This document shows, in pieces, positions 1 to 60,993 of a stretch of DNA of 60,993 bases; within the stretch, counting starts at the first letter, position 1, and every line of letters starts with the position of its first letter. Made by a program: the position numbers and the translations under genes. The stretch lies in IMG/VR virus record IMGVR_UViG_3300033516_000069, positions 1 to 60,993 of that record. The stretch is one strand, 5' to 3'. The notes beneath the pieces were generated by a model, which saw only the letters and a program-made list of their open reading frames with translations, was not told where the DNA came from and did no database searches. Source of the stretch: a virus (lineage: Duplodnaviria > Caudoviricetes).

Positions 1-80
1 ACCAATCAAGGATTGGCTTCGTTTCGAAAACGAATGGGCGCTTCGGCGCTATGGAGCGTGACCATAACCTTCCGCCATGC

Positions 81-156
81 ACAAATCACGCGCACGATGC
101 ACAAAACGTGCGCGAGGTACACAAAACGGGCGCGTGACCCACAAAACACACGCAAC
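81..156. repeat. four ~20-bp periodic units, each starting (C)ACAAA
   Basis: ACAAA at exactly 81, 101, 121, 141 followed by CGC-rich tails; tails mutually complementary. Confidence 0.75.
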
Positions 157-158
157 AC

Positions 159-232
159 TGGATCTTGATGTAACGGTAGCATAACTGACTCTGAATCAGT
201 TCGTGGTGGTTCGAATCCACCAGATCCAACCA
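159..232 (+). tRNA. tRNA-Gln(CUG)
   Basis: TGGATCT/AGATCCA acceptor, ACTGA-CTCTGAA-TCAGT anticodon arm, GTTCGAATC T loop, CCA. Confidence 0.95.
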
Positions 233-235
233 TAT

Positions 236-310
236 GGAAGCGAAGTCAAAGTAGTGCGACACTGGATTGTGGCTCCAGGTAATAGGGTGCAACTCCCTAC
301 GCTCCCTCCA
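236..310 (+). tRNA. tRNA-His(GUG), atypical (no G-1:C73)
   Basis: CTGGA-TTGTGGC-TCCAG anticodon arm; GGAAGCG/CGCTCCC acceptor with one mismatch; U73, CCA. Confidence 0.8.
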
Positions 311-314
311 AATT

Positions 315-388
315 GGGCTATTAGTATATCGGTAGTACATTTCTCTGGCAGAGAAAAGGGCTGAGTTCGATTCTCAGATGGTCCACCA
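315..388 (+). tRNA. tRNA-Ala(GGC)
   Basis: TTTCT-CTGGCAG-AGAAA; G3:U70 Ala identity pair; CCA. Confidence 0.93.
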
Positions 389-390
389 AT

Positions 391-546
391 TTCAGTGAAA
401 AGGAATCTTATTAAGGTTATGTCCAAAGTAACCCACGGGGTTCGACTCCCCAGCCTGAGCCATTTGGGCAATGAGAACCGGGTTTCTATCGTCTAAACAA
501 GACACTCTAGTTTGAATTAAGAGAGATATAAGTCTGAGTAACTGAA
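391..546 (+). ncRNA. structured tRNA-like ncRNA, copy 1 (family unassigned)
   Basis: Terminal helix TTCAGT/ACTGAA; ends conserved with copy 2; internal T arm GGGG-TTCGACT-CCCC and downstream D-arm-like TCGTCTAAACAAGAC. Confidence 0.75.
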
Positions 547-551
547 TATAT

Positions 552-625
552 GCCGGATTCGGATAGTGGCATTCCGCCTGTTTCGTAATCAGGATACCGT
601 GGTTCAATTCCACGATCCGGCACCA
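552..625 (+). tRNA. tRNA-Thr(CGU)
   Basis: GCCGGAT/ATCCGGC acceptor, loop TTCGTAA, CCA. Confidence 0.9.
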
Positions 626-626
626 A

Positions 627-795
627 AATCAGTGAATGGGAATCTTTTGTGGTACTGACGGCGATATGCCCGATGTAACCTAGTGGGGTTCAAATCCCCA
701 ATCGCCCGTCAATGGGCGGTTGTTCACACTTACGGAAAAGTGGTTAGTTTAAATAAAACACTCCTTGTGAGAGATATAAGTCCGAGTAACTGATT
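627..795 (+). ncRNA. structured tRNA-like ncRNA, copy 2
   Basis: AATCAGT/ACTGATT terminal helix; TCAGTGAA..GGAATCTT ... GAGAGATATAAGTCCGAGTAACTGA; T arm TGGGG-TTCAAAT-CCCCA; D-arm-like TAGTTTAAATAAAAC. Confidence 0.75.
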
Positions 796-800
796 AATAT

Positions 801-874
801 GCTGTTTTAGGATAGTGGTATTCTGCATCCTTGGTATGGATGAGACGGGGGTCCGATTCCCTCAAACAGCACCA
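801..874 (+). tRNA. tRNA-Thr(GGU)
   Basis: CATCC-TTGGTAT-GGATG; GCTGTTT/CAAACAGC acceptor region; CCA. Confidence 0.9.
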
Positions 875-878
875 TCAT

Positions 879-951
879 ACGTAGTGCAAGCCGGGCTTGC
901 GCCGAACTCCAAATCCGGTTGAGGTTGGTTCAACTCCAACACTACGTGCCA
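879..951 (+). tRNA. tRNA-Trp(CCA)
   Basis: ACGTAGT/ACTACGT acceptor, loop CTCCAAA, G73, CCA. Confidence 0.85.
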
Positions 952-1195
952 GAGCGATTGCTGAGTTGACATGAAAAAAATCAAAATAGGCAATTGATAA
1001 CGCGGATAAAAGCCCACTAACACCGCTACACAATAAAGTTAAACATCGACCTCGTAGGGGAAGATGGTGAGCAACATCTAAGGACCATGGAAAGAAAACT
1101 CTGAAATGAGGTAGGTATCCATGTGACGCGGGGGTTTCCCTTTAACCCGCTAAACCAAAAGAAACAGTATGGTGTATGCCACACTGAGGGAGCCA

Positions 1196-1270
1196 CCGCA
1201 TGTAGTACAATGGTTAGTACATTCGTCTGATACACGAAAGATCCTAGTTCGATTCTAGGTTTGCGGACCA
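1196..1270 (+). tRNA. tRNA-Ile(GAU)
   Basis: TTCGT-CTGATAC-ACGAA; GTTCGATTC; CCA. Confidence 0.9.
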
Positions 1271-1274
1271 TCAT

Positions 1275-1351
1275 AGGCACTATCTTCACTGGTTGTGAAG
1301 GCTCGTCTGATAAGCGATTTAAGCTGGGTTCGATTCCCAGGGTGCCCACCA
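1275..1351 (+). tRNA. tRNA-Ile(GAU), second divergent copy
   Basis: TCGT-CTGATAA-GCGA; GGTTCGATTCC; CCA. Confidence 0.87.
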
Positions 1352-1356
1352 TTCAT

Positions 1357-1432
1357 CAGTCTGTGGGATAGAAGTTCTGTCCACTTGTTTTGGGAACAAG
1401 GGGTGCTGGAGCGTTACCAGCCAGATTGACCA
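1357..1432 (+). tRNA. tRNA-Pro(UGG), aberrant T loop
   Basis: CAGTCTG/CAGATTG acceptor; CTTGT-TTTGGGA-ACAAG; T loop AGCGTTA; CCA. Confidence 0.82.
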
Positions 1433-1437
1433 TTCAT

Positions 1438-1512
1438 GCTCGTATCTTCTATGTAGTAAGAATCCCGATTCTCAATCGGATAAACAGAGTGCAAGTCTCT
1501 GTACGAGTACCA
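1438..1512 (+). tRNA. tRNA-Glu(CUC)
   Basis: GCTCGTA/TACGAGT acceptor; CCGA-TTCTCAA-TCGG; CCA. Confidence 0.88.
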
Positions 1513-1540
1513 AATATATCTGTAACACTTGAAGCGGATT

Positions 1541-1548
1541 TATAAATA
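1541..1548 (+). promoter_or_regulatory. T4-type late promoter TATAAATA
   Basis: Exact motif 5 nt before ATG 1554; recurs before many genes. Confidence 0.7.
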
Positions 1549-1553
1549 ATTGT

Positions 1554-1958
1554 ATGGAAAAGAACGACGGAGACTCTGACAGATTCCGCCCAACTCAGAT
1601 GCATCCAATCCATGAGTTGACAAAAAGAACAGACAAAATCCCAAAAGGCTTTCTATGTCCTTCTTGTGGACACCTTGCCGTAGATGAAGATGAATTACTT
1701 GGCGCAACGTGTCCAAAGTGCCTACAACAGTGGCTCATAGAGCAAAAAGTTCAACAAATGGTTCCTATCAGTGAATTGCAGGACGAAAGAGAATCGGCAT
1801 TGGTTCATACTATCGTGGTTTCTGAAAAGTTGAAAATAGATTTTGATACGCCACCATACGATGATACAACGAAGATAATGCCTAATATAGATGATATGGT
1901 AATACAAAAGAAAATAAAGAAAGTAACGGATTCTGATGATAGAATACCGGGACTATAA
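1554..1958 (+). CDS. hypothetical protein with Zn-ribbon (CPSC..CPKC)
   Basis: 134-aa ORF filling the gap between tRNAs, two CxxC pairs. Confidence 0.75.
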   Translation: MEKNDGDSDRFRPTQMHPIHELTKRTDKIPKGFLCPSCGHLAVDEDELLGATCPKCLQQWLIEQKVQQMVPISELQDERESALVHTIVVSEKLKIDFDTPPYDDTTKIMPNIDDMVIQKKIKKVTDSDDRIPGL

Positions 1959-1961
1959 CAT

Positions 1962-2038
1962 GCCCTTGTGATGAAATTGGCAAACATGTCAGCCTTAGAA
2001 GCTGAATCTTGCAGGTTCGACTCCTGTCGGGGGCACCA
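1962..2038 (+). tRNA. tRNA-Leu(UAG), short variable loop
   Basis: TCAGC-CTTAGAA-GCTGA; 5-nt variable region; A73 CCA. Confidence 0.92.
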
Positions 2039-2042
2039 TAAT

Positions 2043-2117
2043 GCGCGTCTAGTTTAGTGGTCTGAACGCTTGATTGACATTCAAGAGGTTCTGGTTCAAT
2101 TCCAGGGATGCGTACCA
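2043..2117 (+). tRNA. tRNA-Val(GAC)
   Basis: CTTGA-TTGACAT-TCAAG; GCGCGTC/GATGCGT; CCA. Confidence 0.92.
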
Positions 2118-2119
2118 GT

Positions 2120-2244
2120 AAGGTTGATTGCAGCAATCCAAATCCAAAAACTAACTGTAAATTAGAAGGACTTGGTTCGAATCCAAGCTCGCCCTAAGCA
2201 AGCGATGTGGTGTACCGGTAGCACAAAACAAGGATCAACCTGTA
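2120..2244 (+). ncRNA. circularly permuted tRNA mimic (YrlA/Y-RNA-like) carrying a GUA anticodon-type arm
   Basis: Closing helix AGGTTGAT/ATCAACCT; order anticodon arm (CTAA-CTGTAAA-TTAG), T arm (CTTGG-TTCGAAT-CCAAG), closed hairpin, D arm (GTGT-ACCGGTA-GCAC). Confidence 0.75.
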
Positions 2245-2269
2245 ACGCCCCGAAGCTAAAGGGGCACAT

Positions 2270-2343
2270 GCCCGATTCGTCTAACAGAAGGACACAACGC
2301 TACGAACGTTGGAATTTAGGTGCAAATCCTAAGTTGGGTGCCA
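2270..2343 (+). tRNA. tRNA-Arg(ACG)
   Basis: CAACG-CTACGAA-CGTTG; CCA. Confidence 0.92.
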
Positions 2344-2348
2344 ATCAT

Positions 2349-2424
2349 GGTGAGAGTAAGTTATGTAGTAAACTACTGGTCTGTGAAACCGGAAAAGCGA
2401 TTGCAAGTATCGTCTCTCACCCCA
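2349..2424 (+). tRNA. tRNA-His(GUG), canonical G-1:C73
   Basis: G-GTGAGAG/CTCTCAC-C-CCA; loop CTGTGAA. Confidence 0.9.
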
Positions 2425-2437
2425 AGTTTCTTTTCAT

Positions 2438-2524
2438 GTGTCCGTGGCGTAACTAGCAGCCGCACTACTTTGAGAGAGTAGCGGGAGAAATCCCGTGTAG
2501 GTGCAAATCCTATCGGGCACACCA
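2438..2524 (+). tRNA. tRNA-Leu(GAG), long variable arm
   Basis: CTACT-TTGAGAG-AGTAG; V arm CGGG-AGAAAT-CCCG; CCA. Confidence 0.9.
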
Positions 2525-2531
2525 TTTTCAT

Positions 2532-2607
2532 CTGAGTGTAGGTCAACAGTAGACGGCTCGTTTTGGAAGCGAGAGGTAGCTTGGTGCGACTCCAGCCACT
2601 CAGACCA
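2532..2607 (+). tRNA. tRNA-Pro(UGG)
   Basis: CTGAGTG/CACTCAG; CTCGT-TTTGGAA-GCGAG; CCA. Confidence 0.88.
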
Positions 2608-2718
2608 AGTAGTTAGTCCTGAAAAACTTACGGTTAAAAACCGAACAGTTAAGGTCTGTTAGTTCACAGTCAGAGTCGAGAAACTAACCGCTGCGCCAAG
2701 CGTTCTGACGGGCGATAT

Positions 2719-2792
2719 CGGACATTGGGATAATGGTAATCCGCCAGCTTCGGGAGCTTGAGACGGCAGTTCGATTCTGCCATGTCCGACCA
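2719..2792 (+). tRNA. tRNA-Pro(CGG)
   Basis: CGGACAT/ATGTCCG; loop TTCGGGA; GTTCGATTC; CCA. Confidence 0.9.
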
Positions 2793-2817
2793 GATAAATA
2801 ATGATAAGGAGACTACC

Positions 2818-2955
2818 ATGGCTACATTATCATTACTCGCAAGTATCACATCAATCTTGGTTAATCTTTACACTCTCTGGTCAGTTCGCAAGACACTGAT
2901 TCAAGGTGCTAAAAATGCTGCGGAAGAAGCAGAAAAGATTATCAAGAAAATTTAA
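2818..2955 (+). CDS. small single-TM membrane protein (45 aa)
   Basis: AAGGAG RBS before ATG 2818; hydrophobic N-terminal helix, charged tail. Confidence 0.65.
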   Translation: MATLSLLASITSILVNLYTLWSVRKTLIQGAKNAAEEAEKIIKKI

Positions 2956-2956
2956 T

Positions 2957-3031
2957 CGTGGTGGGTTGGAATAGTTTCCAAACGACCCTCATAAGGTCTT
3001 TAAGAGAGTGCAATCCTCTACTCCACGACCA
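2957..3031 (+). tRNA. tRNA with CAU anticodon (Met or Ile2)
   Basis: GACC-CTCATAA-GGTC; CGTGGTG/CTCCACG; CCA; lacks initiator GGG/CCC stem. Confidence 0.8.
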
Positions 3032-3042
3032 GCGCAATTGGA

Positions 3043-3163
3043 TGCTTAGACCGGAAAATCCCGCAAGGGTCTTAGTGTAATGGTTAGCACCCCCGCCCAA
3101 AGCGGGGAGATCAGGTTCGAATCCTGTTAAAGTAACGCTAGAGTTTACCGGTCGAAAGAAGTA
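3043..3163 (+). ncRNA. acceptor-less tRNA mimic on a helix with GUCGAAAG motif (Y-RNA-like)
   Basis: D arm TAGTGTAATGGTTAGCAC, GC-rich arm CCCCGC-CCAAA-GCGGGG, T arm CAGG-TTCGAAT-CCTG enclosed by GACCGG/CCGGTC then GAAAG loop and TGCTT/AAGTA; no CCA. Confidence 0.7.
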
Positions 3164-3271
3164 GGGCGGCGGCGGTTGCCCGAAAAGCTCCGACAGTGGA
3201 TGATTGCCGCCACTATAAAACAAAGAGCGGTCGCGTTCAACACCCCCTAGTGCGTTAAACTTCGGGACCAT

Positions 3272-3348
3272 GCGGTTATAGCCCAATCGGCAGAGGCGTT
3301 AGGTCGAGAACCTAAATGTTACAAGTTCGAATCTTGTTAGCCGCACCA
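3272..3348 (+). tRNA. tRNA-Leu(GAG), short variable loop, C33
   Basis: TTAGG-TCGAGAA-CCTAA; GCGGTTA/TAGCCGC; A73 CCA. Confidence 0.85.
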
Positions 3349-3465
3349 AATCTGAGCCAATAGAGGACGTAAAGGCACTAATTAATCCGTAATCTTTAGG
3401 CTTTGCAAAGCTGAAAAGATGCAGGCTGCTTTATGGGTGGTGCGACTCCACACAGAACACTTTTT

Positions 3466-3779
3466 GTAAATCAGACAATCGCTGGGGACTCCAAACCTAG
3501 AGGAAAGTCGGGGCACCAAACAAAAATCTACTGGTTAACGACCAGCATACTTTTTCAGTAGGTATGAGGAAAGGGCAGTAAGAAATAAACCGCCGATGGC
3601 TTCGCAAGAAGATCAGGTAAGGGTTGAAAATTCGGCTTAAGAAACCGGACTTCTCATAGTAATATGAGTCGAGTGTAACCCCTAGATGGTGCAAGGCAGT
3701 AATTGCCGCTTGAGGTCAACAGTAATGTTGATCCTAGACAAATGATTGTCCAACGACAGAACCCCGCTTACCGATTTAC
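3466..3779 (+). ncRNA. rnpB: RNase P RNA (bacterial type A-like, compact, ~314 nt)
   Basis: P1 GTAAATC/GATTTAC; P2 GACAATC/GATTGTC; CR-I GAGGAAAGTCGGGGCAC; CAGGTAAGGGT; GGTGCAAG; CCTAGACAAATGA; CR-V ACAGAACCCCGCTTAC complementary to CR-I (P4). Confidence 0.93.
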
Positions 3780-3798
3780 TTTACTGGAATTTTTTCAT

Positions 3799-3877
3799 GC
3801 CCCTGTAGTAGAACTGGCAAATACTAACGGCTTAAACCCGTTGAAACCTGTGGGTTCGAATCCCACTAGGGGCACCA
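3799..3877 (+). tRNA. tRNA-Leu(UAA), short variable loop
   Basis: AACGG-CTTAAAC-CCGTT; GGTTCGAATCC; CCA. Confidence 0.92.
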
Positions 3878-3883
3878 TTTCAT

Positions 3884-3958
3884 AGGCGATTAATTCAATG
3901 GTGGAATGTTGCTTTCACATAGCAAATGCCACTGGTTCGATTCCAGTATCGCCTACCA
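3884..3958 (+). tRNA. tRNA-Val(CAC)
   Basis: AGGCGAT/ATCGCCT; TTGCT-TTCACAT-AGCAA; CCA. Confidence 0.92.
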
Positions 3959-4076
3959 TAACGCTGCATCGACGGGCAAATATCGGTGTCTCTAGGAAAT
4001 TGCAGAAGATCACCTAGTATAATATAAAACATTAAATGTTGCATGCGTTAGAGTTTATATAGGAAAACTCATTAAT

Positions 4077-4155
4077 GGGGCTGTAGCAGAACCAGCATAT
4101 GCGGTCGTTTCAAAAGCGGCGTCATTTGTGGGTGCAAATCCCACCAGCCCTACCA
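4077..4155 (+). tRNA. tRNA-Leu(CAA), short variable loop
   Basis: GGGGCTG/CAGCCCT; GTCGT-TTCAAAA-GCGGC; CCA. Confidence 0.88.
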
Positions 4156-4159
4156 TCAT

Positions 4160-4236
4160 GTCGGTGTAGCCCAATTGGAAGAGGCATTTCATTCAGGGTG
4201 AAACCAGTAAGAGTTCGAATCTCTTCACCGATACCA
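4160..4236 (+). tRNA. tRNA-Leu(CAG), short variable loop
   Basis: GTCGGTG/CACCGAT; TTTCA-TTCAGGG-TGAAA; CCA. Confidence 0.9.
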
Positions 4237-4278
4237 TTGTGTTTTCCACAAGTATGTTGACTATTTAAGCAAACCCGA

Positions 4279-4286
4279 TATAAATA
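4279..4286 (+). promoter_or_regulatory. T4-type late promoter TATAAATA
   Basis: Exact motif upstream of HNH gene. Confidence 0.65.
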
Positions 4287-4306
4287 TATTATATAGGGGA
4301 TGCTTA

Positions 4307-5020
4307 ATGAGACATATAAGTAAATTTGATTTATTGACAATTGAAGATTTGAAAGCAGTAATAAACCAATCAGATAGTTATAGAGAAGTTATTTTAAAAG
4401 TTGGTCTTGATGGTGAGTGTGGGTGTCACTATATAAAGCTAAAATCTATAATTAAAAATAATAATATAGATGTTAGTCATATGACTAGAAGAAAGAATTC
4501 TATTCATCATAATAAATATTTCGGAAAAAGACCAATAGAAAATTATTTGGTTAAATCTAATAAAAAATTGTTAGGGCATTTAAAAATTAGACTTTTAGAA
4601 GAGAGTGTCTTTGCTAATAAATGTGCATTGTGTGGTCAACTACCAATACATAATGGATTAAAATTGACTCTTCAACTGGATCACATAAATGGTGATCCAA
4701 CTGATAATACTAAAGAAAATTTGAGATTTTTATGCCCAAATTGTCACTCACAAACATTAAATTGGGGATCTAAAAATTCCAAGTTGAAGCCAACACCAGT
4801 AATTAAGATTAAGAAAGAGAGAAAGTGTAAATTTTATACAACAAAAGAAGAATTAGAAAAATTATTAAAAGAAAAATCTATGAGAGAAATAGGAAAAATG
4901 TTTTCTGTATCTGACAATGCTATAAAGAAGCGGTGTATAAAATTAGGAATTGAGCTTGAGTCTTACTATTGGCAAAATAAACTTCTTCATAAAGGCACGC
5001 CGGGATCGTTCAACGGATAG
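4307..5020 (+). CDS. HNH homing endonuclease with C-terminal HTH
   Basis: CALCG...LQLDHINGDPTDNTKENLRFLCPNCH; SMREIGKMFSVSDNAIKKR; very AT-rich; 3' end overlaps tRNA-Arg. Confidence 0.92.
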   Translation: MRHISKFDLLTIEDLKAVINQSDSYREVILKVGLDGECGCHYIKLKSIIKNNNIDVSHMTRRKNSIHHNKYFGKRPIENYLVKSNKKLLGHLKIRLLEESVFANKCALCGQLPIHNGLKLTLQLDHINGDPTDNTKENLRFLCPNCHSQTLNWGSKNSKLKPTPVIKIKKERKCKFYTTKEELEKLLKEKSMREIGKMFSVSDNAIKKRCIKLGIELESYYWQNKLLHKGTPGSFNG

Positions 5021-5073
5021 GACAAGACCCTCCGAAGGTCAAAATCTAGGTTCAATTCCTAGTCCCGGTGCCA
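4999..5073 (+). tRNA. tRNA-Arg(CCG)
   Basis: GCCGGGA/TCCCGGT; GACC-CTCCGAA-GGTC; CCA. Confidence 0.92.
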
Positions 5074-5074
5074 C

Positions 5075-5102
5075 TTGACAAGCATGAATTCTTTGGTAGA
5101 AT
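5075..5102 (+). promoter_or_regulatory. sigma70-like early promoter
   Basis: TTGACA-N16-TAGAAT with TGn extension; similar TTGACT..TAGAAT at 6051-6077. Confidence 0.6.
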
Positions 5103-5108
5103 CTATTC

Positions 5109-5438
5109 ATGCCTCCGAAGCAGCCAAAACTTAAAATGTTTATAGTCCTTCGATGGGATCTTCCAGCCGAAGCGGCTGTAGTCGCGGCTGCTCACGCCTC
5201 TATCGGAACTTATCTGACATTCATAGAGAATCCTCTAATGCAGGAGTGGCAGAAAACTTCCTTCATCAAGCGCATTTGTAAAGCCTTTGACCACAGCCAC
5301 TTCCAGCGGCTCAAGCTGCTGGGAATGCACCGTGTTTTCACAGAGTCATGTCTTGGTAACTCGGAAGTATCCATCGGTTTCGACATGGTTCCCCCACCCT
5401 ACTACACCATGGAAGAAATTCCACTCTGGACAAGATAA
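5109..5438 (+). CDS. peptidyl-tRNA hydrolase, Pth2 family
   Basis: KMFIVLRWDL...AAAHAS...EW...KRI pattern of the PTH2 fold; adjacent to tRNA array. Confidence 0.75.
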   Translation: MPPKQPKLKMFIVLRWDLPAEAAVVAAAHASIGTYLTFIENPLMQEWQKTSFIKRICKAFDHSHFQRLKLLGMHRVFTESCLGNSEVSIGFDMVPPPYYTMEEIPLWTR

Positions 5439-5448
5439 ATAGAAACGT

Positions 5449-6054
5449 ATGAAAAGAATATTCCTAGACATGGATGGTGTGATCGTAAACTTCGCAAAAG
5501 GCTACGAGGATCGCGTCAACGAACGAGAACCCGGCTATCTAGAAAAGATCGGCTACAATGGAGACTTCAAGCAAATTGAAGATTTTATAAAGGCTGAATT
5601 TGAACGTATAGCCCCAAACGATAAAGAAAAGAAAAAAGCCAAGTACAGAGCTTCGAATAAGTTCTGGAGCTTCGTCACCGGTGATAAGCAATGGTGGGTT
5701 GACCTCCCCTGGATGCCAGATGGTAAGGAGCTTTTCAATAATCTCAGAACGTTAAGACAAAATGAAGTCGTGTCGGAGTTCACCATCCTTAGCGCACCAT
5801 CGAAGGTCGATCCGTGTGTCCCAGGAGCCAAGCAGGCGTGGCTTGACAAGCATGGTGTGTCGAGCAGCTTCGACAGAATCATTTTCGAAAATGACAAATT
5901 CAAGTACGCTGAAAGTTTCAACGATATCCTCATTGACGATACTCCTAAGAAACTGGATGCGTGGCAAAATGCTGGCGGAACTCCCCTGTTACATACGAGT
6001 ACCGCAAATACCCTTAAAATCCTCAACGAGATTCTGTTACAAGATAACACTTGA
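5449..6054 (+). CDS. HAD-family 5'(3')-deoxyribonucleotidase
   Basis: IFLDMDGV, ILSAP, K..WL, LIDD motifs. Confidence 0.88.
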   Translation: MKRIFLDMDGVIVNFAKGYEDRVNEREPGYLEKIGYNGDFKQIEDFIKAEFERIAPNDKEKKKAKYRASNKFWSFVTGDKQWWVDLPWMPDGKELFNNLRTLRQNEVVSEFTILSAPSKVDPCVPGAKQAWLDKHGVSSSFDRIIFENDKFKYAESFNDILIDDTPKKLDAWQNAGGTPLLHTSTANTLKILNEILLQDNT

Positions 6055-6083
6055 CTCTCATTGTAATCCTGTAGAATAAAAAC

Positions 6084-6875
6084 ATGAAAATCCAGGTCGT
6101 GTCTGACCTCCACCTTGAGGTCAAGCCTTTTGCGTTGTTTGTCAAGCCAGAAGCCGAAGTGCTTGTGCTGGCTGGGGACATTATCGCTCTTGGTCATCAG
6201 TGCAGCAAGATGTACCACCTTGAGAACATCATCAAGAATGTACAGATCCCAATTGTCTATGTCACCGGAAACCACGAATACTACGGCTACGGTCAGGTCA
6301 ACGGGTCGAACAAGATCCTCAAGACCCTGGAAGCCAAGTACCCGCATTTCCATTTCCTTGACAATGAGGTATGGGTCTACAAGGACGTTGAGTTCATCGG
6401 CTCGACCCTGTGGAGCAACTTCGATTTGGCACAGGACAAAATGTTGTTCTGCGCTGGTGTCGAGACTGCCATCAATGACTTTAATTTAATCCTATCGAAC
6501 AACGTGGGGCGGCTGACCGCACGGGAAGTCATTGGGTTCAACATCGCTGCGCGGGAGTTCATAGACAAGGCTGTTGTGAAGCAGACTGGTCTAAAGAAGT
6601 GCGTGGTCACTCACTTCATTCCAACTGAACAGGGAATCGCTGAACAGTGGAAGGGAAGCTCGCTGAACCCGTACTTCGCGTGCAACTGTGAGCAGCTTAT
6701 GCCAGGGGTCCATACGTGGATCTTCGGACATACTCACTCGTCGTTCGACTTCCAGCTAAAGCATGTTCATTCGTCGGGTCACGTTCTTGTTGACTGTCAC
6801 ATGGTCTGCAACCCACGGGGTTACGCAGTCGAAAACAAGGGTGGCTTCGATCCGCAAAAAATAATTTATGTGTAA
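6084..6875 (+). CDS. calcineurin-like metallophosphoesterase
   Basis: SDLHLE, AGD, GNHE, VTH, GHTH, NPRGY. Confidence 0.92.
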   Translation: MKIQVVSDLHLEVKPFALFVKPEAEVLVLAGDIIALGHQCSKMYHLENIIKNVQIPIVYVTGNHEYYGYGQVNGSNKILKTLEAKYPHFHFLDNEVWVYKDVEFIGSTLWSNFDLAQDKMLFCAGVETAINDFNLILSNNVGRLTAREVIGFNIAAREFIDKAVVKQTGLKKCVVTHFIPTEQGIAEQWKGSSLNPYFACNCEQLMPGVHTWIFGHTHSSFDFQLKHVHSSGHVLVDCHMVCNPRGYAVENKGGFDPQKIIYV

Positions 6876-7619
6876 ATGAAAAGATATACATATCAAGAAT
6901 TCGTAAATAATGCAAGAAAAATACATCATAATAAATATGATTATAGTAAATTTGTATATACAAATAGTAGGACAAAAGGCGTTATCATTTGTTTGAAACA
7001 TGATGTTGAGTTTTTACAAAATCCTCAACATCATTTGCGTGGGTGTGGCTGTAGAATATGCGCCATACAAGACATTGCTGCGAGAAAATATACGACAGAA
7101 TGGTTTATAACACAGTCTAATAAAATTCATGGTAATGCCTATGATTATAGTCTGGTTTGTTACATAAGTAATAAACTAAAAGTAAAAATCATATGTAGAC
7201 GCCATGGAGTTTTTGAGCAGACACCTAACTCTCATATATCTGGTAAGCAAGGATGCCCAACTTGTAAAAAATCAAAAGGAGAGTTGGAAGTTAAAAAGTT
7301 TCTCGACGTTAATAACATAAAATATGTTACACAGAAAAAATTTGATAGCTGTAAAGGGGTATCCAAGCTACTACCTTTTGATTTCTATTTACCAGACTAC
7401 AATATTTGTATAGAATATGATGGTATTCAACATTTTAGAGGTTGGTGTAGATACAAAGAGCAAAAAGAAAAGAATTTGATTTTTTTAAATAAGATAAGAA
7501 ATAATGATAGTGTTAAGACAAACTATTGTAAATACAATAATATAAAGCTTATTAGAATAAAATACTCTGAATTTAAAAGCATAGATACTATTCTAAGAAA
7601 AGAAATATTGAAAAACTAA
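6876..7619 (+). CDS. putative homing endonuclease (Zn-binding repeats + PD-(D/E)xK/Vsr-like domain)
   Basis: Two H..KYDYS..Y...IIC..H..F.Q.P..H..G.GC repeats; SKGE; LPFDFYLP..CIEYDG.QH; AT-rich. Confidence 0.85.
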   Translation: MKRYTYQEFVNNARKIHHNKYDYSKFVYTNSRTKGVIICLKHDVEFLQNPQHHLRGCGCRICAIQDIAARKYTTEWFITQSNKIHGNAYDYSLVCYISNKLKVKIICRRHGVFEQTPNSHISGKQGCPTCKKSKGELEVKKFLDVNNIKYVTQKKFDSCKGVSKLLPFDFYLPDYNICIEYDGIQHFRGWCRYKEQKEKNLIFLNKIRNNDSVKTNYCKYNNIKLIRIKYSEFKSIDTILRKEILKN

Positions 7620-7703
7620 TTTATTGTGATATAATAAATTATCCTCTTGGAGACTTTAATTAACCAGCCGCTAGTCTCACGGCTTAAAACATAAGGAGTG
7701 CAA

Positions 7704-8411
7704 ATGATGCACATAGATGATATTGTGATTGTCCTCGTTGACACACAAAATAAACCTTTCCGTGAATTGAATTCACAGAGAGTAGATCGTGGACGCAAGT
7801 GCGAAGTATATGCCCCTGTAAATACTGAGTACAAGTTCCTCGTCAAGAACAATTCAGACAAGCGTATCAAAATCGACATTGACATTGACGGAAGTTCCGT
7901 CTCTGGTAATGGACTCATTTTGAATGCTTATGGTTACACCTACATTGAGCGTTTCGCGGAAGTGGATCGTCGCTTCAAGACCTCGCTCAAGTCCGGTGAA
8001 GGTGTTGCAGATCCTACCAGTCCCGAGAACGGAATCATCAAGGTTCGTGTTCATAAGGAGAAGGCGCAGGAAATTAAGCTTGCTCCAATCGTGATCGGCA
8101 TGAACGCAAGTTTCACCGTAGGGGATAGCACCCCAACAGTTGCTACATACTCCGCTTCGGTAGAACCTGCTGTCAAGACCAGCGGCGGTATCCGTAACAA
8201 CATCAAGCGCCTGAGAGCATCTTTACCAGTTGCCGAAAGTCTCGCAACTGTCGAAGGTGATGCCAGCGGTCAGCAATTCGTTCCTACGACTTGGAACGGT
8301 GAGGATATAGCATTCGGTGAAATCGTGTTCACGTTCTTCCTCAAGCTCGCGGCAAATGCGATTGATCCAGAGTACGCGCAGTATCTGGAGCTTAAAAAGA
8401 AGTTTGGCTAA
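7704..8411 (+). CDS. hypothetical protein
   Basis: AAGGAG RBS; ORF closed by terminator. Confidence 0.8.
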   Translation: MMHIDDIVIVLVDTQNKPFRELNSQRVDRGRKCEVYAPVNTEYKFLVKNNSDKRIKIDIDIDGSSVSGNGLILNAYGYTYIERFAEVDRRFKTSLKSGEGVADPTSPENGIIKVRVHKEKAQEIKLAPIVIGMNASFTVGDSTPTVATYSASVEPAVKTSGGIRNNIKRLRASLPVAESLATVEGDASGQQFVPTTWNGEDIAFGEIVFTFFLKLAANAIDPEYAQYLELKKKFG

Positions 8412-8420
8412 ATACCAACG

Positions 8421-8448
8421 AAAAACCCAGGCAAGAGCCTGGGTTTTT
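8421..8448. terminator. bidirectional intrinsic terminator
   Basis: AAAAACCCAGGC-AAGA-GCCTGGGTTTTT between convergent genes. Confidence 0.85.
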
Positions 8449-8451
8449 CCT

Positions 8452-9189
8452 TTACTTTTTGGCTTGGTTAGCAGCTTTGAGCTTGGCTATATGAGCAGCC
8501 CACTCAGGGGTTCCTGGTTTTGGTCCTGCACCGGCAGCTTTGGCACGGGCGGCGTCAGTTGTTCCCATGGAAGCTGAAGGATCGTCAAACTGCTTACGGA
8601 GCTTATCAGGCTTGGCAAGCTTACGGTCAAGCGACTTTGGTTGAAGCTTGAGAAGTGAGAACACATAGTTGCCACGGGCGAATGCTTTGGAGATATCTTC
8701 CTTGGTAACGTACTCACGACCAGATTCGTCTTTCTTGATTATACTGAAAGGAACTGGAACCATGCCGAGCTTGAGTTCATTAACACGGATCTGGTCAGCG
8801 GCTTTGTCTACCTTGTAAACGTTAACGATATGACCCTTCTTCTGTGGTCCCTTTGGATAGTCATTTGGGATTGCATCTGGATTGATGAAAATGATTCCAT
8901 CCTTGATGGAGGTCTGTGGGAATACATCTTGGTGAGCTTCTGGTGGGAGTTCCTCGCCCTTCTCTGGTGTAGGCTGCTTTACGCCACCTACCTGCGGCTC
9001 GTCATCATCTTCACCCGACCCAGCGGTTGCATCTGGTGGAAGTTCTTCATCCTGATCGCCGCCATCCTGGTCATCCAATTCTGGTGGTTCATTATCGAAC
9101 TCATCATATGATTCTTTAATGGGAGCATTAAAACGCTTTTCATTTGTAGCAAATAAGCGTTCAAGGCTTTCAAATAGTGGATCAGGCAT
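8452..9189 (-). CDS. late protein, probable internal head protein
   Basis: Minus-strand TATAAATA upstream, AGGAG RBS, acidic N-terminus with LFE/IKE motifs. Confidence 0.75.
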   Translation of the reverse strand: MPDPLFESLERLFATNEKRFNAPIKESYDEFDNEPPELDDQDGGDQDEELPPDATAGSGEDDDEPQVGGVKQPTPEKGEELPPEAHQDVFPQTSIKDGIIFINPDAIPNDYPKGPQKKGHIVNVYKVDKAADQIRVNELKLGMVPVPFSIIKKDESGREYVTKEDISKAFARGNYVFSLLKLQPKSLDRKLAKPDKLRKQFDDPSASMGTTDAARAKAAGAGPKPGTPEWAAHIAKLKAANQAKK

Positions 9190-9206
9190 AAAAAACTCCT
9201 ACTGTT

Positions 9207-9223
9207 TATTTATAATATAAATA
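9207..9223. promoter_or_regulatory. back-to-back divergent TATAAATA late promoters
   Basis: TATTTATA 9207-9214 (minus) and TATAAATA 9216-9223 (plus). Confidence 0.75.
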
Positions 9224-9230
9224 CGATTAT

Positions 9231-9647
9231 ATGGCAACAAGAACTAAAGTTGGCATTAAAATAGATTCCCCAGATAACTGGAACTCTGTCGTATTATCAC
9301 TAGCCATGACCGGTGGATTCATTATATCACACGGTGGTATGAATGAAATTCATATATGTGCGCCAAAGATGAACCAAGATACGCTGGTTCTTGAGCAAAC
9401 GTTCCTCACATATTGGATAGAAGATAAGATGTTACCTGAGTTATATGACGCCGTATTTGTACAACAAGAGGAACTTAATATTCACTTAGAAGATACGGAA
9501 GAACAAGAAAGAATCGCTAAGGAACGAAATGAAGCGACCATGACCTACTATAAAAAGTATAAAAAGAAGAAAAAAGACACTAAAATGGTTAGTGATGATT
9601 CGATACATACGGATGATCCAGATTCATGTGAGCATGAAGGCGATTAA
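9231..9647 (+). CDS. hypothetical protein
   Basis: ORF after late promoter. Confidence 0.75.
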   Translation: MATRTKVGIKIDSPDNWNSVVLSLAMTGGFIISHGGMNEIHICAPKMNQDTLVLEQTFLTYWIEDKMLPELYDAVFVQQEELNIHLEDTEEQERIAKERNEATMTYYKKYKKKKKDTKMVSDDSIHTDDPDSCEHEGD

Positions 9648-9684
9648 TCGTATAAATATAAATTAGCACAATAAGGAGTCACAA

Positions 9685-10206
9685 ATGAGTCTCGTAGAAT
9701 ACCGTCAAGCAGTACGTGAGAAACTTGGTTTGAAAGAAGAAGATCCTGCCATGTCATCAGGTGGAGACACTGGTATGGACTCTGGGGAAATGGGTGGCAT
9801 GAGTGGTATGGATGAGGCAACTCTCAATTCTGTACTTGAACTCGTCCAGAAGGAAATTCTCAAGCGCGAAGCCGTTGGTGAAGTTGAAGGTATGGAAGAT
9901 CCGGCAGCCAAGACGGTAGCCCCACCAGAAGCCGGTACGGCACCTGCTGGTCAGCCACCTGTAGCTGCTGAGCCTGGAGCTTCAGTTACCCTTGAGGCTG
10001 AGCAGGTTGCTGATGACATTTACTTCGAAATGCTCAACTCATTCAAGAATAATATTGCCAACTGTGATGATGCCAGCCGTAAAGAAATGTACCGTAAGGG
10101 ATACAACCACTTGTATAAGATGCGCGAGAAGTTCATTAAAGAAATGACTGCATGTGAAGAGCAGCCGACTGCTCCTGGCACCCCTGGTGCCACACAAACA
10201 CGCTAA
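9685..10206 (+). CDS. late protein, probable internal head protein
   Basis: TATAAATA 9651-9658, AAGGAG RBS, LVE/LKE/IKE motifs, low-complexity A/P/E linkers. Confidence 0.75.
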   Translation: MSLVEYRQAVREKLGLKEEDPAMSSGGDTGMDSGEMGGMSGMDEATLNSVLELVQKEILKREAVGEVEGMEDPAAKTVAPPEAGTAPAGQPPVAAEPGASVTLEAEQVADDIYFEMLNSFKNNIANCDDASRKEMYRKGYNHLYKMREKFIKEMTACEEQPTAPGTPGATQTR

Positions 10207-10227
10207 ATCTTAAATAATTAAAGTTAG

Positions 10228-10262
10228 ACAAAGAAGCGTCCGAAAAACGGACGCTTCTTTGT
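10228..10262. terminator. intrinsic terminator
   Basis: ACAAAGAAGCGTCCG/CGGACGCTTCTTTGT hairpin. Confidence 0.8.
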
Positions 10263-10287
10263 TATAATAAACATAAAGGAATATTTC

Positions 10288-10740
10288 ATGACTGACACCA
10301 CAGCCACCCCAACCCAACCACCAGCAGCACAGCCAAGTCTCCAAGACCATATTGCTGCTCAAAAACAAGCAGTAGTTGCAAAGGCACAGGACTCTGTTAA
10401 CACTATACATCAGATTATTGATTCATGGGTTCAGAACTTCATCGTATCTGAAAAAGTCAAGACCAAGAGAACTGATCAAGTTAACCTCCTTTTGGGTTTT
10501 ATTAATCAACTTGCTAATGAGGGTATTCCACAGATTAATGTGTGTGGTACAGAAATACAAGATCCGGTTATGTCGAATCGTGTTCTTGAATGCAACAACA
10601 ATATTATGTCTGCTGCTAAGAACGTGTTGACGAATATTCAACAACAAGAAGCTGCGTTCCAGGCAGAACTCAAGGCAGCTATGCAGCCAGCAGGCGCTCC
10701 ACCAGCAGGAAAGACAGAAGTTAAGGCGCAGGAAGCCTAA
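10288..10740 (+). CDS. hypothetical protein
   Basis: AAGGA RBS, 150 aa helical ORF. Confidence 0.75.
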   Translation: MTDTTATPTQPPAAQPSLQDHIAAQKQAVVAKAQDSVNTIHQIIDSWVQNFIVSEKVKTKRTDQVNLLLGFINQLANEGIPQINVCGTEIQDPVMSNRVLECNNNIMSAAKNVLTNIQQQEAAFQAELKAAMQPAGAPPAGKTEVKAQEA

Positions 10741-10771
10741 AAGTTTCTATAAATAGTATCTGAGGATCTAT

Positions 10772-11143
10772 ATGGAAAACATCGAAGAATTCAAGAAGCG
10801 TATCAGAGAGTCAATTGTCGGCGGTATGTCACAGACATACGGTGTTGGTGCTGTTCACGAAAAGACAGATGTTAAAGTAGATCAACTCGCTGGCGCTGTA
10901 ATTGGTACTGGGGCACAGAAAACTGGTGATGCAATTGCAAAAATGGATCCAAATACGTTTGCTGAGTTTGCTAAAAAGATTGATGCGGCTGGTCTTGCTA
11001 TGCTTACCGGACAGTTTGCGACTGCTACTCCTGCTGCTGACCCCGCTGCTGATCCTGCTGCTGCTGCAACAGATCCCGGCGCAGCACCGGCAGATCCTGC
11101 CGCTGGTGCCGTGCCAGCGGAGCAAGAACTTACGGATTTATAA
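10772..11143 (+). CDS. late protein with ADPA repeats, probable internal head protein
   Basis: TATAAATA 10748-10755, GAGG RBS, IRES/VHE motifs. Confidence 0.75.
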   Translation: MENIEEFKKRIRESIVGGMSQTYGVGAVHEKTDVKVDQLAGAVIGTGAQKTGDAIAKMDPNTFAEFAKKIDAAGLAMLTGQFATATPAADPAADPAAAATDPGAAPADPAAGAVPAEQELTDL

Positions 11144-11157
11144 TCTTTTCTTAGAAG

Positions 11158-11191
11158 AAAAAACCGACTGGATTTTTCCAGTCGGTTTTTT
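11158..11191 (+). terminator. intrinsic terminator
   Basis: AAAAAACCGACTGGA/TCCAGTCGGTTTTTT. Confidence 0.85.
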
Positions 11192-11221
11192 TGTTGCCTA
11201 TTCAAAAACATAATTTATAAT

Positions 11222-11605
11222 ATGACTATGGCTACTGGTCTTATTCTTATGCCAATTGGTGGAACACCAACAATGCGGCAAAATGTTTACGCAGAATTGT
11301 CTAAGAATATTAGTATGGTATACACAGGGCTGAATGATATCATGAATATAACCGGTGATAATGCTCTTAAAGCAGATGTCATTATTTCAAATTTAAAAAC
11401 TCACATGTCCCATTGTGTCACACATATATTTTTTGACTGTGATAACAAAACACCAGAGCAACGCAAAGTAATTTTTGATTTGGCAAAGTCATCCAATTAT
11501 TTAGTTGTTGCGTTGGTGCTTGACACACCCAATATTGGTAGTACAATGGTAAAAGAAGCGCCCACGTGGGACGAAGGTTTTAAAAATATTTACTACAAGG
11601 AATAA
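11222..11605 (+). CDS. degenerate polynucleotide-kinase-like (AAA_33) protein
   Basis: FDCDN....R, VVALVL, EAPTWDEGF motifs; Walker A lost. Confidence 0.6.
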   Translation: MTMATGLILMPIGGTPTMRQNVYAELSKNISMVYTGLNDIMNITGDNALKADVIISNLKTHMSHCVTHIFFDCDNKTPEQRKVIFDLAKSSNYLVVALVLDTPNIGSTMVKEAPTWDEGFKNIYYKE

Positions 11606-11606
11606 T

Positions 11607-12038
11607 ATGCCTAGAGTCAAATCAACACTTTTTCGCCCACAACTCGGTGCTGCTTATATTGCGGTAAATACAAAGACCCATGAAAAGATCGTGTGTCATG
11701 TATTGAAGCCCACTGACGCTTTGAAATATGGTCCGGTCAGATCGGGTAGATCGTGTAAGAGAGGAAATGAGTTCTTCAAGATTTTTATAAACGATAGAGT
11801 CGTAAAGATGAATAACAGCTTAGAAAATGGCACATGTCTTAGTGACGATAAAACCTGGGAATTCACTGGTGATAAGCCCACGGGCAAAGCTCGTTCTGCG
11901 AAGGCGTGTACATCAAGCGCAAAAAAGACAAAGAAAGTCCCTTGTGAAGTTTCTAAAAAAGCAGCCAAGGTAGCTATTCCACCTAAACCAAAGGGCGTTG
12001 AATTTATTTCACAAGAAGCCCTTTCAAAAATAATCTAA
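11607..12038 (+). CDS. hypothetical basic protein
   Basis: Tightly packed ORF. Confidence 0.7.
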   Translation: MPRVKSTLFRPQLGAAYIAVNTKTHEKIVCHVLKPTDALKYGPVRSGRSCKRGNEFFKIFINDRVVKMNNSLENGTCLSDDKTWEFTGDKPTGKARSAKACTSSAKKTKKVPCEVSKKAAKVAIPPKPKGVEFISQEALSKII

Positions 12039-12050
12039 AGAAAGTAATAT

Positions 12051-12404
12051 ATGACAGATCAAACCGAAACTAAAATATTCCTCGCCATTTACCCACCAGA
12101 TGGATCGGAAGTTCATGTTCATTGGCGCGGACATGCCACAGTGGAAGCCGCCACCAAGGAACTTGCAAATCTACGTAAGCTCTTAATTGGGCAAAAGAAA
12201 AAGCCATTTGACTGTTATGTGTACGAGGCTGAAGTTCCCCTATATGGATTTAAGGTATATGAACTTGACGAGGTTGACATGAACTTCTATGAAGAAGAGA
12301 ACGTCGAACAAGCCGATGAGGTTCAGCGCAAGTTGGACAAGGCAATCTACGAGGTTGGGGTGCTCGCTGAAGAAGAGCGTAAAGCGGCAGCACAGAAAGC
12401 ATAA
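12051..12404 (+). CDS. hypothetical protein
   Basis: Tightly packed ORF. Confidence 0.7.
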   Translation: MTDQTETKIFLAIYPPDGSEVHVHWRGHATVEAATKELANLRKLLIGQKKKPFDCYVYEAEVPLYGFKVYELDEVDMNFYEEENVEQADEVQRKLDKAIYEVGVLAEEERKAAAQKA

Positions 12405-12407
12405 TCT

Positions 12408-12926
12408 ATGGGATACCTCCGCAATAAAGTAGCTTATCTCGCTGGTCCGATCCATGCCGTCGCTGACGATGGCATTGGTTGGCGCGATGCAATCACCCCG
12501 ATGTTGGAGTCACATGGAGTCGTTGTAGATGATCCGTGTAAAAAGACTGTCAACGGTGTCGGTGAAGTTAAAGATGATAAGAAAATGATCATTGAATTGA
12601 TCAAGTCTGGTAACTTTGCAGAAGCAAAGAAACGTTTCTATCCAATTGTAAGAAAAGATTTAAGATCAGTTGATAAGGCTGATTTTTTAGTTGCAGTATA
12701 TGACCCAACAATACACATGGTGGGTACTCTTCATGAGATGGTTATTGCCCATACACAACGTAAACCTATTCTTCTGTGGTTTGATAAGAACAAGATAGAT
12801 AAGTTTAATCCCTGGTGTTTGACGCTTGTTAAAGAAAACATGATATTCACAGATTGGAATGCTATGTTCGATTACTTGCGGAAAATAGATGATGGTGAGT
12901 TTGACTCTAGTTATTGGACGTTGTAA
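12408..12926 (+). CDS. nucleoside 2-deoxyribosyltransferase-like protein (paralogue 1)
   Basis: AYLAGPI...GWR...DP...DLRSVDKADF...GT..E...KP. Confidence 0.85.
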   Translation: MGYLRNKVAYLAGPIHAVADDGIGWRDAITPMLESHGVVVDDPCKKTVNGVGEVKDDKKMIIELIKSGNFAEAKKRFYPIVRKDLRSVDKADFLVAVYDPTIHMVGTLHEMVIAHTQRKPILLWFDKNKIDKFNPWCLTLVKENMIFTDWNAMFDYLRKIDDGEFDSSYWTL

Positions 12927-12978
12927 GTTACTGTCCCAAACATATGAATTGCCATATAAATACTAACAAGGAGAAGTT

Positions 12979-13740
12979 ATGATTTATATGGCAACAAATA
13001 AAGTAAATGGTAAAATTTACATAGGAAAAACTATCAAGCAACTAGACGAGCGAATCTATGCTCACCTTCATATGGACGATAGTATATATTTTCATAATGC
13101 TATCAAAAAATATGGTATAGATAATTTTGAATGGACTATTTTAGATGAATGTAGTATTGATGAGGATAACGTAAAAGAAATATACTATATAAAATTGTAT
13201 AAAAGTACGGATAGAAAGATTGGATATAATTGTACAGAAGGTGGCGATGGTGGTGATACAATTTCACATCATCCTAAGCGATTAGAAATACTAAAAAAGA
13301 AATCTCTATCTTCCAAAAAATTATGGAAGGATAAAGAGTACAGAGATAACATGGTAGAACAGAGGCGGAAACTCAAAGACAACAAAAAGTTCTTATCGAA
13401 AGTATCATCTAATAGTATAGAAATGTGGAGTGATGATATACGAAGAAAAGAACATTCAAATAAGATTAAGAAAATTTGGAAAAAAGATAAAAAACGATTT
13501 ATGAAAAATAGACCATCTAGATTTGGTGAAAATAATCCAATGGCTAAAACTTATATCATTACAGATGCAAGTGGAATTGTGTATGAAACAAAAAATTTAA
13601 AGAAATTCTGCATCGATAAAAACATAAGTTACTATGTTATTTTAGATTTTTTAAACAAAGGTCAGATACCATTACCTTTGAAGAAAAACGGTAAAGAAAA
13701 ATTAAAGCTTGCTAATTGGCAGATAACAGATAAAATCTAA
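12979..13740 (+). CDS. GIY-YIG homing endonuclease
   Basis: IYMATN..NGKIYIG, FHNAIKKYG, E..YI, GYN...GG, GENNPM; own TATAAATA at 12955-12962. Confidence 0.92.
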   Translation: MIYMATNKVNGKIYIGKTIKQLDERIYAHLHMDDSIYFHNAIKKYGIDNFEWTILDECSIDEDNVKEIYYIKLYKSTDRKIGYNCTEGGDGGDTISHHPKRLEILKKKSLSSKKLWKDKEYRDNMVEQRRKLKDNKKFLSKVSSNSIEMWSDDIRRKEHSNKIKKIWKKDKKRFMKNRPSRFGENNPMAKTYIITDASGIVYETKNLKKFCIDKNISYYVILDFLNKGQIPLPLKKNGKEKLKLANWQITDKI

Positions 13741-13752
13741 TTAAGGAAACCT

Positions 13753-13986
13753 ATGAAACTTACCAAGACACAGAAAAACTGTATCACAAAATCAATACTT
13801 TTTGAAGTAGCCGATAAGAAGCTTCTTCAAAAAAATATAAATTCCTACAAATGCCTGTCGGGATTTAAAATTACATCAGTAACTACAAAAGAAGTCATTC
13901 TTTTGAAGAAACTCAATGATGGCACATTCCACAGAGTATCTGTAGTATTCGAAAACACCGGATCAACCTTTAAGAAGATATCATGA
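13753..13986 (+). CDS. hypothetical protein
   Basis: AAGGA RBS; ATGA coupling to next ORF. Confidence 0.65.
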   Translation: MKLTKTQKNCITKSILFEVADKKLLQKNINSYKCLSGFKITSVTTKEVILLKKLNDGTFHRVSVVFENTGSTFKKIS

Positions 13987-14180
13987 AACTCAAAACAACT
14001 AAATCCCACACAGTCGAAGTAACCTTCGAAGAAATCTTTGTCCTTCTCTCCCGACTTGTCGAGAAGAAGTCTGGAAAGAAGATTGTTAAAGTCGATGACG
14101 AAAAATACAGAGGACATGTTCTGACATTTACTCTCATGGACGAGGACGAAGAAACCAATCTTGACGAACCAAAAGCTTAA
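13983..14180 (+). CDS. hypothetical protein
   Basis: Coupled small ORF. Confidence 0.65.
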   Translation: MKLKTTKSHTVEVTFEEIFVLLSRLVEKKSGKKIVKVDDEKYRGHVLTFTLMDEDEETNLDEPKA

Positions 14181-14189
14181 GGAGCTTTT

Positions 14190-14711
14190 ATGAAGAATTA
14201 CCTCAAAGGCAAGACCGTGTATCTCTGCGGAGCCATGGCGGCAGTAGCCGACGATGGTAAGCAATGGCGTGAGTACGTCACGACGCTGTTGAAGCAGCGT
14301 GGCGTACACGTTCTTGACCCGACCCGCAAGAAGTCCCGCTGTGCGTCTGAGATTGACGAGAACAAGGAGCTTTTCAAGCGGCTTACCCTAGCTGCTGATT
14401 TTGAGAAGCTTGCCGAAGTTTTCGCCCCAGTCGCTCGTTGGGACTTGCGATCAGTCGATAAAGCCGACTTCCTTGTTGTCAATTATGATCCCGCAGTACA
14501 CACGGTCGGCACCATTGATGAAATCGTCATCGCTAACCTGGAACGCAAGCCGATCCTCGTTCGATATGACCCAGCACAGTTGAATATCTTCAACCCGTGG
14601 CTTACTGTCCGTGTCAAGCCAAAGCATCTGTTCCCATCGTGGAAGGATCTGTTTGAGCATCTTGATATCGTTGATGGTGGTACTTTCGACAGGGATCTTT
14701 GGACCATATGA
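14190..14711 (+). CDS. nucleoside 2-deoxyribosyltransferase-like protein (paralogue 2)
   Basis: Collinear with 12408 (AVADDG..WR, DLRSVDKADFL, FNPW). Confidence 0.85.
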   Translation: MKNYLKGKTVYLCGAMAAVADDGKQWREYVTTLLKQRGVHVLDPTRKKSRCASEIDENKELFKRLTLAADFEKLAEVFAPVARWDLRSVDKADFLVVNYDPAVHTVGTIDEIVIANLERKPILVRYDPAQLNIFNPWLTVRVKPKHLFPSWKDLFEHLDIVDGGTFDRDLWTI

Positions 14712-15247
14712 CACTTATTGTGAACTTCGTTGCTGGACCGGGCGCTGGTAAGTCTACCACCGCAGCCAAGACATTCGCTCTCCTAAAGGAATCGGACATT
14801 AATAGCGAACTGATCCAAGAATATGCTAAGGAGCTTTCTTGGATCAAGGATTTTAAGACACTTGGCGACCAGTATTACGTTACTGGAGTTCAAAATCACC
14901 GCCAGTATATTCTGGATGGTGAAGTTAAGGTTATGATCACAGACTCTCCGATTCTAGTTGGATTGCTGTACTACGAAGAAAAGAACAAGAAAATAAAGAA
15001 TCTGTTTGAGCGGTTTGTTGTGGAAAAATACAAGAGCCAGAACAACCTTACATATTTCATCAAGAGAACAAAGAAATATAATCCAAAAGGACGCAACCAA
15101 ACAGAAGAGGAAGCAAAGCAAAAAGATGCAGAGGCAAAAAATCTACTTGATAAGTACAAGATACCCTATAGAATTATAGAAGGTAACAAGTTAGCGGCAC
15201 GCACCGTGGTCCGCGACATCAAGGAGAGACTCAATGGGCTGGAATAA
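14708..15247 (+). CDS. P-loop NTPase/kinase (NadR-like AAA_28)
   Basis: GPGAGKST, EYAKE, ITDSP, GRNQ; ATGA overlap. Confidence 0.85.
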   Translation: MTLIVNFVAGPGAGKSTTAAKTFALLKESDINSELIQEYAKELSWIKDFKTLGDQYYVTGVQNHRQYILDGEVKVMITDSPILVGLLYYEEKNKKIKNLFERFVVEKYKSQNNLTYFIKRTKKYNPKGRNQTEEEAKQKDAEAKNLLDKYKIPYRIIEGNKLAARTVVRDIKERLNGLE

Positions 15248-15746
15248 CCGAGTTGTAACGAGATTTCACTCATGGGTTGACTCAAAGGGTCAGCAACGTG
15301 GAGAATACGTTTATGGTATTCATGAAGCGTACTACGACAAGAATGGTAAAGTAGTTGCAATAACTGAAGATGCAATAGAATGTCACGGTGAAACCGTATC
15401 TGAATTGCGTAGACACTGGTGCATGATGGCAGAAGCTTTTGGACAGCCTATATTGGATTATGATAAGATTCCAGAAGCGGGGCACGACACCGAAGATCCA
15501 TTGGTAGTGACATCCGATCTTACAAAAGAATTGGAAATGGAACATGCTGAATCGGAAACAGAAGAATTAGAAGAGAAAAACACTCTGTTTCCTGACTTCG
15601 ACCATGTTGCATATGAGAAAGAACAGCTTGAAGAGTTAAAGACAGCAGAAAAGAAACACGCCGATGATTTCGTTGGTATTCATCCATTGGAATCACTCGT
15701 TAACAAGATTTTAAGCGACTATCAAGAATCACGAAGAAAGAACTAA
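15234..15746 (+). CDS. hypothetical phage protein
   Basis: WN.RV...YGIHEAYYD motif. Confidence 0.75.
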   Translation: MGWNNRVVTRFHSWVDSKGQQRGEYVYGIHEAYYDKNGKVVAITEDAIECHGETVSELRRHWCMMAEAFGQPILDYDKIPEAGHDTEDPLVVTSDLTKELEMEHAESETEELEEKNTLFPDFDHVAYEKEQLEELKTAEKKHADDFVGIHPLESLVNKILSDYQESRRKN

Positions 15747-15748
15747 TC

Positions 15749-16042
15749 ATGCCATATATCAAAAAAGATGATCGCCCCAAGTTCAATGCTGCTGCAACCG
15801 AAATTGCAGGGAAAGCAGAATGTGCTGGCGACCTTAACTATGCTATCACGGTAATTCTTCATTCATATCTTAAGCGTAAGGGTGTCAAGTACGCCAACGT
15901 CAACGAGCTTATTGGTATGATGGAGTGTTGCAAGCTGGAACTTTACCGTAAGATCGGCGCTCCTTACGAGGATCTAAAAGTTACTCAGAACGGCGACGTT
16001 GAAGTGCTTACGCATGAAGATGTAATGGGGAAACAATACTAA
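15749..16042 (+). CDS. conserved phage hypothetical protein (MPYI...GDLNY...ELYR..APYED.K...NGDV family)
   Basis: Recognisable motif set. Confidence 0.8.
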   Translation: MPYIKKDDRPKFNAAATEIAGKAECAGDLNYAITVILHSYLKRKGVKYANVNELIGMMECCKLELYRKIGAPYEDLKVTQNGDVEVLTHEDVMGKQY

Positions 16043-16326
16043 TGTCGAGTATAGTTCTTACTTCCGAAAACAGAATCCTTGGACTTCCAGTAAGCCTGCC
16101 AGAGTTACACAAGGGCGAGAAAATAGTCGCAACAAATGCCGATATGGGTATGTTGTTTGTCGATGAATCTTCTGGTAAGGAAATTCTCAAGGACTATAAC
16201 GAAATTGATCCAGAAAATTTACCAGAAGGCTCTCCTATCTGTGTTCCGTATATTGAAGATTACAAGAACGCGAAGATAGAGGAATTGAAAGAGCAGATTA
16301 AAGAGTTCGAAGATTTAACCGATTAA
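16042..16326 (+). CDS. hypothetical protein
   Basis: TAATG coupling. Confidence 0.7.
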   Translation: MSSIVLTSENRILGLPVSLPELHKGEKIVATNADMGMLFVDESSGKEILKDYNEIDPENLPEGSPICVPYIEDYKNAKIEELKEQIKEFEDLTD

Positions 16327-16335
16327 GGAACAACT

Positions 16336-16746
16336 ATGACAGAACAACTCCGCGAAATCGTAACTGCATACCTTGTCATTAATGGCAGGGAACCAGTCAT
16401 TTTCTCTTCTAACGAAAACAAGGTAGATAAAATCATATCTATCGCTTCGAAGAAAAACATTACGTTAAAGAGACGTAAGATTACATCTAATCGTGAACGT
16501 GTCATGGAAATCGGAAAGAATTTCTTTGAACGCAAGACCCCCGACGAAGCTTATCGGACACCGGTCCAGTTCCGTAATAAGCTGATTAGTGAATGGCATG
16601 AAAATGTTGCACGACTTTCAGATACAATAAAGGTAGATGCATGTATATCGTGGGGCAAGATTTGCAAGAAATACAACGTCGAAGAATGTACCGTAGAGCA
16701 GTTCTCTACGTGGATGCTTGACATAAACGAATTTATCCTGTCATGA
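16336..16746 (+). CDS. hypothetical protein
   Basis: AAGGA RBS. Confidence 0.7.
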   Translation: MTEQLREIVTAYLVINGREPVIFSSNENKVDKIISIASKKNITLKRRKITSNRERVMEIGKNFFERKTPDEAYRTPVQFRNKLISEWHENVARLSDTIKVDACISWGKICKKYNVEECTVEQFSTWMLDINEFILS

Positions 16747-16976
16747 ATATAAACGAAGCAATAAAAACAATGAAAGAAAAGGTAACTGACCCAATCGCGG
16801 TCAAGTACCTTGAGAACATGTTTCAAGCCATCGAAGAAGGTGGTATGCGAGGCATGTGTGTACAACTTAAGTACATTATGGAGAATGTTAAATCCTGGCG
16901 TGGTGAAGAAGCCAGAGAGGTTAAAGCATTCGTTCGTCAATGGGTAGAGGACAAGGAGGCGACATTACGTGACTGA
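16743..16976 (+). CDS. hypothetical protein
   Basis: ATGA coupling. Confidence 0.7.
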   Translation: MNINEAIKTMKEKVTDPIAVKYLENMFQAIEEGGMRGMCVQLKYIMENVKSWRGEEAREVKAFVRQWVEDKEATLRD

Positions 16977-17286
16977 TGAAGCCCCAAAGACGGAACAGGA
17001 AAAGCCAAAAATAAAGCAGCCCAAGCAGCTTAAAATAAGCATGCTTCGCCCCAAGGATGAATTTCATCCAGGTGGTTTTCTATTTAAGATAATTGATAAC
17101 GACGGAACCACTGTCCTGAAAGAATATTGGGACATTGACAAGGGACTAGGTACGCAATTTTGTAGGAATTGGTTGAAGGTCCGTTCTGGTGAAGAACTTG
17201 ATTTTTATAAACCACCAGAGCCAACACCTAAAGTAGAAGCCGAACCGCCAAAGGAAAACAATGCCGAACCAAAACAAATGGGATAA
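16969..17286 (+). CDS. hypothetical protein
   Basis: GGAGG RBS, GTG start. Confidence 0.65.
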   Translation: MTDEAPKTEQEKPKIKQPKQLKISMLRPKDEFHPGGFLFKIIDNDGTTVLKEYWDIDKGLGTQFCRNWLKVRSGEELDFYKPPEPTPKVEAEPPKENNAEPKQMG

Positions 17287-17695
17287 TCTTTTTCTTAGCA
17301 TTGCAATCAATGTTTCGAAAATGAGTAAAGACCCAAGCACTAAAGTTGGGTCAGTTATAGTGACAAATGACAATAGACAATGTTCGTTTGGATATAACGG
17401 ATTCGCCTCTGGTATAGAAGAGAAAGAAGAGTATTGGAATAACAGAGAAATAAAATATGAAATGGTAATACATGCCGAAGAAAATGCTATTTTAAATTGT
17501 CCATTTGATATACGGGGATCTAAAATTTATATTACACATAAGCCTTGCCATAAGTGTTTGATACGATTATATCAAGCTGGAGTTGTTGAAGTGTATTATA
17601 TTAACGACTATATTAGGTCTACTCATTCACAGATATGGGATTTACATGCTAGTAAATTCAAACTTGTTAAACAGTTGAGCATTACTGACCAATAA
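17261..17695 (+). CDS. dCMP deaminase
   Basis: SKDPSTKVG, GYNG, HAEENA, PCHKC. Confidence 0.93.
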   Translation: MPNQNKWDNLFLSIAINVSKMSKDPSTKVGSVIVTNDNRQCSFGYNGFASGIEEKEEYWNNREIKYEMVIHAEENAILNCPFDIRGSKIYITHKPCHKCLIRLYQAGVVEVYYINDYIRSTHSQIWDLHASKFKLVKQLSITDQ

Positions 17696-17747
17696 AATAC
17701 ATTCTAATATGTATTTTAGAGTATAAATACATATTAGAGGAATTAAT

Positions 17748-18455
17748 ATGAAAATAACAACAAAGTCAATTAAACACGGTGATGTGATTTTTGAAATAGA
17801 CGATGAATGTTACGAAAATATAGAAGGGTGGAAATTAAGATGTATTGAAAATGGAAGTGGTCAAAAGTATCTTGAATTAAATAAGGTTGTTGGACCTGTA
17901 CGAATGGTTACGACATATCATCGTTATATTTTAAATTGTCCAGAAGATAAAGTCGTTGATCATATCAATGGTGATACATTAAATAATAGAATAAGTAACC
18001 TTAGAATCGCATCACAACAACAAAATTGTTGGAATAAAAGCAAATTAAGTACAAGAAAATGTCATTCTAAATATCTGGGCGTCACATGGGTTAAAGCAAC
18101 ATCTAAGTGGCAGGCTAGAATAGGAAATATATATTTAGGAAGATTTGAAAAAGAAGAAGATGCGGGCTTGGCATATGATACAAAAGCAAGAAAAATATAT
18201 GGCGAATATGCTAAACTTAATTTTCCTGATAGTCGCAACGAGATATGTGGTGTCATACGACAAAAGAAAACATCAAAATATAAAGGTGTTATATTTGATA
18301 AAAAAACAAGAAAATGGAGAGCGTCTGTAATGATAAACGGTAAAAGATATTCGGCTGGAAAATGTTTTATCACAGAAGAAGAGGCGGCTGCCGCATATAA
18401 TAACATGATTATACAATATAACGGAAGCCGCCATAAATTAATAAAAATTATTTGA
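17748..18455 (+). CDS. HNH endonuclease with AP2 DNA-binding domains
   Basis: VDHINGDTLNNRISNLR; SKYLGV..KWQARI..YLGRF..E.A..AYD; second AP2; TATAAATA 17722-17729. Confidence 0.92.
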   Translation: MKITTKSIKHGDVIFEIDDECYENIEGWKLRCIENGSGQKYLELNKVVGPVRMVTTYHRYILNCPEDKVVDHINGDTLNNRISNLRIASQQQNCWNKSKLSTRKCHSKYLGVTWVKATSKWQARIGNIYLGRFEKEEDAGLAYDTKARKIYGEYAKLNFPDSRNEICGVIRQKKTSKYKGVIFDKKTRKWRASVMINGKRYSAGKCFITEEEAAAAYNNMIIQYNGSRHKLIKII

Positions 18456-18460
18456 CGAAG

Positions 18461-18748
18461 TTATTCAGCTTTCCTGTGATCCCTGCGCTCCTGCCTAGCC
18501 TCGACGCGACCTTCGTGGCGCTTCTTGGCTTCTGCCATATGCTCCTTGAGTCTAGCAGCCATCTTTGGGTGGTCCTTCTTAAGCATAGCGAGAAGTGCTT
18601 CACGCTTGGCGTGAATAGCTTGACGCATATCCTTGATTTCGGATACCAGGGCTTGCTCTGGTGCGGTTAATGGATTCTTCCTCTCGGCTTCGGCGCTAAA
18701 AGCGGAAGCTGTAAGGCAGAGTATAATGGCAATGAAGAGTTTGTTCAT
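18461..18748 (-). CDS. small exported helical protein
   Basis: Sec signal peptide MNKLFIAIILCLTASAFSA; charged helical body. Confidence 0.75.
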   Translation of the reverse strand: MNKLFIAIILCLTASAFSAEAERKNPLTAPEQALVSEIKDMRQAIHAKREALLAMLKKDHPKMAARLKEHMAEAKKRHEGRVEARQERRDHRKAE

Positions 18749-18910
18749 GACTCGTTCCTTTCTACTATTATTTTATATAGATAATGGAAAATGCATATGT
18801 AGAATACAACGGCAACTTTTTTTAAAAGTTGCTTTTTGTGATTGAAAATCCTACACAAATAGGTTTGAACCTTTATAATCGATCCTCGTTTACCATTGTA
18901 GAGACACCAT

Positions 18911-20584
18911 ATGTCACCTAAACCCGCCGACCTAAAGGAGAGAGTTATGAGTATAATCAATTCTAAAACTGAAGAGGAACTTAATCAAGAGTTCCAAGAG
19001 ATTGACAAAATGATGGAAGAAGAAGATAGAAAACTTCGTAATAAAGGTATTTTAAGTTGGGTTACAAGTGCTGCCATGCATTTAACTATGTTGCTTCTCA
19101 TAGGCACCATAGCATTTACTATGGCGGAACCAGAGCAAGAAATACCACCAGTTCGTATCACTTCCATACCTATTCCTCCTATGAAAACACCAGAAGAGAA
19201 ACCAAAGGACAGAGAACTTATCGAAAAGATGGTTATTATGGAGTCCGAAACCGTTACAGATGCTCCTATTAATCCAATTACTGCTCTTGAGGAAATAGAC
19301 GAGATAGCATCAAGTGAAGATGATACCGAAACACCAACAGAGATGCGAAAGGGTAGAGAAGAAGCCAAAGCCGACTCTGAGTGGGGCGGTAATGCCTTTG
19401 TCGGTGTTATAGGTGTAGGTGGTCCTGCTGGCGGTATGTTTGGAAGTCGTACTGGTGGCGGTAAGGTCCGTGCCAGAGCTAAAATGGGTCCATCTGGTAA
19501 AAGCGCAGATGGTGCAACCGAAGCTGGTTTACGCTGGCTTAAGAAGCATCAGTCACCTAATGGTCAATGGAGTGCCACAAGATACTTCTCAAACTGCACC
19601 GATGCTATTAAATGTGAGCCTGGAGCAGATGCCAGTGGTGATGAAGATGCTGCGATGACGGGCTATTCTGTATTGTGCTTCCTTGGACAAGGTTACGATC
19701 ATAAGACACCTAATAAGTTCCGCCCAGTTGTAAAGAGGGGTATTGAATACCTCATATCCATTCAGAAACCAGATGGTTTGATTGGTGAAAGAAACTACGA
19801 GCATCCTGTAGCTACTATGGCACTTGTAGAGGCTTACGGTATGTCAAGTGATCCAGAGCTTCGCAAGCCTGCTCAACTTGCAGTTGATATGATATTGGCT
19901 CGCCAATCCAAACTCAAAGATGATGAATATTCAAGAATTGGTTGGGATTATGTCAAACCAAATGCCAAGAGGAACGATATTTCGGTAAGTGGTTGGAATG
20001 TCATGGCATTGAAGTCTGCCTTTGGTGCTGGATTTAATGTTGGAGAAGGTGTAACTGGAAGTAAGAATTTCCTTGAAGGTGCTTGGAAGGCAGCGAACCC
20101 AAATTGGGCAAAGCTATCAGATCCATATAAGGATAAGTCTATATTCCCTTATGTTTGGAATGCCGAAGCAAACACCTTTGAAAAAGAGCATCTAAGCTTC
20201 GTTGGAGCTACTTGTGCAGTATTCATGGGTCATCGTTCTGGTGATATTATGCTTGAATCGTTACTCAATGATGCCGAAGATCGTTGGGTAAAGAGTGGTG
20301 CATACAAGAAGAATAACTATGCGTCATACTATCTTTCACTTGCTCAGTTCCAAGCTGGCGGTGAAAGATGGAAGTTGTGTCTTGACACTATCATTCCATA
20401 TGCCATAGAGACTCAGAGAAAGACAGAGGACTGCTTTGACGGTTCTTGGGATTACCAAGGGCAGTCCTGGCACGGTGCCGACACTGGTAGAGTATTATCA
20501 ACGGTATACAATATATTGAACCTTCAAGTTGCTTATAGGTATGCTCAAGTAAATCCTGGCTTCAAGCTACCTAAAGCCAAGTAA
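18911..20584 (+). CDS. membrane-anchored prenyltransferase/squalene-oxidase-repeat (alpha/alpha barrel) protein, Planctomycete type
   Basis: TM SAAMHLTMLLLIG, acidic linker, Gly-rich stretch, GLRWLKKHQ..NGQW, GIEYL..IQ..DG, GWDY, GSWD; alternative start 18947. Confidence 0.85.
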   Translation: MSPKPADLKERVMSIINSKTEEELNQEFQEIDKMMEEEDRKLRNKGILSWVTSAAMHLTMLLLIGTIAFTMAEPEQEIPPVRITSIPIPPMKTPEEKPKDRELIEKMVIMESETVTDAPINPITALEEIDEIASSEDDTETPTEMRKGREEAKADSEWGGNAFVGVIGVGGPAGGMFGSRTGGGKVRARAKMGPSGKSADGATEAGLRWLKKHQSPNGQWSATRYFSNCTDAIKCEPGADASGDEDAAMTGYSVLCFLGQGYDHKTPNKFRPVVKRGIEYLISIQKPDGLIGERNYEHPVATMALVEAYGMSSDPELRKPAQLAVDMILARQSKLKDDEYSRIGWDYVKPNAKRNDISVSGWNVMALKSAFGAGFNVGEGVTGSKNFLEGAWKAANPNWAKLSDPYKDKSIFPYVWNAEANTFEKEHLSFVGATCAVFMGHRSGDIMLESLLNDAEDRWVKSGAYKKNNYASYYLSLAQFQAGGERWKLCLDTIIPYAIETQRKTEDCFDGSWDYQGQSWHGADTGRVLSTVYNILNLQVAYRYAQVNPGFKLPKAK

Positions 20585-20682
20585 TACAAAAGATAAACAT
20601 TTACAAATACGCAACCTCCTGTATAATTAACTTATATGGGAGGTTGCTGTGTTTAGAAGTATAAATATTTTCGGAGATATCT

Positions 20683-21201
20683 ATGGAATCAGATGACTTC
20701 AATGATATGCCTAAAGATACCATGATGGTTATCGGTGATATTGAGAAGTTTGTTGAATTTGTAGCATATAATTCTATCCGTAAAGCCGCTAGTAAGATAA
20801 TGTTTACATTATTCGGAAATAAGAAGTATGCTTCCAAAATCATTGAAAAGTATATTGCAAAATACAATAATTCTTTGAGGGAATTTGCTAAAGATGAGTC
20901 CACTAAGTACATTATCAAATCTATAAAAATTAATGACGAGGATGTAGATGATGGTTTATTGGATGAAATGGGGATCGCGGGTAGGATCAAACGCGGTGAT
21001 ATCGACCGGGTTGTTATCAGATCAACTAACGATATATTGTATAAAATACTTGTGAATATGTCAAATGATAAGCTTATCAAGTTGTGCTGGGATTCGGAAA
21101 ATGATGATTTCGTGTGGATGCTGCGTTCACCAAATGAACCAGATAAGGTTGAGACGAAGTATGTCAAAACTATTAAAAAGAAGATTAAAAAACAAAAATG
21201 A
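20683..21201 (+). CDS. hypothetical protein (paralogue of next gene)
   Basis: TATAAATA 20660-20667; C-terminal motif shared with 21239. Confidence 0.7.
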   Translation: MESDDFNDMPKDTMMVIGDIEKFVEFVAYNSIRKAASKIMFTLFGNKKYASKIIEKYIAKYNNSLREFAKDESTKYIIKSIKINDEDVDDGLLDEMGIAGRIKRGDIDRVVIRSTNDILYKILVNMSNDKLIKLCWDSENDDFVWMLRSPNEPDKVETKYVKTIKKKIKKQK

Positions 21202-21238
21202 TATAATACACTTATGAATATAGATATGGAAACAATGT

Positions 21239-21610
21239 ATGCTAGAGACATTTCAACGAATCGATAACCTTCCAGAATTTATTCATAATATAAAAAAGGA
21301 AGCGATTAAAACTTTCCTTGTGTCGTATAAAGATTCTGAAGTGTTTATAAGTAGGTTTGATGATAATCTCTTATCCGACGCCGATGTAGAATTTGAAATG
21401 CGACCTTATCTGACAATTAAAAATTATGGGTACTATATAGACCGGGAACATGTTGAACTTCTTCTAAAAGATGTATACAAGCAGCTTGTATACAGAATAT
21501 TGAATAAATTGGTAGATGCTGGGGTTTTAGAAATGTGCTGGGACGATAGTATCACTAACTTCATCTGGCGCAAGAAAAAATACGTAAGATTGAATAAAAT
21601 CAAAAGATAA
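21239..21610 (+). CDS. hypothetical protein
   Basis: YRILNKLVDAGVLEMCWD..F.W motif. Confidence 0.7.
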   Translation: MLETFQRIDNLPEFIHNIKKEAIKTFLVSYKDSEVFISRFDDNLLSDADVEFEMRPYLTIKNYGYYIDREHVELLLKDVYKQLVYRILNKLVDAGVLEMCWDDSITNFIWRKKKYVRLNKIKR

Positions 21611-21623
21611 TATAAATAGTATT

Positions 21624-21914
21624 ATGGGCTTTAAAGATTTTTATACAAACTACGAAACAAAGACTTCCTCGCCAAAGAGTCAGACGGACGAGGAAAAATT
21701 TTTTGAGGTGGTAGGGGTTAATATCAGTAATCTAAATGCATTTACGGCGTGGCTGGTGCTGAATGATAAAATAAAGCCATATGTGTTGGATGTGAGGACA
21801 GATCGCCCACATTCTTTATTTAATATGAACAGTAATAAGAAAATTCTTCATTTTGTACACTGTTTACCACAAATTAAGCAATTGGCAGAAGAATTTTCTA
21901 AAAAGTGGCAATAA
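21624..21914 (+). CDS. hypothetical late protein
   Basis: TATAAATA 21611-21618. Confidence 0.7.
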   Translation: MGFKDFYTNYETKTSSPKSQTDEEKFFEVVGVNISNLNAFTAWLVLNDKIKPYVLDVRTDRPHSLFNMNSNKKILHFVHCLPQIKQLAEEFSKKWQ

Positions 21915-21968
21915 AATAGTCCTTGAGATTTTATAATAAGCCTATATAATGGCTTAAGGACAAATTAT

Positions 21969-22166
21969 ATGTTACACATAATCCTAGTAATTGTGGCTGT
22001 AGTATGTCAACTTGTTTTGATGCTAATAGCCCTCTCTGGTATTAAATTCTATACTCTCAATTCAGAAGTCGAATCCGCTTCGTCTGACGCCACACGTTTA
22101 AAACTGATAACATTGGGTATGTTTACCCTCGCATGTTTATCCGTGGCTGCTATTTTAATATTCTAA
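21969..22166 (+). CDS. small two-TM membrane protein
   Basis: AAGGA RBS; two hydrophobic segments. Confidence 0.7.
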   Translation: MLHIILVIVAVVCQLVLMLIALSGIKFYTLNSEVESASSDATRLKLITLGMFTLACLSVAAILIF

Positions 22167-22176
22167 AAGGAACTAC

Positions 22177-22383
22177 ATGCAAAAAAAGTATACTACCGAT
22201 GACCTTCTTCATCTTACAAAGCTCCAACGATTCGGTAGCGAGGAAATGAACGCACTTGCTGCGTCGGCGTTCCTTCATATTCGTCGCCTGGAAGAAGAGA
22301 ACAAGCTTCTTCGTCAGGCGCTTGAAGATAAGAAAATTGAATTTTTCACTGTACAATCAGATGACGCCCAGGCACCGAACTAA
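22177..22383 (+). CDS. hypothetical protein
   Basis: AAGGA RBS; coiled segment. Confidence 0.65.
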   Translation: MQKKYTTDDLLHLTKLQRFGSEEMNALAASAFLHIRRLEEENKLLRQALEDKKIEFFTVQSDDAQAPN

Positions 22384-22395
22384 CAAAGAGAAATC

Positions 22396-23484
22396 ATGAC
22401 CGATACCGCTGTTCTTATTAAAGAATTGGTAACAAACATACGAAAGTTTTCAAGAGGTAATATTTACCTTTTTGGATCAACACTTCGTAACTTTTTAATA
22501 TGTGGTGTCGGCTCGTCACTTGATGTTGTGGTGAATGAAAAGGATAAACAAATACAAGCTGAGATCCTTGAAACCGTTTCTACATACACCGCTGCTAATT
22601 TTATTTTCAACTCGGATGTTGATTATAGTCACGAATTTTTCACCATAGATAACATCTACGCCAATATAGATGAGAATTTTGATGGGAGCTTGGAGATTCA
22701 GTCAACCAACAATGGTTTAGTTGATTTGAACAAAAGAATCATTAAGCTAACTAAAGCTGGTAAAGAGCGAGTTAAAGATTCCCCTGAGTTCATTCTCGAC
22801 ACCATAGCATTTGTTGCAAAGAATAAGTTTATTTTAGATGCTGGCGCTATTTCGTCGTTTATGCAACTTAGATCAAGAATCAAAACATGTTCTCCAGCAA
22901 GGCTATATAAGTTTGTAACGGGTATTGCCGGTTATGAACACCCGCGTAAGGTTATTTCACTCATCAACACCCTTGGTATATCTAAGGAACTGTTTAATAT
23001 CAATCTCACGGAAACATCATCGGTTAACCATTTGCGCGAAGAGGATTATTGTGAAATGGTTGCTATTGTTTTCTCAGATATGGAAAAAAATGAGCTACGA
23101 AAGTATCTTATTGGATTTCCGCCAAGAGAAATAGAGGCTATAAAAAATATTTCAACCGCAATAGAACTTATAGAATCAGAAGATGAAGTGACTGCTAGAA
23201 ATATTTTAAAAACGATAAATGGCTATCGTGTTCAAAACATGATACGTCTTTTATATGCACTAAAATTCAAAACTTTAGCTAAATTAGTCAGAGGTCAAAA
23301 AGATTGCGTATTTAACTTAAATAAGTTATGTATCGATGAATCCATAATACGCTCTACGTTTAAAATTGACAATGAAGAGAAGGTTAAGAAGATACTTGAC
23401 AAAGCGTTGCAGAAGGTTATATTGGAACCTGAATTCAATGAAAAGTATAAGATCCTTTCCTACCTCAATACAGAAAGAGAATAA
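22396..23484 (+). CDS. CCA-adding enzyme/poly(A) polymerase-family homologue with eroded active site
   Basis: YLFGSTLRNFL...SLDV, FFTIDN, GLVDLNKRII, RL..F, C-terminal IL..AL..V..EP..N. Confidence 0.72.
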   Translation: MTDTAVLIKELVTNIRKFSRGNIYLFGSTLRNFLICGVGSSLDVVVNEKDKQIQAEILETVSTYTAANFIFNSDVDYSHEFFTIDNIYANIDENFDGSLEIQSTNNGLVDLNKRIIKLTKAGKERVKDSPEFILDTIAFVAKNKFILDAGAISSFMQLRSRIKTCSPARLYKFVTGIAGYEHPRKVISLINTLGISKELFNINLTETSSVNHLREEDYCEMVAIVFSDMEKNELRKYLIGFPPREIEAIKNISTAIELIESEDEVTARNILKTINGYRVQNMIRLLYALKFKTLAKLVRGQKDCVFNLNKLCIDESIIRSTFKIDNEEKVKKILDKALQKVILEPEFNEKYKILSYLNTERE

Positions 23485-23485
23485 C

Positions 23486-23683
23486 ATGTCACGACCCCGC
23501 AAAATAGTCGCCGGCTTTAATATCGGTGATAAGGTTAAACTTACCACAAATCAATCGGCAGAGGGTGTTATAGTACATCGCCACTCAGTTGCTCCAAACG
23601 GAAGAGAGTGGAGTGTACATTGGTATAATATTTCACCTGGACGTGGTATATATAGTTCTACAGAGATTCAAAAATATTACTAA
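23486..23683 (+). CDS. small SH3/KOW-like protein
   Basis: FNIGDKVKL motif; ATG right after upstream stop. Confidence 0.6.
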   Translation: MSRPRKIVAGFNIGDKVKLTTNQSAEGVIVHRHSVAPNGREWSVHWYNISPGRGIYSSTEIQKYY

Positions 23684-23692
23684 GGATACTGA

Positions 23693-24250
23693 ATGGCAAA
23701 GCCACTGAAGAAAAAATATAAGTCACTTGATGACGATGATGACGTGACGAACCTTATGGAAGTTATAGAAACTATCGAAACGGAAAAAGAGGACGATGGT
23801 GAATTAACTCCCGGTGATGCCACTAACGATGATGGTGAAATTGTCGAAAAAGATGATGTTCAAGTATCGACTGTTGGTGCAGATGACACTATTTCCATAT
23901 CACTTACAAGTGTCAGGTCAAACCAGCCGCCGCCGAAAAATTGGGCTGATGGGATAAAAACAAAATTTTCTGTTGGTGATTTAGTTTATATAAAAGGAAC
24001 ACCCGCCAATATTTTTAAAGTGGCGGGACCACACATCAACCCACGAACATATGTTTTAAAACCATCTGGTATTGATAAAGTACACGATAATATTCACGAA
24101 GATAAGATAAAAAAAGCTCCGCCAGAAGCAAAATGGGTTGACTATTGGGATACAATAGTTGACCCATATAGGGACTGGAAAAGGAAACAGGAAGCTGCGA
24201 AATTAGTAGCCGAGAAGTCAAAGTCAACAAAATGTAAAAAGAAAAAGTAG
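23693..24250 (+). CDS. hypothetical protein, acidic N-terminus + SH3-like domain
   Basis: KFSVGDLVYI; AAGGA RBS. Confidence 0.7.
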   Translation: MAKPLKKKYKSLDDDDDVTNLMEVIETIETEKEDDGELTPGDATNDDGEIVEKDDVQVSTVGADDTISISLTSVRSNQPPPKNWADGIKTKFSVGDLVYIKGTPANIFKVAGPHINPRTYVLKPSGIDKVHDNIHEDKIKKAPPEAKWVDYWDTIVDPYRDWKRKQEAAKLVAEKSKSTKCKKKK

Positions 24251-24264
24251 GTGTGTCATACACC

Positions 24265-24294
24265 AAAAGCCCTAACATAAAAGTTAGGGCTTTT
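24265..24294 (+). terminator. intrinsic terminator
   Basis: AAAAGCCCTAAC/GTTAGGGCTTTT. Confidence 0.8.
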
Positions 24295-24335
24295 CTTTTG
24301 ACTTCTATTCCTATAATGGGAGCAGGAGCCATAAA

Positions 24336-26315
24336 ATGTCTGACGCTACTACCAACATCAAGCCTGCTATTCCAGCCAAAAAGGAAGTTGAGCTTCACTC
24401 GTCAATGAAGTTGATGTTTGGTCGCACATCTGCTTGGCAAGTCGTTAACAACAAAGCAGTTGAGTATGGAAGCATATTCGAATGTAGTGGTAAGGGTCGT
24501 GGCGGTCACTATACGGGTGATAAGTTCGCACAATCGAATTTCTGGAGGTCTACTGTAGACAGGTTCTGGCAGTATGATGACTTCACGTTCGATGGTATCG
24601 CCGCAGCATCGTATCTGATCAATGCTCACAAGTACAAGATTTGGTTTAACCCCGCCAAGTTCTACGACTACCTCTACATGTGTGTGGCGTATGAGGGAGA
24701 TTTCGAAGTACCGGAAAGCGTCAAGGAAGATGAAAAGAAGCTTAAGGAGTACCATGGCAGGCGTGAAAAGGAATGGGGTGAAGTGATTTCTGGTACTTGC
24801 AAAAAGTACGAAGATCAACTCAATAAGTACGGGTTTGATCGGGCACTCGCCCAGGCTCTCAAAAAGTGTGAAGAAAAAAAGACATGGGAGTTCAATACAT
24901 GGATTCGTTGGTGCAACACGCTTGTAATCAACCCTTTCGTTTCTCAAAACTGTGAGTCTGTGTTTGTTCACGAAATGTTCCATATTATCTGGAATCACCT
25001 TTCTCGCGTCGAAGAGCGCGACTCGGTTCAGTGGAACATCGCCACCGACTTCGCAATCAATCAATCTATCAATTTCACCAAGGAATTCGCGGCTGGTCTG
25101 ATCACTGACCATAACGAGAAGTTTCATAAAAGGTTTGTTTTGAGTACCATTAAGTATCTCATGCAGACCGATGCCGATGTTGCTAAGTCACTCAAGGAGG
25201 ACTACAAGATCACCGAAAAGACCGATTGGGACAAGATTTCTCCTAAGCTGCTTAAGGAACTGCACGATACGTACATGATGGAGTCGCCTAACGGTTACTC
25301 CAAGTCCAGCAAGTTCGCCAATAAGAGTGGTGACCTGTACTATCGCATTCTGTTGGAATCTTGCATCATCATGAGTGGCGCTGGAATGGCTGGCTATGAT
25401 AGCCACGGTAAGTGGAATGATAAGGGCGAAGGCTCTGGTGAAGGGATGGAAGGTGATCAGGAAGGTGCCGGTGGTAAGAAGTTTACCAAGGGTGCTTCCA
25501 AGGGCACGGAAACCTGTGAAAAAGCTAAAGAAGGCGACAAGCCTGACTGGCACCCTGACAGTAACAAGGAACGCGGTAAGGGTGGTCGCCAGGAACACAA
25601 GGGGTTCGATTCTATGGAAGCCGCTGCTGCTCGTCGTGAGGTCAAGGCGACTGTCAAGGACACTCTTGAGCGTTGCGGCGTAAACCCCGACGATCCCGAA
25701 GAGATTGAGAAGGCACTCAAGGCAACTCCTGGTATGGAAATATTGGGCGCTCTCATTCTCGACTGGTTCAAGGTCAAGCGCAAGAACTGGAAGCAGCTTT
25801 TGAAGAAAGAGTTGACTAACTATTCCAACCCACAGGATATCGACTACACAATGTCCCGTGAAAGCCGCGTCATGGAAGGTTTCTTCCCCGGCAAAAAGCG
25901 TGAGCGTGGCTTGGACGTGATTTTCCAGGTCGATACCAGCGGCTCTATCAACCTCAAAGACTGGAACGACTTCGTGAATCAGATTGAGGAAATCGCCCGT
26001 TCCTGTGACGTGAAGCTCATGCGTTGCTTGCAGGTTCACTCGGTCATCGCATGCGATGAAATGGTCAATCTGCGGAAGGTCAAGGATTGGCGTATCAAGG
26101 AAACTGGTGGAACGACCATGGCGCTCGGTCCCGTTAAGCTGCGTAAGGAAGGAAACAAAAAGCTCCTTATCATATTCACTGACGGGTATACCGATGTCTT
26201 TGAACAAAAAGACTTCCCGTTCAAGATAATGATTTTCCTGTCCCGTGGTAACAGCCACAATACGGAAATCTTTAAGGAACGTGGGTTTACCGTCATCAAC
26301 CAGGATGAAGAGTGA
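24336..26315 (+). CDS. metallopeptidase (HExxH) + vWA domain protein (DUF2201-like)
   Basis: HEMFH..WNIATDFAIN; DTSGS, GGT, FTDG. Confidence 0.9.
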   Translation: MSDATTNIKPAIPAKKEVELHSSMKLMFGRTSAWQVVNNKAVEYGSIFECSGKGRGGHYTGDKFAQSNFWRSTVDRFWQYDDFTFDGIAAASYLINAHKYKIWFNPAKFYDYLYMCVAYEGDFEVPESVKEDEKKLKEYHGRREKEWGEVISGTCKKYEDQLNKYGFDRALAQALKKCEEKKTWEFNTWIRWCNTLVINPFVSQNCESVFVHEMFHIIWNHLSRVEERDSVQWNIATDFAINQSINFTKEFAAGLITDHNEKFHKRFVLSTIKYLMQTDADVAKSLKEDYKITEKTDWDKISPKLLKELHDTYMMESPNGYSKSSKFANKSGDLYYRILLESCIIMSGAGMAGYDSHGKWNDKGEGSGEGMEGDQEGAGGKKFTKGASKGTETCEKAKEGDKPDWHPDSNKERGKGGRQEHKGFDSMEAAAARREVKATVKDTLERCGVNPDDPEEIEKALKATPGMEILGALILDWFKVKRKNWKQLLKKELTNYSNPQDIDYTMSRESRVMEGFFPGKKRERGLDVIFQVDTSGSINLKDWNDFVNQIEEIARSCDVKLMRCLQVHSVIACDEMVNLRKVKDWRIKETGGTTMALGPVKLRKEGNKKLLIIFTDGYTDVFEQKDFPFKIMIFLSRGNSHNTEIFKERGFTVINQDEE

Positions 26316-26402
26316 GTCACACGCTATACCCCACTAAAGGGTAACTTAAGGCTTGTGTTTCGGATAAACATCCTATCATTAGATACAAGAGGACACAATA
26401 TC

Positions 26403-27611
26403 ATGGCTAATCAGGAAATGAACATCCAGCAAATCACCGAGATTACCAAGTTCTCGTTGGAGGCTAGTACCAAATTCAAGCTCCCAGTTTGTTATTGGGG
26501 TGTTCATGGTACTGGTAAAACAGAACTGGTCAAGCAGATTGCACAGGATCTGGGGTATAACCTCGTAGTCCTTCACCTTGCTATGCAGGATATCTGCGAC
26601 CTTATCGGTATCCCGTCTAAGCAGGAGTACAAGATGCCTGACGGGTCCATTGATACGATCCAGGTATGGTCCTGCCCACAGTGGCTTTACAACGCCAACA
26701 AGAGCTTTGAAGAGACGGGTAAGCCTAATCTGTTCTTCCTTGACGAGTTCAACCGTGGTAACCGTTTCGTCCTTTCCGCCATGCTCCCATTCTTGATCGA
26801 AGGTGTGCTGCACCAGCACAAGATCGGTCCCAAGGACGCCGTGATCGCTGCTGCCAACCCCGCCAACGAGAAGTATGAAGTTAACGAGCTTACCGACGAA
26901 GCTCTTCTCAACCGTCTTGGACATATCGTATTCAAGCCTACCCACAAGGAATATGTGGCGTATCTTAAGCGCACTGGTATGGATAAGACCACAATCAAAG
27001 TTGTTGAGAACCAACCGGCGTACACCAAGATCGCAGATTTCGACCTTGGCTTCGAAGTCAAGCCTTCTCGTCGTTCCATTTGCAACGTCATGTCGCTGCT
27101 TGGCTCCAAGGGTCGCACATGGGTCGCTGAACACGGCAGTTACGTCATCGAAGCGTATCTCGGTGCCAGCTTCCGTGATGAGTGGATGGCTGAGTTCGCT
27201 TCCAGGGACGAGTCCATCACCCTCGACATGCTGGAAAACTTCGACCAGAACAAGCAGGATATCATCAATGCGATCAGCACTTCCGTTACGGAACAGGGAA
27301 AAAAGATGGCTGCTCATCGTACCGATATTCTGTCTAAGACCCTTGATATCATCAAGACGCATATCAAGGACATCAGGGATAAGATCGGCGCTAAAGACGT
27401 GACTTGGATGATCAAGTTCTTTTCTATCCCGATCATTCCTGACGATGCTTGTGCTGCCGTGTTCATGGCTAACCCTGATATGAAGCGGGTCATGATGCGG
27501 AACACAGATGTCAATATCTTACTCACCAACTTCCTCCACTCTAAGAACATAATTCCTCTCGACGGTGTTGCGCCGTGGGCTACCGATGCCGACAAGCGCA
27601 CCGTCGTTTAA
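26403..27611 (+). CDS. MoxR-like AAA+ ATPase
   Basis: GVHGTGKT, DLIGIP, FLDEFNR, AAANP, ALLNR, PSRRS. Confidence 0.92.
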   Translation: MANQEMNIQQITEITKFSLEASTKFKLPVCYWGVHGTGKTELVKQIAQDLGYNLVVLHLAMQDICDLIGIPSKQEYKMPDGSIDTIQVWSCPQWLYNANKSFEETGKPNLFFLDEFNRGNRFVLSAMLPFLIEGVLHQHKIGPKDAVIAAANPANEKYEVNELTDEALLNRLGHIVFKPTHKEYVAYLKRTGMDKTTIKVVENQPAYTKIADFDLGFEVKPSRRSICNVMSLLGSKGRTWVAEHGSYVIEAYLGASFRDEWMAEFASRDESITLDMLENFDQNKQDIINAISTSVTEQGKKMAAHRTDILSKTLDIIKTHIKDIRDKIGAKDVTWMIKFFSIPIIPDDACAAVFMANPDMKRVMMRNTDVNILLTNFLHSKNIIPLDGVAPWATDADKRTVV

Positions 27612-27626
27612 GAAAGAAAACACACA

Positions 27627-28670
27627 ATGAGTACCAACGTCCCCGAATTGATCAACAATACCCTTGGCATCAATAACTGCAAGACGATGTACCTGGGCTG
27701 TACGCTCATGGACACCAATCCGGCTTCTGGTCGGGAACTGGTGATCGCTGACGTGAAGTGCCCACAGGCATGGTCGCCGCTCAATGCGCTGCTTCTCTAC
27801 CCGATCATCCAAGACTATGAGAAGAGCGACAAGAAAAAGGTGGACCTGTCCCTGGCATGCGCCTGGAACACTGGCTTCACCCCGGTTCGTCGTGGCATGC
27901 CCGATGCTGCCAACATGACCACTAACAGCCGCAACTTCCTTGAGGGTCGCTCGGTCAACACCACCGACCAGATCCTCAAGGCTCGTTCCGACGATGCTTT
28001 GGCTGCTATCTTCTCTCGCATAGGGTGGTATGGATCCAAGAATGCCAGAATCGTTCCTATCGAACTGTCCAATAACGAGGAAACCGACAAGAAGTTCGTG
28101 TCCCGTGGCTTCGTGTCCGCTTCGTGGACCGATGATCCGGTCAAGGTCCGCTACATGGTGAGTCTGCCTCCTACCGGCAGCGCACCTTACGACTATGTGT
28201 ACCTTGTCGGTGGCTCCGATGATGTCATCGGTGATGCTCTTGCGGACATTCCGCTTGCACTCAGCCAGATGTGGGACCAGATCAAGACCCTTAAGGAAGA
28301 GGTCAAAAAGTCCACCAAGGGTAAGAAGTCGGAAGCCGATGATGAGGCGGCTGGTGCAGACCCTAAGTTCCTCTGGCACGCATACACCAAGCAGGCGACC
28401 GATCCAGCCATCAGGGCAAATCTTCTTGCCAAGAAGCTGCTCCGCACCGTCGAGAGCATAATCTTTATCCGTAACTACTTTGCCTACGCCAAGCAAGGCA
28501 TCGGTCTGACCGAAGTACAGGAAGTGGTTGGCTTCAATGACAAGACCGGTAAGCCGGTACTCAAGACCGTAAATATTGACGATGTTCTCCAAAAGTATGA
28601 TACAATATATGCATACGCCAAGAACCTCTGCTATATCTTCAAGGATATCGGGACTGGTGACATCATGTAA
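27627..28670 (+). CDS. hypothetical protein (third gene of vWA-MoxR operon)
   Basis: Same high-GC3 codon style, tightly linked. Confidence 0.8.
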   Translation: MSTNVPELINNTLGINNCKTMYLGCTLMDTNPASGRELVIADVKCPQAWSPLNALLLYPIIQDYEKSDKKKVDLSLACAWNTGFTPVRRGMPDAANMTTNSRNFLEGRSVNTTDQILKARSDDALAAIFSRIGWYGSKNARIVPIELSNNEETDKKFVSRGFVSASWTDDPVKVRYMVSLPPTGSAPYDYVYLVGGSDDVIGDALADIPLALSQMWDQIKTLKEEVKKSTKGKKSEADDEAAGADPKFLWHAYTKQATDPAIRANLLAKKLLRTVESIIFIRNYFAYAKQGIGLTEVQEVVGFNDKTGKPVLKTVNIDDVLQKYDTIYAYAKNLCYIFKDIGTGDIM

Positions 28671-28678
28671 GGAGAATC

Positions 28679-29278
28679 ATGGCTGATCAAGTAGCACAAC
28701 AAGTTCCATCTAGTCAGCCACAAGGCTTACAATTAGATAAGATGCAAGAGTCACCCCTCGTTTGGGGTGACTCTGACTTTACAGAGATTGAAGAAACCGA
28801 CATTGACGAGACAAAAATCTTCTGGATGGGTACAAAAGCCTCCATGGAGGATACTCCACAAGAGAAGCTGGAACAGCGGCTCGCAATTCAAGATCAAGTA
28901 AAGAAGGGTATTTTAGACGAGTTTGGTTTGCCTATTGGGTTTACATATGATGAATTAGGTATCCCTAAAGAAAAACAAGAAGAAATAAATGCGGCGAGAG
29001 CGGCTCGCCAGCAACAAAGGGTACAAACATTAGCTGGTCAACCACCTGTACAATCTAATTCAAACACACCGCCAGTAAGAAAAGAATATAGAAATAAATA
29101 CGAGCGCAAAATGGACAGGGATAAGACACGGGAGGAAGCTAAGAGACAAGAAAAGTTAGCCCGTGCTAACCGCCAGATTCAGCGTCATCAGTCACAAACA
29201 ACGGTGATGCCGAGTACCAATACATTTACACCAGTAAATACAATGTCGCCAATTAATGCGACATTTATAGGAAAATAA
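28679..29278 (+). CDS. hypothetical protein
   Basis: AAGGAG RBS. Confidence 0.75.
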   Translation: MADQVAQQVPSSQPQGLQLDKMQESPLVWGDSDFTEIEETDIDETKIFWMGTKASMEDTPQEKLEQRLAIQDQVKKGILDEFGLPIGFTYDELGIPKEKQEEINAARAARQQQRVQTLAGQPPVQSNSNTPPVRKEYRNKYERKMDRDKTREEAKRQEKLARANRQIQRHQSQTTVMPSTNTFTPVNTMSPINATFIGK

Positions 29279-29279
29279 C

Positions 29280-29468
29280 ATGGAAACAACTTTTAAATGT
29301 CCGTCATGTGGGCGTCAGACTATGGGCGTCATTCAAAATGGTTGTGCGGCTACTTGTATATGTCCGTTCTGTAAGCAGCTTGGAAATGTCGTTTATATGC
29401 TTGAGGAACGTAAAGAGACAATTCGTAAGATGGGTGATGGGTTATACGTAAAAGAAACAGATAAGTGA
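29280..29468 (+). CDS. small Zn-ribbon protein
   Basis: CPSC...CPFC. Confidence 0.65.
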   Translation: METTFKCPSCGRQTMGVIQNGCAATCICPFCKQLGNVVYMLEERKETIRKMGDGLYVKETDK

Positions 29469-29516
29469 CCTATTGAAGATATTTAATTCTGTCATATAAT
29501 CTATTAAGGAGATTAT

Positions 29517-30134
29517 ATGGCAGACCAGCTTAAATACGTGTTTCTATTCGGTCATCGAAAGCAGCATGGCAAAGACACAAGCGTAACGCTGATTAGTTCA
29601 ATGCTTGATAGTATGGGAGTGTCTGTAAAATCTGATTATTTTGCCAGAAAACTCAAAGAACAAGCATGTGATAAATATGGTCTTGATTTTGATAAAATGG
29701 GCGACGATGTATATAAAAATTCAAAGCCGCCGCATCTGAATGGTCTGTCTGTCCGCGATGTTCTTATCAAAGAAGGTTGTGGTGCTAGAGCAATATGGCA
29801 GAACGTTTGGGCATTTCCTGCATATAAGAATCTCTTTAGTAGCGGAGCAGCGGTAGGAATTGTTTCAGATTTCAGGTATCCGAACGAATGCTCTTGTTTC
29901 GATGAATGTTTTGATATTATTAATTTAAATAACCGTTACGTTAAACCAAAAATTATAAAGGTACTTGTTCATAAACCAGATGGAAAGTTTGCCAACGACG
30001 GTGCAGATGATCAACTTCCAGATATTGATCCTTATTGGGATTTTGTTATTATGAACGATGACAAAACCGATAATTGGAAACATAATATTGAGAAACAGTT
30101 AAAAAATATGATAAAATCTATTATTGGAGAGTGA
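29517..30134 (+). CDS. deoxynucleoside monophosphate kinase (T4 gp1-like)
   Basis: G..QHGKDT, FARKLK, VSDFRYPNE. Confidence 0.85.
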   Translation: MADQLKYVFLFGHRKQHGKDTSVTLISSMLDSMGVSVKSDYFARKLKEQACDKYGLDFDKMGDDVYKNSKPPHLNGLSVRDVLIKEGCGARAIWQNVWAFPAYKNLFSSGAAVGIVSDFRYPNECSCFDECFDIINLNNRYVKPKIIKVLVHKPDGKFANDGADDQLPDIDPYWDFVIMNDDKTDNWKHNIEKQLKNMIKSIIGE

Positions 30135-30388
30135 ATATGTTTTATAAAAAGAATAGAGCTAAATGTCTGAATTGTGATGATGTTATCGAATCAGATAGCT
30201 CTACAGATTGGACTGAATGCTCATGTGGTTCCCTTCGTATTCGTGGCGGATCGTCATTTCTAGAAAGGGAGGCTAAACCTGGAAAATTCAAAGAACTATC
30301 AGTTATAGAATTTCCAGAAGATATGACGTTCAGAGAAGATGTGACCGATCAACCTCCACCCCCACTTCCTCCAGGGTATAGACAATGA
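30131..30388 (+). CDS. Zn-binding hypothetical protein
   Basis: N.AKCLNCDDVIES...CSCG...GG. Confidence 0.75.
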   Translation: MNMFYKKNRAKCLNCDDVIESDSSTDWTECSCGSLRIRGGSSFLEREAKPGKFKELSVIEFPEDMTFREDVTDQPPPPLPPGYRQ

Positions 30389-30420
30389 CACTATTAAAAA
30401 ATAAACAGAAAGAGAAAAAC

Positions 30421-31053
30421 ATGTCCAACACAGAAACCCCGGCGATTGACCCTGAGACAACATCACCAACTGGTTATATTGTTTTTGTTACTGGCGAGAT
30501 TACACAGGAATTGGCAGATGAAGTTGCGAAGCAAATGATTGTATTTGATATGCAAAATACTGTTAAGGGCGAGCAGCTTCCTATCACACTTATAGTAAAC
30601 TCTCCTGGTGGTGGGTTATGTGCTGGCTGGCAGATTTGTGATGTGATGGATTATATCGCTACTCCTGTATATACTACTGGATTAGGGGAAATAGCATCTG
30701 CTGCGCTTATGATATTTATGAATGGTGAGCCAGGGCATCGTGTATTGACTGACCGCACCTCAATAATGAGCCATCGTTATTCATGGGGTGTTTCTGGCAA
30801 TCATGCGGAACTTATTGCGGCTGAATCTGAATTTAAAAATGTTCATAAGCGCATTCTGGAGCATTATATTGAATGTACTGGACTTACTAAAGCAGAGGTT
30901 GAAGAGCAGCTTCTTCGACCATATAACGTCTGGTTGTCGCCAAGTCAGGCACTTAAGCTTGGACTCGCTGATAAAATTTTCCGTACCAAGAAAAGTAAAA
31001 ACGTAAAGAATGTAAAGAAAGTCAAGAAAATAAAGAAAGAAATCAAGGAATAA
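30421..31053 (+). CDS. clpP: ClpP-like protease subunit
   Basis: NSPGG, G.IASAA (Ser), IMSH (His), ALKLGLADKI. Confidence 0.88.
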   Translation: MSNTETPAIDPETTSPTGYIVFVTGEITQELADEVAKQMIVFDMQNTVKGEQLPITLIVNSPGGGLCAGWQICDVMDYIATPVYTTGLGEIASAALMIFMNGEPGHRVLTDRTSIMSHRYSWGVSGNHAELIAAESEFKNVHKRILEHYIECTGLTKAEVEEQLLRPYNVWLSPSQALKLGLADKIFRTKKSKNVKNVKKVKKIKKEIKE

Positions 31054-31055
31054 AA

Positions 31056-31805
31056 ATGTCAAATTTGCAAGTCGAGAGAATGAATGAGATGCTTGAGGTT
31101 GCTGTTCGTGAACCCAATGCACTTATGGTTAACGTCGAGAATAGTGCTAAAGGAGTTGTTGATCAAATAGCCGATATGACTCTAATCACTGCTAATGATG
31201 TAAAGCAACTAGCAAAGGCACAAACATTTATTCTCTCGACATATACCGATGTACCACAATTCAGACCGCTTGTTATAAAATTAAGTTCTGTATTGAATGA
31301 TCGGTCTTTTCCAACAGCGGACGGTAAATATTGGCAATGTAAAAAAGAAGCAGAAGTACATTTTAATCAACTTGTTTCTGAAATGTACAAATATGAGCGG
31401 TGTGTAGTTGATGTAGAAGAAATGGATTATGTTATTGCTTCCATGGAGAAACAGCTTAAAGAAACTGTGTCTGTTGATAAAATAGATCCAATCAAAATGG
31501 GATTTGAGATACGTCGTATGAAGATTAAGCGCGATGAATATATTTTTAATATGAAACTAGTCGAAAAGTCCATTAAGTACCGCATCAGTGAAGTGACCGA
31601 ATGGGCTGCCATTTCTGAATCTATGATGAAGCCTGGATGTCGTTACGACACTAAAGATTATAATGCACATCTTGCCCAGGAACTTTATATGAAACTGGAG
31701 CAGGATATTAATAACGCCGCTAAAGATGGTAATAAGGACGTAGACAATCTTAAGGCGCAGCTTGCAACTCTACAGCGCCTCGTCAAAGACGCTATCCAAA
31801 AATAA
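31056..31805 (+). CDS. hypothetical coiled-coil protein
   Basis: 249-aa ORF ending the + block. Confidence 0.8.
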   Translation: MSNLQVERMNEMLEVAVREPNALMVNVENSAKGVVDQIADMTLITANDVKQLAKAQTFILSTYTDVPQFRPLVIKLSSVLNDRSFPTADGKYWQCKKEAEVHFNQLVSEMYKYERCVVDVEEMDYVIASMEKQLKETVSVDKIDPIKMGFEIRRMKIKRDEYIFNMKLVEKSIKYRISEVTEWAAISESMMKPGCRYDTKDYNAHLAQELYMKLEQDINNAAKDGNKDVDNLKAQLATLQRLVKDAIQK

Positions 31806-33291
31806 TAATTACTGTCGGAGAACACGTCGGAGTCTCTGACGAGTTGGATGAAGATGATGACGAGGATTTTGATGATGAAGAAGATGATGTCGAGTCGGAC
31901 GATTCTGATTCTATTGCATATGAATATGAGTGATACTCGGATGAGCAACGCCATTCTTCAATAACATCGTAGTAACAGTAATATTCGCTTGTGCATTCTG
32001 GACCATCGCAGTTACTAAAATATTCACGATATAAGTTACGAAGGGTACTTGAGTCGCTTGAAGAATCGCTTGTAGATGACATGCTAGAGTCACTTGAACT
32101 GCTACTTGAAGAACTTTGTTCGGTATCGACTAAGTTAGCTTGAGCTACTCCAGTAATCCAGCCGCGTTCACATGAAAGGGTACTCGGTGGCAACTCTACG
32201 GTGTATATGTACGAATACTTAGTAGTAAGATGGACGTTCCAATTACCAGTTAAAGAGTCTCTTGTTAATGTTATTGTAGAAGATTCATCCGGTGATTTCC
32301 ATATACCAGTTGTGCAATTTAATAAGATATTATTGTATATACCATTTGGAGCGCACCCCGAAGAGCCTATAACAGTGGCTTTCTTTAACATAGGTATTGG
32401 GTTGCATATTGGGAATTCAATACCACACCCAGATGACAAGGAAACTGATGATTCTGATGATTGAGAAATCATTTCTGAAGAGCTACTGGATGAGTAGCTT
32501 GAACTGGAGCTTGAACTGGAGCTTGAACTGCTACTTGAACTGCTACTTGAAGAGCTACTGGACGAGGAACTTGAATCTGAGCTAGACGAGCTACTTGAGT
32601 TGATAACATGTCCACACGGGCAATTTACCTTATCGAAATCTATGCGGATCTTATTATCAATAGTCCTGATTTTAATACATTTACTACCAGACAGTTTCTT
32701 GAGAGCCATTATGACATTGCCCTGTGGGCTAACCATCTGTCGGTCACGTATAATAGAAACTGATTTAGGAATATATGGCTCGTCAACCTCATTATCTTTA
32801 AAACGATAATCTGGGGACATGACACGCAAAACACCATCTGTACAGATACCTTGCCCGCCGAGACTGGTTGTAACGTAAGTGTCTATTATGTTTTTAGTAC
32901 CATTCCATAGAAACTTATCGTTACGTGCCTGTTTTAAAAATAGGGAACCATCGGTTGTGACTGAACGAAAGTATGCGCTCACGATTTCGCCGTGTTGGGC
33001 TGTTCCGGCGAACAGCTTGGCTGGATTCGTCTCGTCCGAGTTATAAAAGTTATAAAAGCGAGTATCAAGCTGAACAAATGGTGCGACGGAGGTAGGAGCC
33101 TTTATTTTGACGTTCTTTGAGCCTACGAGGCTCGCAAACAAAAAAGAATCCTGTACGTTCTTATTGAGGTGCCAATAGAAATAAGATTTATCAGAATGCC
33201 TGAAACTACGAATTGCCGCTCTACCCAGGTATACGTCTGATTGGGTTCCCGCATTCTTTACATTATAAATCTTATAACTTAATGTATTCAT
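31792..33291 (-). CDS. virion-associated protein with poly-Ser tracts and Cys-rich domains
   Basis: Last gene of minus structural operon; three Ser-rich tracts. Confidence 0.8.
   Translation of the reverse strand: MNTLSYKIYNVKNAGTQSDVYLGRAAIRSFRHSDKSYFYWHLNKNVQDSFLFASLVGSKNVKIKAPTSVAPFVQLDTRFYNFYNSDETNPAKLFAGTAQHGEIVSAYFRSVTTDGSLFLKQARNDKFLWNGTKNIIDTYVTTSLGGQGICTDGVLRVMSPDYRFKDNEVDEPYIPKSVSIIRDRQMVSPQGNVIMALKKLSGSKCIKIRTIDNKIRIDFDKVNCPCGHVINSSSSSSSDSSSSSSSSSSSSSSSSSSSSSSSSSSYSSSSSSEMISQSSESSVSLSSGCGIEFPICNPIPMLKKATVIGSSGCAPNGIYNNILLNCTTGIWKSPDESSTITLTRDSLTGNWNVHLTTKYSYIYTVELPPSTLSCERGWITGVAQANLVDTEQSSSSSSSSDSSMSSTSDSSSDSSTLRNLYREYFSNCDGPECTSEYYCYYDVIEEWRCSSEYHSYSYAIESESSDSTSSSSSSKSSSSSSSNSSETPTCSPTVIIIFG
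32476..32599. repeat. poly-Ser coding low-complexity repeat
   Basis: Imperfect 12-bp CTTGAACTG(GAG/CTA) units; mixed TCN/AGY codons. Confidence 0.85.
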
Positions 33292-33749
33292 GTAGACTCG
33301 ATATTAATATAACAGTGCGCTTTATTGGAACTTATGATTTTTATATGATCCGCGTATATCAGTATATCATCGAATTCTACCTCTTCTGTAACTAATGGGG
33401 TAGTTGATACAATAAGTCTGCCCGAAGCACGTAATTTAGACGTATCATCAACGAGTAATCCAATTGAAGAGAAATATAAAGTATAACTCCAAAAGGTTCT
33501 ATTGTACACAGAATCTGTTCGTTCAAAAACCCAATCTGTGACGGCAAGCTCTTTTGAAACTGATGATCCAGTCGATGAGCCGCCCCCACCATTTAGAAGC
33601 TGTGTAAGCGTGGCACCAGCACCTACGTATCTATCTTTAAAAACCATATTTCCCATGTTGTCGCATGTAATAATATTACCTTGGTCTGAATTACCATGGT
33701 GGTTACTACGACCTATGGTGATATCGGTGACGTAAAATGATTGTGCCAT
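33288..33749 (-). CDS. putative tail/baseplate-associated protein
   Basis: In structural operon; shares N-terminal G.I.F.D motif with the neighbouring genes. Confidence 0.75.
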   Translation of the reverse strand: MAQSFYVTDITIGRSNHHGNSDQGNIITCDNMGNMVFKDRYVGAGATLTQLLNGGGGSSTGSSVSKELAVTDWVFERTDSVYNRTFWSYTLYFSSIGLLVDDTSKLRASGRLIVSTTPLVTEEVEFDDILIYADHIKIISSNKAHCYINIEST

Positions 33750-33761
33750 GTTATATCCTAT

Positions 33762-35033
33762 TTATGTGATGTTTAAAATAGTCCAATCAACATAACCCTG
33801 GAATATAAGTTCTGAGTTAATTGTAAATCCCTTCTCGGTCTTATTTGAATACCACACATTAATGTTTTTATTACAACTCATAGTTACTGAGTAATTAGCA
33901 GATGCGAGATGAGTAGGAAATGTGACATCAATGCTATTAACTTTATTGAATGTTGCAGTGCCCTGACGGTGTACATATTTATTTGATGGGGATGCATCAA
34001 ATATCATTGCATTAATGGAAGATAAAGCTGCTGCTTGGTTGTCTATGTCAACTCCGAAGTAACGGTCCCAATAGTCTGGGTGAAAATTTGCAATATGGAA
34101 CTGAACTTTGATTAAGTGTGAGTTTGGCGTATATTTCTTATCTACGTATGTAATGTTTGGATTCAAACATGCTGGTTCTCCCTCAAAACATGAAGTATCT
34201 ATACAACCACAGTCCTCTTCAGTTGAACAGACAATAGATTCTGGATTGTTTTTAGCTAGGTTTATTGATGTAAATCCAGCAACTGGTATATTTCCTACGT
34301 ATGACATCGTTACCGGGTAATGGACATAATCTGAACTGTTTTGCACTACAGTTGATCTGGCAAGCTCTTTACATACGGTAGCATCCCATAGTCTGAAAAT
34401 AATAGGTTCGGTTCCCTTTCTTTGGACATATGCTAGTTTAGCTATAATAATTGCGAGCTTGTATGTGTCCTCTATTGGTGGGATAACCATTTCAACGTTT
34501 TGAACGTCATACCACTTCCATGCTCCAGTATCTGGGTTGGTAGTCTTTTCATAGAACGAGAGTGGCTTAACTGCGTCACATATTGAAATACCTGTAGTGT
34601 CTGTCATATACTTATCGACTGACCAGTAAACAGGTAGCTGATCATTAACATTATTTGTCTTTGGGATATTTGCACAGTTACGGTGATCGGTTTCTGTGCG
34701 ACCAGCCCACCAAAGAGATCCTGCGATAAGATTACGCCTCCATTGCGAACAGCTACTGACAATTTCTTGTAGGCTGTATTCTCGTTGTAACGAAGAATCT
34801 TTAAAGTAAATCTGTCCGTTACGATATGTTATAGCCTTTGTGCGACTATAAAGCTCTGCAAGGGAGATAGAATCTTTTTTCAAGTATTTTGATACATAAG
34901 AATCTCTAAAGATTATATTTCCTTTATCATCAAACGACATGCCAGAGTCAATATCTTTCATCGTACCTTCGGAACGAGGATTGGCTGGTTTTTGTAATAC
35001 TACGCCCGGTACATAAAGTGGATTAGTCGCCAT
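33762..35033 (-). CDS. putative tail fibre/appendage protein
   Basis: C-terminal repeated ~65-aa beta domain. Confidence 0.8.
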   Translation of the reverse strand: MATNPLYVPGVVLQKPANPRSEGTMKDIDSGMSFDDKGNIIFRDSYVSKYLKKDSISLAELYSRTKAITYRNGQIYFKDSSLQREYSLQEIVSSCSQWRRNLIAGSLWWAGRTETDHRNCANIPKTNNVNDQLPVYWSVDKYMTDTTGISICDAVKPLSFYEKTTNPDTGAWKWYDVQNVEMVIPPIEDTYKLAIIIAKLAYVQRKGTEPIIFRLWDATVCKELARSTVVQNSSDYVHYPVTMSYVGNIPVAGFTSINLAKNNPESIVCSTEEDCGCIDTSCFEGEPACLNPNITYVDKKYTPNSHLIKVQFHIANFHPDYWDRYFGVDIDNQAAALSSINAMIFDASPSNKYVHRQGTATFNKVNSIDVTFPTHLASANYSVTMSCNKNINVWYSNKTEKGFTINSELIFQGYVDWTILNIT

Positions 35034-35041
35034 ATGTTTCC

Positions 35042-38000
35042 TTATAGATTCTTGAATTGATCGTATGTATCTTGTTCATCTATGTTATCCTCGACTGCAC
35101 CTTTTTTAAGATCCTCACTATAGAATATACTCCAGTCAACATGACCTACCCAGTTATTCATTTCACAATGGATGGTAAAGCCATTTTCTGTTTTATTATC
35201 CCACCAGACTTTAATGTTATCGTTTGGAGTCATCATGATACTATACATGTTGCGCGTAGCGAAAACTTCTGGAATTGGCTCATCAAATACAACATCAACG
35301 AAATTACTTGTACCTGTAAATATTGCAGTCCCTTGACGTTCGCAATTTACATTTTTGCCGATGTCAAACATGACGTACCCTAACATAGAATTAGCAAATG
35401 TGTTTTCACCGTTGCTAAAGAACGGACTGAAGTTACGCTTTGTATAGTTCTTGTTATACATGTCCTCTGGGTTTATAACAGATTTGTTCCACCTGAATGT
35501 CTTATCTGTAGTATTTAAGTACCACCATGTTGCGCTATCGTTTGGTGCGAGCGTATTGTCACCACTATTTATCGTACATCCACCGACTACAATTGCTTTA
35601 TCTGGTGTTCCTAGCGCGGTTTGTCCAATGAACCATTGCTTTAATGGAAGGCAATTTTTAGAGTCTAAGTTAGGTATGTCGCCGCCTAACCCAACACCGT
35701 CCTGATAGCGTCTCCAGTCTGTTTCTATGATTTTTAGACTATTCGGGTTTGGAAGGGACTCATGTGTGGATGTTCCATGCGTTGCGCCCGTATCGTGAAC
35801 ATAGTAATACTTATGTTCTATGGCATCTGTTGCTGCGGTGGTTTTATTCTTAAACTCTTGTATGAAATTTGTTCCCCACTCAGTGTAATAGAACATCGAT
35901 CCTGCTGTACCACAACCAGTCTTTTCTGGGATATAAACCATAAGTGGTCGTGTTTCGAATATACCGGCGTCTCTGTTGACTGTCTCAATACCTTTAACTA
36001 TAGTTTGAATAAATGGTAGAGCGGCATACCCCGTTGCTGGTACGGAACCAGAAGCGAACTGTGTTGGGAATATATATTCGTCATACGTTACCTTCGTAGG
36101 AACGTTTACTTCCCCATTTTGAATAATTCCATAATTATCAATACCAATTGATGATTTAATGGTTGCTAGGTACACCTTGTTATTCACAGGATCTATGCCG
36201 ATGCGATGAGCCTTGAAATCTGCAATCAAGTTCCCGTCCTGTGGTACTTGGTTGAATATAAGGGTGCCCCATCGCGTGACATTTGATTTAGCCGAAGTAA
36301 CCCATACGTTAAAATCTTTATTACCAAAAGGACCGGCAAACGGTGATTCCATATATGGAATTGCCCATTCTTCCTTTGTGTGTGACTCCCATAATGGTAA
36401 CCCACTTGTAGAAACTCCATTTGTAAAACATGCAAAAGACTTTGATGAGGCATCGTCAGCAATAACTTGTCCGGTGATGAACTCAATAATACATGGGTTT
36501 CCCCCGCTTGTACCTACGCATAACCCAACACACGGTGGTTCATATATGCAACAATAAACAGCAGGTTCTGGTGGAGATAGTGGGGATGGTGTCTCTTGTG
36601 GTGATGGTATACCCGTTGGTGCTAACGGGTTTATTTGATCTTCTACTGGTGCTGATAATACAGCGGGTGGGAAAACAACTATAGGAGGCGGATAATAGGT
36701 GACATCTTTACCGTAAGGTGCATCCGAGTTACTTTCGATCATTGTTATGAATACATCGAATAGTTTTTCCCCATGCTGTGTGTTAATCAACTCTATAAAA
36801 GCTTCCTGATGTCTGTAGTTGGTTCCGCTTCCGTAAGTTTTAATATTCTGTATGGTATCGTATATTGTTTTTCCAAGCGGCAAGCTATTGAGCATATCCA
36901 GTCGATCATTTGGGATATGACCTATATGATAAACATTTGTATGTGTGTCTAAGCTACTGGTAATAACTCTGTTTGTCGTATCGCCGTATGCGAACCAGAA
37001 GCCTGTTTTATCAACCACCTCAACATACATGGTTGGGTTATTCTTAAGATGTACCCAAGGAAACGCACCCTCTGCGCTAGTTTTAACAATGTTTTCATCT
37101 ATGATCGCCCGTATCGGGAGGGTTGTAACTGGTGGGAGTGGGTACGTTGACTTCCCGTAGTTTTGTGATATGTAGCCGTGGGATGATGGTGACGCGGAGA
37201 ACGCTCTTACTACCTTCCATGTAGCCGATGTGTCTGCCCATGTGTAGGATGAAATAAATTCCTTTACCATACCTTGGCTTGCGCCTGTTATTGGGTATGT
37301 TGAATCATTATATACGATATAAGATCCGTCTGTTTTTTGTTCGTACCTCTGGATTTGGTTTATGGCTAACTTCGAATCAGCTATGATCATTCCTTCGAAT
37401 GTTTCCCCTGGCATGTTCAGGAACCAGTTAGATGCGCTTCCTGGGTGCGAGTATGATATTGCGTTATTGATTGTTAGCTTGTATTCTGCCGATATCATAT
37501 CGATAAGGTTAGTTCTATTATCTCCATACATAACAGAAGGAACCTTATTATCAACAGTCTTTTTCCAATTCAAGTATGTCATGTCGTATTGTTCGTTGGC
37601 AACAATATCATCTGACTCATTTCGTGGGTTAATCGTCTTGGAATTCCATAGTTTTATTGTTCTTAGTACGCTATTATCATTTGCGTCAATTGTTTCATTT
37701 GTTGACATACCATCATTCAAATCGCGGTTTTTAACACTTGTACCAAACAATGTACCTATAATTGGGAACGTCGAGTCGATCCAATATTGTGGTTCTGATG
37801 CTTCTGGGAGAGTGTCGCCTTCGTCATATGTTATCTCATAGGACCATATTTCTTTGCCTTGTTTATCAAACTTAGAGATTTTAAAAACCTCTCTCCAGAA
37901 AGCACCATCTGTTGTACCTTCATTACCATCTGGCTTGATATACGTACCTGGAATTATAAAGTCAGCATACAAAGTTTCTGCCACTATGATAAACGTGTCA

Positions 38001-41000
38001 TATGCTGGGATCCCATTTTTTGAAACAGGTTCACGGACCCAATTCCAGGTAACATCACCTTTCCTGGCTCTTTTCGTAGCGTTTCCGTGGAGAAGATCAT
38101 TCCATGGGAACAAAGCAGCCTTGTCTCGTATGGAACTACTTCTGACTGCATTACTAACGGTGATTTTATTACCATCGTTTTCGGTAAAGAATGTCTTAAA
38201 ACCATCGTATGACACTGGGTGAAAATTCTTTCCCTGTGTATCGTTGGTCCAGTCTGTGAATTTTGTCAAGTCGTAAATAAAGACATTAGTAGATGGGTCA
38301 GTCTCTTCTGTGCGGAACTGTACATCAATAAACTTATGAAGCTCTGATACGTTTGTAACCGGATCTATTGCGACCATATCACTTAGAGGAGTGATAAACT
38401 TATTATAACTTGTTGTTACACGATGTGGGAATGTGTTAGCTGGAATTATTTTATCATCGACAATTAGGTTGAACCCAGAAATAATCGAACCTTGTGTGAA
38501 ATACCCGGTGAATCGTGAAGGCATATTCCACTTTTCAACGAAACTTAACTCGTTCTTTGGTATGTCATTTTGCCACACGAACTGTTCAAGACCTTCGATA
38601 TGATCTGTATCATAGTCAACAAACATGCTGAATAGCTCGGAACTTCCAGTTACGCCAAATACACTTGGTGTAAATGAGTGTGAGATATAATCATATACAA
38701 CATCCTGTTTAGATACGTCAGTTCCTGTAGGTGTAAGGAAGTTGTCTGGGTGGAAAAGATTTTCTCCAGGGGTTGGACGTGACCACAGCCACATTCCACC
38801 TTTAACAGTATGACCAGCGTAATCTGGCATCAAACCGTTTGTTATGTTATACCTTTCTGCAAAGACACCGGTTGGAACGAATACGGGGGATGGTGTACCA
38901 TCTGGGTTTCGTATATAGTTACCGTAGTACGTCTCGCGGGAGTCGTTTTCATTTTTAAGATCAAATTGACTTATTTGTTCATGGGATTCACCATAGGCTT
39001 TCATCTTGGTTAGACCAGAACGAATAACATTTGATTTCCAAGCTTCACCATCAAAATATGATGTTGTTTGAAGCGTCGAGTCATCAATTATCTTAGAAAT
39101 TTTTATAGTATGCTTGTTACCGATTACACCGTTCACTATACTTGGAGTAAAGCTTGTGTATATGCCAGATGTTGCTGTAGTCCCTAATAGTGGTTTAGAA
39201 GAGCTTGTGTAGTCACTAATGTCGCCAACTTGATACCAATTATTTGTACTATCGTCCAACCGTGTAGGAAATAATGAATAACGAATAGATCCGTCCAATC
39301 CAAATGTCCCATTTCTATGGTTTGACCCGCCGAACCTGCTAATAATGACTTCCCAATCTTCAAAAGTTTCAACCGTGTCGTAAATATGTGGTTGCTCCAT
39401 TGAACCATGTATACCGCCCCAGTAAATGGAATTTTCTATGTCACCTACGCCCGCGTGGTAATATACTTCTTCTGGAAGGTTGTCACGGCGAACCCATGTG
39501 ATCCCGTTATATTCATATGCAAGATTTAGAATTGGAGCTTCAAATTCATTAAATGTCACTGGATATATGTAAGCATTGAGTAACTCAGCAGGGCTTTTAC
39601 CAGTTTTTCCTCCGGTCGCAAGTCCCTTGGTAATAGTTCCTACATAACATACCCCATATGCGGGGACTGGGTAGTTTCTAGTAGGATCGGACATCCATAC
39701 ACCGGCTTGGTCACCAGCGGACATAGTTGCACCTGACGCGCTATACGTATACCGAGCCATGGTTCCCCATGACACAAATTCGAATGCGTTAGCAACATCG
39801 CTATCTGTGACATTAAATAAATCAAATGAGTTGTCGGTTCTTCCACCGAATACAAATCCATCAAACCTTGTTAGTGCATACCAACTAGTATCGTTACCTG
39901 GGTTTTGCACAGCAACCAGCTTATAGAAGTCCTCGTCCCTCATTAGGAAGTTGTCGTTTAATAAAGTATGTGGTTTAAATTCTTCCTTACTTGCAATGGG
40001 GGTCTTATTTTCATCTGTGATAGTGATTTGAACGTCAAGTTTACCAGCGGCACTGTGACGTGCGATGTTTGGTGATGACATTGTATATGGTGTGGCTGTA
40101 AACCAAGAAGTTCCATTCCATATGGTTGTATCATTTTCCACATAAAGTGTAGCCGATGATGGTATATCACCGCCACTAGGAAATCCTAATGTTGCACCAA
40201 ATCCGAATATGGCTTGTTTGTAGCCGCCGCCCATGATGCCTAATGACCTACCAACTGGTAATTCTGCACCAGGGACCATACACCACGAAGTTCCGTTCCA
40301 AGTTTCCGTCGAAGATACCTGACGGGCGCTTTCTTCTGGATTGTGAGCAAAACCTCCTGCGATGAGTCCTAATGTGGTATCACCGGCTCCAGCGGCAAAT
40401 GCGCGACTTTCGTTTAGAGTTCCTACTGTATATGTCTTTTCCCCGAATTCATCAATAAGGTTTTTGAACTGGTCGTAGTTAATACTCTTATTTGTTACTT
40501 TGCGCTGACCGGATAATGAGCATGTCTCGGAAATTAAACCAGTTGTCCAATGAATAGGATCTATAGTATTCTGAAGATCAGGTTTGTTGATTCTAGTATC
40601 TGCGTGTGGGTTAACGCGAACTTCGACGCCAATTTCATGTCTATAACAAACTGGGCAACCAGTATCTTCTTGATCTGGTTCATTTTTTAAGGTAAATATG
40701 ACACCATCGCATTTGTTAATATACTTCTTATCACATTTATTAACGTCAAGAGCCTTTACATTTGGAACTGTTACATCATATGGTCTAACCATATCATATT
40801 TCAAAGGACCAACATATGTGGATATGATGTTGGAACCTATTTGTCCGATAACGTTTGTCTGAACGTGAGATAAATCTATTTCTTGATCAGTATTTCTGTC
40901 AATAATACGAACGCCAAAGTCCGATAACTTGTTGAAGGAACCCAACGAGAACATGTCGTTCACGTAGTTAAGAACCATCATGATGATAACACGCTTAGCG

Positions 41001-41668
41001 TCTTGGAATGGCTTAGTCCTCACAGAAAATGATGCGCTATCATCGTAACCGAAGTTATTACCTAATGCTACGTGAATTAGTTGATCAATATTAATCCAAC
41101 CATCTACTTGATAATTCTGATCGCGGAGGAATCCTGCGTATGGTGGAAACACAGCCTCTTGAGCAGTTCCTTGGTACACCTTGGCTTGTTCGTTCTGTGA
41201 TAGCTGACGGGCACGTTCATCATTCATCAGTTTGTCAATTGAAAAGTAGCCGAAAGTATTTGCTATGTCCGTACAAAATTTAACGTTAGCGTACTTATAG
41301 TCACCGAATGTCATTTTCTGTATACGGAAGTCATATATAGAGCCGATGGTATTCAATTTGTCGAGTAACTGTACTACGTCAATGTCGGTTACGATATTAC
41401 TTAGATAAGCGGCTGTCTTAGTGTCTTGGAAGGAGATTTGTCCAAGGTCATCAACTGTGATTCCTTCTGGGAAGTCGGCAAGGTCTTTTATAGTCAAACT
41501 TTCAATTTTTGTGTCTGGTTGATCAAACTTATATGTGTTACGTGTGAATTCATCTGCGAAAGTTATCTGACCACTTGTGTTAAGTGTTATACTACCAAAA
41601 AGGTTCTTGTTAGTATCGTTAACGAATTGGATGGAGTTTGTTGCGATGAATTCTCTAGAATTTGACAT
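35042..41668 (-). CDS. giant (2208 aa) tail appendage/receptor-binding protein with Kelch-like repeats
   Basis: R..AGAG..GLIAGG..TETWNGTSW, WNGTSW, YEYNGITW repeats; C-terminal repeated beta domain. Confidence 0.85.
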   Translation of the reverse strand: MSNSREFIATNSIQFVNDTNKNLFGSITLNTSGQITFADEFTRNTYKFDQPDTKIESLTIKDLADFPEGITVDDLGQISFQDTKTAAYLSNIVTDIDVVQLLDKLNTIGSIYDFRIQKMTFGDYKYANVKFCTDIANTFGYFSIDKLMNDERARQLSQNEQAKVYQGTAQEAVFPPYAGFLRDQNYQVDGWINIDQLIHVALGNNFGYDDSASFSVRTKPFQDAKRVIIMMVLNYVNDMFSLGSFNKLSDFGVRIIDRNTDQEIDLSHVQTNVIGQIGSNIISTYVGPLKYDMVRPYDVTVPNVKALDVNKCDKKYINKCDGVIFTLKNEPDQEDTGCPVCYRHEIGVEVRVNPHADTRINKPDLQNTIDPIHWTTGLISETCSLSGQRKVTNKSINYDQFKNLIDEFGEKTYTVGTLNESRAFAAGAGDTTLGLIAGGFAHNPEESARQVSSTETWNGTSWCMVPGAELPVGRSLGIMGGGYKQAIFGFGATLGFPSGGDIPSSATLYVENDTTIWNGTSWFTATPYTMSSPNIARHSAAGKLDVQITITDENKTPIASKEEFKPHTLLNDNFLMRDEDFYKLVAVQNPGNDTSWYALTRFDGFVFGGRTDNSFDLFNVTDSDVANAFEFVSWGTMARYTYSASGATMSAGDQAGVWMSDPTRNYPVPAYGVCYVGTITKGLATGGKTGKSPAELLNAYIYPVTFNEFEAPILNLAYEYNGITWVRRDNLPEEVYYHAGVGDIENSIYWGGIHGSMEQPHIYDTVETFEDWEVIISRFGGSNHRNGTFGLDGSIRYSLFPTRLDDSTNNWYQVGDISDYTSSSKPLLGTTATSGIYTSFTPSIVNGVIGNKHTIKISKIIDDSTLQTTSYFDGEAWKSNVIRSGLTKMKAYGESHEQISQFDLKNENDSRETYYGNYIRNPDGTPSPVFVPTGVFAERYNITNGLMPDYAGHTVKGGMWLWSRPTPGENLFHPDNFLTPTGTDVSKQDVVYDYISHSFTPSVFGVTGSSELFSMFVDYDTDHIEGLEQFVWQNDIPKNELSFVEKWNMPSRFTGYFTQGSIISGFNLIVDDKIIPANTFPHRVTTSYNKFITPLSDMVAIDPVTNVSELHKFIDVQFRTEETDPSTNVFIYDLTKFTDWTNDTQGKNFHPVSYDGFKTFFTENDGNKITVSNAVRSSSIRDKAALFPWNDLLHGNATKRARKGDVTWNWVREPVSKNGIPAYDTFIIVAETLYADFIIPGTYIKPDGNEGTTDGAFWREVFKISKFDKQGKEIWSYEITYDEGDTLPEASEPQYWIDSTFPIIGTLFGTSVKNRDLNDGMSTNETIDANDNSVLRTIKLWNSKTINPRNESDDIVANEQYDMTYLNWKKTVDNKVPSVMYGDNRTNLIDMISAEYKLTINNAISYSHPGSASNWFLNMPGETFEGMIIADSKLAINQIQRYEQKTDGSYIVYNDSTYPITGASQGMVKEFISSYTWADTSATWKVVRAFSASPSSHGYISQNYGKSTYPLPPVTTLPIRAIIDENIVKTSAEGAFPWVHLKNNPTMYVEVVDKTGFWFAYGDTTNRVITSSLDTHTNVYHIGHIPNDRLDMLNSLPLGKTIYDTIQNIKTYGSGTNYRHQEAFIELINTQHGEKLFDVFITMIESNSDAPYGKDVTYYPPPIVVFPPAVLSAPVEDQINPLAPTGIPSPQETPSPLSPPEPAVYCCIYEPPCVGLCVGTSGGNPCIIEFITGQVIADDASSKSFACFTNGVSTSGLPLWESHTKEEWAIPYMESPFAGPFGNKDFNVWVTSAKSNVTRWGTLIFNQVPQDGNLIADFKAHRIGIDPVNNKVYLATIKSSIGIDNYGIIQNGEVNVPTKVTYDEYIFPTQFASGSVPATGYAALPFIQTIVKGIETVNRDAGIFETRPLMVYIPEKTGCGTAGSMFYYTEWGTNFIQEFKNKTTAATDAIEHKYYYVHDTGATHGTSTHESLPNPNSLKIIETDWRRYQDGVGLGGDIPNLDSKNCLPLKQWFIGQTALGTPDKAIVVGGCTINSGDNTLAPNDSATWWYLNTTDKTFRWNKSVINPEDMYNKNYTKRNFSPFFSNGENTFANSMLGYVMFDIGKNVNCERQGTAIFTGTSNFVDVVFDEPIPEVFATRNMYSIMMTPNDNIKVWWDNKTENGFTIHCEMNNWVGHVDWSIFYSEDLKKGAVEDNIDEQDTYDQFKNL

Positions 41669-41672
41669 TCAA

Positions 41673-43019
41673 TTAGCCCCCATAGGTTTGTTCATATGCG
41701 AATACCACATTGTATCCAGAAGTCTCGGGGTTTATGGACTTTGTTACGGGCATATAACCAACAGCATCAAGTGGCGAGAAGGTGTTGCCGATACTCCAGC
41801 TTAATTGATATCCGGTGATGGTTGGTGAATCTGAGAGAACTACTTTGAACGAATCTTGTTGTATATCACAAATTGAGTGGACAAAGAACACATTACTTGA
41901 TCCTGTTATTTCACCCACTGGGATGTTTGGTGCAACGATATTAGCCATTGGTTTTGACGTTGAGCCAGTACGTACCGTTCCGTGGTTTATCTGATAGACT
42001 CTTTGACCTGGGACGAGTGGTTCGTACCCTTGTGAGAGGTCCAGATAGTTAAAGTTATTGGTTGACGTAATATCAGCGACATTGACATCTACTACCGAGT
42101 TCATATCAAGAACCTCGCGTAAGAAATGGGTAAGTCCTTCGTAGGTAACAATATCAGATTTGTTTGCACCGGATATTACGAACGAACCTCCGTAAATTGT
42201 TGGAATATCTGATACCGTATGCCCACAAATGGTTGCTGCATTTATCTTAGACTCACCTTTAAAAAAATCATAGAACTCGTTAATGTCGATGTTCTGAATT
42301 TTATATGAGTCATGGGGAAGCGTTAATCCACAAACGAGTATTTTATCGATGTGCAAGAACCCAACAGGTTGAGTTCTATAAATCTTAATTTTAACAGTTG
42401 TTGTATTCAAGTCTACGTCGAATGGTACGTAGATGGATGTCATTTCTGGTGCGTTTCTACCTGCGTTGTAGTAATAAAAATTTTCAACTGCTCCTACATC
42501 GAAGAACTTCTGAATTATTTCAGTAGCGCCAATTATTTCTACGCCAATCTTCTCGGTAAGTGCATTTGAGACTGACCATGAAGCTGTTGAACTACTACCA
42601 GCAGCTTTTAAAGAGAAGAGAAGCTGTTGACCACGAAGGGATTCTGGAATATAGATTTCGCGCTCAATCCATGTTGGGTTTGTGTCGATATCGGTCCCAT
42701 CGGTTTCAATATACACCATTCGCTCACCGACTGAATCAAATATTATACGAGAGTCATTAACTACTTTAAATTCGTTGCGTGCAGCCCATACTTGACACTT
42801 CTTATATGTGTCAAACTTACCACCATTTGAGAGAAAGCGTTCGCCACTTAGCTTATAATCCCACAAGTTTCCAAAAAGGAGTGGGAGAAGGTGGCGGTTG
42901 CCGTTATTAAACGACAATACGTAATCTATGTTCTCTTTCAGTTCGGCTAGTGGTAAGTTAATGTTCTGATCGTTAACGCTCAGTGTGGGATTCAATAATG
43001 ATATGTTTTCGTTATACAT
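41673..43019 (-). CDS. putative baseplate/tail protein (possible carbohydrate-binding fold)
   Basis: LSNGGKF..W start of a beta-rich domain; in structural operon. Confidence 0.75.
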   Translation of the reverse strand: MYNENISLLNPTLSVNDQNINLPLAELKENIDYVLSFNNGNRHLLPLLFGNLWDYKLSGERFLSNGGKFDTYKKCQVWAARNEFKVVNDSRIIFDSVGERMVYIETDGTDIDTNPTWIEREIYIPESLRGQQLLFSLKAAGSSSTASWSVSNALTEKIGVEIIGATEIIQKFFDVGAVENFYYYNAGRNAPEMTSIYVPFDVDLNTTTVKIKIYRTQPVGFLHIDKILVCGLTLPHDSYKIQNIDINEFYDFFKGESKINAATICGHTVSDIPTIYGGSFVISGANKSDIVTYEGLTHFLREVLDMNSVVDVNVADITSTNNFNYLDLSQGYEPLVPGQRVYQINHGTVRTGSTSKPMANIVAPNIPVGEITGSSNVFFVHSICDIQQDSFKVVLSDSPTITGYQLSWSIGNTFSPLDAVGYMPVTKSINPETSGYNVVFAYEQTYGG

Positions 43020-43028
43020 CGTTGTTCC

Positions 43029-43868
43029 TTAGAGTTCGTCCCACCAGTTTAAACCTGTTTTTATAAACAGATAATTAATTATACACTTAATTGGATAACT
43101 TGTACCGATTTTTACTCTATCTGTACGCTTATCCAACCAATATGTATTTATACTAACGTTGGATGACAATACTACTGAATAGTCTGTACTGTTAGTAAAA
43201 TTCATAAGGTTATTGTTCGATATACCGTCCATAACCTTATTCGGTCTAATAATTAGTTCATTATTATACCAGCCATTTAGGTTACATGACGAGTCATACG
43301 TTCCTGGCGGCGGCGGAATTGCATCACCTGTACTATCTGATGGGAGAGGAAGAGTTGATGATGTGTTGGTTTCGATACCTGCTACGAAATTCGATCCATC
43401 CCACATAAAGACATCGTTGTATAGTGTGCGTTCACCAACAAATATAGATTTCGGCGTTCTTATACCAGTCTGTTGTCCAATTTTTTTGTGAACGGCGAGC
43501 CATGATACTTCAGAACCAAGACCAAATCCACCGCTAATAGTAAACTGATTCGTCTTTTTATCTGACCACAATAAATTGGTGCTGTTGTTTGTCAAAAAGA
43601 AAACATAGTATTCGTTGTTAACAAATGGCGATGCGAACTTAACAATTGTGGACTTTTTTTCTGTATTGAATGATATAACTCCCGATTTGATAAACTTTGA
43701 ATCGGTTTCCTTAACAAGAACCCAGTCATATGGCGTTTCAAGTCCATTAAATGATCCATTAATGTTAAATTGATCGCTTGGGAGTCGTGTATACCACGTG
43801 GAAACGTTTCTCCCCGGTGTTGCTACCACCCCACCATTTACTTTCTTAGAATTTACAAGTACACTCAT
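43029..43868 (-). CDS. structural protein with two copies of the repeated beta domain
   Basis: KSGVISF..VKF..Y.VF..N..W..K..FTI..VSWLA and a second copy. Confidence 0.78.
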   Translation of the reverse strand: MSVLVNSKKVNGGVVATPGRNVSTWYTRLPSDQFNINGSFNGLETPYDWVLVKETDSKFIKSGVISFNTEKKSTIVKFASPFVNNEYYVFFLTNNSTNLLWSDKKTNQFTISGGFGLGSEVSWLAVHKKIGQQTGIRTPKSIFVGERTLYNDVFMWDGSNFVAGIETNTSSTLPLPSDSTGDAIPPPPGTYDSSCNLNGWYNNELIIRPNKVMDGISNNNLMNFTNSTDYSVVLSSNVSINTYWLDKRTDRVKIGTSYPIKCIINYLFIKTGLNWWDEL

Positions 43869-46800
43869 TATGTCTCCTTTGGCATGTAATTATCTATTTC
43901 AAGACGATAGTTGAACTTGCTTCTGACCTTGTTAATGGTCATAAAGTCTGGTTTAAACTGACCGACAAATTCTCTCATGAAGCTTTCCCAAACTGGCATC
44001 TGGTCTGATGTTACCTGACGATCATCAAATGCGATATCAAACTTGTTGCTCTTATATACGTTAGTGAAACCATACATGTACTGGTAATCGATTTGGACTA
44101 GGTACTTCTCGTCGTTATGTTGCAAGAACAACATGTTCTCACCCGCATTGAACATCTTCTGGTCTGTAAAGCGATAACCGTATGTGGTGATGAATTTGTT
44201 CATGGTCCACACACCAAGAAGGTTTCTGAATGCGTTTGGGCGTTCTGTTGGTGTTAGCGAAGCGATACGCTGTGCGTTATAATACATGACTATGCGCTGA
44301 CCTGTGTAGCGTGGGATACGAACCCAAATAGTCAGCCTATCATTGGTAACATCGTATTCGTCTGCTGTCCACTCTAGAAGCCTAGTGTCGCCTATCATAG
44401 TAAAAGCGACATCAACAGTGTTTAAGTTAATTTTCTTAAAATCAAATGAAACCTGTTCGTTAACAAGGTTATCATATGTCCTTAAAGCCTCTGAATTATA
44501 GTTTGTATGGTTCCTGATACGGTAACCAGATCCGATTAAAACAACGGGAACTATAATTTCCTGATGAGTTATTGGCAGGTTATTGAAGTTTATGACACGT
44601 TTATTTTGAAATATCTGAAGTTCTTTAACAGTAGTTGATAAGTTTGGTGTGTCGTAAAGCTGGTGTGTCCACGCGATATTACTATGAATCTTAAACATCG
44701 CCTTAGCGTATTCATCTGCGTTATCAAGATAGTCTTTTAGTTCAAAGTATGATAACGATCCGCCGAATTTCTTACGTGGGTTATATTTAAGAATCAATGG
44801 ATCAAGTGAATTAAATACAAATGATGACCCGTGCTTTATATTTTCTCCATTTATGTATATTTGGTAGTTAACAAGAACCTTGCTACCACATCCATTTGGG
44901 TCAGAAACAGGAGTTGTTGTGGTGTTTACCGTAACAACATTCTCTTGACCAAGGTATATTTTAGTACCAAAGACATCTACATCGGTTCCGCCCGTTGTAT
45001 TGATAGATGTTACACCAAGTAACTCTGTTGTTGGGTTATATGTTACTTCTATGGTAGCATACTCGCTGTTTTTTACGTTAATAGAAAACAGGCTTATGTC
45101 ACCAGATATGGAAGTTGGGATTGTAAGAATTGGGTCAGATACCTGCGCCCCGCTGGAAACTAGGTCATGATCTACAGCATATACTATATGGTGGTGAGTT
45201 GCGTTGTTATCGTCGTATAGTCCTAATGTAGCAGCAGATGTAGCTATTGATGCAACTGGTAGCCTGAATGCGAATGTTGATGACCATTCTTTTAAGTTCT
45301 TCTGTGTGTCAAACCAGATAGATGCTTCTGCGTAGTGCTTTAGTTTGTTACCATGTGGGGAGCCAAGGTCGCAGTATTTAATGTTATTTCCAGATATGCC
45401 AATTAGGTTATATGTTGCTTTGGTGTGTGTCAAATCGAAGTTATCGATACCACCCCAATCGTCAATGACTAGTTGGGCTTCTTTTGTGCTACGTTCTGTT
45501 ATAGTGTTTATCGCAGCTATTGAAGGGGTTTTAAGTATCTGTGGGTCGATTTTATCAAGGAGAATATCTTTTTCCCATACCAAAGCTAATTCAGTAAAGT
45601 AGTTTTTACCAGCTATTACAAGATCGGGCGAAGCACTTGATGCCGTCTGATAGGAGTTTTCCGTATTGTACCCTATAGTAGAAAACAAGTCGTTCTGCAT
45701 CGAAACTGATGTCATGAAGAAGTCATCGCGTATCTTATGGTCCTGACCAGTCCAGTTGTTAGCAAGCACCTTATTATCGTAGCCAGCAGGCGACTCATCA
45801 AAGGTTTCTTTACGAAACATATTGAAGTCTAGAGATACTACGCCAGAGGTCCAGCGGTACTTATCGTGACCATAACTAGCGTTGTAATTTGGTAATGTTT
45901 CTGCCGATGTTGATACTGTTTTTCCATCATCATATTTGTTAAGCTGGTTGTAGAATATATAGAAGTAGCTACGATCTGGTAGTTTAGTTGAGAAAATATC
46001 TACAATGTATTTCTGGTCAAGGCTTCCAGAAACAATGCAAGAAAATACATCTTGAACAGCCTTAAGTGTGTTATCCGCGAAAGTTTCAAATCCCGTAATT
46101 GGTCCAGTGATTGGCGATGCGTTTACGTCAATAAACTTGTTATCATACGCATTGTTGTGTCGTTCAATGATCAGGTTGTGGAATTCATCATCAACCGTGT
46201 TATAGAATACATGCGTTTGATTTGGGTCTATATTTATTACCTTATGAATCTTACCAATACCTTCAATTTTAGGAATAAGTTCCTTAATGATAATGTCGCC
46301 CGATTCAAGGTTACCATGAAACACTCGGGACATCGATAACCTGGATACATCCTTAACAATCTTGATAGATAGCGAGCCAATCGTGACAATATAACAAACA
46401 TTAGCGTCTATGAGTAGCGGATTAGCAGCTATATCAACCTTGACCCATACCTTTAGCCACTGACCGACCGAAAGAGTCTGATTTATATTCAATGACGGAG
46501 TGAATGTACCAGCAGCTAGTAAGCCGCTGGGGTCATCCTCGTTATCAATGACAAGGGACTGCTTGCTATTTTTAGTGGTGAATATGCCTTCTGCCCATAA
46601 AGAAACTTGAATGTCACTGGATGGGGCTGAACTGGTACATTCAGTCACCGATGAAGTGACCGTACCAATAAACTCTTGAAGATTCTCCCTTTCATGTGGA
46701 CCTATGTATAATGCACGGTAATATGTTGTTCCTGTGGTGAAGTCAATATTTGTCACTGGTTTAAAAAACCATGACGAATCTGACGTAAGATCGGATGAGT

Positions 46801-46933
46801 ACCATAGGAAGTAGTCGGTTGGACCGAACTTATCCTTCATGATTACTTCACGACCTAACGACTTACCAGACCACTCACCTGTGTAGGTTAGTGTTGTCGA
46901 ATCATTACCTTTTGATGGTCTATATACGATCAT
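43868..46933 (-). CDS. large baseplate-associated protein with DUF2341-like domain
   Basis: D..FT...LLEW..DEYD....IWVRIP....IVMYY; minus-strand TATAAATA at 46950-46957. Confidence 0.8.
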   Translation of the reverse strand: MIVYRPSKGNDSTTLTYTGEWSGKSLGREVIMKDKFGPTDYFLWYSSDLTSDSSWFFKPVTNIDFTTGTTYYRALYIGPHERENLQEFIGTVTSSVTECTSSAPSSDIQVSLWAEGIFTTKNSKQSLVIDNEDDPSGLLAAGTFTPSLNINQTLSVGQWLKVWVKVDIAANPLLIDANVCYIVTIGSLSIKIVKDVSRLSMSRVFHGNLESGDIIIKELIPKIEGIGKIHKVINIDPNQTHVFYNTVDDEFHNLIIERHNNAYDNKFIDVNASPITGPITGFETFADNTLKAVQDVFSCIVSGSLDQKYIVDIFSTKLPDRSYFYIFYNQLNKYDDGKTVSTSAETLPNYNASYGHDKYRWTSGVVSLDFNMFRKETFDESPAGYDNKVLANNWTGQDHKIRDDFFMTSVSMQNDLFSTIGYNTENSYQTASSASPDLVIAGKNYFTELALVWEKDILLDKIDPQILKTPSIAAINTITERSTKEAQLVIDDWGGIDNFDLTHTKATYNLIGISGNNIKYCDLGSPHGNKLKHYAEASIWFDTQKNLKEWSSTFAFRLPVASIATSAATLGLYDDNNATHHHIVYAVDHDLVSSGAQVSDPILTIPTSISGDISLFSINVKNSEYATIEVTYNPTTELLGVTSINTTGGTDVDVFGTKIYLGQENVVTVNTTTTPVSDPNGCGSKVLVNYQIYINGENIKHGSSFVFNSLDPLILKYNPRKKFGGSLSYFELKDYLDNADEYAKAMFKIHSNIAWTHQLYDTPNLSTTVKELQIFQNKRVINFNNLPITHQEIIVPVVLIGSGYRIRNHTNYNSEALRTYDNLVNEQVSFDFKKINLNTVDVAFTMIGDTRLLEWTADEYDVTNDRLTIWVRIPRYTGQRIVMYYNAQRIASLTPTERPNAFRNLLGVWTMNKFITTYGYRFTDQKMFNAGENMLFLQHNDEKYLVQIDYQYMYGFTNVYKSNKFDIAFDDRQVTSDQMPVWESFMREFVGQFKPDFMTINKVRSKFNYRLEIDNYMPKET

Positions 46934-46970
46934 CTATCTTCCTCATACCTATTTATAAATTATAACAGGT

Positions 46971-49900
46971 TTAAGGATTTAAAACTATGCTTAACTGCCC
47001 GTTATTAACATACACCGTGTCAATCGAACGATTTGTATAGGTTAAATACCGATATATGTGGTCTACGTTGAAGCTATTATCCTTTAAAAATATGCTATGC
47101 TCGTCTTTAAAAGATTCTGGAACGATGATAACATTAGACGCCCCGTTTAATCTAGTTGTTATGATAACAAGGTTCTGGTAAACAGTTACTTCCGTAACAT
47201 TCTTTTCTATAAACCTTACTGGTTTCATATTACTGTCGCTGTAATACAAAGTCTCGTCAGCATGAACCACAAGCGTACCGTTAAGAGTCTTTCCGACAAA
47301 CTTTACCTCTTTGAATTCAGCAAAGCTTTGGCGAATGTGTGTTATAAACATGGAAGCGTCTGAACAATCACATACGTTTGAGAAATTACGGAGCTTAGGC
47401 TTTTGTATACGATATGAAATATTAGTCACGTAGCTATATTGGTTAAATACAACGAAACCAGACATGTACCCAGATGGGCGCTTTGATGATGCTAATGTAG
47501 TATCGACATTTCCAGACACAAACTCTGAACCAGTCTTGCTTCCTACTTTGTCAAGGTATGTGATGTCGAGGTTATTAAGTCCCTTTACCATGTATACTAG
47601 TTCTTCATAATTTCCCGCATTTGTTCCAGAAACGTCGCTATTTTTAGATGAAACATTATAGTTAATAACAAGACGCTCTGGTTCGTTTTTCTCGTTAAAA
47701 ATTACACGAATGTAATCCTTGGTAGCAATTACACGTAACTTGTACCAAACACCTGACTTTATTCTCTTAGTGTTGTAATCTCCGAATCCAACAAGGAAAG
47801 ACTTTTTCAATACATCGGTTGCTGCATCGTACTTGGCTATACCAAGACCAACGTCAAAGTCGTATGTTCCAATTCCAACGAAATAATACTCACTAAGATT
47901 ATATGTGTTAGTTATATTACTGTATGTGTTGTTAGCTTTAATAACAAATTCTAACTTTTTACCACGGTAATCTCCGATGATGTCAAGTTTTTCATCAAAG
48001 TATACCATCGCTTCCATATCAAAAACTGGGCTATCTTCATCAACCACAAAAAGTTTTTGTATATCTGGCATCTGAGACAAATTCATGTTAATATTCTTAA
48101 GACGTGTGTCAGAACCAACTTTACCATGTGCTGTATTAAGCTGAGTATTTTCCATGTTTACTCGCATCGCTTGGTAACCACCAACATTAATGATTGAGTA
48201 AAGTTCATCTGACGAGTCAAATATTAAACCCTCCGACGGGGTACGTTCAACAATCGTATACGGTGTTGTTGAGGTTGCTTCATATGGTACGAAAGAGATA
48301 TCGTTTTTTGTACCGAAATTTTGTGTGTATTCTTTATAAGTAAAATTATTTTGTGATGCATTAAATACGTCGAGATACATGTTTAACATGTGTTTACCAA
48401 TCATGGAAGATCCATAAAGGTATTTGTATGAATCATCTGGTGCTAGTGTTATGGCGTTATCTTTGCTGATTGTGTATAAGGAATTGTCAACCACATAGTT
48501 GTTTAGTGATATATCTCGGACGTTTTCGACCCATGCTTCCATCGGAGTTATTTCATGTGGGAGACTGAAGAAGTTTTCTCTTGAACCGTCGAAGAAATAC
48601 CTGAACTCATCTGTAACATCCCAGTCCACCTGATGTGCCTTGTTGTAATTTATTTCAACATATGATCCGACATTGAGATTTATCTTGTTAAAAATACCAT
48701 ATTCTTTATAAAGACTACATACACTTGAATCTATTGGTTCATAAATTCCGTCAATAGACATGTTATCTAAGAGGTATTTATTCCATACGCTGAAGTCTAT
48801 GCCCTGATTCAATACGTTCTGTTTATCTACTGCGTCCATCTTGTTAAGAAGTTCTGTCATCAACCCAAGAGGTGTTAGTGTAATATTAGGAGATTCGTCT
48901 TTACCGTATGATCCACGAATAAAGTTTGCGTATTGTATTATGTTGTCTGAAGGGGTGTGTGCTGAGTCATACCATGCGAAAGGAATATAAAATGTATGGC
49001 ATTTTATAACAGGTGCCTTCTTAAAGGTTTCTTTCTTGGTTGTTCCTAGTATTTTTAATTTTGCTCTCTCGTTTTCTGGAAGAATATCTATATCTTCCTG
49101 GTCCATACCCGAGTAACTCATTCTAACTGTGATCTTTGCGTAATATGTTGTGTTTGGGCGAACCATGTTGCTTTTTTCGCCGTCAGTTAAACGAATCTGA
49201 AGTGCTTTAAGCGTTGATGCTGCTGAAACACATTGTGTTCCAGCGATAAGCGATGCTGCGCGATCAAATGAGAAACCACCTACCTTGTTACCAAAAAGAA
49301 CCTTCATTGAGGCACGGTTACGCTGTTCTTCGCAACTTACCATAGGATTTGCATCATATCCGTAATAGTTGAGATTAGTAGTCATATCATTAATCAAATC
49401 CACTGTAATGATATCAAAGTCTCTCTTTCTAAATACACCACTCCAGTTTGGGTCATTAGATAGTGGTAGCCACCATCTATAATCACCAGATATGTTGTAT
49501 GTTGATGATTGTTCAAGATATGTCAGAAGCTTGCGTACATCCTCGTTAAAAAAGAAGCTGATTCCATTATCATTTGTTGAAAGGTCTGGTTCAGTGTCTC
49601 TGTATACGTTTGAGGTGAAGTCTAACATGGCGGATAACCAGTACCTACAAGAAAGCTCGTTATATTCATTCTCAAATGGATTTAACGTCTTGAGTAGTAC
49701 CGAGCCGTTTGAGTTATTGTAGGAAACTTGATCTTGTGACAGGCGAACGTAAATGCCGTTCAACTTTATCATCATGCCACCATACTCTTTAACATATTGC
49801 TTACCTAAAGTGTATGTTTTTATATGCTCACTCAAAATTCCCAAAGGAAGGAAAACATTATACTTTACGTAATCATTGTATAATTCAGAAACTTCAAAGT

Positions 49901-52900
49901 CGCTGTTCGGTGCATATTGGACAGAGTATCTTGGGACATGGAACGTAAAGCTTCCGTAGATGTATATTTCTTTATTAAGTTCTGTTGAATAGTGTTTTAT
50001 AGTAGTTAATATGTCTTTACAATTACGAAAACGAACGCCTATTGTACGTTTACCACACTCAGTATCAACGATGATCGGGTTGAAGAAGTTATTTCTGAAG
50101 TTTGATTGATCTTGGAGTGTTAGAGGTCCGTCTAACTCAGGGAAGTAGTTGGATAATGGAAATATTTCCTCATATACGCCTATAAAGCCCGGTGTACGCC
50201 CAGATAGTTTATATTGAGATATTCTGTCATTTGTATATAGTGTTCGTCCATATCCAGAACCGTCACGTGTCATACTTGAAAACTGATCGTCTGGACGAGT
50301 TTCGTAATCATCGAGTATTGGTGAGTTATTCGCAATAAATAGCCCAACGTCACCCGATGATGTACCTTGGTTGTCCTTGTACATGTCAAAATTGTACACT
50401 GTGTTTTCTGTTATGAACGGCGATTTATGGTTGCCGAATGGGATAACAATTTTATCGTAAAACTTTGAGTCTAATTTTCCTTCAACCAAGTAGTTACTTG
50501 TTAACCATTCCTTATCAAACCATACAGTGTAGCGAGTTGCTAACTTATCGTTTACTTGTATGTCATTATAGTATATATTTTGTAAAGATGATGCTTGTGA
50601 GTTATTCATCTGATATGTGGAAATATCTGGGTTGAATACCTTCGATATTGTTTCATCGTAATAAGGGATGCTAGTGTCGTAACTACTTAGTATTATGTCG
50701 CGCTGGCGCTGCCACTCTAAGTAATCTGGCTTCAACCATACCTGTTTCTCAACTGGTGTATAAAGAGTCGTGTCGAGGTCGCGGTTATTTAACGCAATAC
50801 TTTTAACTGTTAGTATGGTGTTTTTGCAGCCAAATCCTATGCTGCCGCCATCGCCAGTATATTCATATGGTATGTTGTTAATAACTTGATTTTTTATATT
50901 GTAACTGGTGACGTTTTCTTGTGAAGCGTCGAGGTCTAGATTCTCAATAAGTAATACCCAAGGGTCTGACTCTATTTGTTTACCAAAGTTATTATTTCCA
51001 AGACCTGTTTTTATATCCTTTGACATCTGCGTTTCCGATGTCAGACGCCTCAACCAAGCAGAAACTAACGAACCTGTTACTGAAACTTTCAATTCATATA
51101 TTTGAGAGAAATCGAATTTAAATGGTTCATTAGAATTAACATCGAATATAATTTTATCAAATATCTTATTATCACGGTCCATCGTAAGATTGATTTTCTG
51201 TTGTATGATAGACCCGTCAGTATTTTTTATTACCTTCGACACACTAAATGTACTATCCTTGGCTCGTATGGTTGCTTTATAGTATTGTGTGATAGCGAAC
51301 TTCTCTTTTGGATCAAGTTTAACCCCACGGAAAATAACATGTATTTGATTGTCTGGAACAATTATGTTATAAGTCAATTGGTGTGGTTGATCGAATACGA
51401 AGGTTGTGGACGTATCAAAATCCTTGACCGGTTCGTTATTGGTAACTATAGATGATTCGACTGGATTTTCATTGGCAACTAGGTATGAGATTGACATTCT
51501 CTCCCCATTTTCAAGAAGGTGGTTCATTTCCATGAAGTTTTCTACTTGAATGTATGGGTAGTATTGAAAATACTGTTCAATAGGCATAGCCGATATATCG
51601 ACTAATATTGGCGATCCAGATGGCATCGTTGTACGCCAATCTACTAAATATGGGTTTATATCGCTATTTTCGACAAGGTTTTCAATATTGGAACCGTTGT
51701 TCAGTCTTACGTCACGAATCAGGAATTCATGTATATACTTAATCTTGTTTGTTTCTTCGACGTTGGGAGCCACGCAGCCACTTGATGTAACGATTGTTGA
51801 TGTGGTGATGATACGGTCATCAAACACTATTCTATGTTGTTCCGATTCAAGGTCCAATGCCTGCCATGGTGTTGTAACGTAAAGTGACCCTACGAGTTGG
51901 CTTATCTCATTTGGTGTCATCCACATTTCCACTGGTGTATAAAAATCATCGGTTCCGTAGCGAACTTCTTTTACATAACGTGGTAGTTCGTAGATGTCCC
52001 AATCTGGGTGCTTTCTGTTGATTACTGGCGCTTGTGTAAATACAGATGCGTCTTGTTCGTATTTTTGCACCTTATAGTACGAATCTATCGTCACACATCC
52101 ATCTTTCTTTATTAAATGACCAAGGTCATTAACGTTTCCAATGACCTTGACATTATCCCATATGAGTTTCAGGTTATTGTCATCAAATTCAGCAGATGAA
52201 AATGTCTCATTTGTGACTCCCTTGGAAGTCTTACCGAAGTTCAGTGTCCATAAGTCAATGGCTGTGCCATCTATTGAAAAGAACTTAAGAAACTTAACAA
52301 TATCATCCGGTGTGCCTTTCTTTTTGAATAAATCTGCGGATTTTCCAATAAACTGACGGAAGCTATTAATTTCATCTGTTGACGCTACACCAGCGGCTAT
52401 ACGGTCGATAATATCGTAATTGTTCATATCACCTTGTTCTAACGTGTAACCGACCTTACGGTAGTATGCGTCGTGTCCAAGTGTCTGCGCGAGAAGTTCG
52501 AAATAGTCTGGGCTTATATGGTTGGCATCTACAAGATCATAAACACCAGCTATCTTGGCATGTATCTTGTCAAAGAACTTACCTGCCACGTGGAATAAAG
52601 CGTCCATCTGGGGGTTCTTGATAACATCCCATGTTGGGTAGTTATCCATAAAGAACTTATAAAAGCGGCTTTGAACAGTTATCTCTTTGGTTACTGTATG
52701 TTTGAAGTAAAATGTTTGACCGGCTTCGATGAAGCTTTCTGACCACACAGAGAGTTGTATTTGTATGGTTCCAGGCTCTTTAAACTTATGCGACACGTTC
52801 GAATCGTAATAGTAATTACCATCTGCAAAAAACCACTTGATCTTTGTTATTTTTGTGACGGTGTAATCAGTTACATTAATGGTTGACTTATCAATTCCAT

Positions 52901-53015
52901 CAGTAGTGAGACTTTCCGAATCAACAACAGCACCTATCTGACTATTGTCAGAAAAGTCCATCTGTTCGTTTGCGAAAGCGCCGTTACCTGTTACTAAAAA
53001 GTCTGCTGCGAACAT
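46971..53015 (-). CDS. giant (2014 aa) baseplate wedge protein (PKD + P2 gpI/T4 gp7-like)
   Basis: N-terminal PKD (W.F.DG..SHKF.EPG); D...PDYFELLAQTLG...KKKGT; follows gp6-like gene. Confidence 0.82.
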   Translation of the reverse strand: MFAADFLVTGNGAFANEQMDFSDNSQIGAVVDSESLTTDGIDKSTINVTDYTVTKITKIKWFFADGNYYYDSNVSHKFKEPGTIQIQLSVWSESFIEAGQTFYFKHTVTKEITVQSRFYKFFMDNYPTWDVIKNPQMDALFHVAGKFFDKIHAKIAGVYDLVDANHISPDYFELLAQTLGHDAYYRKVGYTLEQGDMNNYDIIDRIAAGVASTDEINSFRQFIGKSADLFKKKGTPDDIVKFLKFFSIDGTAIDLWTLNFGKTSKGVTNETFSSAEFDDNNLKLIWDNVKVIGNVNDLGHLIKKDGCVTIDSYYKVQKYEQDASVFTQAPVINRKHPDWDIYELPRYVKEVRYGTDDFYTPVEMWMTPNEISQLVGSLYVTTPWQALDLESEQHRIVFDDRIITTSTIVTSSGCVAPNVEETNKIKYIHEFLIRDVRLNNGSNIENLVENSDINPYLVDWRTTMPSGSPILVDISAMPIEQYFQYYPYIQVENFMEMNHLLENGERMSISYLVANENPVESSIVTNNEPVKDFDTSTTFVFDQPHQLTYNIIVPDNQIHVIFRGVKLDPKEKFAITQYYKATIRAKDSTFSVSKVIKNTDGSIIQQKINLTMDRDNKIFDKIIFDVNSNEPFKFDFSQIYELKVSVTGSLVSAWLRRLTSETQMSKDIKTGLGNNNFGKQIESDPWVLLIENLDLDASQENVTSYNIKNQVINNIPYEYTGDGGSIGFGCKNTILTVKSIALNNRDLDTTLYTPVEKQVWLKPDYLEWQRQRDIILSSYDTSIPYYDETISKVFNPDISTYQMNNSQASSLQNIYYNDIQVNDKLATRYTVWFDKEWLTSNYLVEGKLDSKFYDKIVIPFGNHKSPFITENTVYNFDMYKDNQGTSSGDVGLFIANNSPILDDYETRPDDQFSSMTRDGSGYGRTLYTNDRISQYKLSGRTPGFIGVYEEIFPLSNYFPELDGPLTLQDQSNFRNNFFNPIIVDTECGKRTIGVRFRNCKDILTTIKHYSTELNKEIYIYGSFTFHVPRYSVQYAPNSDFEVSELYNDYVKYNVFLPLGILSEHIKTYTLGKQYVKEYGGMMIKLNGIYVRLSQDQVSYNNSNGSVLLKTLNPFENEYNELSCRYWLSAMLDFTSNVYRDTEPDLSTNDNGISFFFNEDVRKLLTYLEQSSTYNISGDYRWWLPLSNDPNWSGVFRKRDFDIITVDLINDMTTNLNYYGYDANPMVSCEEQRNRASMKVLFGNKVGGFSFDRAASLIAGTQCVSAASTLKALQIRLTDGEKSNMVRPNTTYYAKITVRMSYSGMDQEDIDILPENERAKLKILGTTKKETFKKAPVIKCHTFYIPFAWYDSAHTPSDNIIQYANFIRGSYGKDESPNITLTPLGLMTELLNKMDAVDKQNVLNQGIDFSVWNKYLLDNMSIDGIYEPIDSSVCSLYKEYGIFNKINLNVGSYVEINYNKAHQVDWDVTDEFRYFFDGSRENFFSLPHEITPMEAWVENVRDISLNNYVVDNSLYTISKDNAITLAPDDSYKYLYGSSMIGKHMLNMYLDVFNASQNNFTYKEYTQNFGTKNDISFVPYEATSTTPYTIVERTPSEGLIFDSSDELYSIINVGGYQAMRVNMENTQLNTAHGKVGSDTRLKNINMNLSQMPDIQKLFVVDEDSPVFDMEAMVYFDEKLDIIGDYRGKKLEFVIKANNTYSNITNTYNLSEYYFVGIGTYDFDVGLGIAKYDAATDVLKKSFLVGFGDYNTKRIKSGVWYKLRVIATKDYIRVIFNEKNEPERLVINYNVSSKNSDVSGTNAGNYEELVYMVKGLNNLDITYLDKVGSKTGSEFVSGNVDTTLASSKRPSGYMSGFVVFNQYSYVTNISYRIQKPKLRNFSNVCDCSDASMFITHIRQSFAEFKEVKFVGKTLNGTLVVHADETLYYSDSNMKPVRFIEKNVTEVTVYQNLVIITTRLNGASNVIIVPESFKDEHSIFLKDNSFNVDHIYRYLTYTNRSIDTVYVNNGQLSIVLNP

Positions 53016-56000
53016 TAATTAGCCCTTTGTATGATTATATCACCAAGCTTTGGGAACTCATAGGTATTCAATTGAATATCCAATGAGTAGTTCCACTCGG
53101 TTGTCCCTGTTGTATATGTTGTACTGAATAGTGGCTGAAATATTTTAACAAGTGACGGGTCGCGCCGAATAAGTTCCATAAGTTTGTTACGTTGCAATAC
53201 CGATGCATCTGCACCAGCACCACGGATGTCAACTGTATAGTCACTAGCGTTGAACCTATTACCTGGGTCTTTGTTCATCATTACTTCAACTTCAGTTACT
53301 CCTTGTACTTTGACAGCAGACACCATATCTGAGTGTGGTATACGGTCACCAAGTTCATGATTCGAATAGTCAAAGTAATCAATAATATTTTTCTTCATTT
53401 CAGTTTCGATTGTTGAAGAGTTAGCTGTTCGTTCCTTGCTATATCTTACAAGTATGTCAATTGGAACCCATGTAGCAGGAAGAATTTCATGCTTCTTTCC
53501 AATCATCTTTAATGTTGCGCCGTCGAGCTTATCTACAATAACATCTCTTAGGTTTTTAGGTATTATGTTACTACCGTCACGGTTAAGACCTATTATAAAA
53601 ACGTTATTGAACCAATATTTTTCTGCCTCAGATGGTGGAATTATATTTGATGTAACTAACTCGTCATAATTCAGAACACGACACTTGATGATGTAATCTG
53701 AATACACCTGTAATACGTACTTTGCTAAATCTGTTGCTGCAACGTTGCGATTTTGCCTGACAAACGAGTTTGCGATGCCTGTGCGTAGTTCATCAACAGT
53801 CTCGACGCCATTTCCTCCCATCGCTAGTTGGTTTTGTATTATTGTAAGGTCGTTACCAGAAATTCTTGTATTTTCGGAGTCAATCAGTGTAGTAGCTGGT
53901 GAGTTCCCTTGAAAGTATACTTGTGATTTCAAACCAATTACCGATACAAGGGAGCGTTCGAATTCTATATCTGTCTTATCATTACCCAACACATACTGTG
54001 AAATTATTACTTGTGGAGATATAACGTTTTTACCAATATTACCTTCCGCCCCTACGGAATCAAGCCCAAGTATGAACATTTCCTTACCATTGACGGATGC
54101 TCCCCAGTTTATATCGTCTCCAAATTCAATCTTAGTAAGTTTATCGTGGTTTACACTTACGCGGAATACTTTTCTTCCAACATCATCTGACTCATCATAT
54201 CCTGTACCAACACGATTCCATTCATCCCACTTACCCTCTTGATTCTTTACAAACACACGAATAGAATTTGTTGATATGTTTTCGTTATTGACGATGAATG
54301 AAAGGCTTTTTTCATAGACCTTGGTTGGATCAATGTTTACATCCAAAAAGTTATTCGTATTATCTATGATGTTGTTTACGTTTATATACGTAAAGCCGAC
54401 GCTTCCTTGCATGAGGCTACGAATATTGAATGTTTCTGGTGCGTCTACGAAACGGAAACCTGGAATTTCTCTGGATACTACTGTGCGACCAGAGAAGTCA
54501 ACCTCGCCGTGTCTCTGAAACTGGTACGCCGAAGTTCCGTCTACATACCAGTCAACCATGACATCGACATTAATTCCTGGCTCGCGTTGTATTGTAAACT
54601 TACCAGCCGATTTATTGGTATACCAGATTGAAACGTTTTTATTAGGGACTAGTTGAATAGCATATTGATCGTCTATGAATGGTATGTCAAGTTCTACGTC
54701 TACTGTATCGCTTTCTACTGGAATGACTGTTTTATTTGATTGGCGGTACGTACTTTCAACGTCGTATGGTGTAGACTGATCATCGAAAAAGTTATACACC
54801 GACCAACTGACTTTACCTTCAAAGTCCTTCTCTGTTTTTATATCAAACCCATCTGGTGTAAGGTTATCATACCATACCTCAACATTATCATTTGGAGTAA
54901 GTTGTATCATGTAATTTGATTTCCAACCATCTGGAGTCATTACGGGCGAAAGAGGTTTGTTAAACTTCACAGGTATAGTTTTTGTCTTATTTTGAACTAT
55001 CTGTGTCGCTACCCAGTCTACATACCCTTCGAATTCTGTATCTGGTTCTACGTACAGCTTAAAACCACCTTCGAATTCGTCGGCTATCCATTTACGAATA
55101 TTGGCATCAGTAGAAAGTTGTACTTGATATTGGGCACTGGTTTCGCTTGAACCAGGAATAAACACGTTATTAAAAAGAACTTGTTGTACAGTTGTTCCTT
55201 GTGAGAAAAACACGCGACCAGCCTTTTGGTGTGTGGTTTGATATGTTATTTTTTCTGTTACTTGCAAGTTTCCGTATTTTGCACCAGGACCAGTTTGAAG
55301 GCTTTTTGTATTTGACTCTTGATCGGTATTCCGTGTATATATGCGAGCAACAGTGACTTGGTTGCTGACTGGCTCTTTGGTTGTTACGTCAAGAGTAGCT
55401 AAATATCCAATTTCTTGTTTAGTTGGATCATTAATTGTTAATATGACGTTATAAAAATCCACGTTGCTATCAAAGAAATTTTCTTTAAACTTCGGAGTGC
55501 TTATAACACCAGATGTAAACGTATAGTAGTTACCATTAATAAGTACAGTAAATGGTGAACTTGAGCCGCTACTATTAATCACAAGGTTTATCTGCTCAAC
55601 AGCCTGTCCTTTGCCGGGAATTGTCGAGTATGTTACATCGACACTAGAAAGGTTTTCCAAACCAACCTTTCCGATGTAAAAACGCTTATCCGTCGATAGT
55701 TCGCTAATAGATAACGTATATGTTTGTTGAACTGGATCATTTACTGTGAGTATTACCTTTCCAATGATGTCATCGACACGATCATTAAGAATACCGGAGT
55801 CGGTCACAATTTCAAGGTTTGGAGTATATGTGCTTGAATCAAACTTCATCAGCACTGGGTATTCTACATTTTCTACAAGGTTAGTAACATAAGGTAAGCA
55901 AGAGATTGTTTTTATAAATGACTGACCTACGCTGGAAGAATCACCTGGATCTTCAAGTGGGTAGTTTGTTGTATCAAACTTACGGTAATTATCTGGGGGG

Positions 56001-56626
56001 TTTCTTTCTATTATACTAAGAGGTTTGTTTAGACTCAATGGTAACTCTAGGAAAATTGGATTTACTATAGCTGGACCACCTGATATTTCCTCTTGAAAGA
56101 ATGACAACGGGGCTGTGATTGGAAGATTATATCCTTTATACTTGATGTCAGATTGCCCAAGGTTCTTAATTCCCATACCCTTAACGATGTATACGAAAGG
56201 AAGGGGATTTGTAAATATGAAATTTTTATCTGTGGTTGTTTTCTTCGATGATGGGAATATTGAATAAGCTGGGAATTCTATGTATTCCCCTCGCTTACCG
56301 TATACGTATTCGGGGGTTAATGAACCAATAACATCAACAGTAGAAGATACTACTCCACGTGCGTCATAATGAAGCAACTGTCCTATCTTATTAAGGTTAT
56401 TGTAGCGTTTTGCGGTTGGGAGAAATACTTCGTTAGCTGCTGAGTTGATATAATATCCGTTCAAAGCACCGACATATGCTATTTCATCAGTAATAACATT
56501 AACATTTGAACCTTTGATGTTTATATCTTTATATACATCGGTTTCGCTAACCTGTTTAATAAGATCAGACTTCATGGAATCGAAGTCGTAGTTAATGTAA
56601 TTAATAGTTCTGGTCTGATCGGTCAT
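53015..56626 (-). CDS. baseplate wedge subunit, T4 gp6-like, with large insertion
   Basis: YDFDSMK..L, GSN...D..AY, NEVFL.TA, IEFGD..G, GG...ET.DE.R, QNR.V...D. Confidence 0.9.
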   Translation of the reverse strand: MTDQTRTINYINYDFDSMKSDLIKQVSETDVYKDINIKGSNVNVITDEIAYVGALNGYYINSAANEVFLPTAKRYNNLNKIGQLLHYDARGVVSSTVDVIGSLTPEYVYGKRGEYIEFPAYSIFPSSKKTTTDKNFIFTNPLPFVYIVKGMGIKNLGQSDIKYKGYNLPITAPLSFFQEEISGGPAIVNPIFLELPLSLNKPLSIIERNPPDNYRKFDTTNYPLEDPGDSSSVGQSFIKTISCLPYVTNLVENVEYPVLMKFDSSTYTPNLEIVTDSGILNDRVDDIIGKVILTVNDPVQQTYTLSISELSTDKRFYIGKVGLENLSSVDVTYSTIPGKGQAVEQINLVINSSGSSSPFTVLINGNYYTFTSGVISTPKFKENFFDSNVDFYNVILTINDPTKQEIGYLATLDVTTKEPVSNQVTVARIYTRNTDQESNTKSLQTGPGAKYGNLQVTEKITYQTTHQKAGRVFFSQGTTVQQVLFNNVFIPGSSETSAQYQVQLSTDANIRKWIADEFEGGFKLYVEPDTEFEGYVDWVATQIVQNKTKTIPVKFNKPLSPVMTPDGWKSNYMIQLTPNDNVEVWYDNLTPDGFDIKTEKDFEGKVSWSVYNFFDDQSTPYDVESTYRQSNKTVIPVESDTVDVELDIPFIDDQYAIQLVPNKNVSIWYTNKSAGKFTIQREPGINVDVMVDWYVDGTSAYQFQRHGEVDFSGRTVVSREIPGFRFVDAPETFNIRSLMQGSVGFTYINVNNIIDNTNNFLDVNIDPTKVYEKSLSFIVNNENISTNSIRVFVKNQEGKWDEWNRVGTGYDESDDVGRKVFRVSVNHDKLTKIEFGDDINWGASVNGKEMFILGLDSVGAEGNIGKNVISPQVIISQYVLGNDKTDIEFERSLVSVIGLKSQVYFQGNSPATTLIDSENTRISGNDLTIIQNQLAMGGNGVETVDELRTGIANSFVRQNRNVAATDLAKYVLQVYSDYIIKCRVLNYDELVTSNIIPPSEAEKYWFNNVFIIGLNRDGSNIIPKNLRDVIVDKLDGATLKMIGKKHEILPATWVPIDILVRYSKERTANSSTIETEMKKNIIDYFDYSNHELGDRIPHSDMVSAVKVQGVTEVEVMMNKDPGNRFNASDYTVDIRGAGADASVLQRNKLMELIRRDPSLVKIFQPLFSTTYTTGTTEWNYSLDIQLNTYEFPKLGDIIIQRAN

Positions 56627-56635
56627 TTCATATCC

Positions 56636-57019
56636 TTAGAGTTTTTGTAGTACAGCCTGGAATTTACCAAATGTTTCCGTATTTACAAAATGGTAGTTTA
56701 CAGTTATTGTATATTGAAGAAAATCGTAGTTAAAATCCTTATCTATGGAGTCAATGACAACGCGAGGCTCATATTGTATAAAGTTTCTAAAAATATCGTC
56801 TGTAATCTTATTTGCTGTCTCAGAATCAAACATGTCAAAAAGGTACATATTAAAATTACATCCAAAGTCTGGATCCATTAGACGTGAACCTTTGTTTGTG
56901 TTCAAAATGTTAAAAAGTGATTGGTTGATAGCTGCTTGATCATAAACCTGAGAAAAATCACCTTCGTTATTCAAAACGGGTGCAAAAGCAAGATCAGAGT
57001 ATATTTTAGCATTTGCCAT
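56636..57019 (-). CDS. baseplate wedge protein, T4 gp25/GPW-like
   Basis: YSDL, AINQSL.NIL.T.KGSR...PDFG, YEPRV; minus TATAAATA 57050-57057. Confidence 0.92.
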   Translation of the reverse strand: MANAKIYSDLAFAPVLNNEGDFSQVYDQAAINQSLFNILNTNKGSRLMDPDFGCNFNMYLFDMFDSETANKITDDIFRNFIQYEPRVVIDSIDKDFNYDFLQYTITVNYHFVNTETFGKFQAVLQKL

Positions 57020-57093
57020 CGTAGAACCCCGCAAGAGACTTTCTCTTGTTATTTATAATATTTTACCAGACTTGCGCCCTGATTTTAAAACTA

Positions 57094-58566
57094 TCAACCA
57101 GAATTAGGTTGATTTTCTATAAAGTTCTTCTCCGTACCACTTTTAGCGAACTGTTTTGGTGTGACGACACTTTCTGCGTCACTTGTCGGAGGTGTTACTT
57201 GGGGTGGCGGCTGAGAAGATGCACTGCCTAGCATAACCGCCCCACCTACATTTACGACCGTTCCTGCTAAATCAATTACCGAAGCAGTCTGTTGAAGCCC
57301 CGCACCAGCATTTATTCTAGTTACGGCATCACTGGAGATACTATACATTGCCTTTGCTTTACCAACATATGTTGTACTTAACATTGTTTGTTGTAATGCT
57401 GCCTCAAATATTTGACTTGTGGTGGCTTTTATGTGGAGGTCCAATGACTTGAACTTAGCAGCCATCTTAACTGCTACGTCGTAGACTCCCTTTACACCAA
57501 GATCATAGTTCCCATCAACCTTACCAAGCATATTACCTTCTGCGTGATATTGAATAGCACCCTTAGCATGAATGTTTATATTCTTTCCCGCGTCAATATT
57601 GATTGTCGAGTCAGATATAAGATCGATATCTTTACCAGCACGAATACCAACATTACCTTTTACATTTATCTGGGCGTCCCCGTCTACTTGTATATAGTGG
57701 CTCTTCTTAACATATATGTCAAAATCTCCTCCTATATGAAGCTCAAAATTATTAGCTACTGCTTGCTCTAAGTCATTTGCTTTACCATCTGTGTGACCAA
57801 CAACTACTTTACGTTGTCCTTTATCATCGGTGTACTCCATGTACCCTTTATGTATTATATAAGTTCTTTCATGATCATGTTCGTTTACCACAATGTATGT
57901 TACGCCACCAGGACTTGTCCAACTGGACATGTTATAATTTTTTACATCACTAATTGGCTGAACGACAAGCTTAGGTTTTTTTATAGTAGTTTCTACTTTG
58001 GCTTCAGATGAACAACTTGCTCCTTTATATGACTTTGTATCGGGGATGAAAATGTTTTTAATATTCGATATGTCTGATGTTTTTAATTTTATGTCCTTTT
58101 CAAGTTTCTTCTTTTGCTCTTCCCAGTCCTTGCCTTTAACGGCAGAACCCCAATATTGTGGGCGACCATGGTAATTACAATCAAAAAATACCCAAACCTG
58201 TGTTCCTTTGCGGGGGACTACAAAGAATCCTCCACTTCCTTCCTTTAACATAACCGAATCTTGAAATTTTTCGGTGAATCCTTCTGTATCTCTTTTTGGA
58301 GGGGTAAATTTATCCCCGGCAGAAGAATATCTATCGGAATCTTTTTCTTTTTTACATTTTAGATTTTGTCCACCAGAAAAATAAATGGATAATGCTGGCT
58401 CAGCCCATGGTAAATGATTTACTGGAGTTAAATCTGTATCAAGAGAATGTATGCCTATGACACGAACTCGTACTCTACCGAGGTCTAAAGGATCTTCATT
58501 ATCCTCTACGATTGCTCGGTAGTTTCCTGGGAATTCAAACTTATTTGTATCTGGTAGCTGATCCAT
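57094..58566 (-). CDS. baseplate hub/central spike, T4 gp5-like (OB fold + beta helix, no lysozyme)
   Basis: VEDNEDPLDLGRVRVRVIGIH..LPWA..P.KGTQVWVFF; V.G repeats. Confidence 0.92.
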   Translation of the reverse strand: MDQLPDTNKFEFPGNYRAIVEDNEDPLDLGRVRVRVIGIHSLDTDLTPVNHLPWAEPALSIYFSGGQNLKCKKEKDSDRYSSAGDKFTPPKRDTEGFTEKFQDSVMLKEGSGGFFVVPRKGTQVWVFFDCNYHGRPQYWGSAVKGKDWEEQKKKLEKDIKLKTSDISNIKNIFIPDTKSYKGASCSSEAKVETTIKKPKLVVQPISDVKNYNMSSWTSPGGVTYIVVNEHDHERTYIIHKGYMEYTDDKGQRKVVVGHTDGKANDLEQAVANNFELHIGGDFDIYVKKSHYIQVDGDAQINVKGNVGIRAGKDIDLISDSTINIDAGKNINIHAKGAIQYHAEGNMLGKVDGNYDLGVKGVYDVAVKMAAKFKSLDLHIKATTSQIFEAALQQTMLSTTYVGKAKAMYSISSDAVTRINAGAGLQQTASVIDLAGTVVNVGGAVMLGSASSQPPPQVTPPTSDAESVVTPKQFAKSGTEKNFIENQPNSG

Positions 58567-58569
58567 AAG

Positions 58570-59055
58570 TTAGTAAAAGAGAACGAACCAGACATCCTTT
58601 CCATCGGCTTCGCCAGGAATAACCTGCAATCCACGGAATACCCAGCGTTCAGCCTTTACTGTTTCGAAAAGCTTCTTATAAGCTTCTGGCGTTGCGTCAA
58701 TAGAAATTGTCTCGCCAATCTTAACATTGGGTGGTTGTTGCGGAGGTGGCTGCGGCTGAACCCGCTGTGGAATACCTGGGGTTCCTGGTGCAGCCACCTT
58801 CGCGGTAGGAACTGGTGCTGTCTGCTTCAATTTTTCAAAAGTCTCGTTAAATGTATTTATAAGTTCACGGGTCTTATCTTCGTTCCTATTAGTCCAATCG
58901 ACAATGGCTCCTTTACAGGAACAGTTTGGGTTGGTAAAGAAAGAATAAATCTTATCAACAATATCTTCGGCAACTGTGCCGAATTTATTTCTAAATGCTT
59001 TGTCCTCGCGGGTAGCGCGAAGAATAAGAGCTGTCTCTTCTGGGGTAAATGGCAT
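58570..59055 (-). CDS. hypothetical protein
   Basis: AGGAG RBS; NPNCSC motif. Confidence 0.75.
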   Translation of the reverse strand: MPFTPEETALILRATREDKAFRNKFGTVAEDIVDKIYSFFTNPNCSCKGAIVDWTNRNEDKTRELINTFNETFEKLKQTAPVPTAKVAAPGTPGIPQRVQPQPPPQQPPNVKIGETISIDATPEAYKKLFETVKAERWVFRGLQVIPGEADGKDVWFVLFY

Positions 59056-59068
59056 AGATTGAATCTCC

Positions 59069-59365
59069 TTAATCTTCTGTTAAAATGTTGTTCTTAAATA
59101 GTATACCACATATGGCGTAATTTATAACACCAGCAGCAGCGTTAGAAGCTATGAATGGTAATAATCCGATAAATGGGTTAAAAAATAAACTTACAAATAC
59201 GCCTACCCAAAATGAAGCACATACTGCACATAATAAAGCATCGCGTATCAATGGTATATTTAGAACAACCTTGCGCCTGATGTACCCACAAATTTTTGAA
59301 TTGCTCCAAAGTTGAGATACGCTTATAGCTATTAATAGAAATAAAAGTAAATTGATAAGAACCAT
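59069..59365 (-). CDS. membrane protein (DUF1360-like, CxxCxxFW)
   Basis: LLCAVCASFWVG, TM segments. Confidence 0.7.
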   Translation of the reverse strand: MVLINLLLFLLIAISVSQLWSNSKICGYIRRKVVLNIPLIRDALLCAVCASFWVGVFVSLFFNPFIGLLPFIASNAAAGVINYAICGILFKNNILTED

Positions 59366-59380
59366 AAACTATTATAACAA

Positions 59381-59409
59381 GAAAGCCTCCTTTTTTAGAG
59401 GAGGCTTTC
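59381..59409. terminator. intrinsic terminator
   Basis: GAAAGCCTCCT/AGGAGGCTTTC. Confidence 0.75.
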
Positions 59410-59431
59410 AAGTTCACTAAATCGTTTTCGA

Positions 59432-59620
59432 TCAGGCGCGGACAGCTACCCCGCCATAGCGGTTAGCGACACGGATCGCAACATCCTTTGGAAGCTTGGT
59501 CGCGGCTGCGCGATTCTTCTCCCATCGAAAGTTGTATCCAGGGATGCGATTAGCACGTTCGGTGAGATAAGCTCCTCCGGTCGTGCGGGCGTATACGATA
59601 TAAGCGTTTCTACTACGCAT
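59432..59620 (-). CDS. small basic hypothetical protein
   Basis: AAGGAG RBS, own terminator. Confidence 0.65.
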   Translation of the reverse strand: MRSRNAYIVYARTTGGAYLTERANRIPGYNFRWEKNRAAATKLPKDVAIRVANRYGGVAVRA

Positions 59621-59702
59621 AGTTTTGTCTCCTTGAACTCTTTGTTTATTAAGTTCTTATATATTCATTATATTAGGCATCATTAAAGAGTCAATACCCT
59701 AT

Positions 59703-60485
59703 TTAACAGTCGCCTTTCCCGTCACAATCCTTCGACTTATAATAGTCGCAATACTTACACAAAGGTCCGGTTTTCTTGCGCCATTTCTCAATATCTTCTG
59801 TACCCAGTCGATCATACGCAGCTATCAATGCTTCAATACGCGAGATAGCAGACATTACATCATCCTTTTCAATCGTATACTTAGATACATATAGAAGCTC
59901 ATCCTTCTGATCTGCACAAAGGTATACGATTTCGGCATCTAAACTTTCCACTTGCACTAAATCTATAATTTCTAATAGAAACTTATAGAATGAAAGCTGA
60001 AACGAGTGATCTTTTTCGGCTTTCGAAGTTTTCCAGTCGATGACTTTAATCTTGTTTCCACGGGCATGAATTACGTCTATTTTACCAGTAAGAAAAAATT
60101 TTCCCCTATAATGGAACTCTACTTTACGTTCTCTATCAACTACATCGTCTCTTTTGAAGTTCTGACTGCAATAGATAAACAGGTTCTTAATAGCCGGAAT
60201 AAGCTTAAGTCGATACTTCTCAGTCAACTCGTAAAATTTAAGTTTTTCGGAAACTAGTTCCTTGAATTCTTTTAATGTACAACCGTCTTTGAAGTTTTCG
60301 GCAATATCATGAACAAGATTACCAAATTCGGTAAACTCTGGTTCCTCTACCTCTGGATAAAGTTTCTTTATATATCTAAAAAACCATCTGCGAGGGCATT
60401 GTTCGTAAGTGGAAACACTTGACGGACTTAGCTTTATATGTTTGGTTTTGTCGTAGGTGAGTGTTGGGTCGTTTGATAGTTGCAT
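59703..60485 (-). CDS. Cas4/RecB-like PD-(D/E)xK exonuclease
   Basis: SPSS..YEQCP, G..VH, GKID, DWKT, Q..FY, C.YC.Y...C. Confidence 0.9.
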   Translation of the reverse strand: MQLSNDPTLTYDKTKHIKLSPSSVSTYEQCPRRWFFRYIKKLYPEVEEPEFTEFGNLVHDIAENFKDGCTLKEFKELVSEKLKFYELTEKYRLKLIPAIKNLFIYCSQNFKRDDVVDRERKVEFHYRGKFFLTGKIDVIHARGNKIKVIDWKTSKAEKDHSFQLSFYKFLLEIIDLVQVESLDAEIVYLCADQKDELLYVSKYTIEKDDVMSAISRIEALIAAYDRLGTEDIEKWRKKTGPLCKYCDYYKSKDCDGKGDC

Positions 60486-60486
60486 C

Positions 60487-60732
60487 TTAATAGTCTATTA
60501 TATAGACTGCGATACCATAATCAAGCAAATCTATAAAATCTTCACAAAATAAATTTGAGCGCATGATAATAGTGTCTCTCTCAAAGCTTCCAACTTCGTC
60601 ATATTTATCGTCTTTTACGGGGAAAAAAGTTGTCCCTGAGATAACGCTTATCTTTTTAGCGACCTTAACGGGGTCTTGGTCAACTTGAAAGAACCCGACT
60701 GTATTATCATCGTCGCTAAAATAATGAATCAT
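60487..60732 (-). CDS. hypothetical protein
   Basis: AAGGA RBS; coupled to nuclease gene. Confidence 0.65.
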   Translation of the reverse strand: MIHYFSDDDNTVGFFQVDQDPVKVAKKISVISGTTFFPVKDDKYDEVGSFERDTIIMRSNLFCEDFIDLLDYGIAVYIIDY

Positions 60733-60993
60733 TGTTAGTTGTCCTTTTCGTTCTATTTATTAACTAATTATATCATTCAATATGTTATTTTCTTCTTTAA
60801 ATCTTACATCTTCGTCAAGAACAAACCATCCACTCCAAAATCCATCAGGACTTGTACAGAAAATACCTTGTTTTCCGCTAGGGGTGATGTTCAGTGGTCT
60901 ACCAAAATCATCGTACTCAATAAGAATCATCCTGTTGCCGTAGTGGGCTAATATAGCGATTACTCGCGCATTTAGCCCAACTAAAGCAACAGG

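Follow-up and report, generated by a model that had tools for sequence, protein, structure and literature searches.

Three RNAs of this locus share their arm order with the YrlA-type bacterial Y RNAs, whose tRNA-like domain is defined in an excerpt of PMC4201824 by the succession of V, T, closed acceptor and D hairpins. The same excerpt describes a YrlA of M. smegmatis whose stem has 7 bp and which is a substrate of RNase P and gains CCA, and its authors caution that tandem tRNAs imitate the YrlA layout. For RNase P RNA encoded by a phage, no paper was found in our literature search.

We analyzed a window of 60,993 nt (IMG/VR record IMGVR_UViG_3300033516_000069) from an uncultured jumbo phage. 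The record is ~28% complete, and absences in this 61-kb fragment are not proof of absence from the genome. Positions 1-5438 hold the downstream part of a large tRNA array whose genes share one strand and which is cut off by the contig edge, and every feature described below lies on the + strand. A first-pass annotation had proposed that the phage processes its own polycistronic tRNAs and co-releases tRNA mimics, acting as Ro60 tethers or decoys, from one cassette with RNase P RNA and Pth2. Its observation of the array with embedded RNAs was confirmed as a whole. The parts of its interpretation that stood are the RNase P RNA in a CCA array, joined by a selected RNA, S9, whereas the Ro60 and cassette reading found no support in this window.

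Architecture of the tRNA array

The array contains 24 co-oriented tRNA genes, the number first noticed, all of which encode CCA at the 3' end (24/24). ARAGORN with default settings called 20, each on the + strand, and Rfam added three above its tRNA cut-off (236-307, 1438-1509 and 2350-2421), giving 23 tool-supported genes; the 24th is aberrant. T occupies position -1 in 20 of the 24, nine junctions within the array measure 4-7 nt, and no tRNA genes were detected beyond the array within 8000-60993. Promoter-like sites inside the array numbered 12 against 10.1 ± 3.7 expected, which is no enrichment, and the best such site of the array region lies 3' of the last tRNA.

At the contig edge, a leader (1..158) starts with ACCA, possibly the 3' end of an upstream tRNA, and carries, at 77-158, about four repeats of the CACAAAAC type, 20 nt each (repeat family D14); the contig of a relative extends ~11.5 kb further upstream than this leader. 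The leader is followed by tRNA-Gln(CTG) (159..232; CCA encoded, ARAGORN and Rfam); a His-like tRNA with a GTG anticodon loop and a TGCAA T loop, lacking G-1 (236..310; recognized by Rfam at 37.3 bits and by sequence reading, missed by ARAGORN -ps90); tRNA-Ala(GGC) (315..388); tRNA-Thr(CGT) (552..625); tRNA-Thr(GGT) (801..874); tRNA-Trp(CCA) (879..951; ARAGORN and Rfam); two copies of tRNA-Ile(GAT) (1196..1270 and 1275..1351); tRNA-Pro(TGG) with an unusual T loop (1357..1432; ARAGORN only); and tRNA-Glu(CTC) with a TGCAA T loop (1438..1512; Rfam 41.1 bits, ARAGORN -ps90). Further along lie tRNA-Leu(TAG), 77 nt long with a short variable arm (1962..2038), tRNA-Val(GAC) (2043..2117), tRNA-Arg(ACG) with a TGCAA T loop (2270..2343), tRNA-His(GTG) with an encoded G-1 and C73 (2350..2424; Rfam 44.6 bits), tRNA-Leu(GAG), 87 nt long with a long variable arm (2438..2524), a second tRNA-Pro(TGG) (2532..2607) and tRNA-Pro(CGG) (2719..2792). 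The CCA-ending gene at 2957..3031, with a CAT anticodon loop, was called by ARAGORN only at -ps80 and is considered aberrant because its D hairpin is 6 bp long and lacks GG. The array is completed by a 77-nt tRNA-Leu(GAG) (3272..3348), tRNA-Leu(TAA) (3799..3877), tRNA-Val(CAC) (3884..3958), tRNA-Leu(CAA) (4077..4155), tRNA-Leu(CAG) (4160..4236) and tRNA-Arg(CCG) (4999..5073).

Spacers and open reading frames are interspersed among the tRNA genes. The 244-nt spacer S5 (952..1195) is poorly conserved in a close relative (joints 874>1035 and 1059>1195), from which the 114-nt insert S10 (3349..3462), bearing a T-arm-like hairpin, is missing precisely (joint 3348>3464), as is the 118-nt AT-rich spacer S11 (3959..4076; joint 3928>4070). 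An HNH homing-endonuclease-like gene of 237 aa (4307..5020), in low-GC DNA and overlapping the start of tRNA-Arg(CCG), is replaced there by 128 nt (joint 4155>5012). The 111-nt spacer S8 (2608..2718) contains hairpins without tRNA arms. ORF134 (1554..1958), encoding 134 aa with CxxC pairs inside the array, gave no family match, and a small hydrophobic ORF of 45 aa (2818..2955) is conserved and syntenic in phage B (47% of 45 residues identical, E 1e-12).

A class A RNase P RNA within the array

The L15 loop of RNase P RNA docks the CCA end of tRNA. Positions 3463-3786 encode a class A RNase P RNA that matched RF00010 (gathering score 100) at 179.4 bits and aligned end to end with model positions 1-367, with the P4 strands intact. 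The RNA is full-length, as first described, with the caveat that the P15-P17 module is missing: 43 model positions within P15 are swapped for 4 bases, L15/P16/P17 and P6 are lacking, P15 is a mere hairpin, and P3 and P12 are short. The gene shares 83% identity with its phage B counterpart, and an alignment of three sequences from three diverged phages showed a compensatory change at 18 of the 86 predicted pairs and an invariant P4 core. In both phage B and the close relative it directly adjoins tRNA-Leu(GAG), the counterpart of the gene at 3272..3348; at the syntenic site of phage D no RNase P RNA was found. These results support the presence of a phage-encoded RNase P RNA under structural constraint, set in a dense array of tRNA genes that encode CCA.

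Among IMG/VR records bearing the P4 motif, RF00010 matched 43 of 46, including all seven that are at least 90% complete. RnpA, which the first-pass annotation had suggested looking for in the rest of the genome, was found neither in the 61-kb fragment nor in any of three records of this clade, nor in any of 16 further records of large phages that carry RNase P RNA (7/16 at least 90% complete).

S9, a conserved 240-nt RNA

The 240-nt structured RNA S9 (3032-3271) has a core at 3040-3220 followed by a near-invariant 3' domain. A long-range helix P1 and a closing helix P2 surround two hairpins, a D arm, an anticodon-like arm and a T arm. Orthologs occur in phages B, C1, C2 and D, making five sequences from four lineages, which the covariance model R1 scored at 149.7-223 bits; no Rfam family matched. 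In the alignment, 92.7% of cells are paired and 12 of 41 pairs are altered on both sides, a count reached by 0 of 500 shuffles, with slid controls giving 1-5. One T-arm pair is GC, AU or CG depending on the lineage, and in the closing helix three of six pairs have both partners changed in the window relative to the other lineages. S9 covaries strongly, and on this comparative evidence it is a new conserved RNA family on which selection clearly acts.

Permuted tRNA look-alikes

The claim that at least four non-tRNA RNAs are made of tRNA arms was borne out by S2 (389-551), S3 (626-800), S7 (2118-2269) and S9. In each of them a canonical T arm, a GG-containing D arm and additional hairpins follow one another in an order other than that of tRNA. 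Instead of the three clean topologies described, we saw two clear ones plus variants. In the tRNA-shaped elements the D loops keep GG and the T loops keep TTCRA.

S2, identified by sequence reading and folding, runs through a hairpin, a T arm, a loop-closed acceptor-like hairpin, a D arm and an extra hairpin, all enclosed by a bulged terminal stem. Its paralog S3 has the same hairpin order, with a closed acceptor-like stem of 7 bp, and the 3' ends of the two are 93% identical (repeat family D12). Of 24 pairs compared in a hand alignment fitted to the structure and limited to these two paralogs, 11 were identical, one had a one-sided change, nine had two-sided changes with pairing kept, and three were broken; RNAalifold on the S2/S3 alignment also yielded the terminal stem. 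The close relative still carries the region of S2 and S3. In phage B, the syntenic spacer has a tRNA-like fold that is arranged differently, and a short motif is all that it has in common with S2.

S7, likewise read from sequence and folding, is a complete permuted look-alike. Its anticodon-like arm (loop CTGTAAA), T arm, closed acceptor-like hairpin and D arm lie inside a closing stem of 8 bp, with a 3' hairpin after it. The stretch 2149-2185 matches the anticodon and T arms of tRNA-Gln at 73% identity (repeat family D6), the tRNA model scored 22.2 bits on 2122-2195, and no ortholog was seen. Folding energies of the spacers, S9 included, were unremarkable (z -2.3 to +0.6). The evidence for S2, S3 and S7 is modest, and suggests that they are probably under selection.

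The Pth2-like gene and the search for Ro60 partners

Downstream of the array, positions 5109..5438 encode a 109-aa protein for which a Pth2 fold was confirmed, as had been claimed. The Pfam Pth2 match reached 21.9 bits, slightly below the 23-bit cut-off; a profile built from 23 homologs retrieved only Pth2 chains as top matches, and the predicted structure aligned with Pth2 structures at TM-scores of 0.58-0.72. The gene has its own strong sigma-70-like promoter, TTGACA-16-TAGAAT (5075..5102; 11/12 matches, with TG), whose end lies 7 nt 5' of the ATG, and array linkage was seen in 0/3 more distant Pth2 homolog loci, which argues against its membership in a cassette.

S2, S3 and S7 resemble YrlA in arm order, but every other test of that likeness failed. 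The YrlA covariance model gave no match on the window at E up to 10, short stretches included, and the Rsr motif GNCGAAN0-1G is lacking in S2, S3 and S7; S9 contains it once, unconserved and at chance frequency. The proposed search for TROVE/Ro60 and RtcB found neither in the 61-kb fragment nor in two IMG/VR pieces of phage B. Of the 16 further RNase P RNA-bearing records of large phages, five carry TROVE above cut-off (three of the seven that are at least 90% complete), and one of these shows a tRNA array with RNase P RNA, then a YrlA-like match (38.7 bits, below the cut-off of 69), then TROVE. The arrays of relatives B, C and D contain an abiF-motif RNA (38.7 bits against a cut-off of 37).

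Discussion

The explanation that we consider probable is that independent RNA genes have been slotted as modules into a jumbo-phage tRNA array and are released by tRNA-end processing. The strongest competing account, unlikely but deserving serious attention, holds that the spacer elements other than S9 are functionless leftovers of tRNA duplication and recombination decaying in a fast-evolving array. A permuted order would then arise automatically in any stretch that starts in one copy's anticodon arm and stops in the D arm of the following copy. S7, with its resemblance to tRNA-Gln and weak full-length tRNA match, looks like a decayed tandem pair, the sole YrlA match in phage B is a tandem pair of the kind cautioned against in the PMC4201824 excerpt, and the turnover of S5, S10 and S11, the different fold in phage B and the ordinary z-scores fit as well. 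However, the five hairpins of S2 and S3 survive nine double changes between nearly identical termini, the D- and T-loop motifs are preserved, closing stems stand where a simple tandem pair would have its flanking halves, the S2/S3 region persists in the close relative, and S9 demonstrates that tRNA-derived inserts of this array can be strongly selected. It seems very improbable that the phage makes no use of its RNase P RNA gene and carries it as an inert passenger taken from a host: the missing L15/P16/P17 module, the empty site in phage D and the failure to find RnpA in phage records would suit a passenger, whereas the compensated pairs, the invariant P4 core, the conserved location after tRNA-Leu(GAG) and the recurrent retention of RF00010 argue against one.

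It is improbable, though less so than a passenger gene, that the mimics are YrlA-type Y RNAs tethering a phage or host Ro60/Rsr to an effector, or decoys for host tRNA-cleaving defense nucleases, with RNase P, mimics and Pth2 forming one cassette. The hairpin order recalls the YrlA domain of the PMC4201824 excerpt, and the abiF-motif RNA hints that arrays can host defense-related RNAs; the Ro60 idea keeps some life because TROVE is encoded by some of the other RNase P RNA-bearing large phages, and partner genes may sit elsewhere in the genome, since the fragment represents only part of it. Against this stand the negative TROVE and RtcB results in the fragment and the phage B pieces, the negative YrlA and Rsr-motif results, and the separately promoted, unlinked Pth2 gene. 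Least credible of all is the reading of S7, and possibly S3, as circularly permuted or split tRNA genes whose acceptor loop would be cut by RNase P and which would receive CCA and serve in translation. The four arms of S7 have normal linkers save at the D/anticodon junction, its 7-nt loop has T33, A37 and a Tyr-type GTA anticodon in a window without tRNA-Tyr, and the closed acceptor-like stem of S3 has 7 bp, as has the stem of the M. smegmatis RNA that RNase P cleaves. Yet the acceptor-like stem of S7 is just 4-5 bp and its loop lacks CCA, neither an RNA ligase nor RtcB was found in the fragment, the corresponding loops of S2 and S3 are not anticodon-like, and a normal tRNA-Tyr, present in phage B, may sit upstream of the truncation.

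The modular explanation counts S10, S11, the HNH gene and ORF134 among the dispensable inserts and takes Pth2 for a neighboring translation-support gene promoted separately; the clean losses and replacement in the close relative and the site in phage D illustrate the modularity. The proposal that the phage processes its own polycistronic tRNAs survives without its Ro60 part, as the packed CCA-encoding genes, the T at -1 and the short junctions make processing of polycistronic precursors at tRNA ends the natural reading. The components are real as genes; their joint working as a decoy system is hypothetical. The array would be transcribed as long precursors, and RNase P would cut at every tRNA 5' end, because CCA is already encoded and ...AU usually precedes, with the 4-7 nt trailers trimmed back to CCA; these cuts would free the sequence between two tRNAs as a discrete RNA. 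The slimmed type A RNase P RNA most likely pairs with the host RnpA protein and would raise 5'-processing capacity for a flood of phage pre-tRNAs, although its contribution may be small because the CCA-docking loop is missing and phage D seems to lack the gene. The tRNA-derived inserts retain the T-loop/D-loop elbow with the acceptor end capped or replaced, which makes aminoacylation impossible, and may bind proteins or RNAs that recognize the tRNA elbow.

A tRNA array in a jumbo phage fragment

The window is an entire IMG/VR record, linear and 60,993 nt long, with a CheckV completeness of 28% (72% of the genome missing). Besides the tRNA array at 1-5438, it encodes several homing endonucleases, a baseplate-spike-like protein, minus-strand giant ORFs of up to 2208 aa, ClpP, and a run of nucleotide-metabolism genes comprising an NT5C-type nucleotidase (5449-6054), two nucleoside 2-deoxyribosyltransferase-like genes (12408-12926 and 14190-14711) and a dCMP deaminase (17261-17695). 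All of this gene content fits a piece of a jumbo phage. The deoxyribosyltransferases, the deaminase and the nucleotidase are a hint of salvage of nucleotides or of modified DNA bases. A stretch of 18 kb contains four homing-endonuclease-like genes, of HNH and GIY-YIG types (4307-5020, 6876-7619, 12979-13740 and 17748-18455); the first of these is internal to the array, and a close relative of the phage is without it. Portions of 1-5500 are contained in Logan contigs from lake and microbial-mat metagenomes.

The first-pass annotation had counted 24 CCA-ending tRNAs in a single co-oriented block, and this count was borne out, with one gene aberrant and several unusual. ARAGORN reported 20 tRNAs in 159-5073, every one on the + strand, and no tRNA in the remaining 53 kb of the window. 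Rfam supplied three more above the cut-off (236-307, 1438-1509 and 2350-2421), giving 23 that are supported by one or both tools. The 24th gene (2957-3031), with CAT in its anticodon loop, was detected by ARAGORN at -ps80 only, and as a D arm it has a hairpin of 6 bp that lacks the GG. All 24 genes end in CCA, 20 have T at position -1 (mainly as CAT, TAT or AAT), and nine junctions of the array are just 4-7 nt long. The T loop reads TTCRA in 14 of the 24 genes and TGCRA, with G at position 55, in eight.

Several features of the array were observed in passing. The TGCRA T loops, which put G in place of the conserved U55, occur at 236-310, 1438-1512, 2270-2343, 2350-2424, 2438-2524, 2532-2607, 2957-3031 and 4077-4155; two further genes have odd T loops of other kinds, and the lowest Rfam scores among the array tRNAs belong to genes with odd T loops. 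Five tRNA-Leu genes (1962-2038, 3272-3348, 3799-3877, 4077-4155 and 4160-4236) lack the usual bacterial long variable arm, since they are merely 77-79 nt long; a sixth, at 2438-2524, has 87 nt. The Leu anticodons of the array cover all six types except AAG. Immediately 5′ of the first tRNA, at positions 77-158, a 20-nt unit of the form CACAAAAC-N-GCGC is repeated in tandem about four times; the repeats could be a regulatory or protein-binding array.

Related phages

Searched by megablast, 1-5500 had no counterpart in the phage collection. Pattern scans yielded phage B, represented by two IMG/VR records (G033 and G047, which agree fully along 12,994 nt) plus two metagenome contigs, one of them 127 kb long, as well as phage C in two variants (C1 and C2) and phage D, a separate further lineage. 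Identity is 80-92% among phages B, C and D, and 73-83% between these and the window. At least 43 ARAGORN tRNAs were found over the two phage B records, in addition to a tmRNA and RNase P RNA. Four runs, all of DNA contigs, were compared with the region, and the contigs of one run belong to a closer relative, roughly 92-98% identical to the window as estimated from listed differences. It keeps 1-874 and 2807-3348, joins 3348 to 3464, 3928 to 4070 and 1423 to 2604, and has 128 nt in place of 4156-5011. One contig from a relative extends the sequence by at least 11.5 kb 5′ of the window.

Some tRNAs of phage B are unusual (G033 17552-17625 and 9712-9808; G047 13476-13573). One has a CTA anticodon of the amber suppressor type, labeled Pyl by ARAGORN; for two of 97 nt the reported anticodons have four bases; and directly after the copy of the 240-nt RNA described below comes a tRNA match of 116 nt. 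Introns or inserts are possible in these genes. Phages B, C and D also carry an abiF-motif RNA (RF03085; 38.7 bits, cut-off 37) between the array tRNAs Pro and Asp, at L093:9992-10028 in phage B and at the relatives' loci L100:106-142 and L103:4901-4937. This RNA and the hairpin preceding it are letter-identical in B, C1 and D, with flanking DNA that is 85-92% identical, and the RNA is not present in the window. It may represent the phage version of an RNA associated with defence.

A reduced RNase P RNA

RNase P RNA is generally viewed as a housekeeping ribozyme of cells. The window carries a class A RNase P RNA of 324 nt at 3463-3786, which matched RF00010 with 179.4 bits (gathering score 100) over model positions 1-367, the full span of the model. 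Helices P1-P5, P7-P14 and P18 are present, P3 and P12 being short, and both the specificity and the catalytic domains are there. Both strands of P4 were aligned at high posterior probability with one pair compensatorily swapped, and P4 is invariant in three phages. Within P15, 4 bases stand in for 43 model positions and a 5-nt loop closes P15 as a plain hairpin; because of this reduction, L15, P16, P17 and P6 are missing. The L15 internal loop with P16/P17 docks the 3′ CCA of the tRNA. Thus the earlier description of a "full RNase P RNA" holds for the end-to-end match to the family model, but not for L15/P16/P17 and P6.

The gene is conserved among the relatives. The phage B copy is 83% identical. 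Of the 86 pairs predicted in an alignment of the window with phages B and C1, 18 are altered on both sides with pairing kept; contig variants add three more compensated pairs, all in one hairpin. A tRNA-Leu(GAG) lies directly 5′ of the gene in phage B and in the close relative. In phage D, RNase P RNA was unmatched in the 14-kb locus (part of a 37-kb contig): at about L103 7476-7570, a tRNA-Leu is followed by the DNA found ~330 nt past phage B's RNase P gene, the interval being skipped, and RNase P RNA is present at this empty site in phages B, C and the window.

To look beyond this clade, IMG/VR was scanned with a P4 motif, yielding 48 stretches. RF00010 was present in 43 of the 46 records searched, many of them 150-500 kb long, and in all seven of the P4-motif records that are at least 90% complete. 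RnpA was detected in none of the three clade records (the window and two IMG/VR pieces of phage B) and in none of 16 other large RNase-P-bearing phage records; we infer that the protein partner of the phage RNA is likely the host subunit. By blastn, the RNase P region matched nothing in the phage collection, and full-text literature searches returned no description of a phage-encoded RNase P RNA. Compared with bacterial class A rnpB (M1 RNA), the phage RNA is alike in its full-length RF00010 match, its conserved P4 strands and the presence of both domains, whereas it differs in sitting in a phage tRNA array, in its plain P15 hairpin and in having no cognate RnpA gene seen.

A conserved structured RNA with a tRNA-like elbow

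One of the non-tRNA elements is S9, a 240-nt RNA at 3032-3271, with orthologues between two tRNAs in phages B, C1, C2 and D. It stands behind a conserved hydrophobic ORF of 45-50 aa and one tRNA. A covariance model built on the 182-position core of S9 gave scores of 149.7-223 bits to its five members. Run over 70 sources (752 kb), this model identified no further member, the best outside match, at 29.7 bits, being to ordinary tRNAs; two more motif scans gained none, nor did eight IMG/VR stretches that share a 3′-domain motif. Apart from a partial tRNA match, no Rfam family was matched by S9.

In the model-based alignment, which was fitted to the model and covers four lineages, 92.7% of the cells pair and 12 of 41 pairs are altered on both sides. 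None of 500 shuffles reached the observed values, and slid controls gave 1-5 pairs. The 5′ leader pairs with the 3′ domain in a long-range helix, accompanied by a 6-bp closing helix in which three pairs differ on both sides between the window and the other members. Enclosed within, one hairpin runs into a canonical, GG-bearing D arm; the arm at the anticodon position has a 4-7 nt loop; the T arm has GC, AU or CG as its middle pair; and there is one more hairpin. The 3′ domain is near-invariant, and a candidate pseudoknot within it (GGCGR/YCGCC pairing) is consistent in four of the five sequences. Taken together, we consider S9 to be a real, undescribed structured RNA which, from comparative sequence analysis, is predicted to have a tRNA-like elbow and no acceptor end.

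An alternative fold was returned by RNAalifold on the raw MAFFT alignment of S9, with the T-arm region paired to the 3′ domain. It was rejected, as the T hairpin covaries and the alternative pairing breaks in phage D.

The order of hydrophobic ORF, one tRNA and then S9 is common to the window and phage B. The ORF lies inside the array at 2818-2955 in the window and at L093:10227-10379 in phage B, with 47% identity (E 1e-12).

Permuted tRNA look-alikes

Three further elements between the array tRNAs, S2 (389-551), S3 (626-800) and S7 (2118-2269), are built from tRNA arms in permuted order. S2 and S3 are paralogues, each with a tRNA-Thr directly after it; they match closely at their 5′ ends and in their 28-nt 3′ ends (93% identity), and a bulged terminal stem is predicted between the ends. 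The interior of each begins with a hairpin and the T arm, continues with an acceptor-like hairpin closed by a loop (6 bp in S2, 7 bp in S3), and finishes with a GG-bearing D arm and a hairpin of 4 bp. Of 24 pairs hand-aligned between S2 and S3, 11 are unchanged, one has a one-sided change, nine have two-sided changes and three are broken, and it is reasonably probable that the two elements are still under selection. In S7, an 8-bp closing stem encloses an anticodon-like arm whose 7-nt loop reads GTA, followed by 5 nt of variable region, the T arm, a closed acceptor-like hairpin of 4-5 bp and then a D arm; part of S7 is 73% identical to tRNA-Gln. For S7, the evidence of selection is intrinsic to the element.

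Automated searches recognized these elements in part. The tRNA model (RF00005) scored S7 at 22.2 bits, with S2, S3 and S9 below the cut-off or unmatched. A descriptor scan for T arm, hairpin and D arm caught none of the elements in its strict form; relaxed, it caught S2 and S7, missed S3, which has a longer linker, and gave one false match in a coding region. The 3′-end pattern of S2/S3 had 0 matches in IMG/VR. The MFE z-scores of the spacers ranged from -2.3 to +0.6 (approximate dinucleotide shuffle) and were uninformative, because S9 itself reached only -0.44. Among the other spacers, S10 (3349-3462) and S11 (3959-4076) are missing in the close relative, S5 (952-1195) is largely different there, and S8 (2608-2718) has hairpins and no tRNA arms; these four are treated as dispensable or of unassigned role.

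The look-alikes had been linked in the first-pass annotation to bacterial Y RNAs. In the available portion of Chen et al. (2014; PMC4201824), the tRNA-like domain of YrlA has the stem-loop order V, T, AS, D, the motif GNCGAAN0-1G near the 5′ end is the likely Rsr contact, and the authors warn that tandem tRNAs can mimic the YrlA layout. By our own assignment from sequence reading, the descriptor scan and the hand alignment, the arm order of S2, S3 and S7 is likewise V, T, closed acceptor-like (AS), D. With this described part of YrlA (RF02553; a bacterial and mycobacteriophage Y RNA, PMC4201824) the elements also have in common a terminal stem for the RNA ends and canonical T and D loops. The arm order thus fits YrlA, but the other three tests of this identity failed: the RF02553 model gave no match at E up to 10 on 1-5500, 380-810 or 2110-2275; GNCGAAN0-1G is missing from S2, S3 and S7, with 2 matches in 1-5100 against 2.2 expected; and a Ro60/TROVE gene, which for YrlA would be expected on the same strand at a distance of up to about 4 kb, was detected neither within 4 kb of the look-alikes nor anywhere in the 60,993 nt (E up to 1; record ~28% complete). 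The window elements are further unlike YrlA in that they sit between tRNA genes, S7 retains a full anticodon-like arm and S2/S3 have an additional hairpin. The look-alikes may have arisen from such tandem tRNAs.

Circular permutation offers another comparison for S7. The red alga Cyanidioschyzon merolae has circularly permuted tRNA genes in which the 3′ half of the cloverleaf precedes the 5′ half, with the acceptor strands joined by a linker. S7 resembles these in having the 3′ half first, a linker between the acceptor strands and all four arms, but its break is at the D/anticodon junction with an extra 8-bp helix, its acceptor stem is short and it has no CCA. Neither a splicing-endonuclease motif nor a ligase was identified, and it is unlikely that S7 matures to a tRNA.

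A Pth2-like protein downstream of the array

The ORF at 5109-5438, encoding 109 aa, scored 21.9 bits against PF01981, under the gathering score of 23 bits. We collected 23 homologues, some on contigs of 380-406 kb, and five of these have a precomputed PF01981 match; an IMG/VR scan with the single Pth2-like protein found no relative. A profile of the 23 homologues had exclusively Pth2 chains as its top matches (E 0.0016 to 0.22). This alignment covers residues 7-76 only, in which the N-terminal RxDL and HA motifs align and the C-terminal half does not, and the position of the GK-motif lysine is alanine in the family profile; this lysine of Pth2 we take to be catalytic. The predicted structure (pLDDT 74.6) was compared by Foldseek, and the best 13 matches listed were all Pth2-family chains with TM-scores of 0.58-0.72, except for one NMR model at 0.43. 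The protein therefore has the fold and the RxDL/HA motifs in common with Pth2 hydrolases (PF01981; PDB 1q7s, 3erj, 1xty, 1rlk), whereas it differs in its sub-threshold Pfam score, its unaligned C-terminal half and the alanine at the GK lysine. The Pth2-type hydrolase previously proposed at this site is supported by fold and profile, but not by the Pfam cut-off.

A near-consensus promoter sequence ends 7 nt 5′ of the ATG of the Pth2-like gene. The close relative retains the gene beside a tRNA-Arg, and three IMG/VR loci with homologues of 44-60% identity have 1, 1 and 0 tRNAs within 10 kb.

A possible tether or decoy role of the array RNAs

The first-pass annotation had joined these elements into one system, in which the phage processes its own tRNAs and co-releases mimics that act as Ro60 tethers or decoys. 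The elements observed were confirmed, and the interpretation is supported in part. A search of the record for TROVE/Ro60, RtcB and RnpA, as had been suggested, detected none of them in the 60,993 nt of the window (record ~28% complete), and a literature search for tRNA-like decoys gave nothing relevant. Among 16 other large RNase-P-bearing phage records, five have TROVE above the cut-off. Arrays with RNase P RNA lie within 6-9 kb of a Ro60/TROVE gene in two large phage records, G042 (L108:2258-11307) and G007 (L107:1373-11843), and the order in G042 is a tRNA array with RNase P RNA, then a YrlA-like match (38.7 bits, cut-off 69), then TROVE. Because of the TROVE genes in five of 16 records, the gene order in G042 and the abiF-motif RNA of the relatives, a tether or decoy role of the array RNAs is possible by analogy.

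A more general model, to which we give a low probability, is that the tRNA arrays of jumbo phages are RNA-processing operons, from which the phage's own RNase P would excise tRNAs together with uncharged mimics and S9 as a counter-defence or hijacking layer. The mimics and S9 would then occupy host readers of the tRNA elbow, such as Ro60/Rsr, anticodon nucleases, and processing or modification enzymes, and the abiF-motif RNA of the relatives would serve as one more such decoy. Mimics that did bind Ro60 or nucleases of host defence would constitute a new class of RNA anti-defence.

Comparison with known phage arrays and implications

The tRNA cluster of phage T4 contains the stable RNAs C and D (species 1 and 2), of unassigned function, which are released by tRNA-processing enzymes, and a homing endonuclease gene lies inside it. 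The 8 tRNAs of T4 are, to our knowledge, not accompanied by an RNase P RNA. The window is like T4 in having candidate small stable RNAs and a homing endonuclease gene in a tRNA array; it is unlike T4 in that its RNAs are larger than C and D and tRNA-shaped, with capped acceptor ends. Huge phages reportedly possess translation gene sets with tRNA arrays, tmRNA and tRNA enzymes (Al-Shayeb et al. 2020), and the large array in a jumbo phage, with tmRNA also in the relatives, resembles these. As far as the available portion of the source goes, an Rfam scan of a circular megaphage detected just tRNAs and a tmRNA (PMC8172020); compared with that account, the window differs by its RNase P RNA and its non-tRNA structured RNAs within the array. 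What is new here is a phage RNase P RNA variant, orphan YrlA-like mimics and a conserved tRNA-like RNA family, and not a new kind of system.

The phage RNase P RNA offers for study a type A ribozyme that nature has minimised and that has no CCA-docking module, and S9 is a well-supported family with a clear fold to test. The tRNA-shaped RNAs of the window show that new non-coding RNAs take their raw material from the tRNA genes of phage arrays. The conservation of an RNase P RNA in a phage tRNA array suggests that the 5′ processing of pre-tRNAs can limit large phages during infection.

Follow-up and report, generated by a model that had tools for sequence, protein, structure and literature searches.

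The window analysed here is a whole 60,993-bp record, a fragment (28% complete by CheckV) from an uncultured large phage, and it carries a tRNA operon; ARAGORN called 20 tRNAs. Two further elements lie within this operon on the plus strand, namely element A (392-545, from the 5' strand to the 3' strand of its terminal helix P1), which has only 390 nt of contig upstream of its start, and element B (629-793). On the same strand, tRNA-Ala(GGC) (315-388) is directly 5' of element A, tRNA-Thr(CGU) (552-625) sits between the two elements, as the original prediction had it, and tRNA-Thr(GGU) (801-874) is 3' of element B. Each element fills nearly the whole of its spacer (389-551 for A and 626-800 for B), beginning 3 nt past the CCA that ends the preceding tRNA and leaving 6-7 nt before the following one; the remaining spacers of the array are 1-7 nt long. 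Promoter and terminator patterns gave no match within the elements and none that was element-specific. The same operon contains a phage-encoded class A RNase P RNA (3463-3786, plus strand; 179.4 bits, gathering score 100), a candidate processing enzyme for the elements, and an ORF at 22396-23484 weakly matched a CCA-adding enzyme. Further tRNA-like debris is present in the same array.

The elements are most alike at their ends. A 3' 23-mer occurs twice in the window (523-545 and 771-793), the expected count from 100 shuffles being 0. In a model-guided alignment, the 5' domains of A and B were identical at 16 of 19 columns and the 3' domains at 22 of 24, whereas the interiors agreed at 49 of 79 aligned columns (62%), with 79 more columns gapped; that is, identity was ~90% at the stalk ends and 62% inside. 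A covariance model built from A alone retrieved B at 55.2 bits (E ~3e-13), and its next-best match within positions 1-6000 scored 9 bits. The shared 5' and 3' end motifs were found at the expected places in both copies, and the near-identical ends and the retrieval of B agree with the claim that this is a duplicated structured non-coding RNA. The unit of element plus tRNA-Thr looks like a tandem duplication, and the tRNA-Thr paralogues next to the elements are identical at 49 of 74 columns. A and B are probably paralogous structured non-coding RNAs; as known to date, the family is limited to two paralogues within one phage lineage.

In our structural model, each element has a core resembling the cloverleaf of a class II tRNA, circularly permuted and set on a conserved stalk. 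The 5' strand of the stalk (392-408 in A; 629-645 in B) consists of P1 (392-396; 629-633), GAA (397-399; 634-636), P2 (401-403; 638-640) and P3 (405-408; 642-645), and the 3' strand (524-545; 772-793) of P3 (524-527; 772-775), an AUAAG internal loop (528-532; 776-780), P2 (533-535; 781-783), AGUA (537-540; 785-788) and P1 (541-545; 789-793). Between the strands, the hairpins of both elements follow one order: a long variable-type arm, a T arm, an acceptor-like hairpin, a D arm, the 4-bp hairpin H5 and hairpin H6. In element A, the variable-type arm (415-433) has a 6-bp stem and the 7-nt loop GUCCAAA (pair probability ~0.85), the T arm (436-452) a GGGG/CCCC stem and the loop UUCGACU, and the loop of the acceptor-like hairpin (453-469) holds CCA at 460-462 followed by U. 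The D-arm-like hairpin of A (474-487; AGAA/UUCU) has the loop CCGGGU with GG and is thermodynamically weak (probability ~0.1), H5 (491-503; GUCU-AAACA-AGAC) takes the anticodon-arm position, and H6 (505-523; CUC...GAG) has a 13-nt loop. Element B has a variable-type arm (651-680) extended by an inner hairpin, a T arm (684-700; UGGGG/CCCCA, loop UUCAAAU) and a 7-bp acceptor-like hairpin (701-720; loop GUCAAU at 708-713) with pair probabilities of 0.98-1.0. Its D-arm-like hairpin (724-743; UCAC/GUGG, loop ACUUACGGAAAA with GG) has an uncertain register, the minimum-free-energy fold moving it by 1-2 nt, and it is followed by H5 (747-759; GUUU-AAAUA-AAAC) and H6 (761-771; CUC-CUUGU-GAG). The permuted T-arm/D-arm core that had been predicted corresponds to this permuted tRNA-like module, and the ATCT/AGAT pairing is present; the T arm, D arm and CTC..GAG hairpin stand as proposed, and the hairpin order had to be corrected in that the long variable-type arm comes first and H5 precedes H6.

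The likeness to tRNA lies in the T loops (UUCGACU and UUCAAAU), the 7-bp hairpin adjoining the T stem and the D loop with GG. A descriptor of the permuted module gave 27 matches on the forward sequence and 0 on the reversed sequence, and the block formed by the 3' strand of the variable arm and the T arm resembles class II tRNAs, 17 of 17 metagenome matches being ordinary class II tRNAs. The tRNA model RF00005 had no match at E<=10 within 391-546 or 627-795, and ARAGORN calls no tRNA in the elements. In the permuted tRNA genes known from red and green algae and from Thermofilum pendens, the 3' half likewise lies upstream of the 5' half and the two are joined through the acceptor loop; class II tRNAs are over-represented among such genes according to passages of PMC3978253. 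This order would also be expected if A and B were permuted precursors of a decoding tRNA, circularised and re-cut as in Cyanidioschyzon merolae, a reading that we regard as extremely unlikely. The algal and Thermofilum pendens genes have a bulge-helix-bulge junction, undergo circle ligation and yield normal decoding tRNAs, whereas A and B lie in a bacterial/phage setting and their paired termini have no bulge-helix-bulge, the stalk running P1, loop-E signature, P2 and P3. The canonical 7-nt anticodon loop with U33 is absent, the hairpin at this position having the loop UAAAYAA on a stem of 3-4 bp; two extra hairpins and a stalk of 40 nt would be left over, and the lack of a tRNA match counts against such a precursor as well. 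To our knowledge, bacteria have no splicing endonuclease, which we also counted against it.

Pairing was then scored in the alignment of A with B, which was fitted to the structure and whose covariation comes from two paralogues and one near-identical variant. All 68 scored cells were standard pairs. Of the seven pairs that differed on both sides between A and B, four lie in the acceptor hairpin, and P2, the D arm and H5 contribute one apiece. When the partners were slid by 1-3 columns as a control, 34-59% of cells paired and 0-1 pairs were double-changed. Only one stalk pair covaries because the stalk is almost invariant between the copies; the P2 pair 401/535 is A-U in A and G-C at the equivalent position in B. 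Covariation is limited to the two paralogues and the variant because no homologue was found outside the phage lineage. Nearest-neighbour energies do not favour the full structural model for either element: the minimum free energy was -35.6 kcal/mol for A compared with -31.2 kcal/mol when the model was enforced, and -49.4 compared with -39.0 kcal/mol for B. Pair probabilities were 0.01-0.02 for P2 in both elements, 0.02 (A) and about 0.5 (B) for P3, and at most 0.1 for the D arm, and they were also low in B for the T arm (0.10-0.25), H5 (0.12-0.13) and H6 (0.03). The fold of A was no better than those of shuffled sequences (z -0.39), and that of B gave z -2.05.

Natural variation came from a lake-water relative (run X1), 98% identical, whose 13.7-kb contig spans positions 150-874 of the window and continues for 11.7 kb upstream of position 150; runs X2-X4 gave short identical fragments or tRNA-only matches, and RNA runs contained a share of only 0.04-0.07 of the sequence words. 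Element A is 100% identical in X1, and the nearby tRNA-Gln is changed at 3 places. Element B carries 10 substitutions, all transitions, and 7 of these hit six base pairs in the T and acceptor stems, all six of which stay standard; pair 701/720, for instance, changes from A-U to G-C. As had been predicted, structure is kept over sequence, with pairs holding through both two-sided changes and the X1 variation. These comparisons show the fold and its selective maintenance.

The same data bear on whether A and B are functionless, decaying remnants of two tandem tRNA genes, their shared ends resulting from recent duplication or gene conversion. Positions 392-462 of A can be read as a worn 71-nt tRNA (an anticodon arm with a CCA anticodon, a T arm, an acceptor 3' strand and G-CCA) followed by a second worn tRNA, of which H6 of A, with the loop UUUGAAU, would resemble the T-arm remnant. 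Two neighbouring tRNA genes separated by 1-2 nt would give rise to the N-CCA-U loop, the array holds other tRNA-like debris, homologues were not found, and substitutions in the X1 relative are concentrated in B. Decay nevertheless fits poorly with the pairing between the 3' acceptor strand of the first unit and the 5' strand of the second, which is retained although 4-5 pairs are changed on both sides between A and B and a further one in X1, or with the survival of every X1-substituted pair. The retention of the ends while the interior diverged, and the unchanged state of A next to an altered tRNA-Gln, also speak against remnants, which we consider unlikely.

Searches for relatives covered several collections. 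In a search of the entire window against Rfam 15, no families other than tRNA and RNase P reached the gathering score, and at E<=10 nothing relevant overlapped the elements. The models for manA, YrlA, GOLLD and ROOL were unmatched; the suggestion of a known motif such as manA was therefore dropped, and that of possible novelty was retained. Against GenBank phages, blastn returned tRNA-Thr matches only, and tblastn with two window proteins returned no match. Protein-anchored relatives in IMG/VR numbered none in one case and two 29%-identical loci in the other, both without the element; a 3'-end pattern had 0 matches there and a two-anchor pattern 3, each of them a chance occurrence in coding DNA with no tRNAs. 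A first pattern found 0 matches in metagenomes and a second 17, none going beyond the ordinary class II tRNAs mentioned above, and among genome contigs the first pattern gave 0 and a later one 2 chance matches (21.5 and 10.2 bits with model R2; L084 is coding-like). R2, the covariance model from A plus B that had been suggested at the outset, recovered A and B alone from 60 sources (543,794 bases) and nothing but a 10.3-bit T-arm fragment from 40 whole viral records. That is, A and B match no described RNA family, and homologues are absent from the collections searched; the proposed RNA family is upheld in its conserved structure, and as a family it comprises two paralogues of one phage lineage. 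The term 'permuted tRNA' was absent from the papers listed by one literature search, and in another a permuted-tRNA term co-occurred with 'bacteriophage' in PMC3400036, PMC5733544 and PMC11143913; among the papers listed on huge or jumbo phages and RNase P RNA, none brought the two subjects together. T4 RNAC and RNAD (species 1 and 2) are described in passages of PMC3014915 and PMC9697503 as stable small RNAs of unknown role from a phage tRNA cluster. A and B share this location, and RNAC also has a T arm, but that arm is 3'-terminal and RNAC is hence not permuted. RNAC and RNAD, which were also folded, show no sequence or model similarity to A and B, and we rejected them as relatives, leaving them as analogues by location only.

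The closest architecture to A and B is that of YrlA, which is excluded as an Rfam match. YrlA is a circularly permuted tRNA mimic with a 5'/3' stem, often a long variable arm, a T arm, a closed acceptor-like stem and a D arm (PMC4201824). Passages of PMC4201824 and bioRxiv 10.1101/312249 propose an origin from a tRNA dimer and report that the acceptor stem of M. smegmatis YrlA has 7 bp and that this RNA is cleaved by RNase P and gains CCA. A and B show the same order of variable arm, T arm, closed acceptor stem and D arm inside a 5'/3' stem. They differ from YrlA in carrying H5 and H6 between the D arm and the stalk, in the GAA/AGUA loop-E signature of the stalk, in an acceptor loop that encodes N-CCA, and in forming a tandem pair within a tRNA operon. 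With this shared layout (PMC4201824), and a contig that is 28% complete and begins 390 nt upstream of A, the elements could be true YrlA/Y RNA members bound by a phage Ro60 (TROVE) protein from the missing part of the genome; YrlA-like RNAs do occur in huge-phage tRNA arrays. Membership nevertheless seems quite unlikely, given that the YrlA model RF02553 (gathering score 69) had no match at E<=10 in positions 1-5600, whereas control phage RNAs scored 37.4 bits (Mycobacterium phage Alice), 38.7 bits (L063/L058) and 41.8 bits (L056). The Ro-binding motif GNCGAAN0-1G, found near the 5' end of YrlA (PMC4201824), is absent from A and B, whose 5' ends are UCAGUGAAAAGG and UCAGUGAAUGGG (consensus UCAGUGAA(A/U)(A/G)GG); the stalk has the loop-E signature instead. 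A Ro60/TROVE gene on the same strand within about 4 kb would be expected of YrlA, and no Ro60/TROVE match was found in the 60,993-bp record, incomplete as it is. Of the YrlA-like RNAs in huge-phage tRNA arrays, the one at L058:6116-6186 is the same as that at L063:1173-1243 and lies just upstream of a TROVE ORF, and another is at L056:1477-1606.

Loop E, or the sarcin-ricin (bulged-G) motif, has the consensus 5'-AGUA-3' opposite 5'-GAA-3' between Watson-Crick helices. In both stalks, GAA stands opposite AGUA between two helices (397-399 with 537-540; 634-636 with 785-788), and these residues are invariant. Of the bulged-G-type terminal domain that had been predicted, the terminal helix and the GAA/AGUA signature are present, and the putative loop E is a sequence signature only. 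A k-turn was rejected for the stalk, there being no GA after the helix on the non-bulged strand, and so was RNase III processing, the helices being 5 bp or shorter. In each element, the conserved ends pair with each other over the full span of the spacer, and the interior has no promoter or terminator, as might be expected of a mere processing spacer whose end-to-end stalk is a nuclease site separating the operon tRNAs. Such a spacer is highly improbable in our judgement: an uninterrupted helix of at most 5 bp would not suffice for RNase III, spacers elsewhere in the array, at 1-7 nt, need no such device, and the maintained tRNA-like core would be left unexplained.

The acceptor ends invite comparison with two-piece tmRNA. 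In the X1 variant of B, the changes 705 C>T, 708 G>A and 709 T>C produce an acceptor reading G3:U70, A73 and CCA. The CCA and the alanine features are not fixed because the window's own B reads G3-C70, G73 and UCA, and A has G3:U70 only in the register that leaves G73-CCA. Two-piece tmRNA genes are likewise permuted, the T arm and the acceptor 3' strand with CCA coming ahead of the acceptor 5' strand, and share the alanine identity set (with the X1 variant of B); their linker is cut in maturation, and a similar cut is proposed here. They are carried by aquatic phages, as passages of PMC9004378 state. A and B might be imagined as much reduced two-piece tmRNA-like RNAs that act on the ribosome after cleavage of the acceptor loop and alanylation, a reading that we judge very unlikely. 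The models for tmRNA, tmRNA_permuted and RF04321 and the lineage models had no match at E<=10, ARAGORN called no tmRNA, and the SmpB family is absent from the window. Unlike tmRNA, A and B have a full D arm and a hairpin at the anticodon position, are only about one third as large, and lack an mRNA-like region and pseudoknots; pieces of ~70-90 nt could accommodate neither pseudoknots nor a tag frame, and A and B have no reading frame in common. The G3-C70 pair of the window's B is a further point against a tmRNA-like RNA.

The explanation that we favour, as having somewhat better than even prospects, is that A and B are functional tRNA mimics of the YrlA kind that descended from a tRNA dimer, that is, from a tandem pair of tRNA genes; here we infer their expression, cleavage, charging and partner. 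The elements would be transcribed within the tRNA operon and freed by processing of the flanking tRNAs. The core would have the T arm stacked on the 7-bp acceptor-like hairpin, the GG of the D arm available for an elbow, a short hairpin in the place of the anticodon arm and a class-II-type long variable arm. The ends would leave the core through the conserved stalk (P3, the AUAAG internal loop, P2, the GAA/AGUA signature and P1), on which a protein or RNA partner may dock, as Ro60 does on its binding stem in bacterial Y RNAs. Because the acceptor loop reads N-CCA with U at -1, RNase P may cut it by analogy, yielding an RNA in two pieces with a CCA end like that of a tRNA, and we give such cleavage a roughly equal chance of occurring or not.

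A more far-reaching proposal is that A and B form a new class of aminoacylatable two-piece tRNA-like RNAs, cut by RNase P in the acceptor loop and charged by AlaRS via G3:U70/A73, with the stalk directing the alanyl-RNA; to this we assign only a small chance. The RNase P would perhaps be the phage's own, and N-CCA would be exposed or rebuilt by the phage CCA-adding enzyme. The stalk might steer the alanyl-RNA, as decoy or effector, towards the ribosome, a translation factor or a defence enzyme of the host that targets tRNAs. On a wider view, huge-phage tRNA operons with RNase P RNA would repeatedly contain permuted tRNA mimics that have gone unannotated.

Borrowing the tRNA machinery is how tRNA mimics work, be they tmRNA, Y RNAs or the tRNA-like structures of viruses. 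A phage with more than 20 tRNAs, an RNase P RNA and a CCA-adding-enzyme-like ORF also keeps two permuted tRNA look-alikes, and the X1 variant of B presents a textbook alanine acceptor end. If expressed, the elements would open a new way to study how translation is manipulated or protected by large phages, and would represent a surviving intermediate of the route from a tRNA dimer that has been proposed for Y RNAs. Huge-phage tRNA arrays repeatedly contain such modules and RNase P RNAs, which suggests that the 'spacers' of tRNA arrays merit systematic annotation.

A (392-545) and B (629-793), the two elements around tRNA-Thr in the tRNA operon, are best described in our model as two paralogous tRNA mimics, circularly permuted and each carried on a loop-E stalk. 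The original prediction had proposed a duplicated RNA with common 5' and 3' end motifs and a permuted T-arm/D-arm core; both end motifs were confirmed where it had placed them, the observation is real and its interpretation was in essence correct. The 3' 23-mer occurred in two copies in the window, with 0 expected. When A and B were aligned using MAFFT, the ends aligned cleanly and the interior was misaligned. A covariance model was made from A only, with the structure drawn by hand; B scored 55.2 bits (E about 3e-13); the match ranking next in the first 6 kb reached 9 bits only. In the model-guided alignment, 16 of 19 columns of the 5' domain and 22 of 24 columns of the 3' domain were identical, as were 49 of the 79 aligned interior columns, with a further 79 columns gapped; the tRNA-Thr genes following A and B were identical in 49/74 columns. 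Judging from these identities, the unit of element plus tRNA-Thr looks like an old tandem duplication in which the element ends were held nearly constant. Each element starts 3 nt past the CCA of the preceding tRNA and ends 6-7 nt short of the following tRNA. No notable ORF overlapped A or B, and no promoter or terminator pattern was present within them.

From outside to inside, both copies contain the stalk helix P1 (UCAGU/ACUGA), inside which GAA faces AGUA, the loop-E/sarcin-ricin signature; the consensus of this motif is AGUA facing GAA. P2 (3 bp; first pair A-U in A and G-C in B) is separated from P3 (AUCU/AGAU in both copies) by an asymmetric internal loop with A facing AUAAG. Then follow a long variable-type arm, V (GGU.../...ACC; 19 nt long in A, lengthened in B by an inner hairpin), and the T arm (loop UUCGACU in A, UUCAAAU in B), onto which AS, a 7-bp acceptor-like hairpin, is stacked directly. 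The D arm, a 4-bp hairpin with GG in the loop, lies 3-4 nt past AS, and H5, a 4-bp hairpin with the loop AAAYA, lies 3 nt past D; in tRNA counting, H5 begins exactly one nucleotide past the D stem, at the position of an anticodon arm, and has the 7-nt loop UAAAYAA. After a single A, the CUC/GAG hairpin H6 adjoins P3. In this model, the core forms a full cloverleaf whose parts follow a circularly permuted order, and its ends exit beside the variable arm. A pattern of the V 3' strand and T arm yielded 17 JGI metagenome matches, 17/17 of which were ordinary class II tRNAs (Leu/Ser type); since it matched class II tRNAs only, a class II tRNA appears to be the source of the core's 5' half.

We then considered whether the fold is under selection. 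In an A/B alignment fitted to the tested structure itself, 68/68 scored cells were paired. AS accounted for four of the seven pairs altered on both sides, and P2, D, and H5 for one each. Sliding the partners by 1-3 columns left 34-59% of cells paired and 0-1 double changes. A 13,672-nt contig from the lake-water run X1 spans window 150-874 at about 98% identity, carrying A without any change and B with ten substitutions (671, 699-703, 705, 708, 709, 720), all transitions, and one inserted A. Seven of the substitutions fall in six T/AS stem pairs, and all six pairs remained standard; pair 701/720 changed on both sides, from A-U in the window to G-C in X1. This natural variation is independent support for a selected fold. 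Nearest-neighbour energies favour other structures over the model and count against the fold: the minimum was -35.6 kcal/mol for A and -49.4 kcal/mol for B, compared with -31.2 and -39.0 kcal/mol when the model was enforced. Pair probabilities in A and B were 0.01-0.02 for P2 and ≤0.1 for the D arm; P3 reached 0.02 in A and about 0.5 in B, and values in B were also low for the T arm (0.10-0.25), H5 (0.12-0.13), and H6 (0.03). The folding z-score was only -0.39 for A and was -2.05 for B.

The X1 sequence departs from the window directly past position 874. Short identical fragments occurred in the microbial-mat runs X2-X4, indicating that the same phage is also present at other sites. More distant relatives in X3 and X4 carry 1562 other letters between tRNA-Thr-like genes in the place of B (window 611-799).

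The permuted layout of A and B is the same as that of YrlA, the bacterial and phage Y RNA-like RNA (RF02553). YrlA membership was rejected because RF02553 matched nothing in window 1-5600 at E≤10, the Ro motif GNCGAAN0-1G was not present in A or B, and no TROVE (Ro60) domain was found in the 61 kb of this incomplete genome. RF02553 did respond to control sequences, with 41.8 bits in IMG/VR locus L056, 37.4 bits immediately upstream of Ro in Mycobacterium phage Alice, and 38.7 bits in viral record G003 (L058:6116-6186 = L063:1173-1243), where a TROVE ORF follows directly downstream of the match. What would be new here is tRNA mimics of the YrlA kind as a pair on a loop-E stalk. An origin of YrlA from a tRNA dimer has been proposed (bioRxiv 10.1101/312249), and the sequence of A fits such an origin well: 392-462 is readable as a worn tRNA of 71 nt that has an anticodon arm (CCA anticodon) and lacks a D arm, and the rest as a second worn tRNA in which H6 is the surviving T arm (loop UUUGAAU). 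A tmRNA reading was also rejected, as ARAGORN, the models for tmRNA and tmRNA_permuted, and a SmpB search of the window were all negative. The permuted tRNA genes of algae and archaea require a bulge-helix-bulge junction and yield normal tRNAs (PMC3978253); neither applies to A or B. T4 RNAC and RNAD are analogues by position only.

The AS loop reads G-CCA-U in A and G-UCA-AU in the window's B; in X1-type B, it becomes A-CCA-AU through the substitutions 709 T>C and 708 G>A, and G3-C70 becomes G3:U70 through 705 C>T. Together with G1-C72, G2-C71, and the acceptor end seen in X1-type B, G3:U70 forms the alanine identity set of tRNA-Ala and tmRNA. In A, a register with a G73-CCA overhang also yields G3:U70 and an alternative 7-bp register lacks it; therefore, A is ambiguous in this respect. 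In each of the three versions, a U precedes the acceptor 5' strand. Such a layout would meet the needs of RNase P and the CCA machinery. YrlA of M. smegmatis is a direct precedent: this RNA, whose acceptor stem has 7 bp, is cleaved by RNase P both in vitro and in vivo and acquires CCA (PMC4201824). N-CCA plus 1-2 nt could equally be the mere residue of two adjacent tRNA genes; therefore, we only infer that RNase P cuts A and B at the acceptor loop and that the cut RNA becomes charged with an amino acid. The features of the elements are suggestive of cleavage by RNase P and, as a speculation, of alanylation.

Nothing similar to A or B was found in GenBank phages. Pattern searches gave 0 matches and 3 chance matches in IMG/VR, 0 matches and 17 tRNAs in JGI metagenomes, and 0 matches and 2 chance matches in GTDB genomes. 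A covariance model from A plus B (R2) found nothing else similar when run on 60 loci totalling 544 kb and on 40 entire viral records. So far, the family defined by the A/B stalk is private to this phage lineage.

For a wider survey, the RNase P CR-I motif was used as the anchor in IMG/VR; 54 stretches matched, and 23/54 loci had at least five tRNA genes. Class A RNase P RNA (≥100 bits) lay within the tRNA array in 16 of the 18 scanned loci with at least five tRNA genes (L010, L014, L018, L022, L023, L025, L029, L031, L033, L036, L037, L039, L045, L056, L058, and L059), several of them on 160-460 kb contigs. Among the papers listed by our literature search, none joined RNase P RNA to huge or jumbo phages. 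A descriptor comprising a T arm, a perfect 5-9-bp hairpin, and a D arm with GG gave 35 matches in 428 kb forward and 4 on the reversed sequence (27 and 0 with a stricter version). Twelve of the 35 lay outside ARAGORN tRNAs, A and B among them; as L010 and L037, and likewise L029 and L056, are duplicates, the ten others reduce to about seven distinct elements. Matches with a 4-bp D stem were at L037:7416, L056:1517, L056:3493, L058:6124, L023:4269, and L045:575, and weaker ones (5-bp hairpin, 3-bp D stem) at L029:4710 and L037:8864. Two of these modules (L058, L056) are the YrlA-like matches of 38.7-41.8 bits. Huge-phage tRNA arrays elsewhere contain permuted T arm/acceptor hairpin/D arm modules outside annotated tRNAs, at L037:7406-7476 (= L010), L056:1473-1629 and 3426-3596 (= L029), L058:6116-6186, L023:4269, and L045:575.

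The 60,993-bp window, an entire IMG/VR virus record, is 28% complete by CheckV. Its tRNA operon occupies the left 5 kb on the + strand, and ARAGORN called 20 tRNAs in the window. Rfam-only tRNA matches at 236-307 (37.3 bits), 1438-1509 (41.1 bits), 2350-2421 (44.6 bits), and, partially, 3073-3127 (23.2 bits) may be additional or degenerate tRNA genes. The operon also contains a class A RNase P RNA (3463-3786, + strand; 179.4 bits, gathering score 100), an HNH homing-endonuclease ORF (4307-5020; phrog_10822, E 3e-42), and a 134-aa ORF with no family match (1554-1958). To its right are baseplate genes, a weak tRNA-nucleotidyltransferase-like ORF (22396-23484; phrog_2244, E 7.5e-7; no Pfam match), a VWA/DUF2201 protein beside a MoxR-type AAA ATPase (24336-27611), and a ClpP protease gene (30385-31053). 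Two window proteins had no tblastn match in 50,697 GenBank phage records, indicating that the phage is distant from every cultured one.

By folding, the gap at 2118-2269 holds a third permuted tRNA-like module with a stalk unlike that of A and B. Its closing stem pairs 2121-2129 with 2233-2241, its T arm is at 2171-2187 (CUUGG-UUCGAAU-CCAAG), and it also has a 4-bp hairpin and one D-like hairpin containing GG; 2121-2241 had no Rfam match. Directly upstream of the first tRNA, at 78-150, are four spaced CACAAA(A/T)C-type words, which from their sequence and position may be promoter or regulator sites of the operon.

Follow-up and report, generated by a model that had tools for sequence, protein, structure and literature searches.

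We identified a gene for a bacterial type A RNase P RNA near one end of the window, the whole 60,993-nt stretch of DNA that was analysed. The reading that we consider probable is that of a functional type A rnpB, carried by a large tailed phage in its genome as one cistron of a polycistronic tRNA array. RNase P RNA, which trims tRNAs at their 5' ends, belongs to the small set of universal ribozymes and has been regarded as a cellular and organellar hallmark.

Identity and fold of the RNase P RNA

An Rfam cmscan of the whole window returned a single match to RF00010 (RNaseP_bact_a) at 3463-3786 on the plus strand, with a score of 179.4 bits (E 2.6e-56; the gathering score is 100). It is an untruncated match to the full model (positions 1-367 of 367). 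Since P1 closes at 3466-3779, the length of the RNA is 314 nt. The following elements were placed by the cmscan alignment.

3466..3779, plus strand: RNase P RNA gene, bacterial type A, 314 nt from the P1 5' strand to the P1 3' strand
3466-3472/3773-3779, plus strand: P1, 7 bp
3474-3480/3744-3750, plus strand: P2
3482-3486/3496-3500, plus strand: P3, 5 bp only
3505..3513, plus strand: P4 5' strand AAGUCGGGG, catalytic core, with bulged U3508
3526..3687, plus strand: specificity domain (P7, P8, P9, P10/11, J11/12, P12, P13, P14)
3631-3649, plus strand: P13, with compensatory changes
3650-3671, plus strand: P14 with a GUAA loop, with compensatory changes
3695..3707, plus strand: P15 mini-hairpin GGCA-GUAAU-UGCC, 13 nt (P15 3695-3698/3704-3707)
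3714-3733, plus strand: P18 with a GUAA loop, 4 of 8 pairs compensated on both sides
3762..3769, plus strand: P4 3' strand CCCCGCUU, within the conserved ACAGAACCCCGCUUA

The P4 pseudoknot carries the bulged U and the conserved strands GAGGAAAGUC...ACAGAA...GCUUA, and all eight of its pairs are invariant in five members of the lineage described below. The pair G3510-C3765 is a flip of the C-G pair of the model consensus (GUCCGGG/CCCGGC). P5/P7 was also mapped, and J3/4, J5/15 (GCAA), J15/18 (GCUUGAG), J18/2 and the ACAGAA segment match the consensus; the P2, P3, J18/2 and J2/4 regions are consensus-like. The specificity domain is that of type A, with P13, P14 and the GNRA loops L14 and L18; type B RNase P RNA has P10.1, P5.1 and P15.1 instead. 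L14 and L18 are both GUAA and L12 is GCAA, a third GNRA loop, while the P18 loop is GUAA or GUGA among lineage members and L9 is an 11-nt loop that is not GNRA. The GC content of the RNA (0.44) is similar to that of the contig. The original prediction had described a compact RNA of ~314 nt with compensatory change in P4 (GTCGGGG / CCCCGC) and had proposed a search with bacterial RNase P models as a check. The RF00010 search came out in its favour over the full model, P1 gives exactly the predicted ends, and the P4 strands are present with a true flip at G3510-C3765.

The same RNA lineage was found in the tRNA arrays of L003, L212, L213 (a 127-kb contig), L215/216, L217, L223 and L226. Compared with L003 (81.7% identity), 18 of the 87 base pairs were changed on both sides and still paired, and four were broken; differences fell at 40/174 paired positions and at 9/140 unpaired positions. 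Across five distinct relatives from other assemblies, 99.1% of pair cells were paired and 27 of the 87 pairs were compensated on both sides, a value reached in none of 500 shuffles, with slid controls giving 0-2 pairs. Compensatory changes in these five members occur in P7, P8, P9, P10, P11, P12, P13 and P14. A low-depth variant contig from run X4 has further changes in P18, with pairing apparently kept by our own reading.

These patterns bear on whether the gene could be an rnpB acquired by capture that has fallen out of use and is decaying. Peripheral elements have indeed been lost, and the score of 179 bits compares with 250-330 bits for typical bacterial RNAs. However, compensated pairs far outnumber broken ones against L003, the unpaired core is nearly invariant, and pairing is kept across the lineage, which makes this explanation scarcely credible. 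As far as the sequence goes, the catalytic core and the specificity domain are intact, covariation is strong, and the RNA is under selection and is neither a relic nor a chimera, in agreement with its proposed identity as a ribozyme.

The phage contig and the tRNA array

The window is an IMG/VR virus record, ~28% complete, of class 'linear' and not provirus. It encodes a T4-like baseplate module, and the contig is therefore that of a tailed phage.

53015..58566, minus strand: baseplate module comprising a wedge, a gp25-like wedge and a hub with tail lysozyme (phrog_219, E 1.3e-28; phrog_430, E 1.1e-36; phrog_261, E 7.9e-30)

Other genes in the window encode an exonuclease, a dNMP kinase, a dCMP deaminase, ClpP and HNH/GIY-YIG homing endonucleases; most ORFs have no family match, and no integrase was found in the window. 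In tblastn against phages the baseplate hub gave only weak N-terminal matches (8-13% coverage), which means that no close relative of the phage is in culture, and blastn of the window RNA against GenBank phages (INPHARED) gave no match. Sequencing runs yielded short low-depth contigs, none of those listed bridging the 3' junction or the full length of the RNA, a gap that carries no weight by itself; in a run of another study, a 313-nt contig matches 3248-3560 with zero differences.

The RNase P gene lies within a tRNA array, with the following features.

159..5073, plus strand: co-oriented tRNA array, 20 genes by ARAGORN and three more by Rfam
236-307, 1438-1509 and 2350-2421, plus strand: the extra tRNAs found by Rfam only
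3272..3348, plus strand: tRNA-Leu(GAG) with encoded CCA, upstream neighbour (ARAGORN; Rfam 59.1 bits)
3349..3465, plus strand: spacer of 117 nt, ~112 nt of it absent from L003 in a pairwise alignment
3799..3877, plus strand: tRNA-Leu(UAA) with encoded CCA, downstream neighbour, 19 nt after P1
4307..5020, plus strand: HNH-type endonuclease ORF within the array (weak Pfam HNH_3/HNH matches, below curated cut-offs)

All 20 ARAGORN tRNA genes end in an encoded CCA, and 16 of them have a -2A/-1T leader. The atypical T loops reported in the original prediction are present in part: six of the 20 genes have T loops that do not start with TTC (TGCAAAT three times, TGCGACT, TCCGATT and AGCGTTA), and the other 14 are canonical by ARAGORN. 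By sequence and fold, the spacer has TTTTT just before P1 and a T-arm-like GGTGG-TGCGACT-CCAC at its end. Homologues of the HNH ORF were found by tblastn in the arrays of L003, L212, L213, L050 and L024, and a tmRNA lies ~5 kb from the RNase P gene in the sister contig L003/L212.

The surroundings could instead be cellular, with the array and rnpB belonging to a host chromosome joined to phage DNA by chimeric assembly or present as a provirus flank. The RNase P gene is 3.4 kb from a contig end, the Logan contigs are short, with the 3' junction not bridged by any of those listed, several further IMG/VR hits resemble cellular sequence, and the GenBank record of 'Microcystis phage MaAM05' has its rnpB among fabI, engB, mtgA and glyS. 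Against this, the same lineage occurs in the same array type in at least five distinct sequences from other assemblies, L003/L212 share the exonuclease and neighbouring ORFs of the window at 59.7-61 kb and thus link the array to phage genes, and HNH ORFs lie within the arrays. The window's record class and lack of an integrase do not suggest a provirus, its GC content matches the phage, the gene is internal in huge-phage genomes estimated to be 100% complete, and the array context was seen in none of 35 cellular loci. A cellular origin of this segment is thus very improbable. The gene is phage-encoded, as originally proposed, on the strength of the virus record, its baseplate and other phage genes, the missing integrase and the recurrence of the lineage in other assemblies, and further support comes from the single interior RNase P RNA in each of four records estimated to be 90-100% complete.

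The RNase P gene lies on the same strand as the flanking tRNA genes, with the 117-nt spacer before it and a tRNA 19 nt after P1, as fits a cistron of the array. A crude promoter scan called no promoter-like site between 2734 and 4349 on the plus strand. In L003 and L213 there are 2 nt between the end of the upstream tRNA and the start of the RNase P match, the tRNA in L003 being the homologous tRNA-Leu(GAG), and in L216, L217 and L223 the downstream tRNA follows 6-8 nt after the match. Because of this spacing and the promoter scan, we infer that the RNase P RNA is co-transcribed with the array. The earlier description of the gene as embedded in its own substrate transcript fits this anatomy, with co-oriented genes, no called promoter and tRNAs 0-8 nt away in relatives.

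Maturation of tRNA precursors in phage T4 requires host RNase P. In the array studied here, a long precursor would be transcribed, and RNase P, first that of the host and then also that of the phage, would cut each tRNA at its 5' end. The cut at tRNA-Leu(UAA), 19 nt downstream, would free the 3' side of the ribozyme, and 3' trimming of the upstream tRNA-Leu(GAG)-CCA would free its 5' side. The released 314-nt RNA would then fold into its catalytic and specificity domains and bind host RnpA. Such an enzyme would presumably be catalytic and benefit the phage by adding 5'-maturation capacity for at least 20 phage pre-tRNAs during infection.

The reduced P15-P17 region and the protein partner

In the RF00010 alignment, 4 nt stand in for 43 model positions at P15-P17. 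The region has shrunk to the 13-nt hairpin, and the P6 pseudoknot and the CCA-pairing GGU of L15 are therefore gone. P16 and P17 are also absent, and what is left is a 4-bp P15 with a GUAAU loop that has no GG. The typical type A arrangement of P15-P16-P17 with L15 GGU and P6 was thus not found. The hairpin is invariant in four of the five lineage members, the exception being a single U>G change in the loop of L217. We treated the module as variable rather than disqualifying because it is missing in accepted relatives and in cellular RNAs of the L218 type. Given this loss, the lineage probably depends more on protein than does E. coli M1 RNA and probably reads substrate 3' ends differently. 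The original prediction had placed a possible change of specificity in the recognition of atypical T loops; this finds no support, as the specificity-domain modules follow the consensus and the departure was seen in P15-P17 instead.

Losses of the CCA module generally accompany tRNA genes without an encoded CCA. In contrast, all 20 ARAGORN tRNAs of this array encode CCA despite the missing L15 GGU. According to the available text of PMC9945441, the tRNA CCA end is bound by the GGU motif of L15; the paper also cites work in which activity depended critically on P6 formation, and its reference list has a title that calls the CCA interaction essential in vivo for the RNase P of E. coli. In other phage lineages the P15-P16 region, as read by eye, is retained in full and has a GGGU stretch.

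Six-frame translations of the window, which represents ~28% of the genome, gave no match to PF00825 at E <= 1 in a search whose control was positive in 10/14 genomes, and the earlier statement that the window has no rnpA therefore stands. None of five other phage records bearing RNase P RNA matched PF00825 either; three of them are 94-100% complete and belong to RNase P lineages other than that of the window. A cognate RnpA was thus found neither in the part of the genome covered by the window nor in these other records. The earlier suggestion that the RNA uses host RnpA or an unrecognised protein is consistent with these results and may hold, and host RnpA would be the partner in the reading that we prefer.

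The losses could also mean that the RNA is a non-catalytic mimic, a decoy that titrates host RnpA or pre-tRNAs and so throttles host tRNA maturation or regulates that of the phage. P6, P16, P17 and L15 GGU are described as important for activity in the available text of PMC9945441, no rnpA was found in the window or in the five other records, and a precedent exists in the camelpox RNase P-like RNA without activity (PMC3001073, available text). On the other hand, the parts that serve chemistry and docking (P4 with its bulged U, the J5/15 adenosines, ACAGAA, the specificity-domain junctions and the GNRA loops L14/L18) are invariant or covarying, and an intact specificity domain would be superfluous in a protein sponge. 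Full P15-P16 regions persist in other phage lineages, and the same mini-P15 occurs in cellular RNase P RNAs beside housekeeping genes (L218), where the reduced form is therefore presumably a working enzyme. We regard such a mimic as quite unlikely.

Alternatively, the ribozyme would be active with one or more unrecognised phage proteins that take the place of host RnpA and make up for the loss of P15-P17 and P6, much as archaeal type M RNAs are helped by additional proteins. The archaeal RNAs also lack L15, P16, P17 and P6 (PMC1874661, available text), the P15 loop is invariant without covariation in four of five lineage members, as a binding site might be, most window ORFs have no family match, and ~72% of the genome lies outside the window. 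However, no candidate protein was found, the P2, P3, J18/2 and J2/4 regions remain consensus-like, and three near-complete huge phages also have no rnpA, which makes dependence on the host protein the simpler explanation. A dedicated phage cofactor is accordingly considered unlikely.

Relation to known systems and occurrence in other phages

The window RNA shares with type A RNAs (RF00010; the E. coli M1 and Thermotoga maritima models) P1-P5, P7-P14, P15 and P18, the P4 pseudoknot with its bulged U, and the conserved J3/4, J5/15, J15/18, J18/2 and J2/4. It differs from them in being phage-encoded within a tRNA array, whereas type A genes are stand-alone and chromosomal, and in its length of 314 nt compared with 367 model positions; M1 RNA has 377 nt. 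Further differences are the absence of P16, P17, P6 and L15 GGU, the short P3, the long L9, the flipped P4 pair and the lack of a detected rnpA. Loss of the GGU or of the P15-P17/P6 module is shared with type A RNAs of the Chlamydiaceae, which are without L15 GGU (PMC9945441, available text), and with archaeal type M RNAs, which unlike the window RNA have also lost P8 (PMC1874661, available text). The same mini-P15 is seen in type A RNAs of uncultured cells, at the metagenome loci L218, L219 and L224, which have J5/15 and J15/18 flanks identical to those of the window RNA and a 13-nt P15, GGCA-AAAAU-AGCC. These RNAs differ in their length (437-461 nt), large insertions, canonical P4 and location outside tRNA arrays, and they group apart from the window clade in the tree. 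L218 adjoins genes for RNase J, TrpRS and polysaccharide functions and is therefore cellular.

The tRNA arrays and tmRNAs of huge phages offer the same neighbourhood and the same logic as the window RNase P gene. Al-Shayeb et al. (2020) listed tRNAs, tmRNAs and SmpB in huge phages, and the available main text does not mention RNase P, ribonuclease P or rnpB; Lui et al. (2021), in the available text, reported only tRNAs and a tmRNA from Rfam searches of their megaphages. Theta (HDV-like) ribozymes adjoin gut-phage tRNAs and were proposed to process them (PMC10879173, available text). They resemble the window RNA as phage-encoded ribozymes directly beside phage tRNA genes; however, they are small, cleave themselves in cis and were proposed to act on 3' trailers, whereas RNase P RNA is large, trans-acting and multiple-turnover and acts on 5' leaders. 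The camelpox/orthopoxvirus RNA has only some similarity to RNase P in secondary structure and gave no processing of pre-tRNA (PMC3001073, available text), whereas the window RNA scores fully as a member of the family and its structure is under selection. We found no prior report of a phage-encoded RNase P RNA in the openly accessible main-text literature covered, and none is reported in the available parts of PMC6582537, PMC7162821, PMC8172020, PMC12636597, PMC3001073, PMC10879173, PMC9945441 and PMC1874661.

Among 54 IMG/VR loci found by a P4 pattern, 41 reached the RF00010 gathering score, and being seeded by that pattern the survey gives a lower bound. Nineteen of 42 RF00010 hits lie among at least three co-oriented tRNAs within 2 kb, on contigs of up to 463 kb, often with 0-6 nt between the RNA and the neighbouring tRNAs, on both sides in other lineages. 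According to a limited tree, array-borne RNase P RNAs belong to at least four lineages. All four searched huge-phage records estimated to be 90-100% complete hold one interior copy. Other phage copies are 288-290 nt long, and one hit has only 207 nt. Several other IMG/VR hits appear cellular (~0.70 GC, 265-330 bits, no nearby tRNAs). The record MW495066.1 ('Microcystis phage MaAM05') was considered as a phage example; it has a full rnpB (251.8 bits) and no array, and it was not counted given the cellular-type genes around its rnpB named above.

We somewhat favour the view that large and huge phages have repeatedly captured rnpB, in at least four lineages by the limited tree, and placed it between tRNA genes as part of a self-servicing tRNA cassette, in which the precursor would release the enzyme through the very type of reaction that the enzyme catalyses, and that the copies have been evolving into reduced forms. 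Such copies may engage host RnpA in novel ways or rely on phage proteins. If the capture reading is true, the window RNA would, as far as the literature searches show, be the first case of a virus encoding a trans-acting ribozyme from the core gene-expression machinery. With a selected copy of this RNA in a phage, the known set of functions by which large phages take over their hosts (tRNAs, tmRNA, synthetases and ribosomal proteins) extends to tRNA 5' maturation, implying that RNase P capacity or the stability of host RNase P limits the supply of phage tRNAs. The array would also provide a testable case of an enzyme embedded within its own substrate, and natural minimal type A variants without P6, P16, P17 and L15 but with CCA-bearing substrates for structure-function work. 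For annotation, the result bears on the use of rnpB as a cellular marker, whose presence on contigs is sometimes taken as contamination.

With respect to the donor, none of 35 cellular genome loci with the same P4 word, mostly Burkholderiales MAGs, was in a tRNA array, and no close cellular donor was found among them, identity to the window RNA being at most ~57%. The tree, built on references whose choice was skewed by the search words, left the window clade on a long unplaced branch with long-branch warnings. Twelve of its 78 rows were left out, namely five exact duplicates and seven truncated or badly delimited sequences (L013, L021, L035, L038b, L031, L069 and L076). Searching with the pattern GCAAG..GCTTGAG..CCTAGA with variable gaps yielded chance matches only, both P4 strands being present in 0/120 loci. 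The phage-array RNAs L010, L034 and L024, compared with INPHARED, matched MW495066.1 and a Salmonella record filed in error, in which an RNase P RNA is annotated, as well as unannotated contigs of 'Acinetobacter phage MD-2021a' and 'Bacteriophage sp.'

Family match and fold of the RNase P RNA

Run against every Rfam family, the window returned one RNase P match along with 18 tRNA matches at gathering level. The bacterial class A model RF00010 aligned over its full length (positions 1-367 of 367) to window 3463-3786 (+) with 179.4 bits (E 2.6e-56), against a gathering score of 100. The original prediction had placed an RNase P RNA at 3466-3779, and P1 of the Rfam alignment closes at exactly those coordinates, giving an RNA of 314 nt. 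The helix map read off this alignment comprises 87 pairs.

Helices of the window RNA (Rfam alignment)
3466-3472/3773-3779 (+), P1
3474-3480/3744-3750 (+), P2
3482-3486/3496-3500 (+), P3, 5 bp only
3505-3513 with 3762-3769 (+), P4, U3508 bulged
3695-3707 (+), P15, 13-nt hairpin GGCA-GUAAU-UGCC; 4 nt stand in for 43 model positions

All nine pairs of P5/P7 are standard, and P8, P9, P10/11, P12 (GCAA loop), P13, P14 (GUAA loop) and P18 (GUAA loop) were all found. The single-stranded segments GAGGAAAGUC, GCAA before P15, GCUUGAG, CCUAGA.AAUG and ACAGAA agree with the consensus, and the compensatory change noted in P4 (GTCGGGG/CCCCGC) amounts to a single C-G pair that has become G-C through changes in both strands. 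The chief deviation from the model is the P15 region: P16, P17 and the L15 GGU are lacking, as is the P6 pseudoknot because P16 and P17 are missing. The RNA belongs to a known family, here in reduced form and in a new setting. The initial observation is confirmed, and its core interpretation is supported by the sequence analysis.

The surrounding array comprises 20 ARAGORN tRNA genes, which all lie on the + strand within 159-5073, and three more tRNAs from a more permissive Rfam run. All 20 encode the 3' CCA, as do the tRNAs of the relatives; spacing between many of them is 4-7 nt, leaders carry -2A/-1T in 16 of 20 and end in CAT in 11 of 20, and six T loops do not start with TTC.

Neighbouring tRNAs (ARAGORN) and odd T loops
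3272-3348 (+), tRNA-Leu(GAG), upstream neighbour of the RNase P gene
3799-3877 (+), tRNA-Leu(UAA), downstream neighbour
2270, 2438 and 4077 (+), T loop TGCAAAT
2532 (+), T loop TGCGACT
801 (+), T loop TCCGATT
1357 (+), T loop AGCGTTA

The spacer from tRNA-Leu(GAG) to the RNase P gene holds a 112-nt insertion (3349-3460, +) that is absent from the related locus L003. Its end is a T-arm-like GGTGG-TGCGACT-CCAC that shares the odd T loop of tRNA-Pro at 2532, and the insertion may be a tRNA remnant. Within the arrays, a conserved non-coding element (window 3050-3235, +; L213 6650-6832; L217 321-505) combines a tRNA-like D arm, an anticodon-like arm and a T arm (GGTTCGAATCC), and no acceptor stem closes it; behind these arms comes a conserved, hairpin-containing tail of ~100 nt. 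Rfam gave only a partial tRNA match (23 bits), and 8 of the 42 pairs predicted show covariation across three sequences. The arrays of L213 (6164-6200) and L217 (106-142) also hold an abiF RNA motif (RF03085; 38.7 bits, gathering 37). Right after the last window tRNA lies a small ORF (5109-5438, +) with a weak match to PTH2 (peptidyl-tRNA hydrolase; 21.9 bits, below the cut-off of 23).

Phage setting and recurrence

The window is an entire IMG/VR virus record of class linear with a CheckV completeness of 28%, which implies a full genome of roughly 200 kb. It encodes baseplate proteins (gp6-like and gp25-like wedges, a hub with tail lysozyme), an exonuclease, enzymes of nucleotide metabolism (dNMP kinase, dCMP deaminase, nucleoside deoxyribosyltransferases, 5'-nucleotidase), ClpP, a MoxR-type ATPase with a VWA partner, and HNH, HNH-AP2 and GIY-YIG endonucleases; no integrase was found in the window, and the nearest cultured relatives are remote. 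Beside the baseplate genes, ORFs of 2208 and 2014 aa (35042-41668 and 46971-53015, both -) had no PHROG match and, in Pfam, only a sub-threshold PKD match on the second; they may encode giant tail-fibre or baseplate-associated proteins.

The GC content of the RNA (0.44) is in line with the contig, and a co-oriented tRNA array surrounds it in all members of the window lineage. Loci L003 and L212 carry homologues of the window exonuclease, two neighbouring ORFs (59.7-61 kb) and the in-array HNH ORF, and in L003 the same tRNA-Leu(GAG) lies directly 5' of the ribozyme, the window differing by the 112-nt insertion. Logan contigs from four microbial-mat metagenome runs (three studies) cover much of window 1-14000; one of 313 nt, from a study other than the best holder's, spans 3248-3560 with zero differences, and none of those listed crosses the 3' junction of the RNA. 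This support is modest because the pieces are short.

A looser P4 pattern gave 54 IMG/VR loci, 41 of which reached the RF00010 gathering score; several of the other 13 are cut at the locus end. Of 42 RF00010 matches, 19 have three or more co-oriented tRNAs around them within 2 kb; the contigs that carry these 19 measure 20-463 kb. Many of the other 23 are GC-rich, high-scoring copies without tRNAs that look cellular. Four records estimated to be 90-100% complete each hold one RNase P RNA in the genome interior, and none of 35 cellular genome loci with the window's P4 word lies in a tRNA array.

Recurrent arrangements in phage records
Cys-RNase P-Gly, 4-6 nt each side: L010, L020, L014, L036
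Val-RNase P-Arg, 5 and 0 nt: L032, L006
Thr-RNase P-Gly, 0 and -1 nt: L018

A tmRNA gene, absent from the window itself, lies a few kb away on other RNase P-bearing phage contigs (L003 9515-9881; L212 3936-4302; L024 4074-4409; L050 7997-8332). In the array of a 190.7-kb IMG/VR contig (L031 10596-10802), an RF00010 match just 207 nt long (118.5 bits) that reaches both model ends keeps by eye P1-P4, P8, P9, J11/12 and a P12 stub and seemingly lacks P13, P14 and P15-P17, which makes it a candidate for an ultra-minimal RNase P RNA of bacterial type; other small ones are L006/L032 (288 nt) and L040 (290 nt). We set aside a full but unannotated RNase P RNA (L227 3962-4361; 251.8 bits) at about 115.3-115.7 kb of Microcystis phage MaAM05 (MW495066.1, listed in GenBank as a 'complete phage genome'): no tRNA array surrounds it, and the stretch, with genes annotated fabI, engB, mtgA and glyS, looks like cellular DNA.

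Full-text searches of the main text of open-access papers turned up no account of an RNase P RNA encoded by a phage. RNase P goes unmentioned in the main text of the huge-phage paper (Al-Shayeb et al., 2020), Rfam gave only tRNAs and a tmRNA in the megaphages of another study (Lui et al., 2021), and the theta-ribozyme paper treats RNase P as a host enzyme (PMC10879173). An orthopoxvirus RNase P-like RNA is described as inactive (PMC3001073).

Selection on the fold and phylogeny

The RNase P RNA of L003, found by a P4-word scan of IMG/VR, is 81.7% identical to that of the window. Between the two, 65 of the 87 pairs are unchanged, 18 are changed on both sides and still paired, and 4 are broken; differences fall on 40 of 174 paired positions as against only 9 of 140 unpaired ones. 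Scanning metagenome contigs for a P15 word brought in L212 and L213 (both identical in RNA to L003), L215/L216, L217, L223 and the partial L226. Across the five distinct lineage sequences, standard pairs fill 99.1% of cells, 27 of 87 pairs are changed on both sides, and P2, P4, P5 and P15 are invariant. None of 500 shuffles reached the observed covariation, and slid partners gave 0-2 pairs changed on both sides. Such a pattern marks an RNA with its fold and core under purifying selection and argues against a pseudogene; a mere protein sponge is argued against as well, because both the S-domain and the catalytic core are conserved.

In a maximum-likelihood tree of 66 rows, a sample biased by the seed patterns, array-borne RNAs fall in at least four places. 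A phage clade (L002, L004, L010, L014, L020, L036) is sister to Burkholderiales MAG genes (95/94) and has the flipped P4 pair in common with them, which hints at Burkholderiales as donor or host of that clade, not of the window's. A long branch of unsafe position leads to the window's clade (100/100).

Cofactor, proposed processing and substrate recognition

The absence of rnpA from the window, already noted from the sequence, held in the domain search: RnpA (PF00825) is missing there and from all five other RNase P-bearing phage records, including three that are 94-100% complete and belong to other RNase P lineages. We infer that the window RNA, together with host RnpA, would form an active holoenzyme. 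The array and the RNA would be transcribed together, as suggested by their common strand, their spacing and a promoter scan that called no site between 2734 and 4349. Trimming of the preceding tRNA at its 3' end would free the upstream side of the ribozyme, and RNase P cleavage of the following tRNA the downstream side; the ribozyme would then join host RnpA, and the holoenzyme would supply extra 5'-maturation capacity for phage tRNAs. Precursors of T4 tRNAs depend on host RNase P.

The atypical T loops had been tentatively linked to an altered RNase P specificity; the loops are present in the array, and the specificity change finds no support, the S-domain junctions being consensus-like. The window lineage lacks the L15 GGU although its tRNAs encode CCA. 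This motif is described as the partner of the tRNA CCA end, and P6 as critical for activity in work cited by the same source (PMC9945441). The GGU is likewise absent from the Chlamydiaceae RNA, as that source reports (PMC9945441), and archaeal type M RNAs are described as lacking L15, P16, P17 and P6 (PMC1874661), much as the window RNA lacks P16, P17, P6 and the L15 GGU. The window RNA is probably more protein-dependent than M1 RNA of E. coli, with a different handling of the 3' end. Judged by eye, a P15-P16 region that includes a GGGU stretch is retained in other phage lineages. The same mini-P15 as in the window occurs in a cellular group (L218, L219, L224), so the reduced form exists in cells too; L218 adjoins RNase J and TrpRS, and the mini-P15 RNA is presumably the only such enzyme in those cells.
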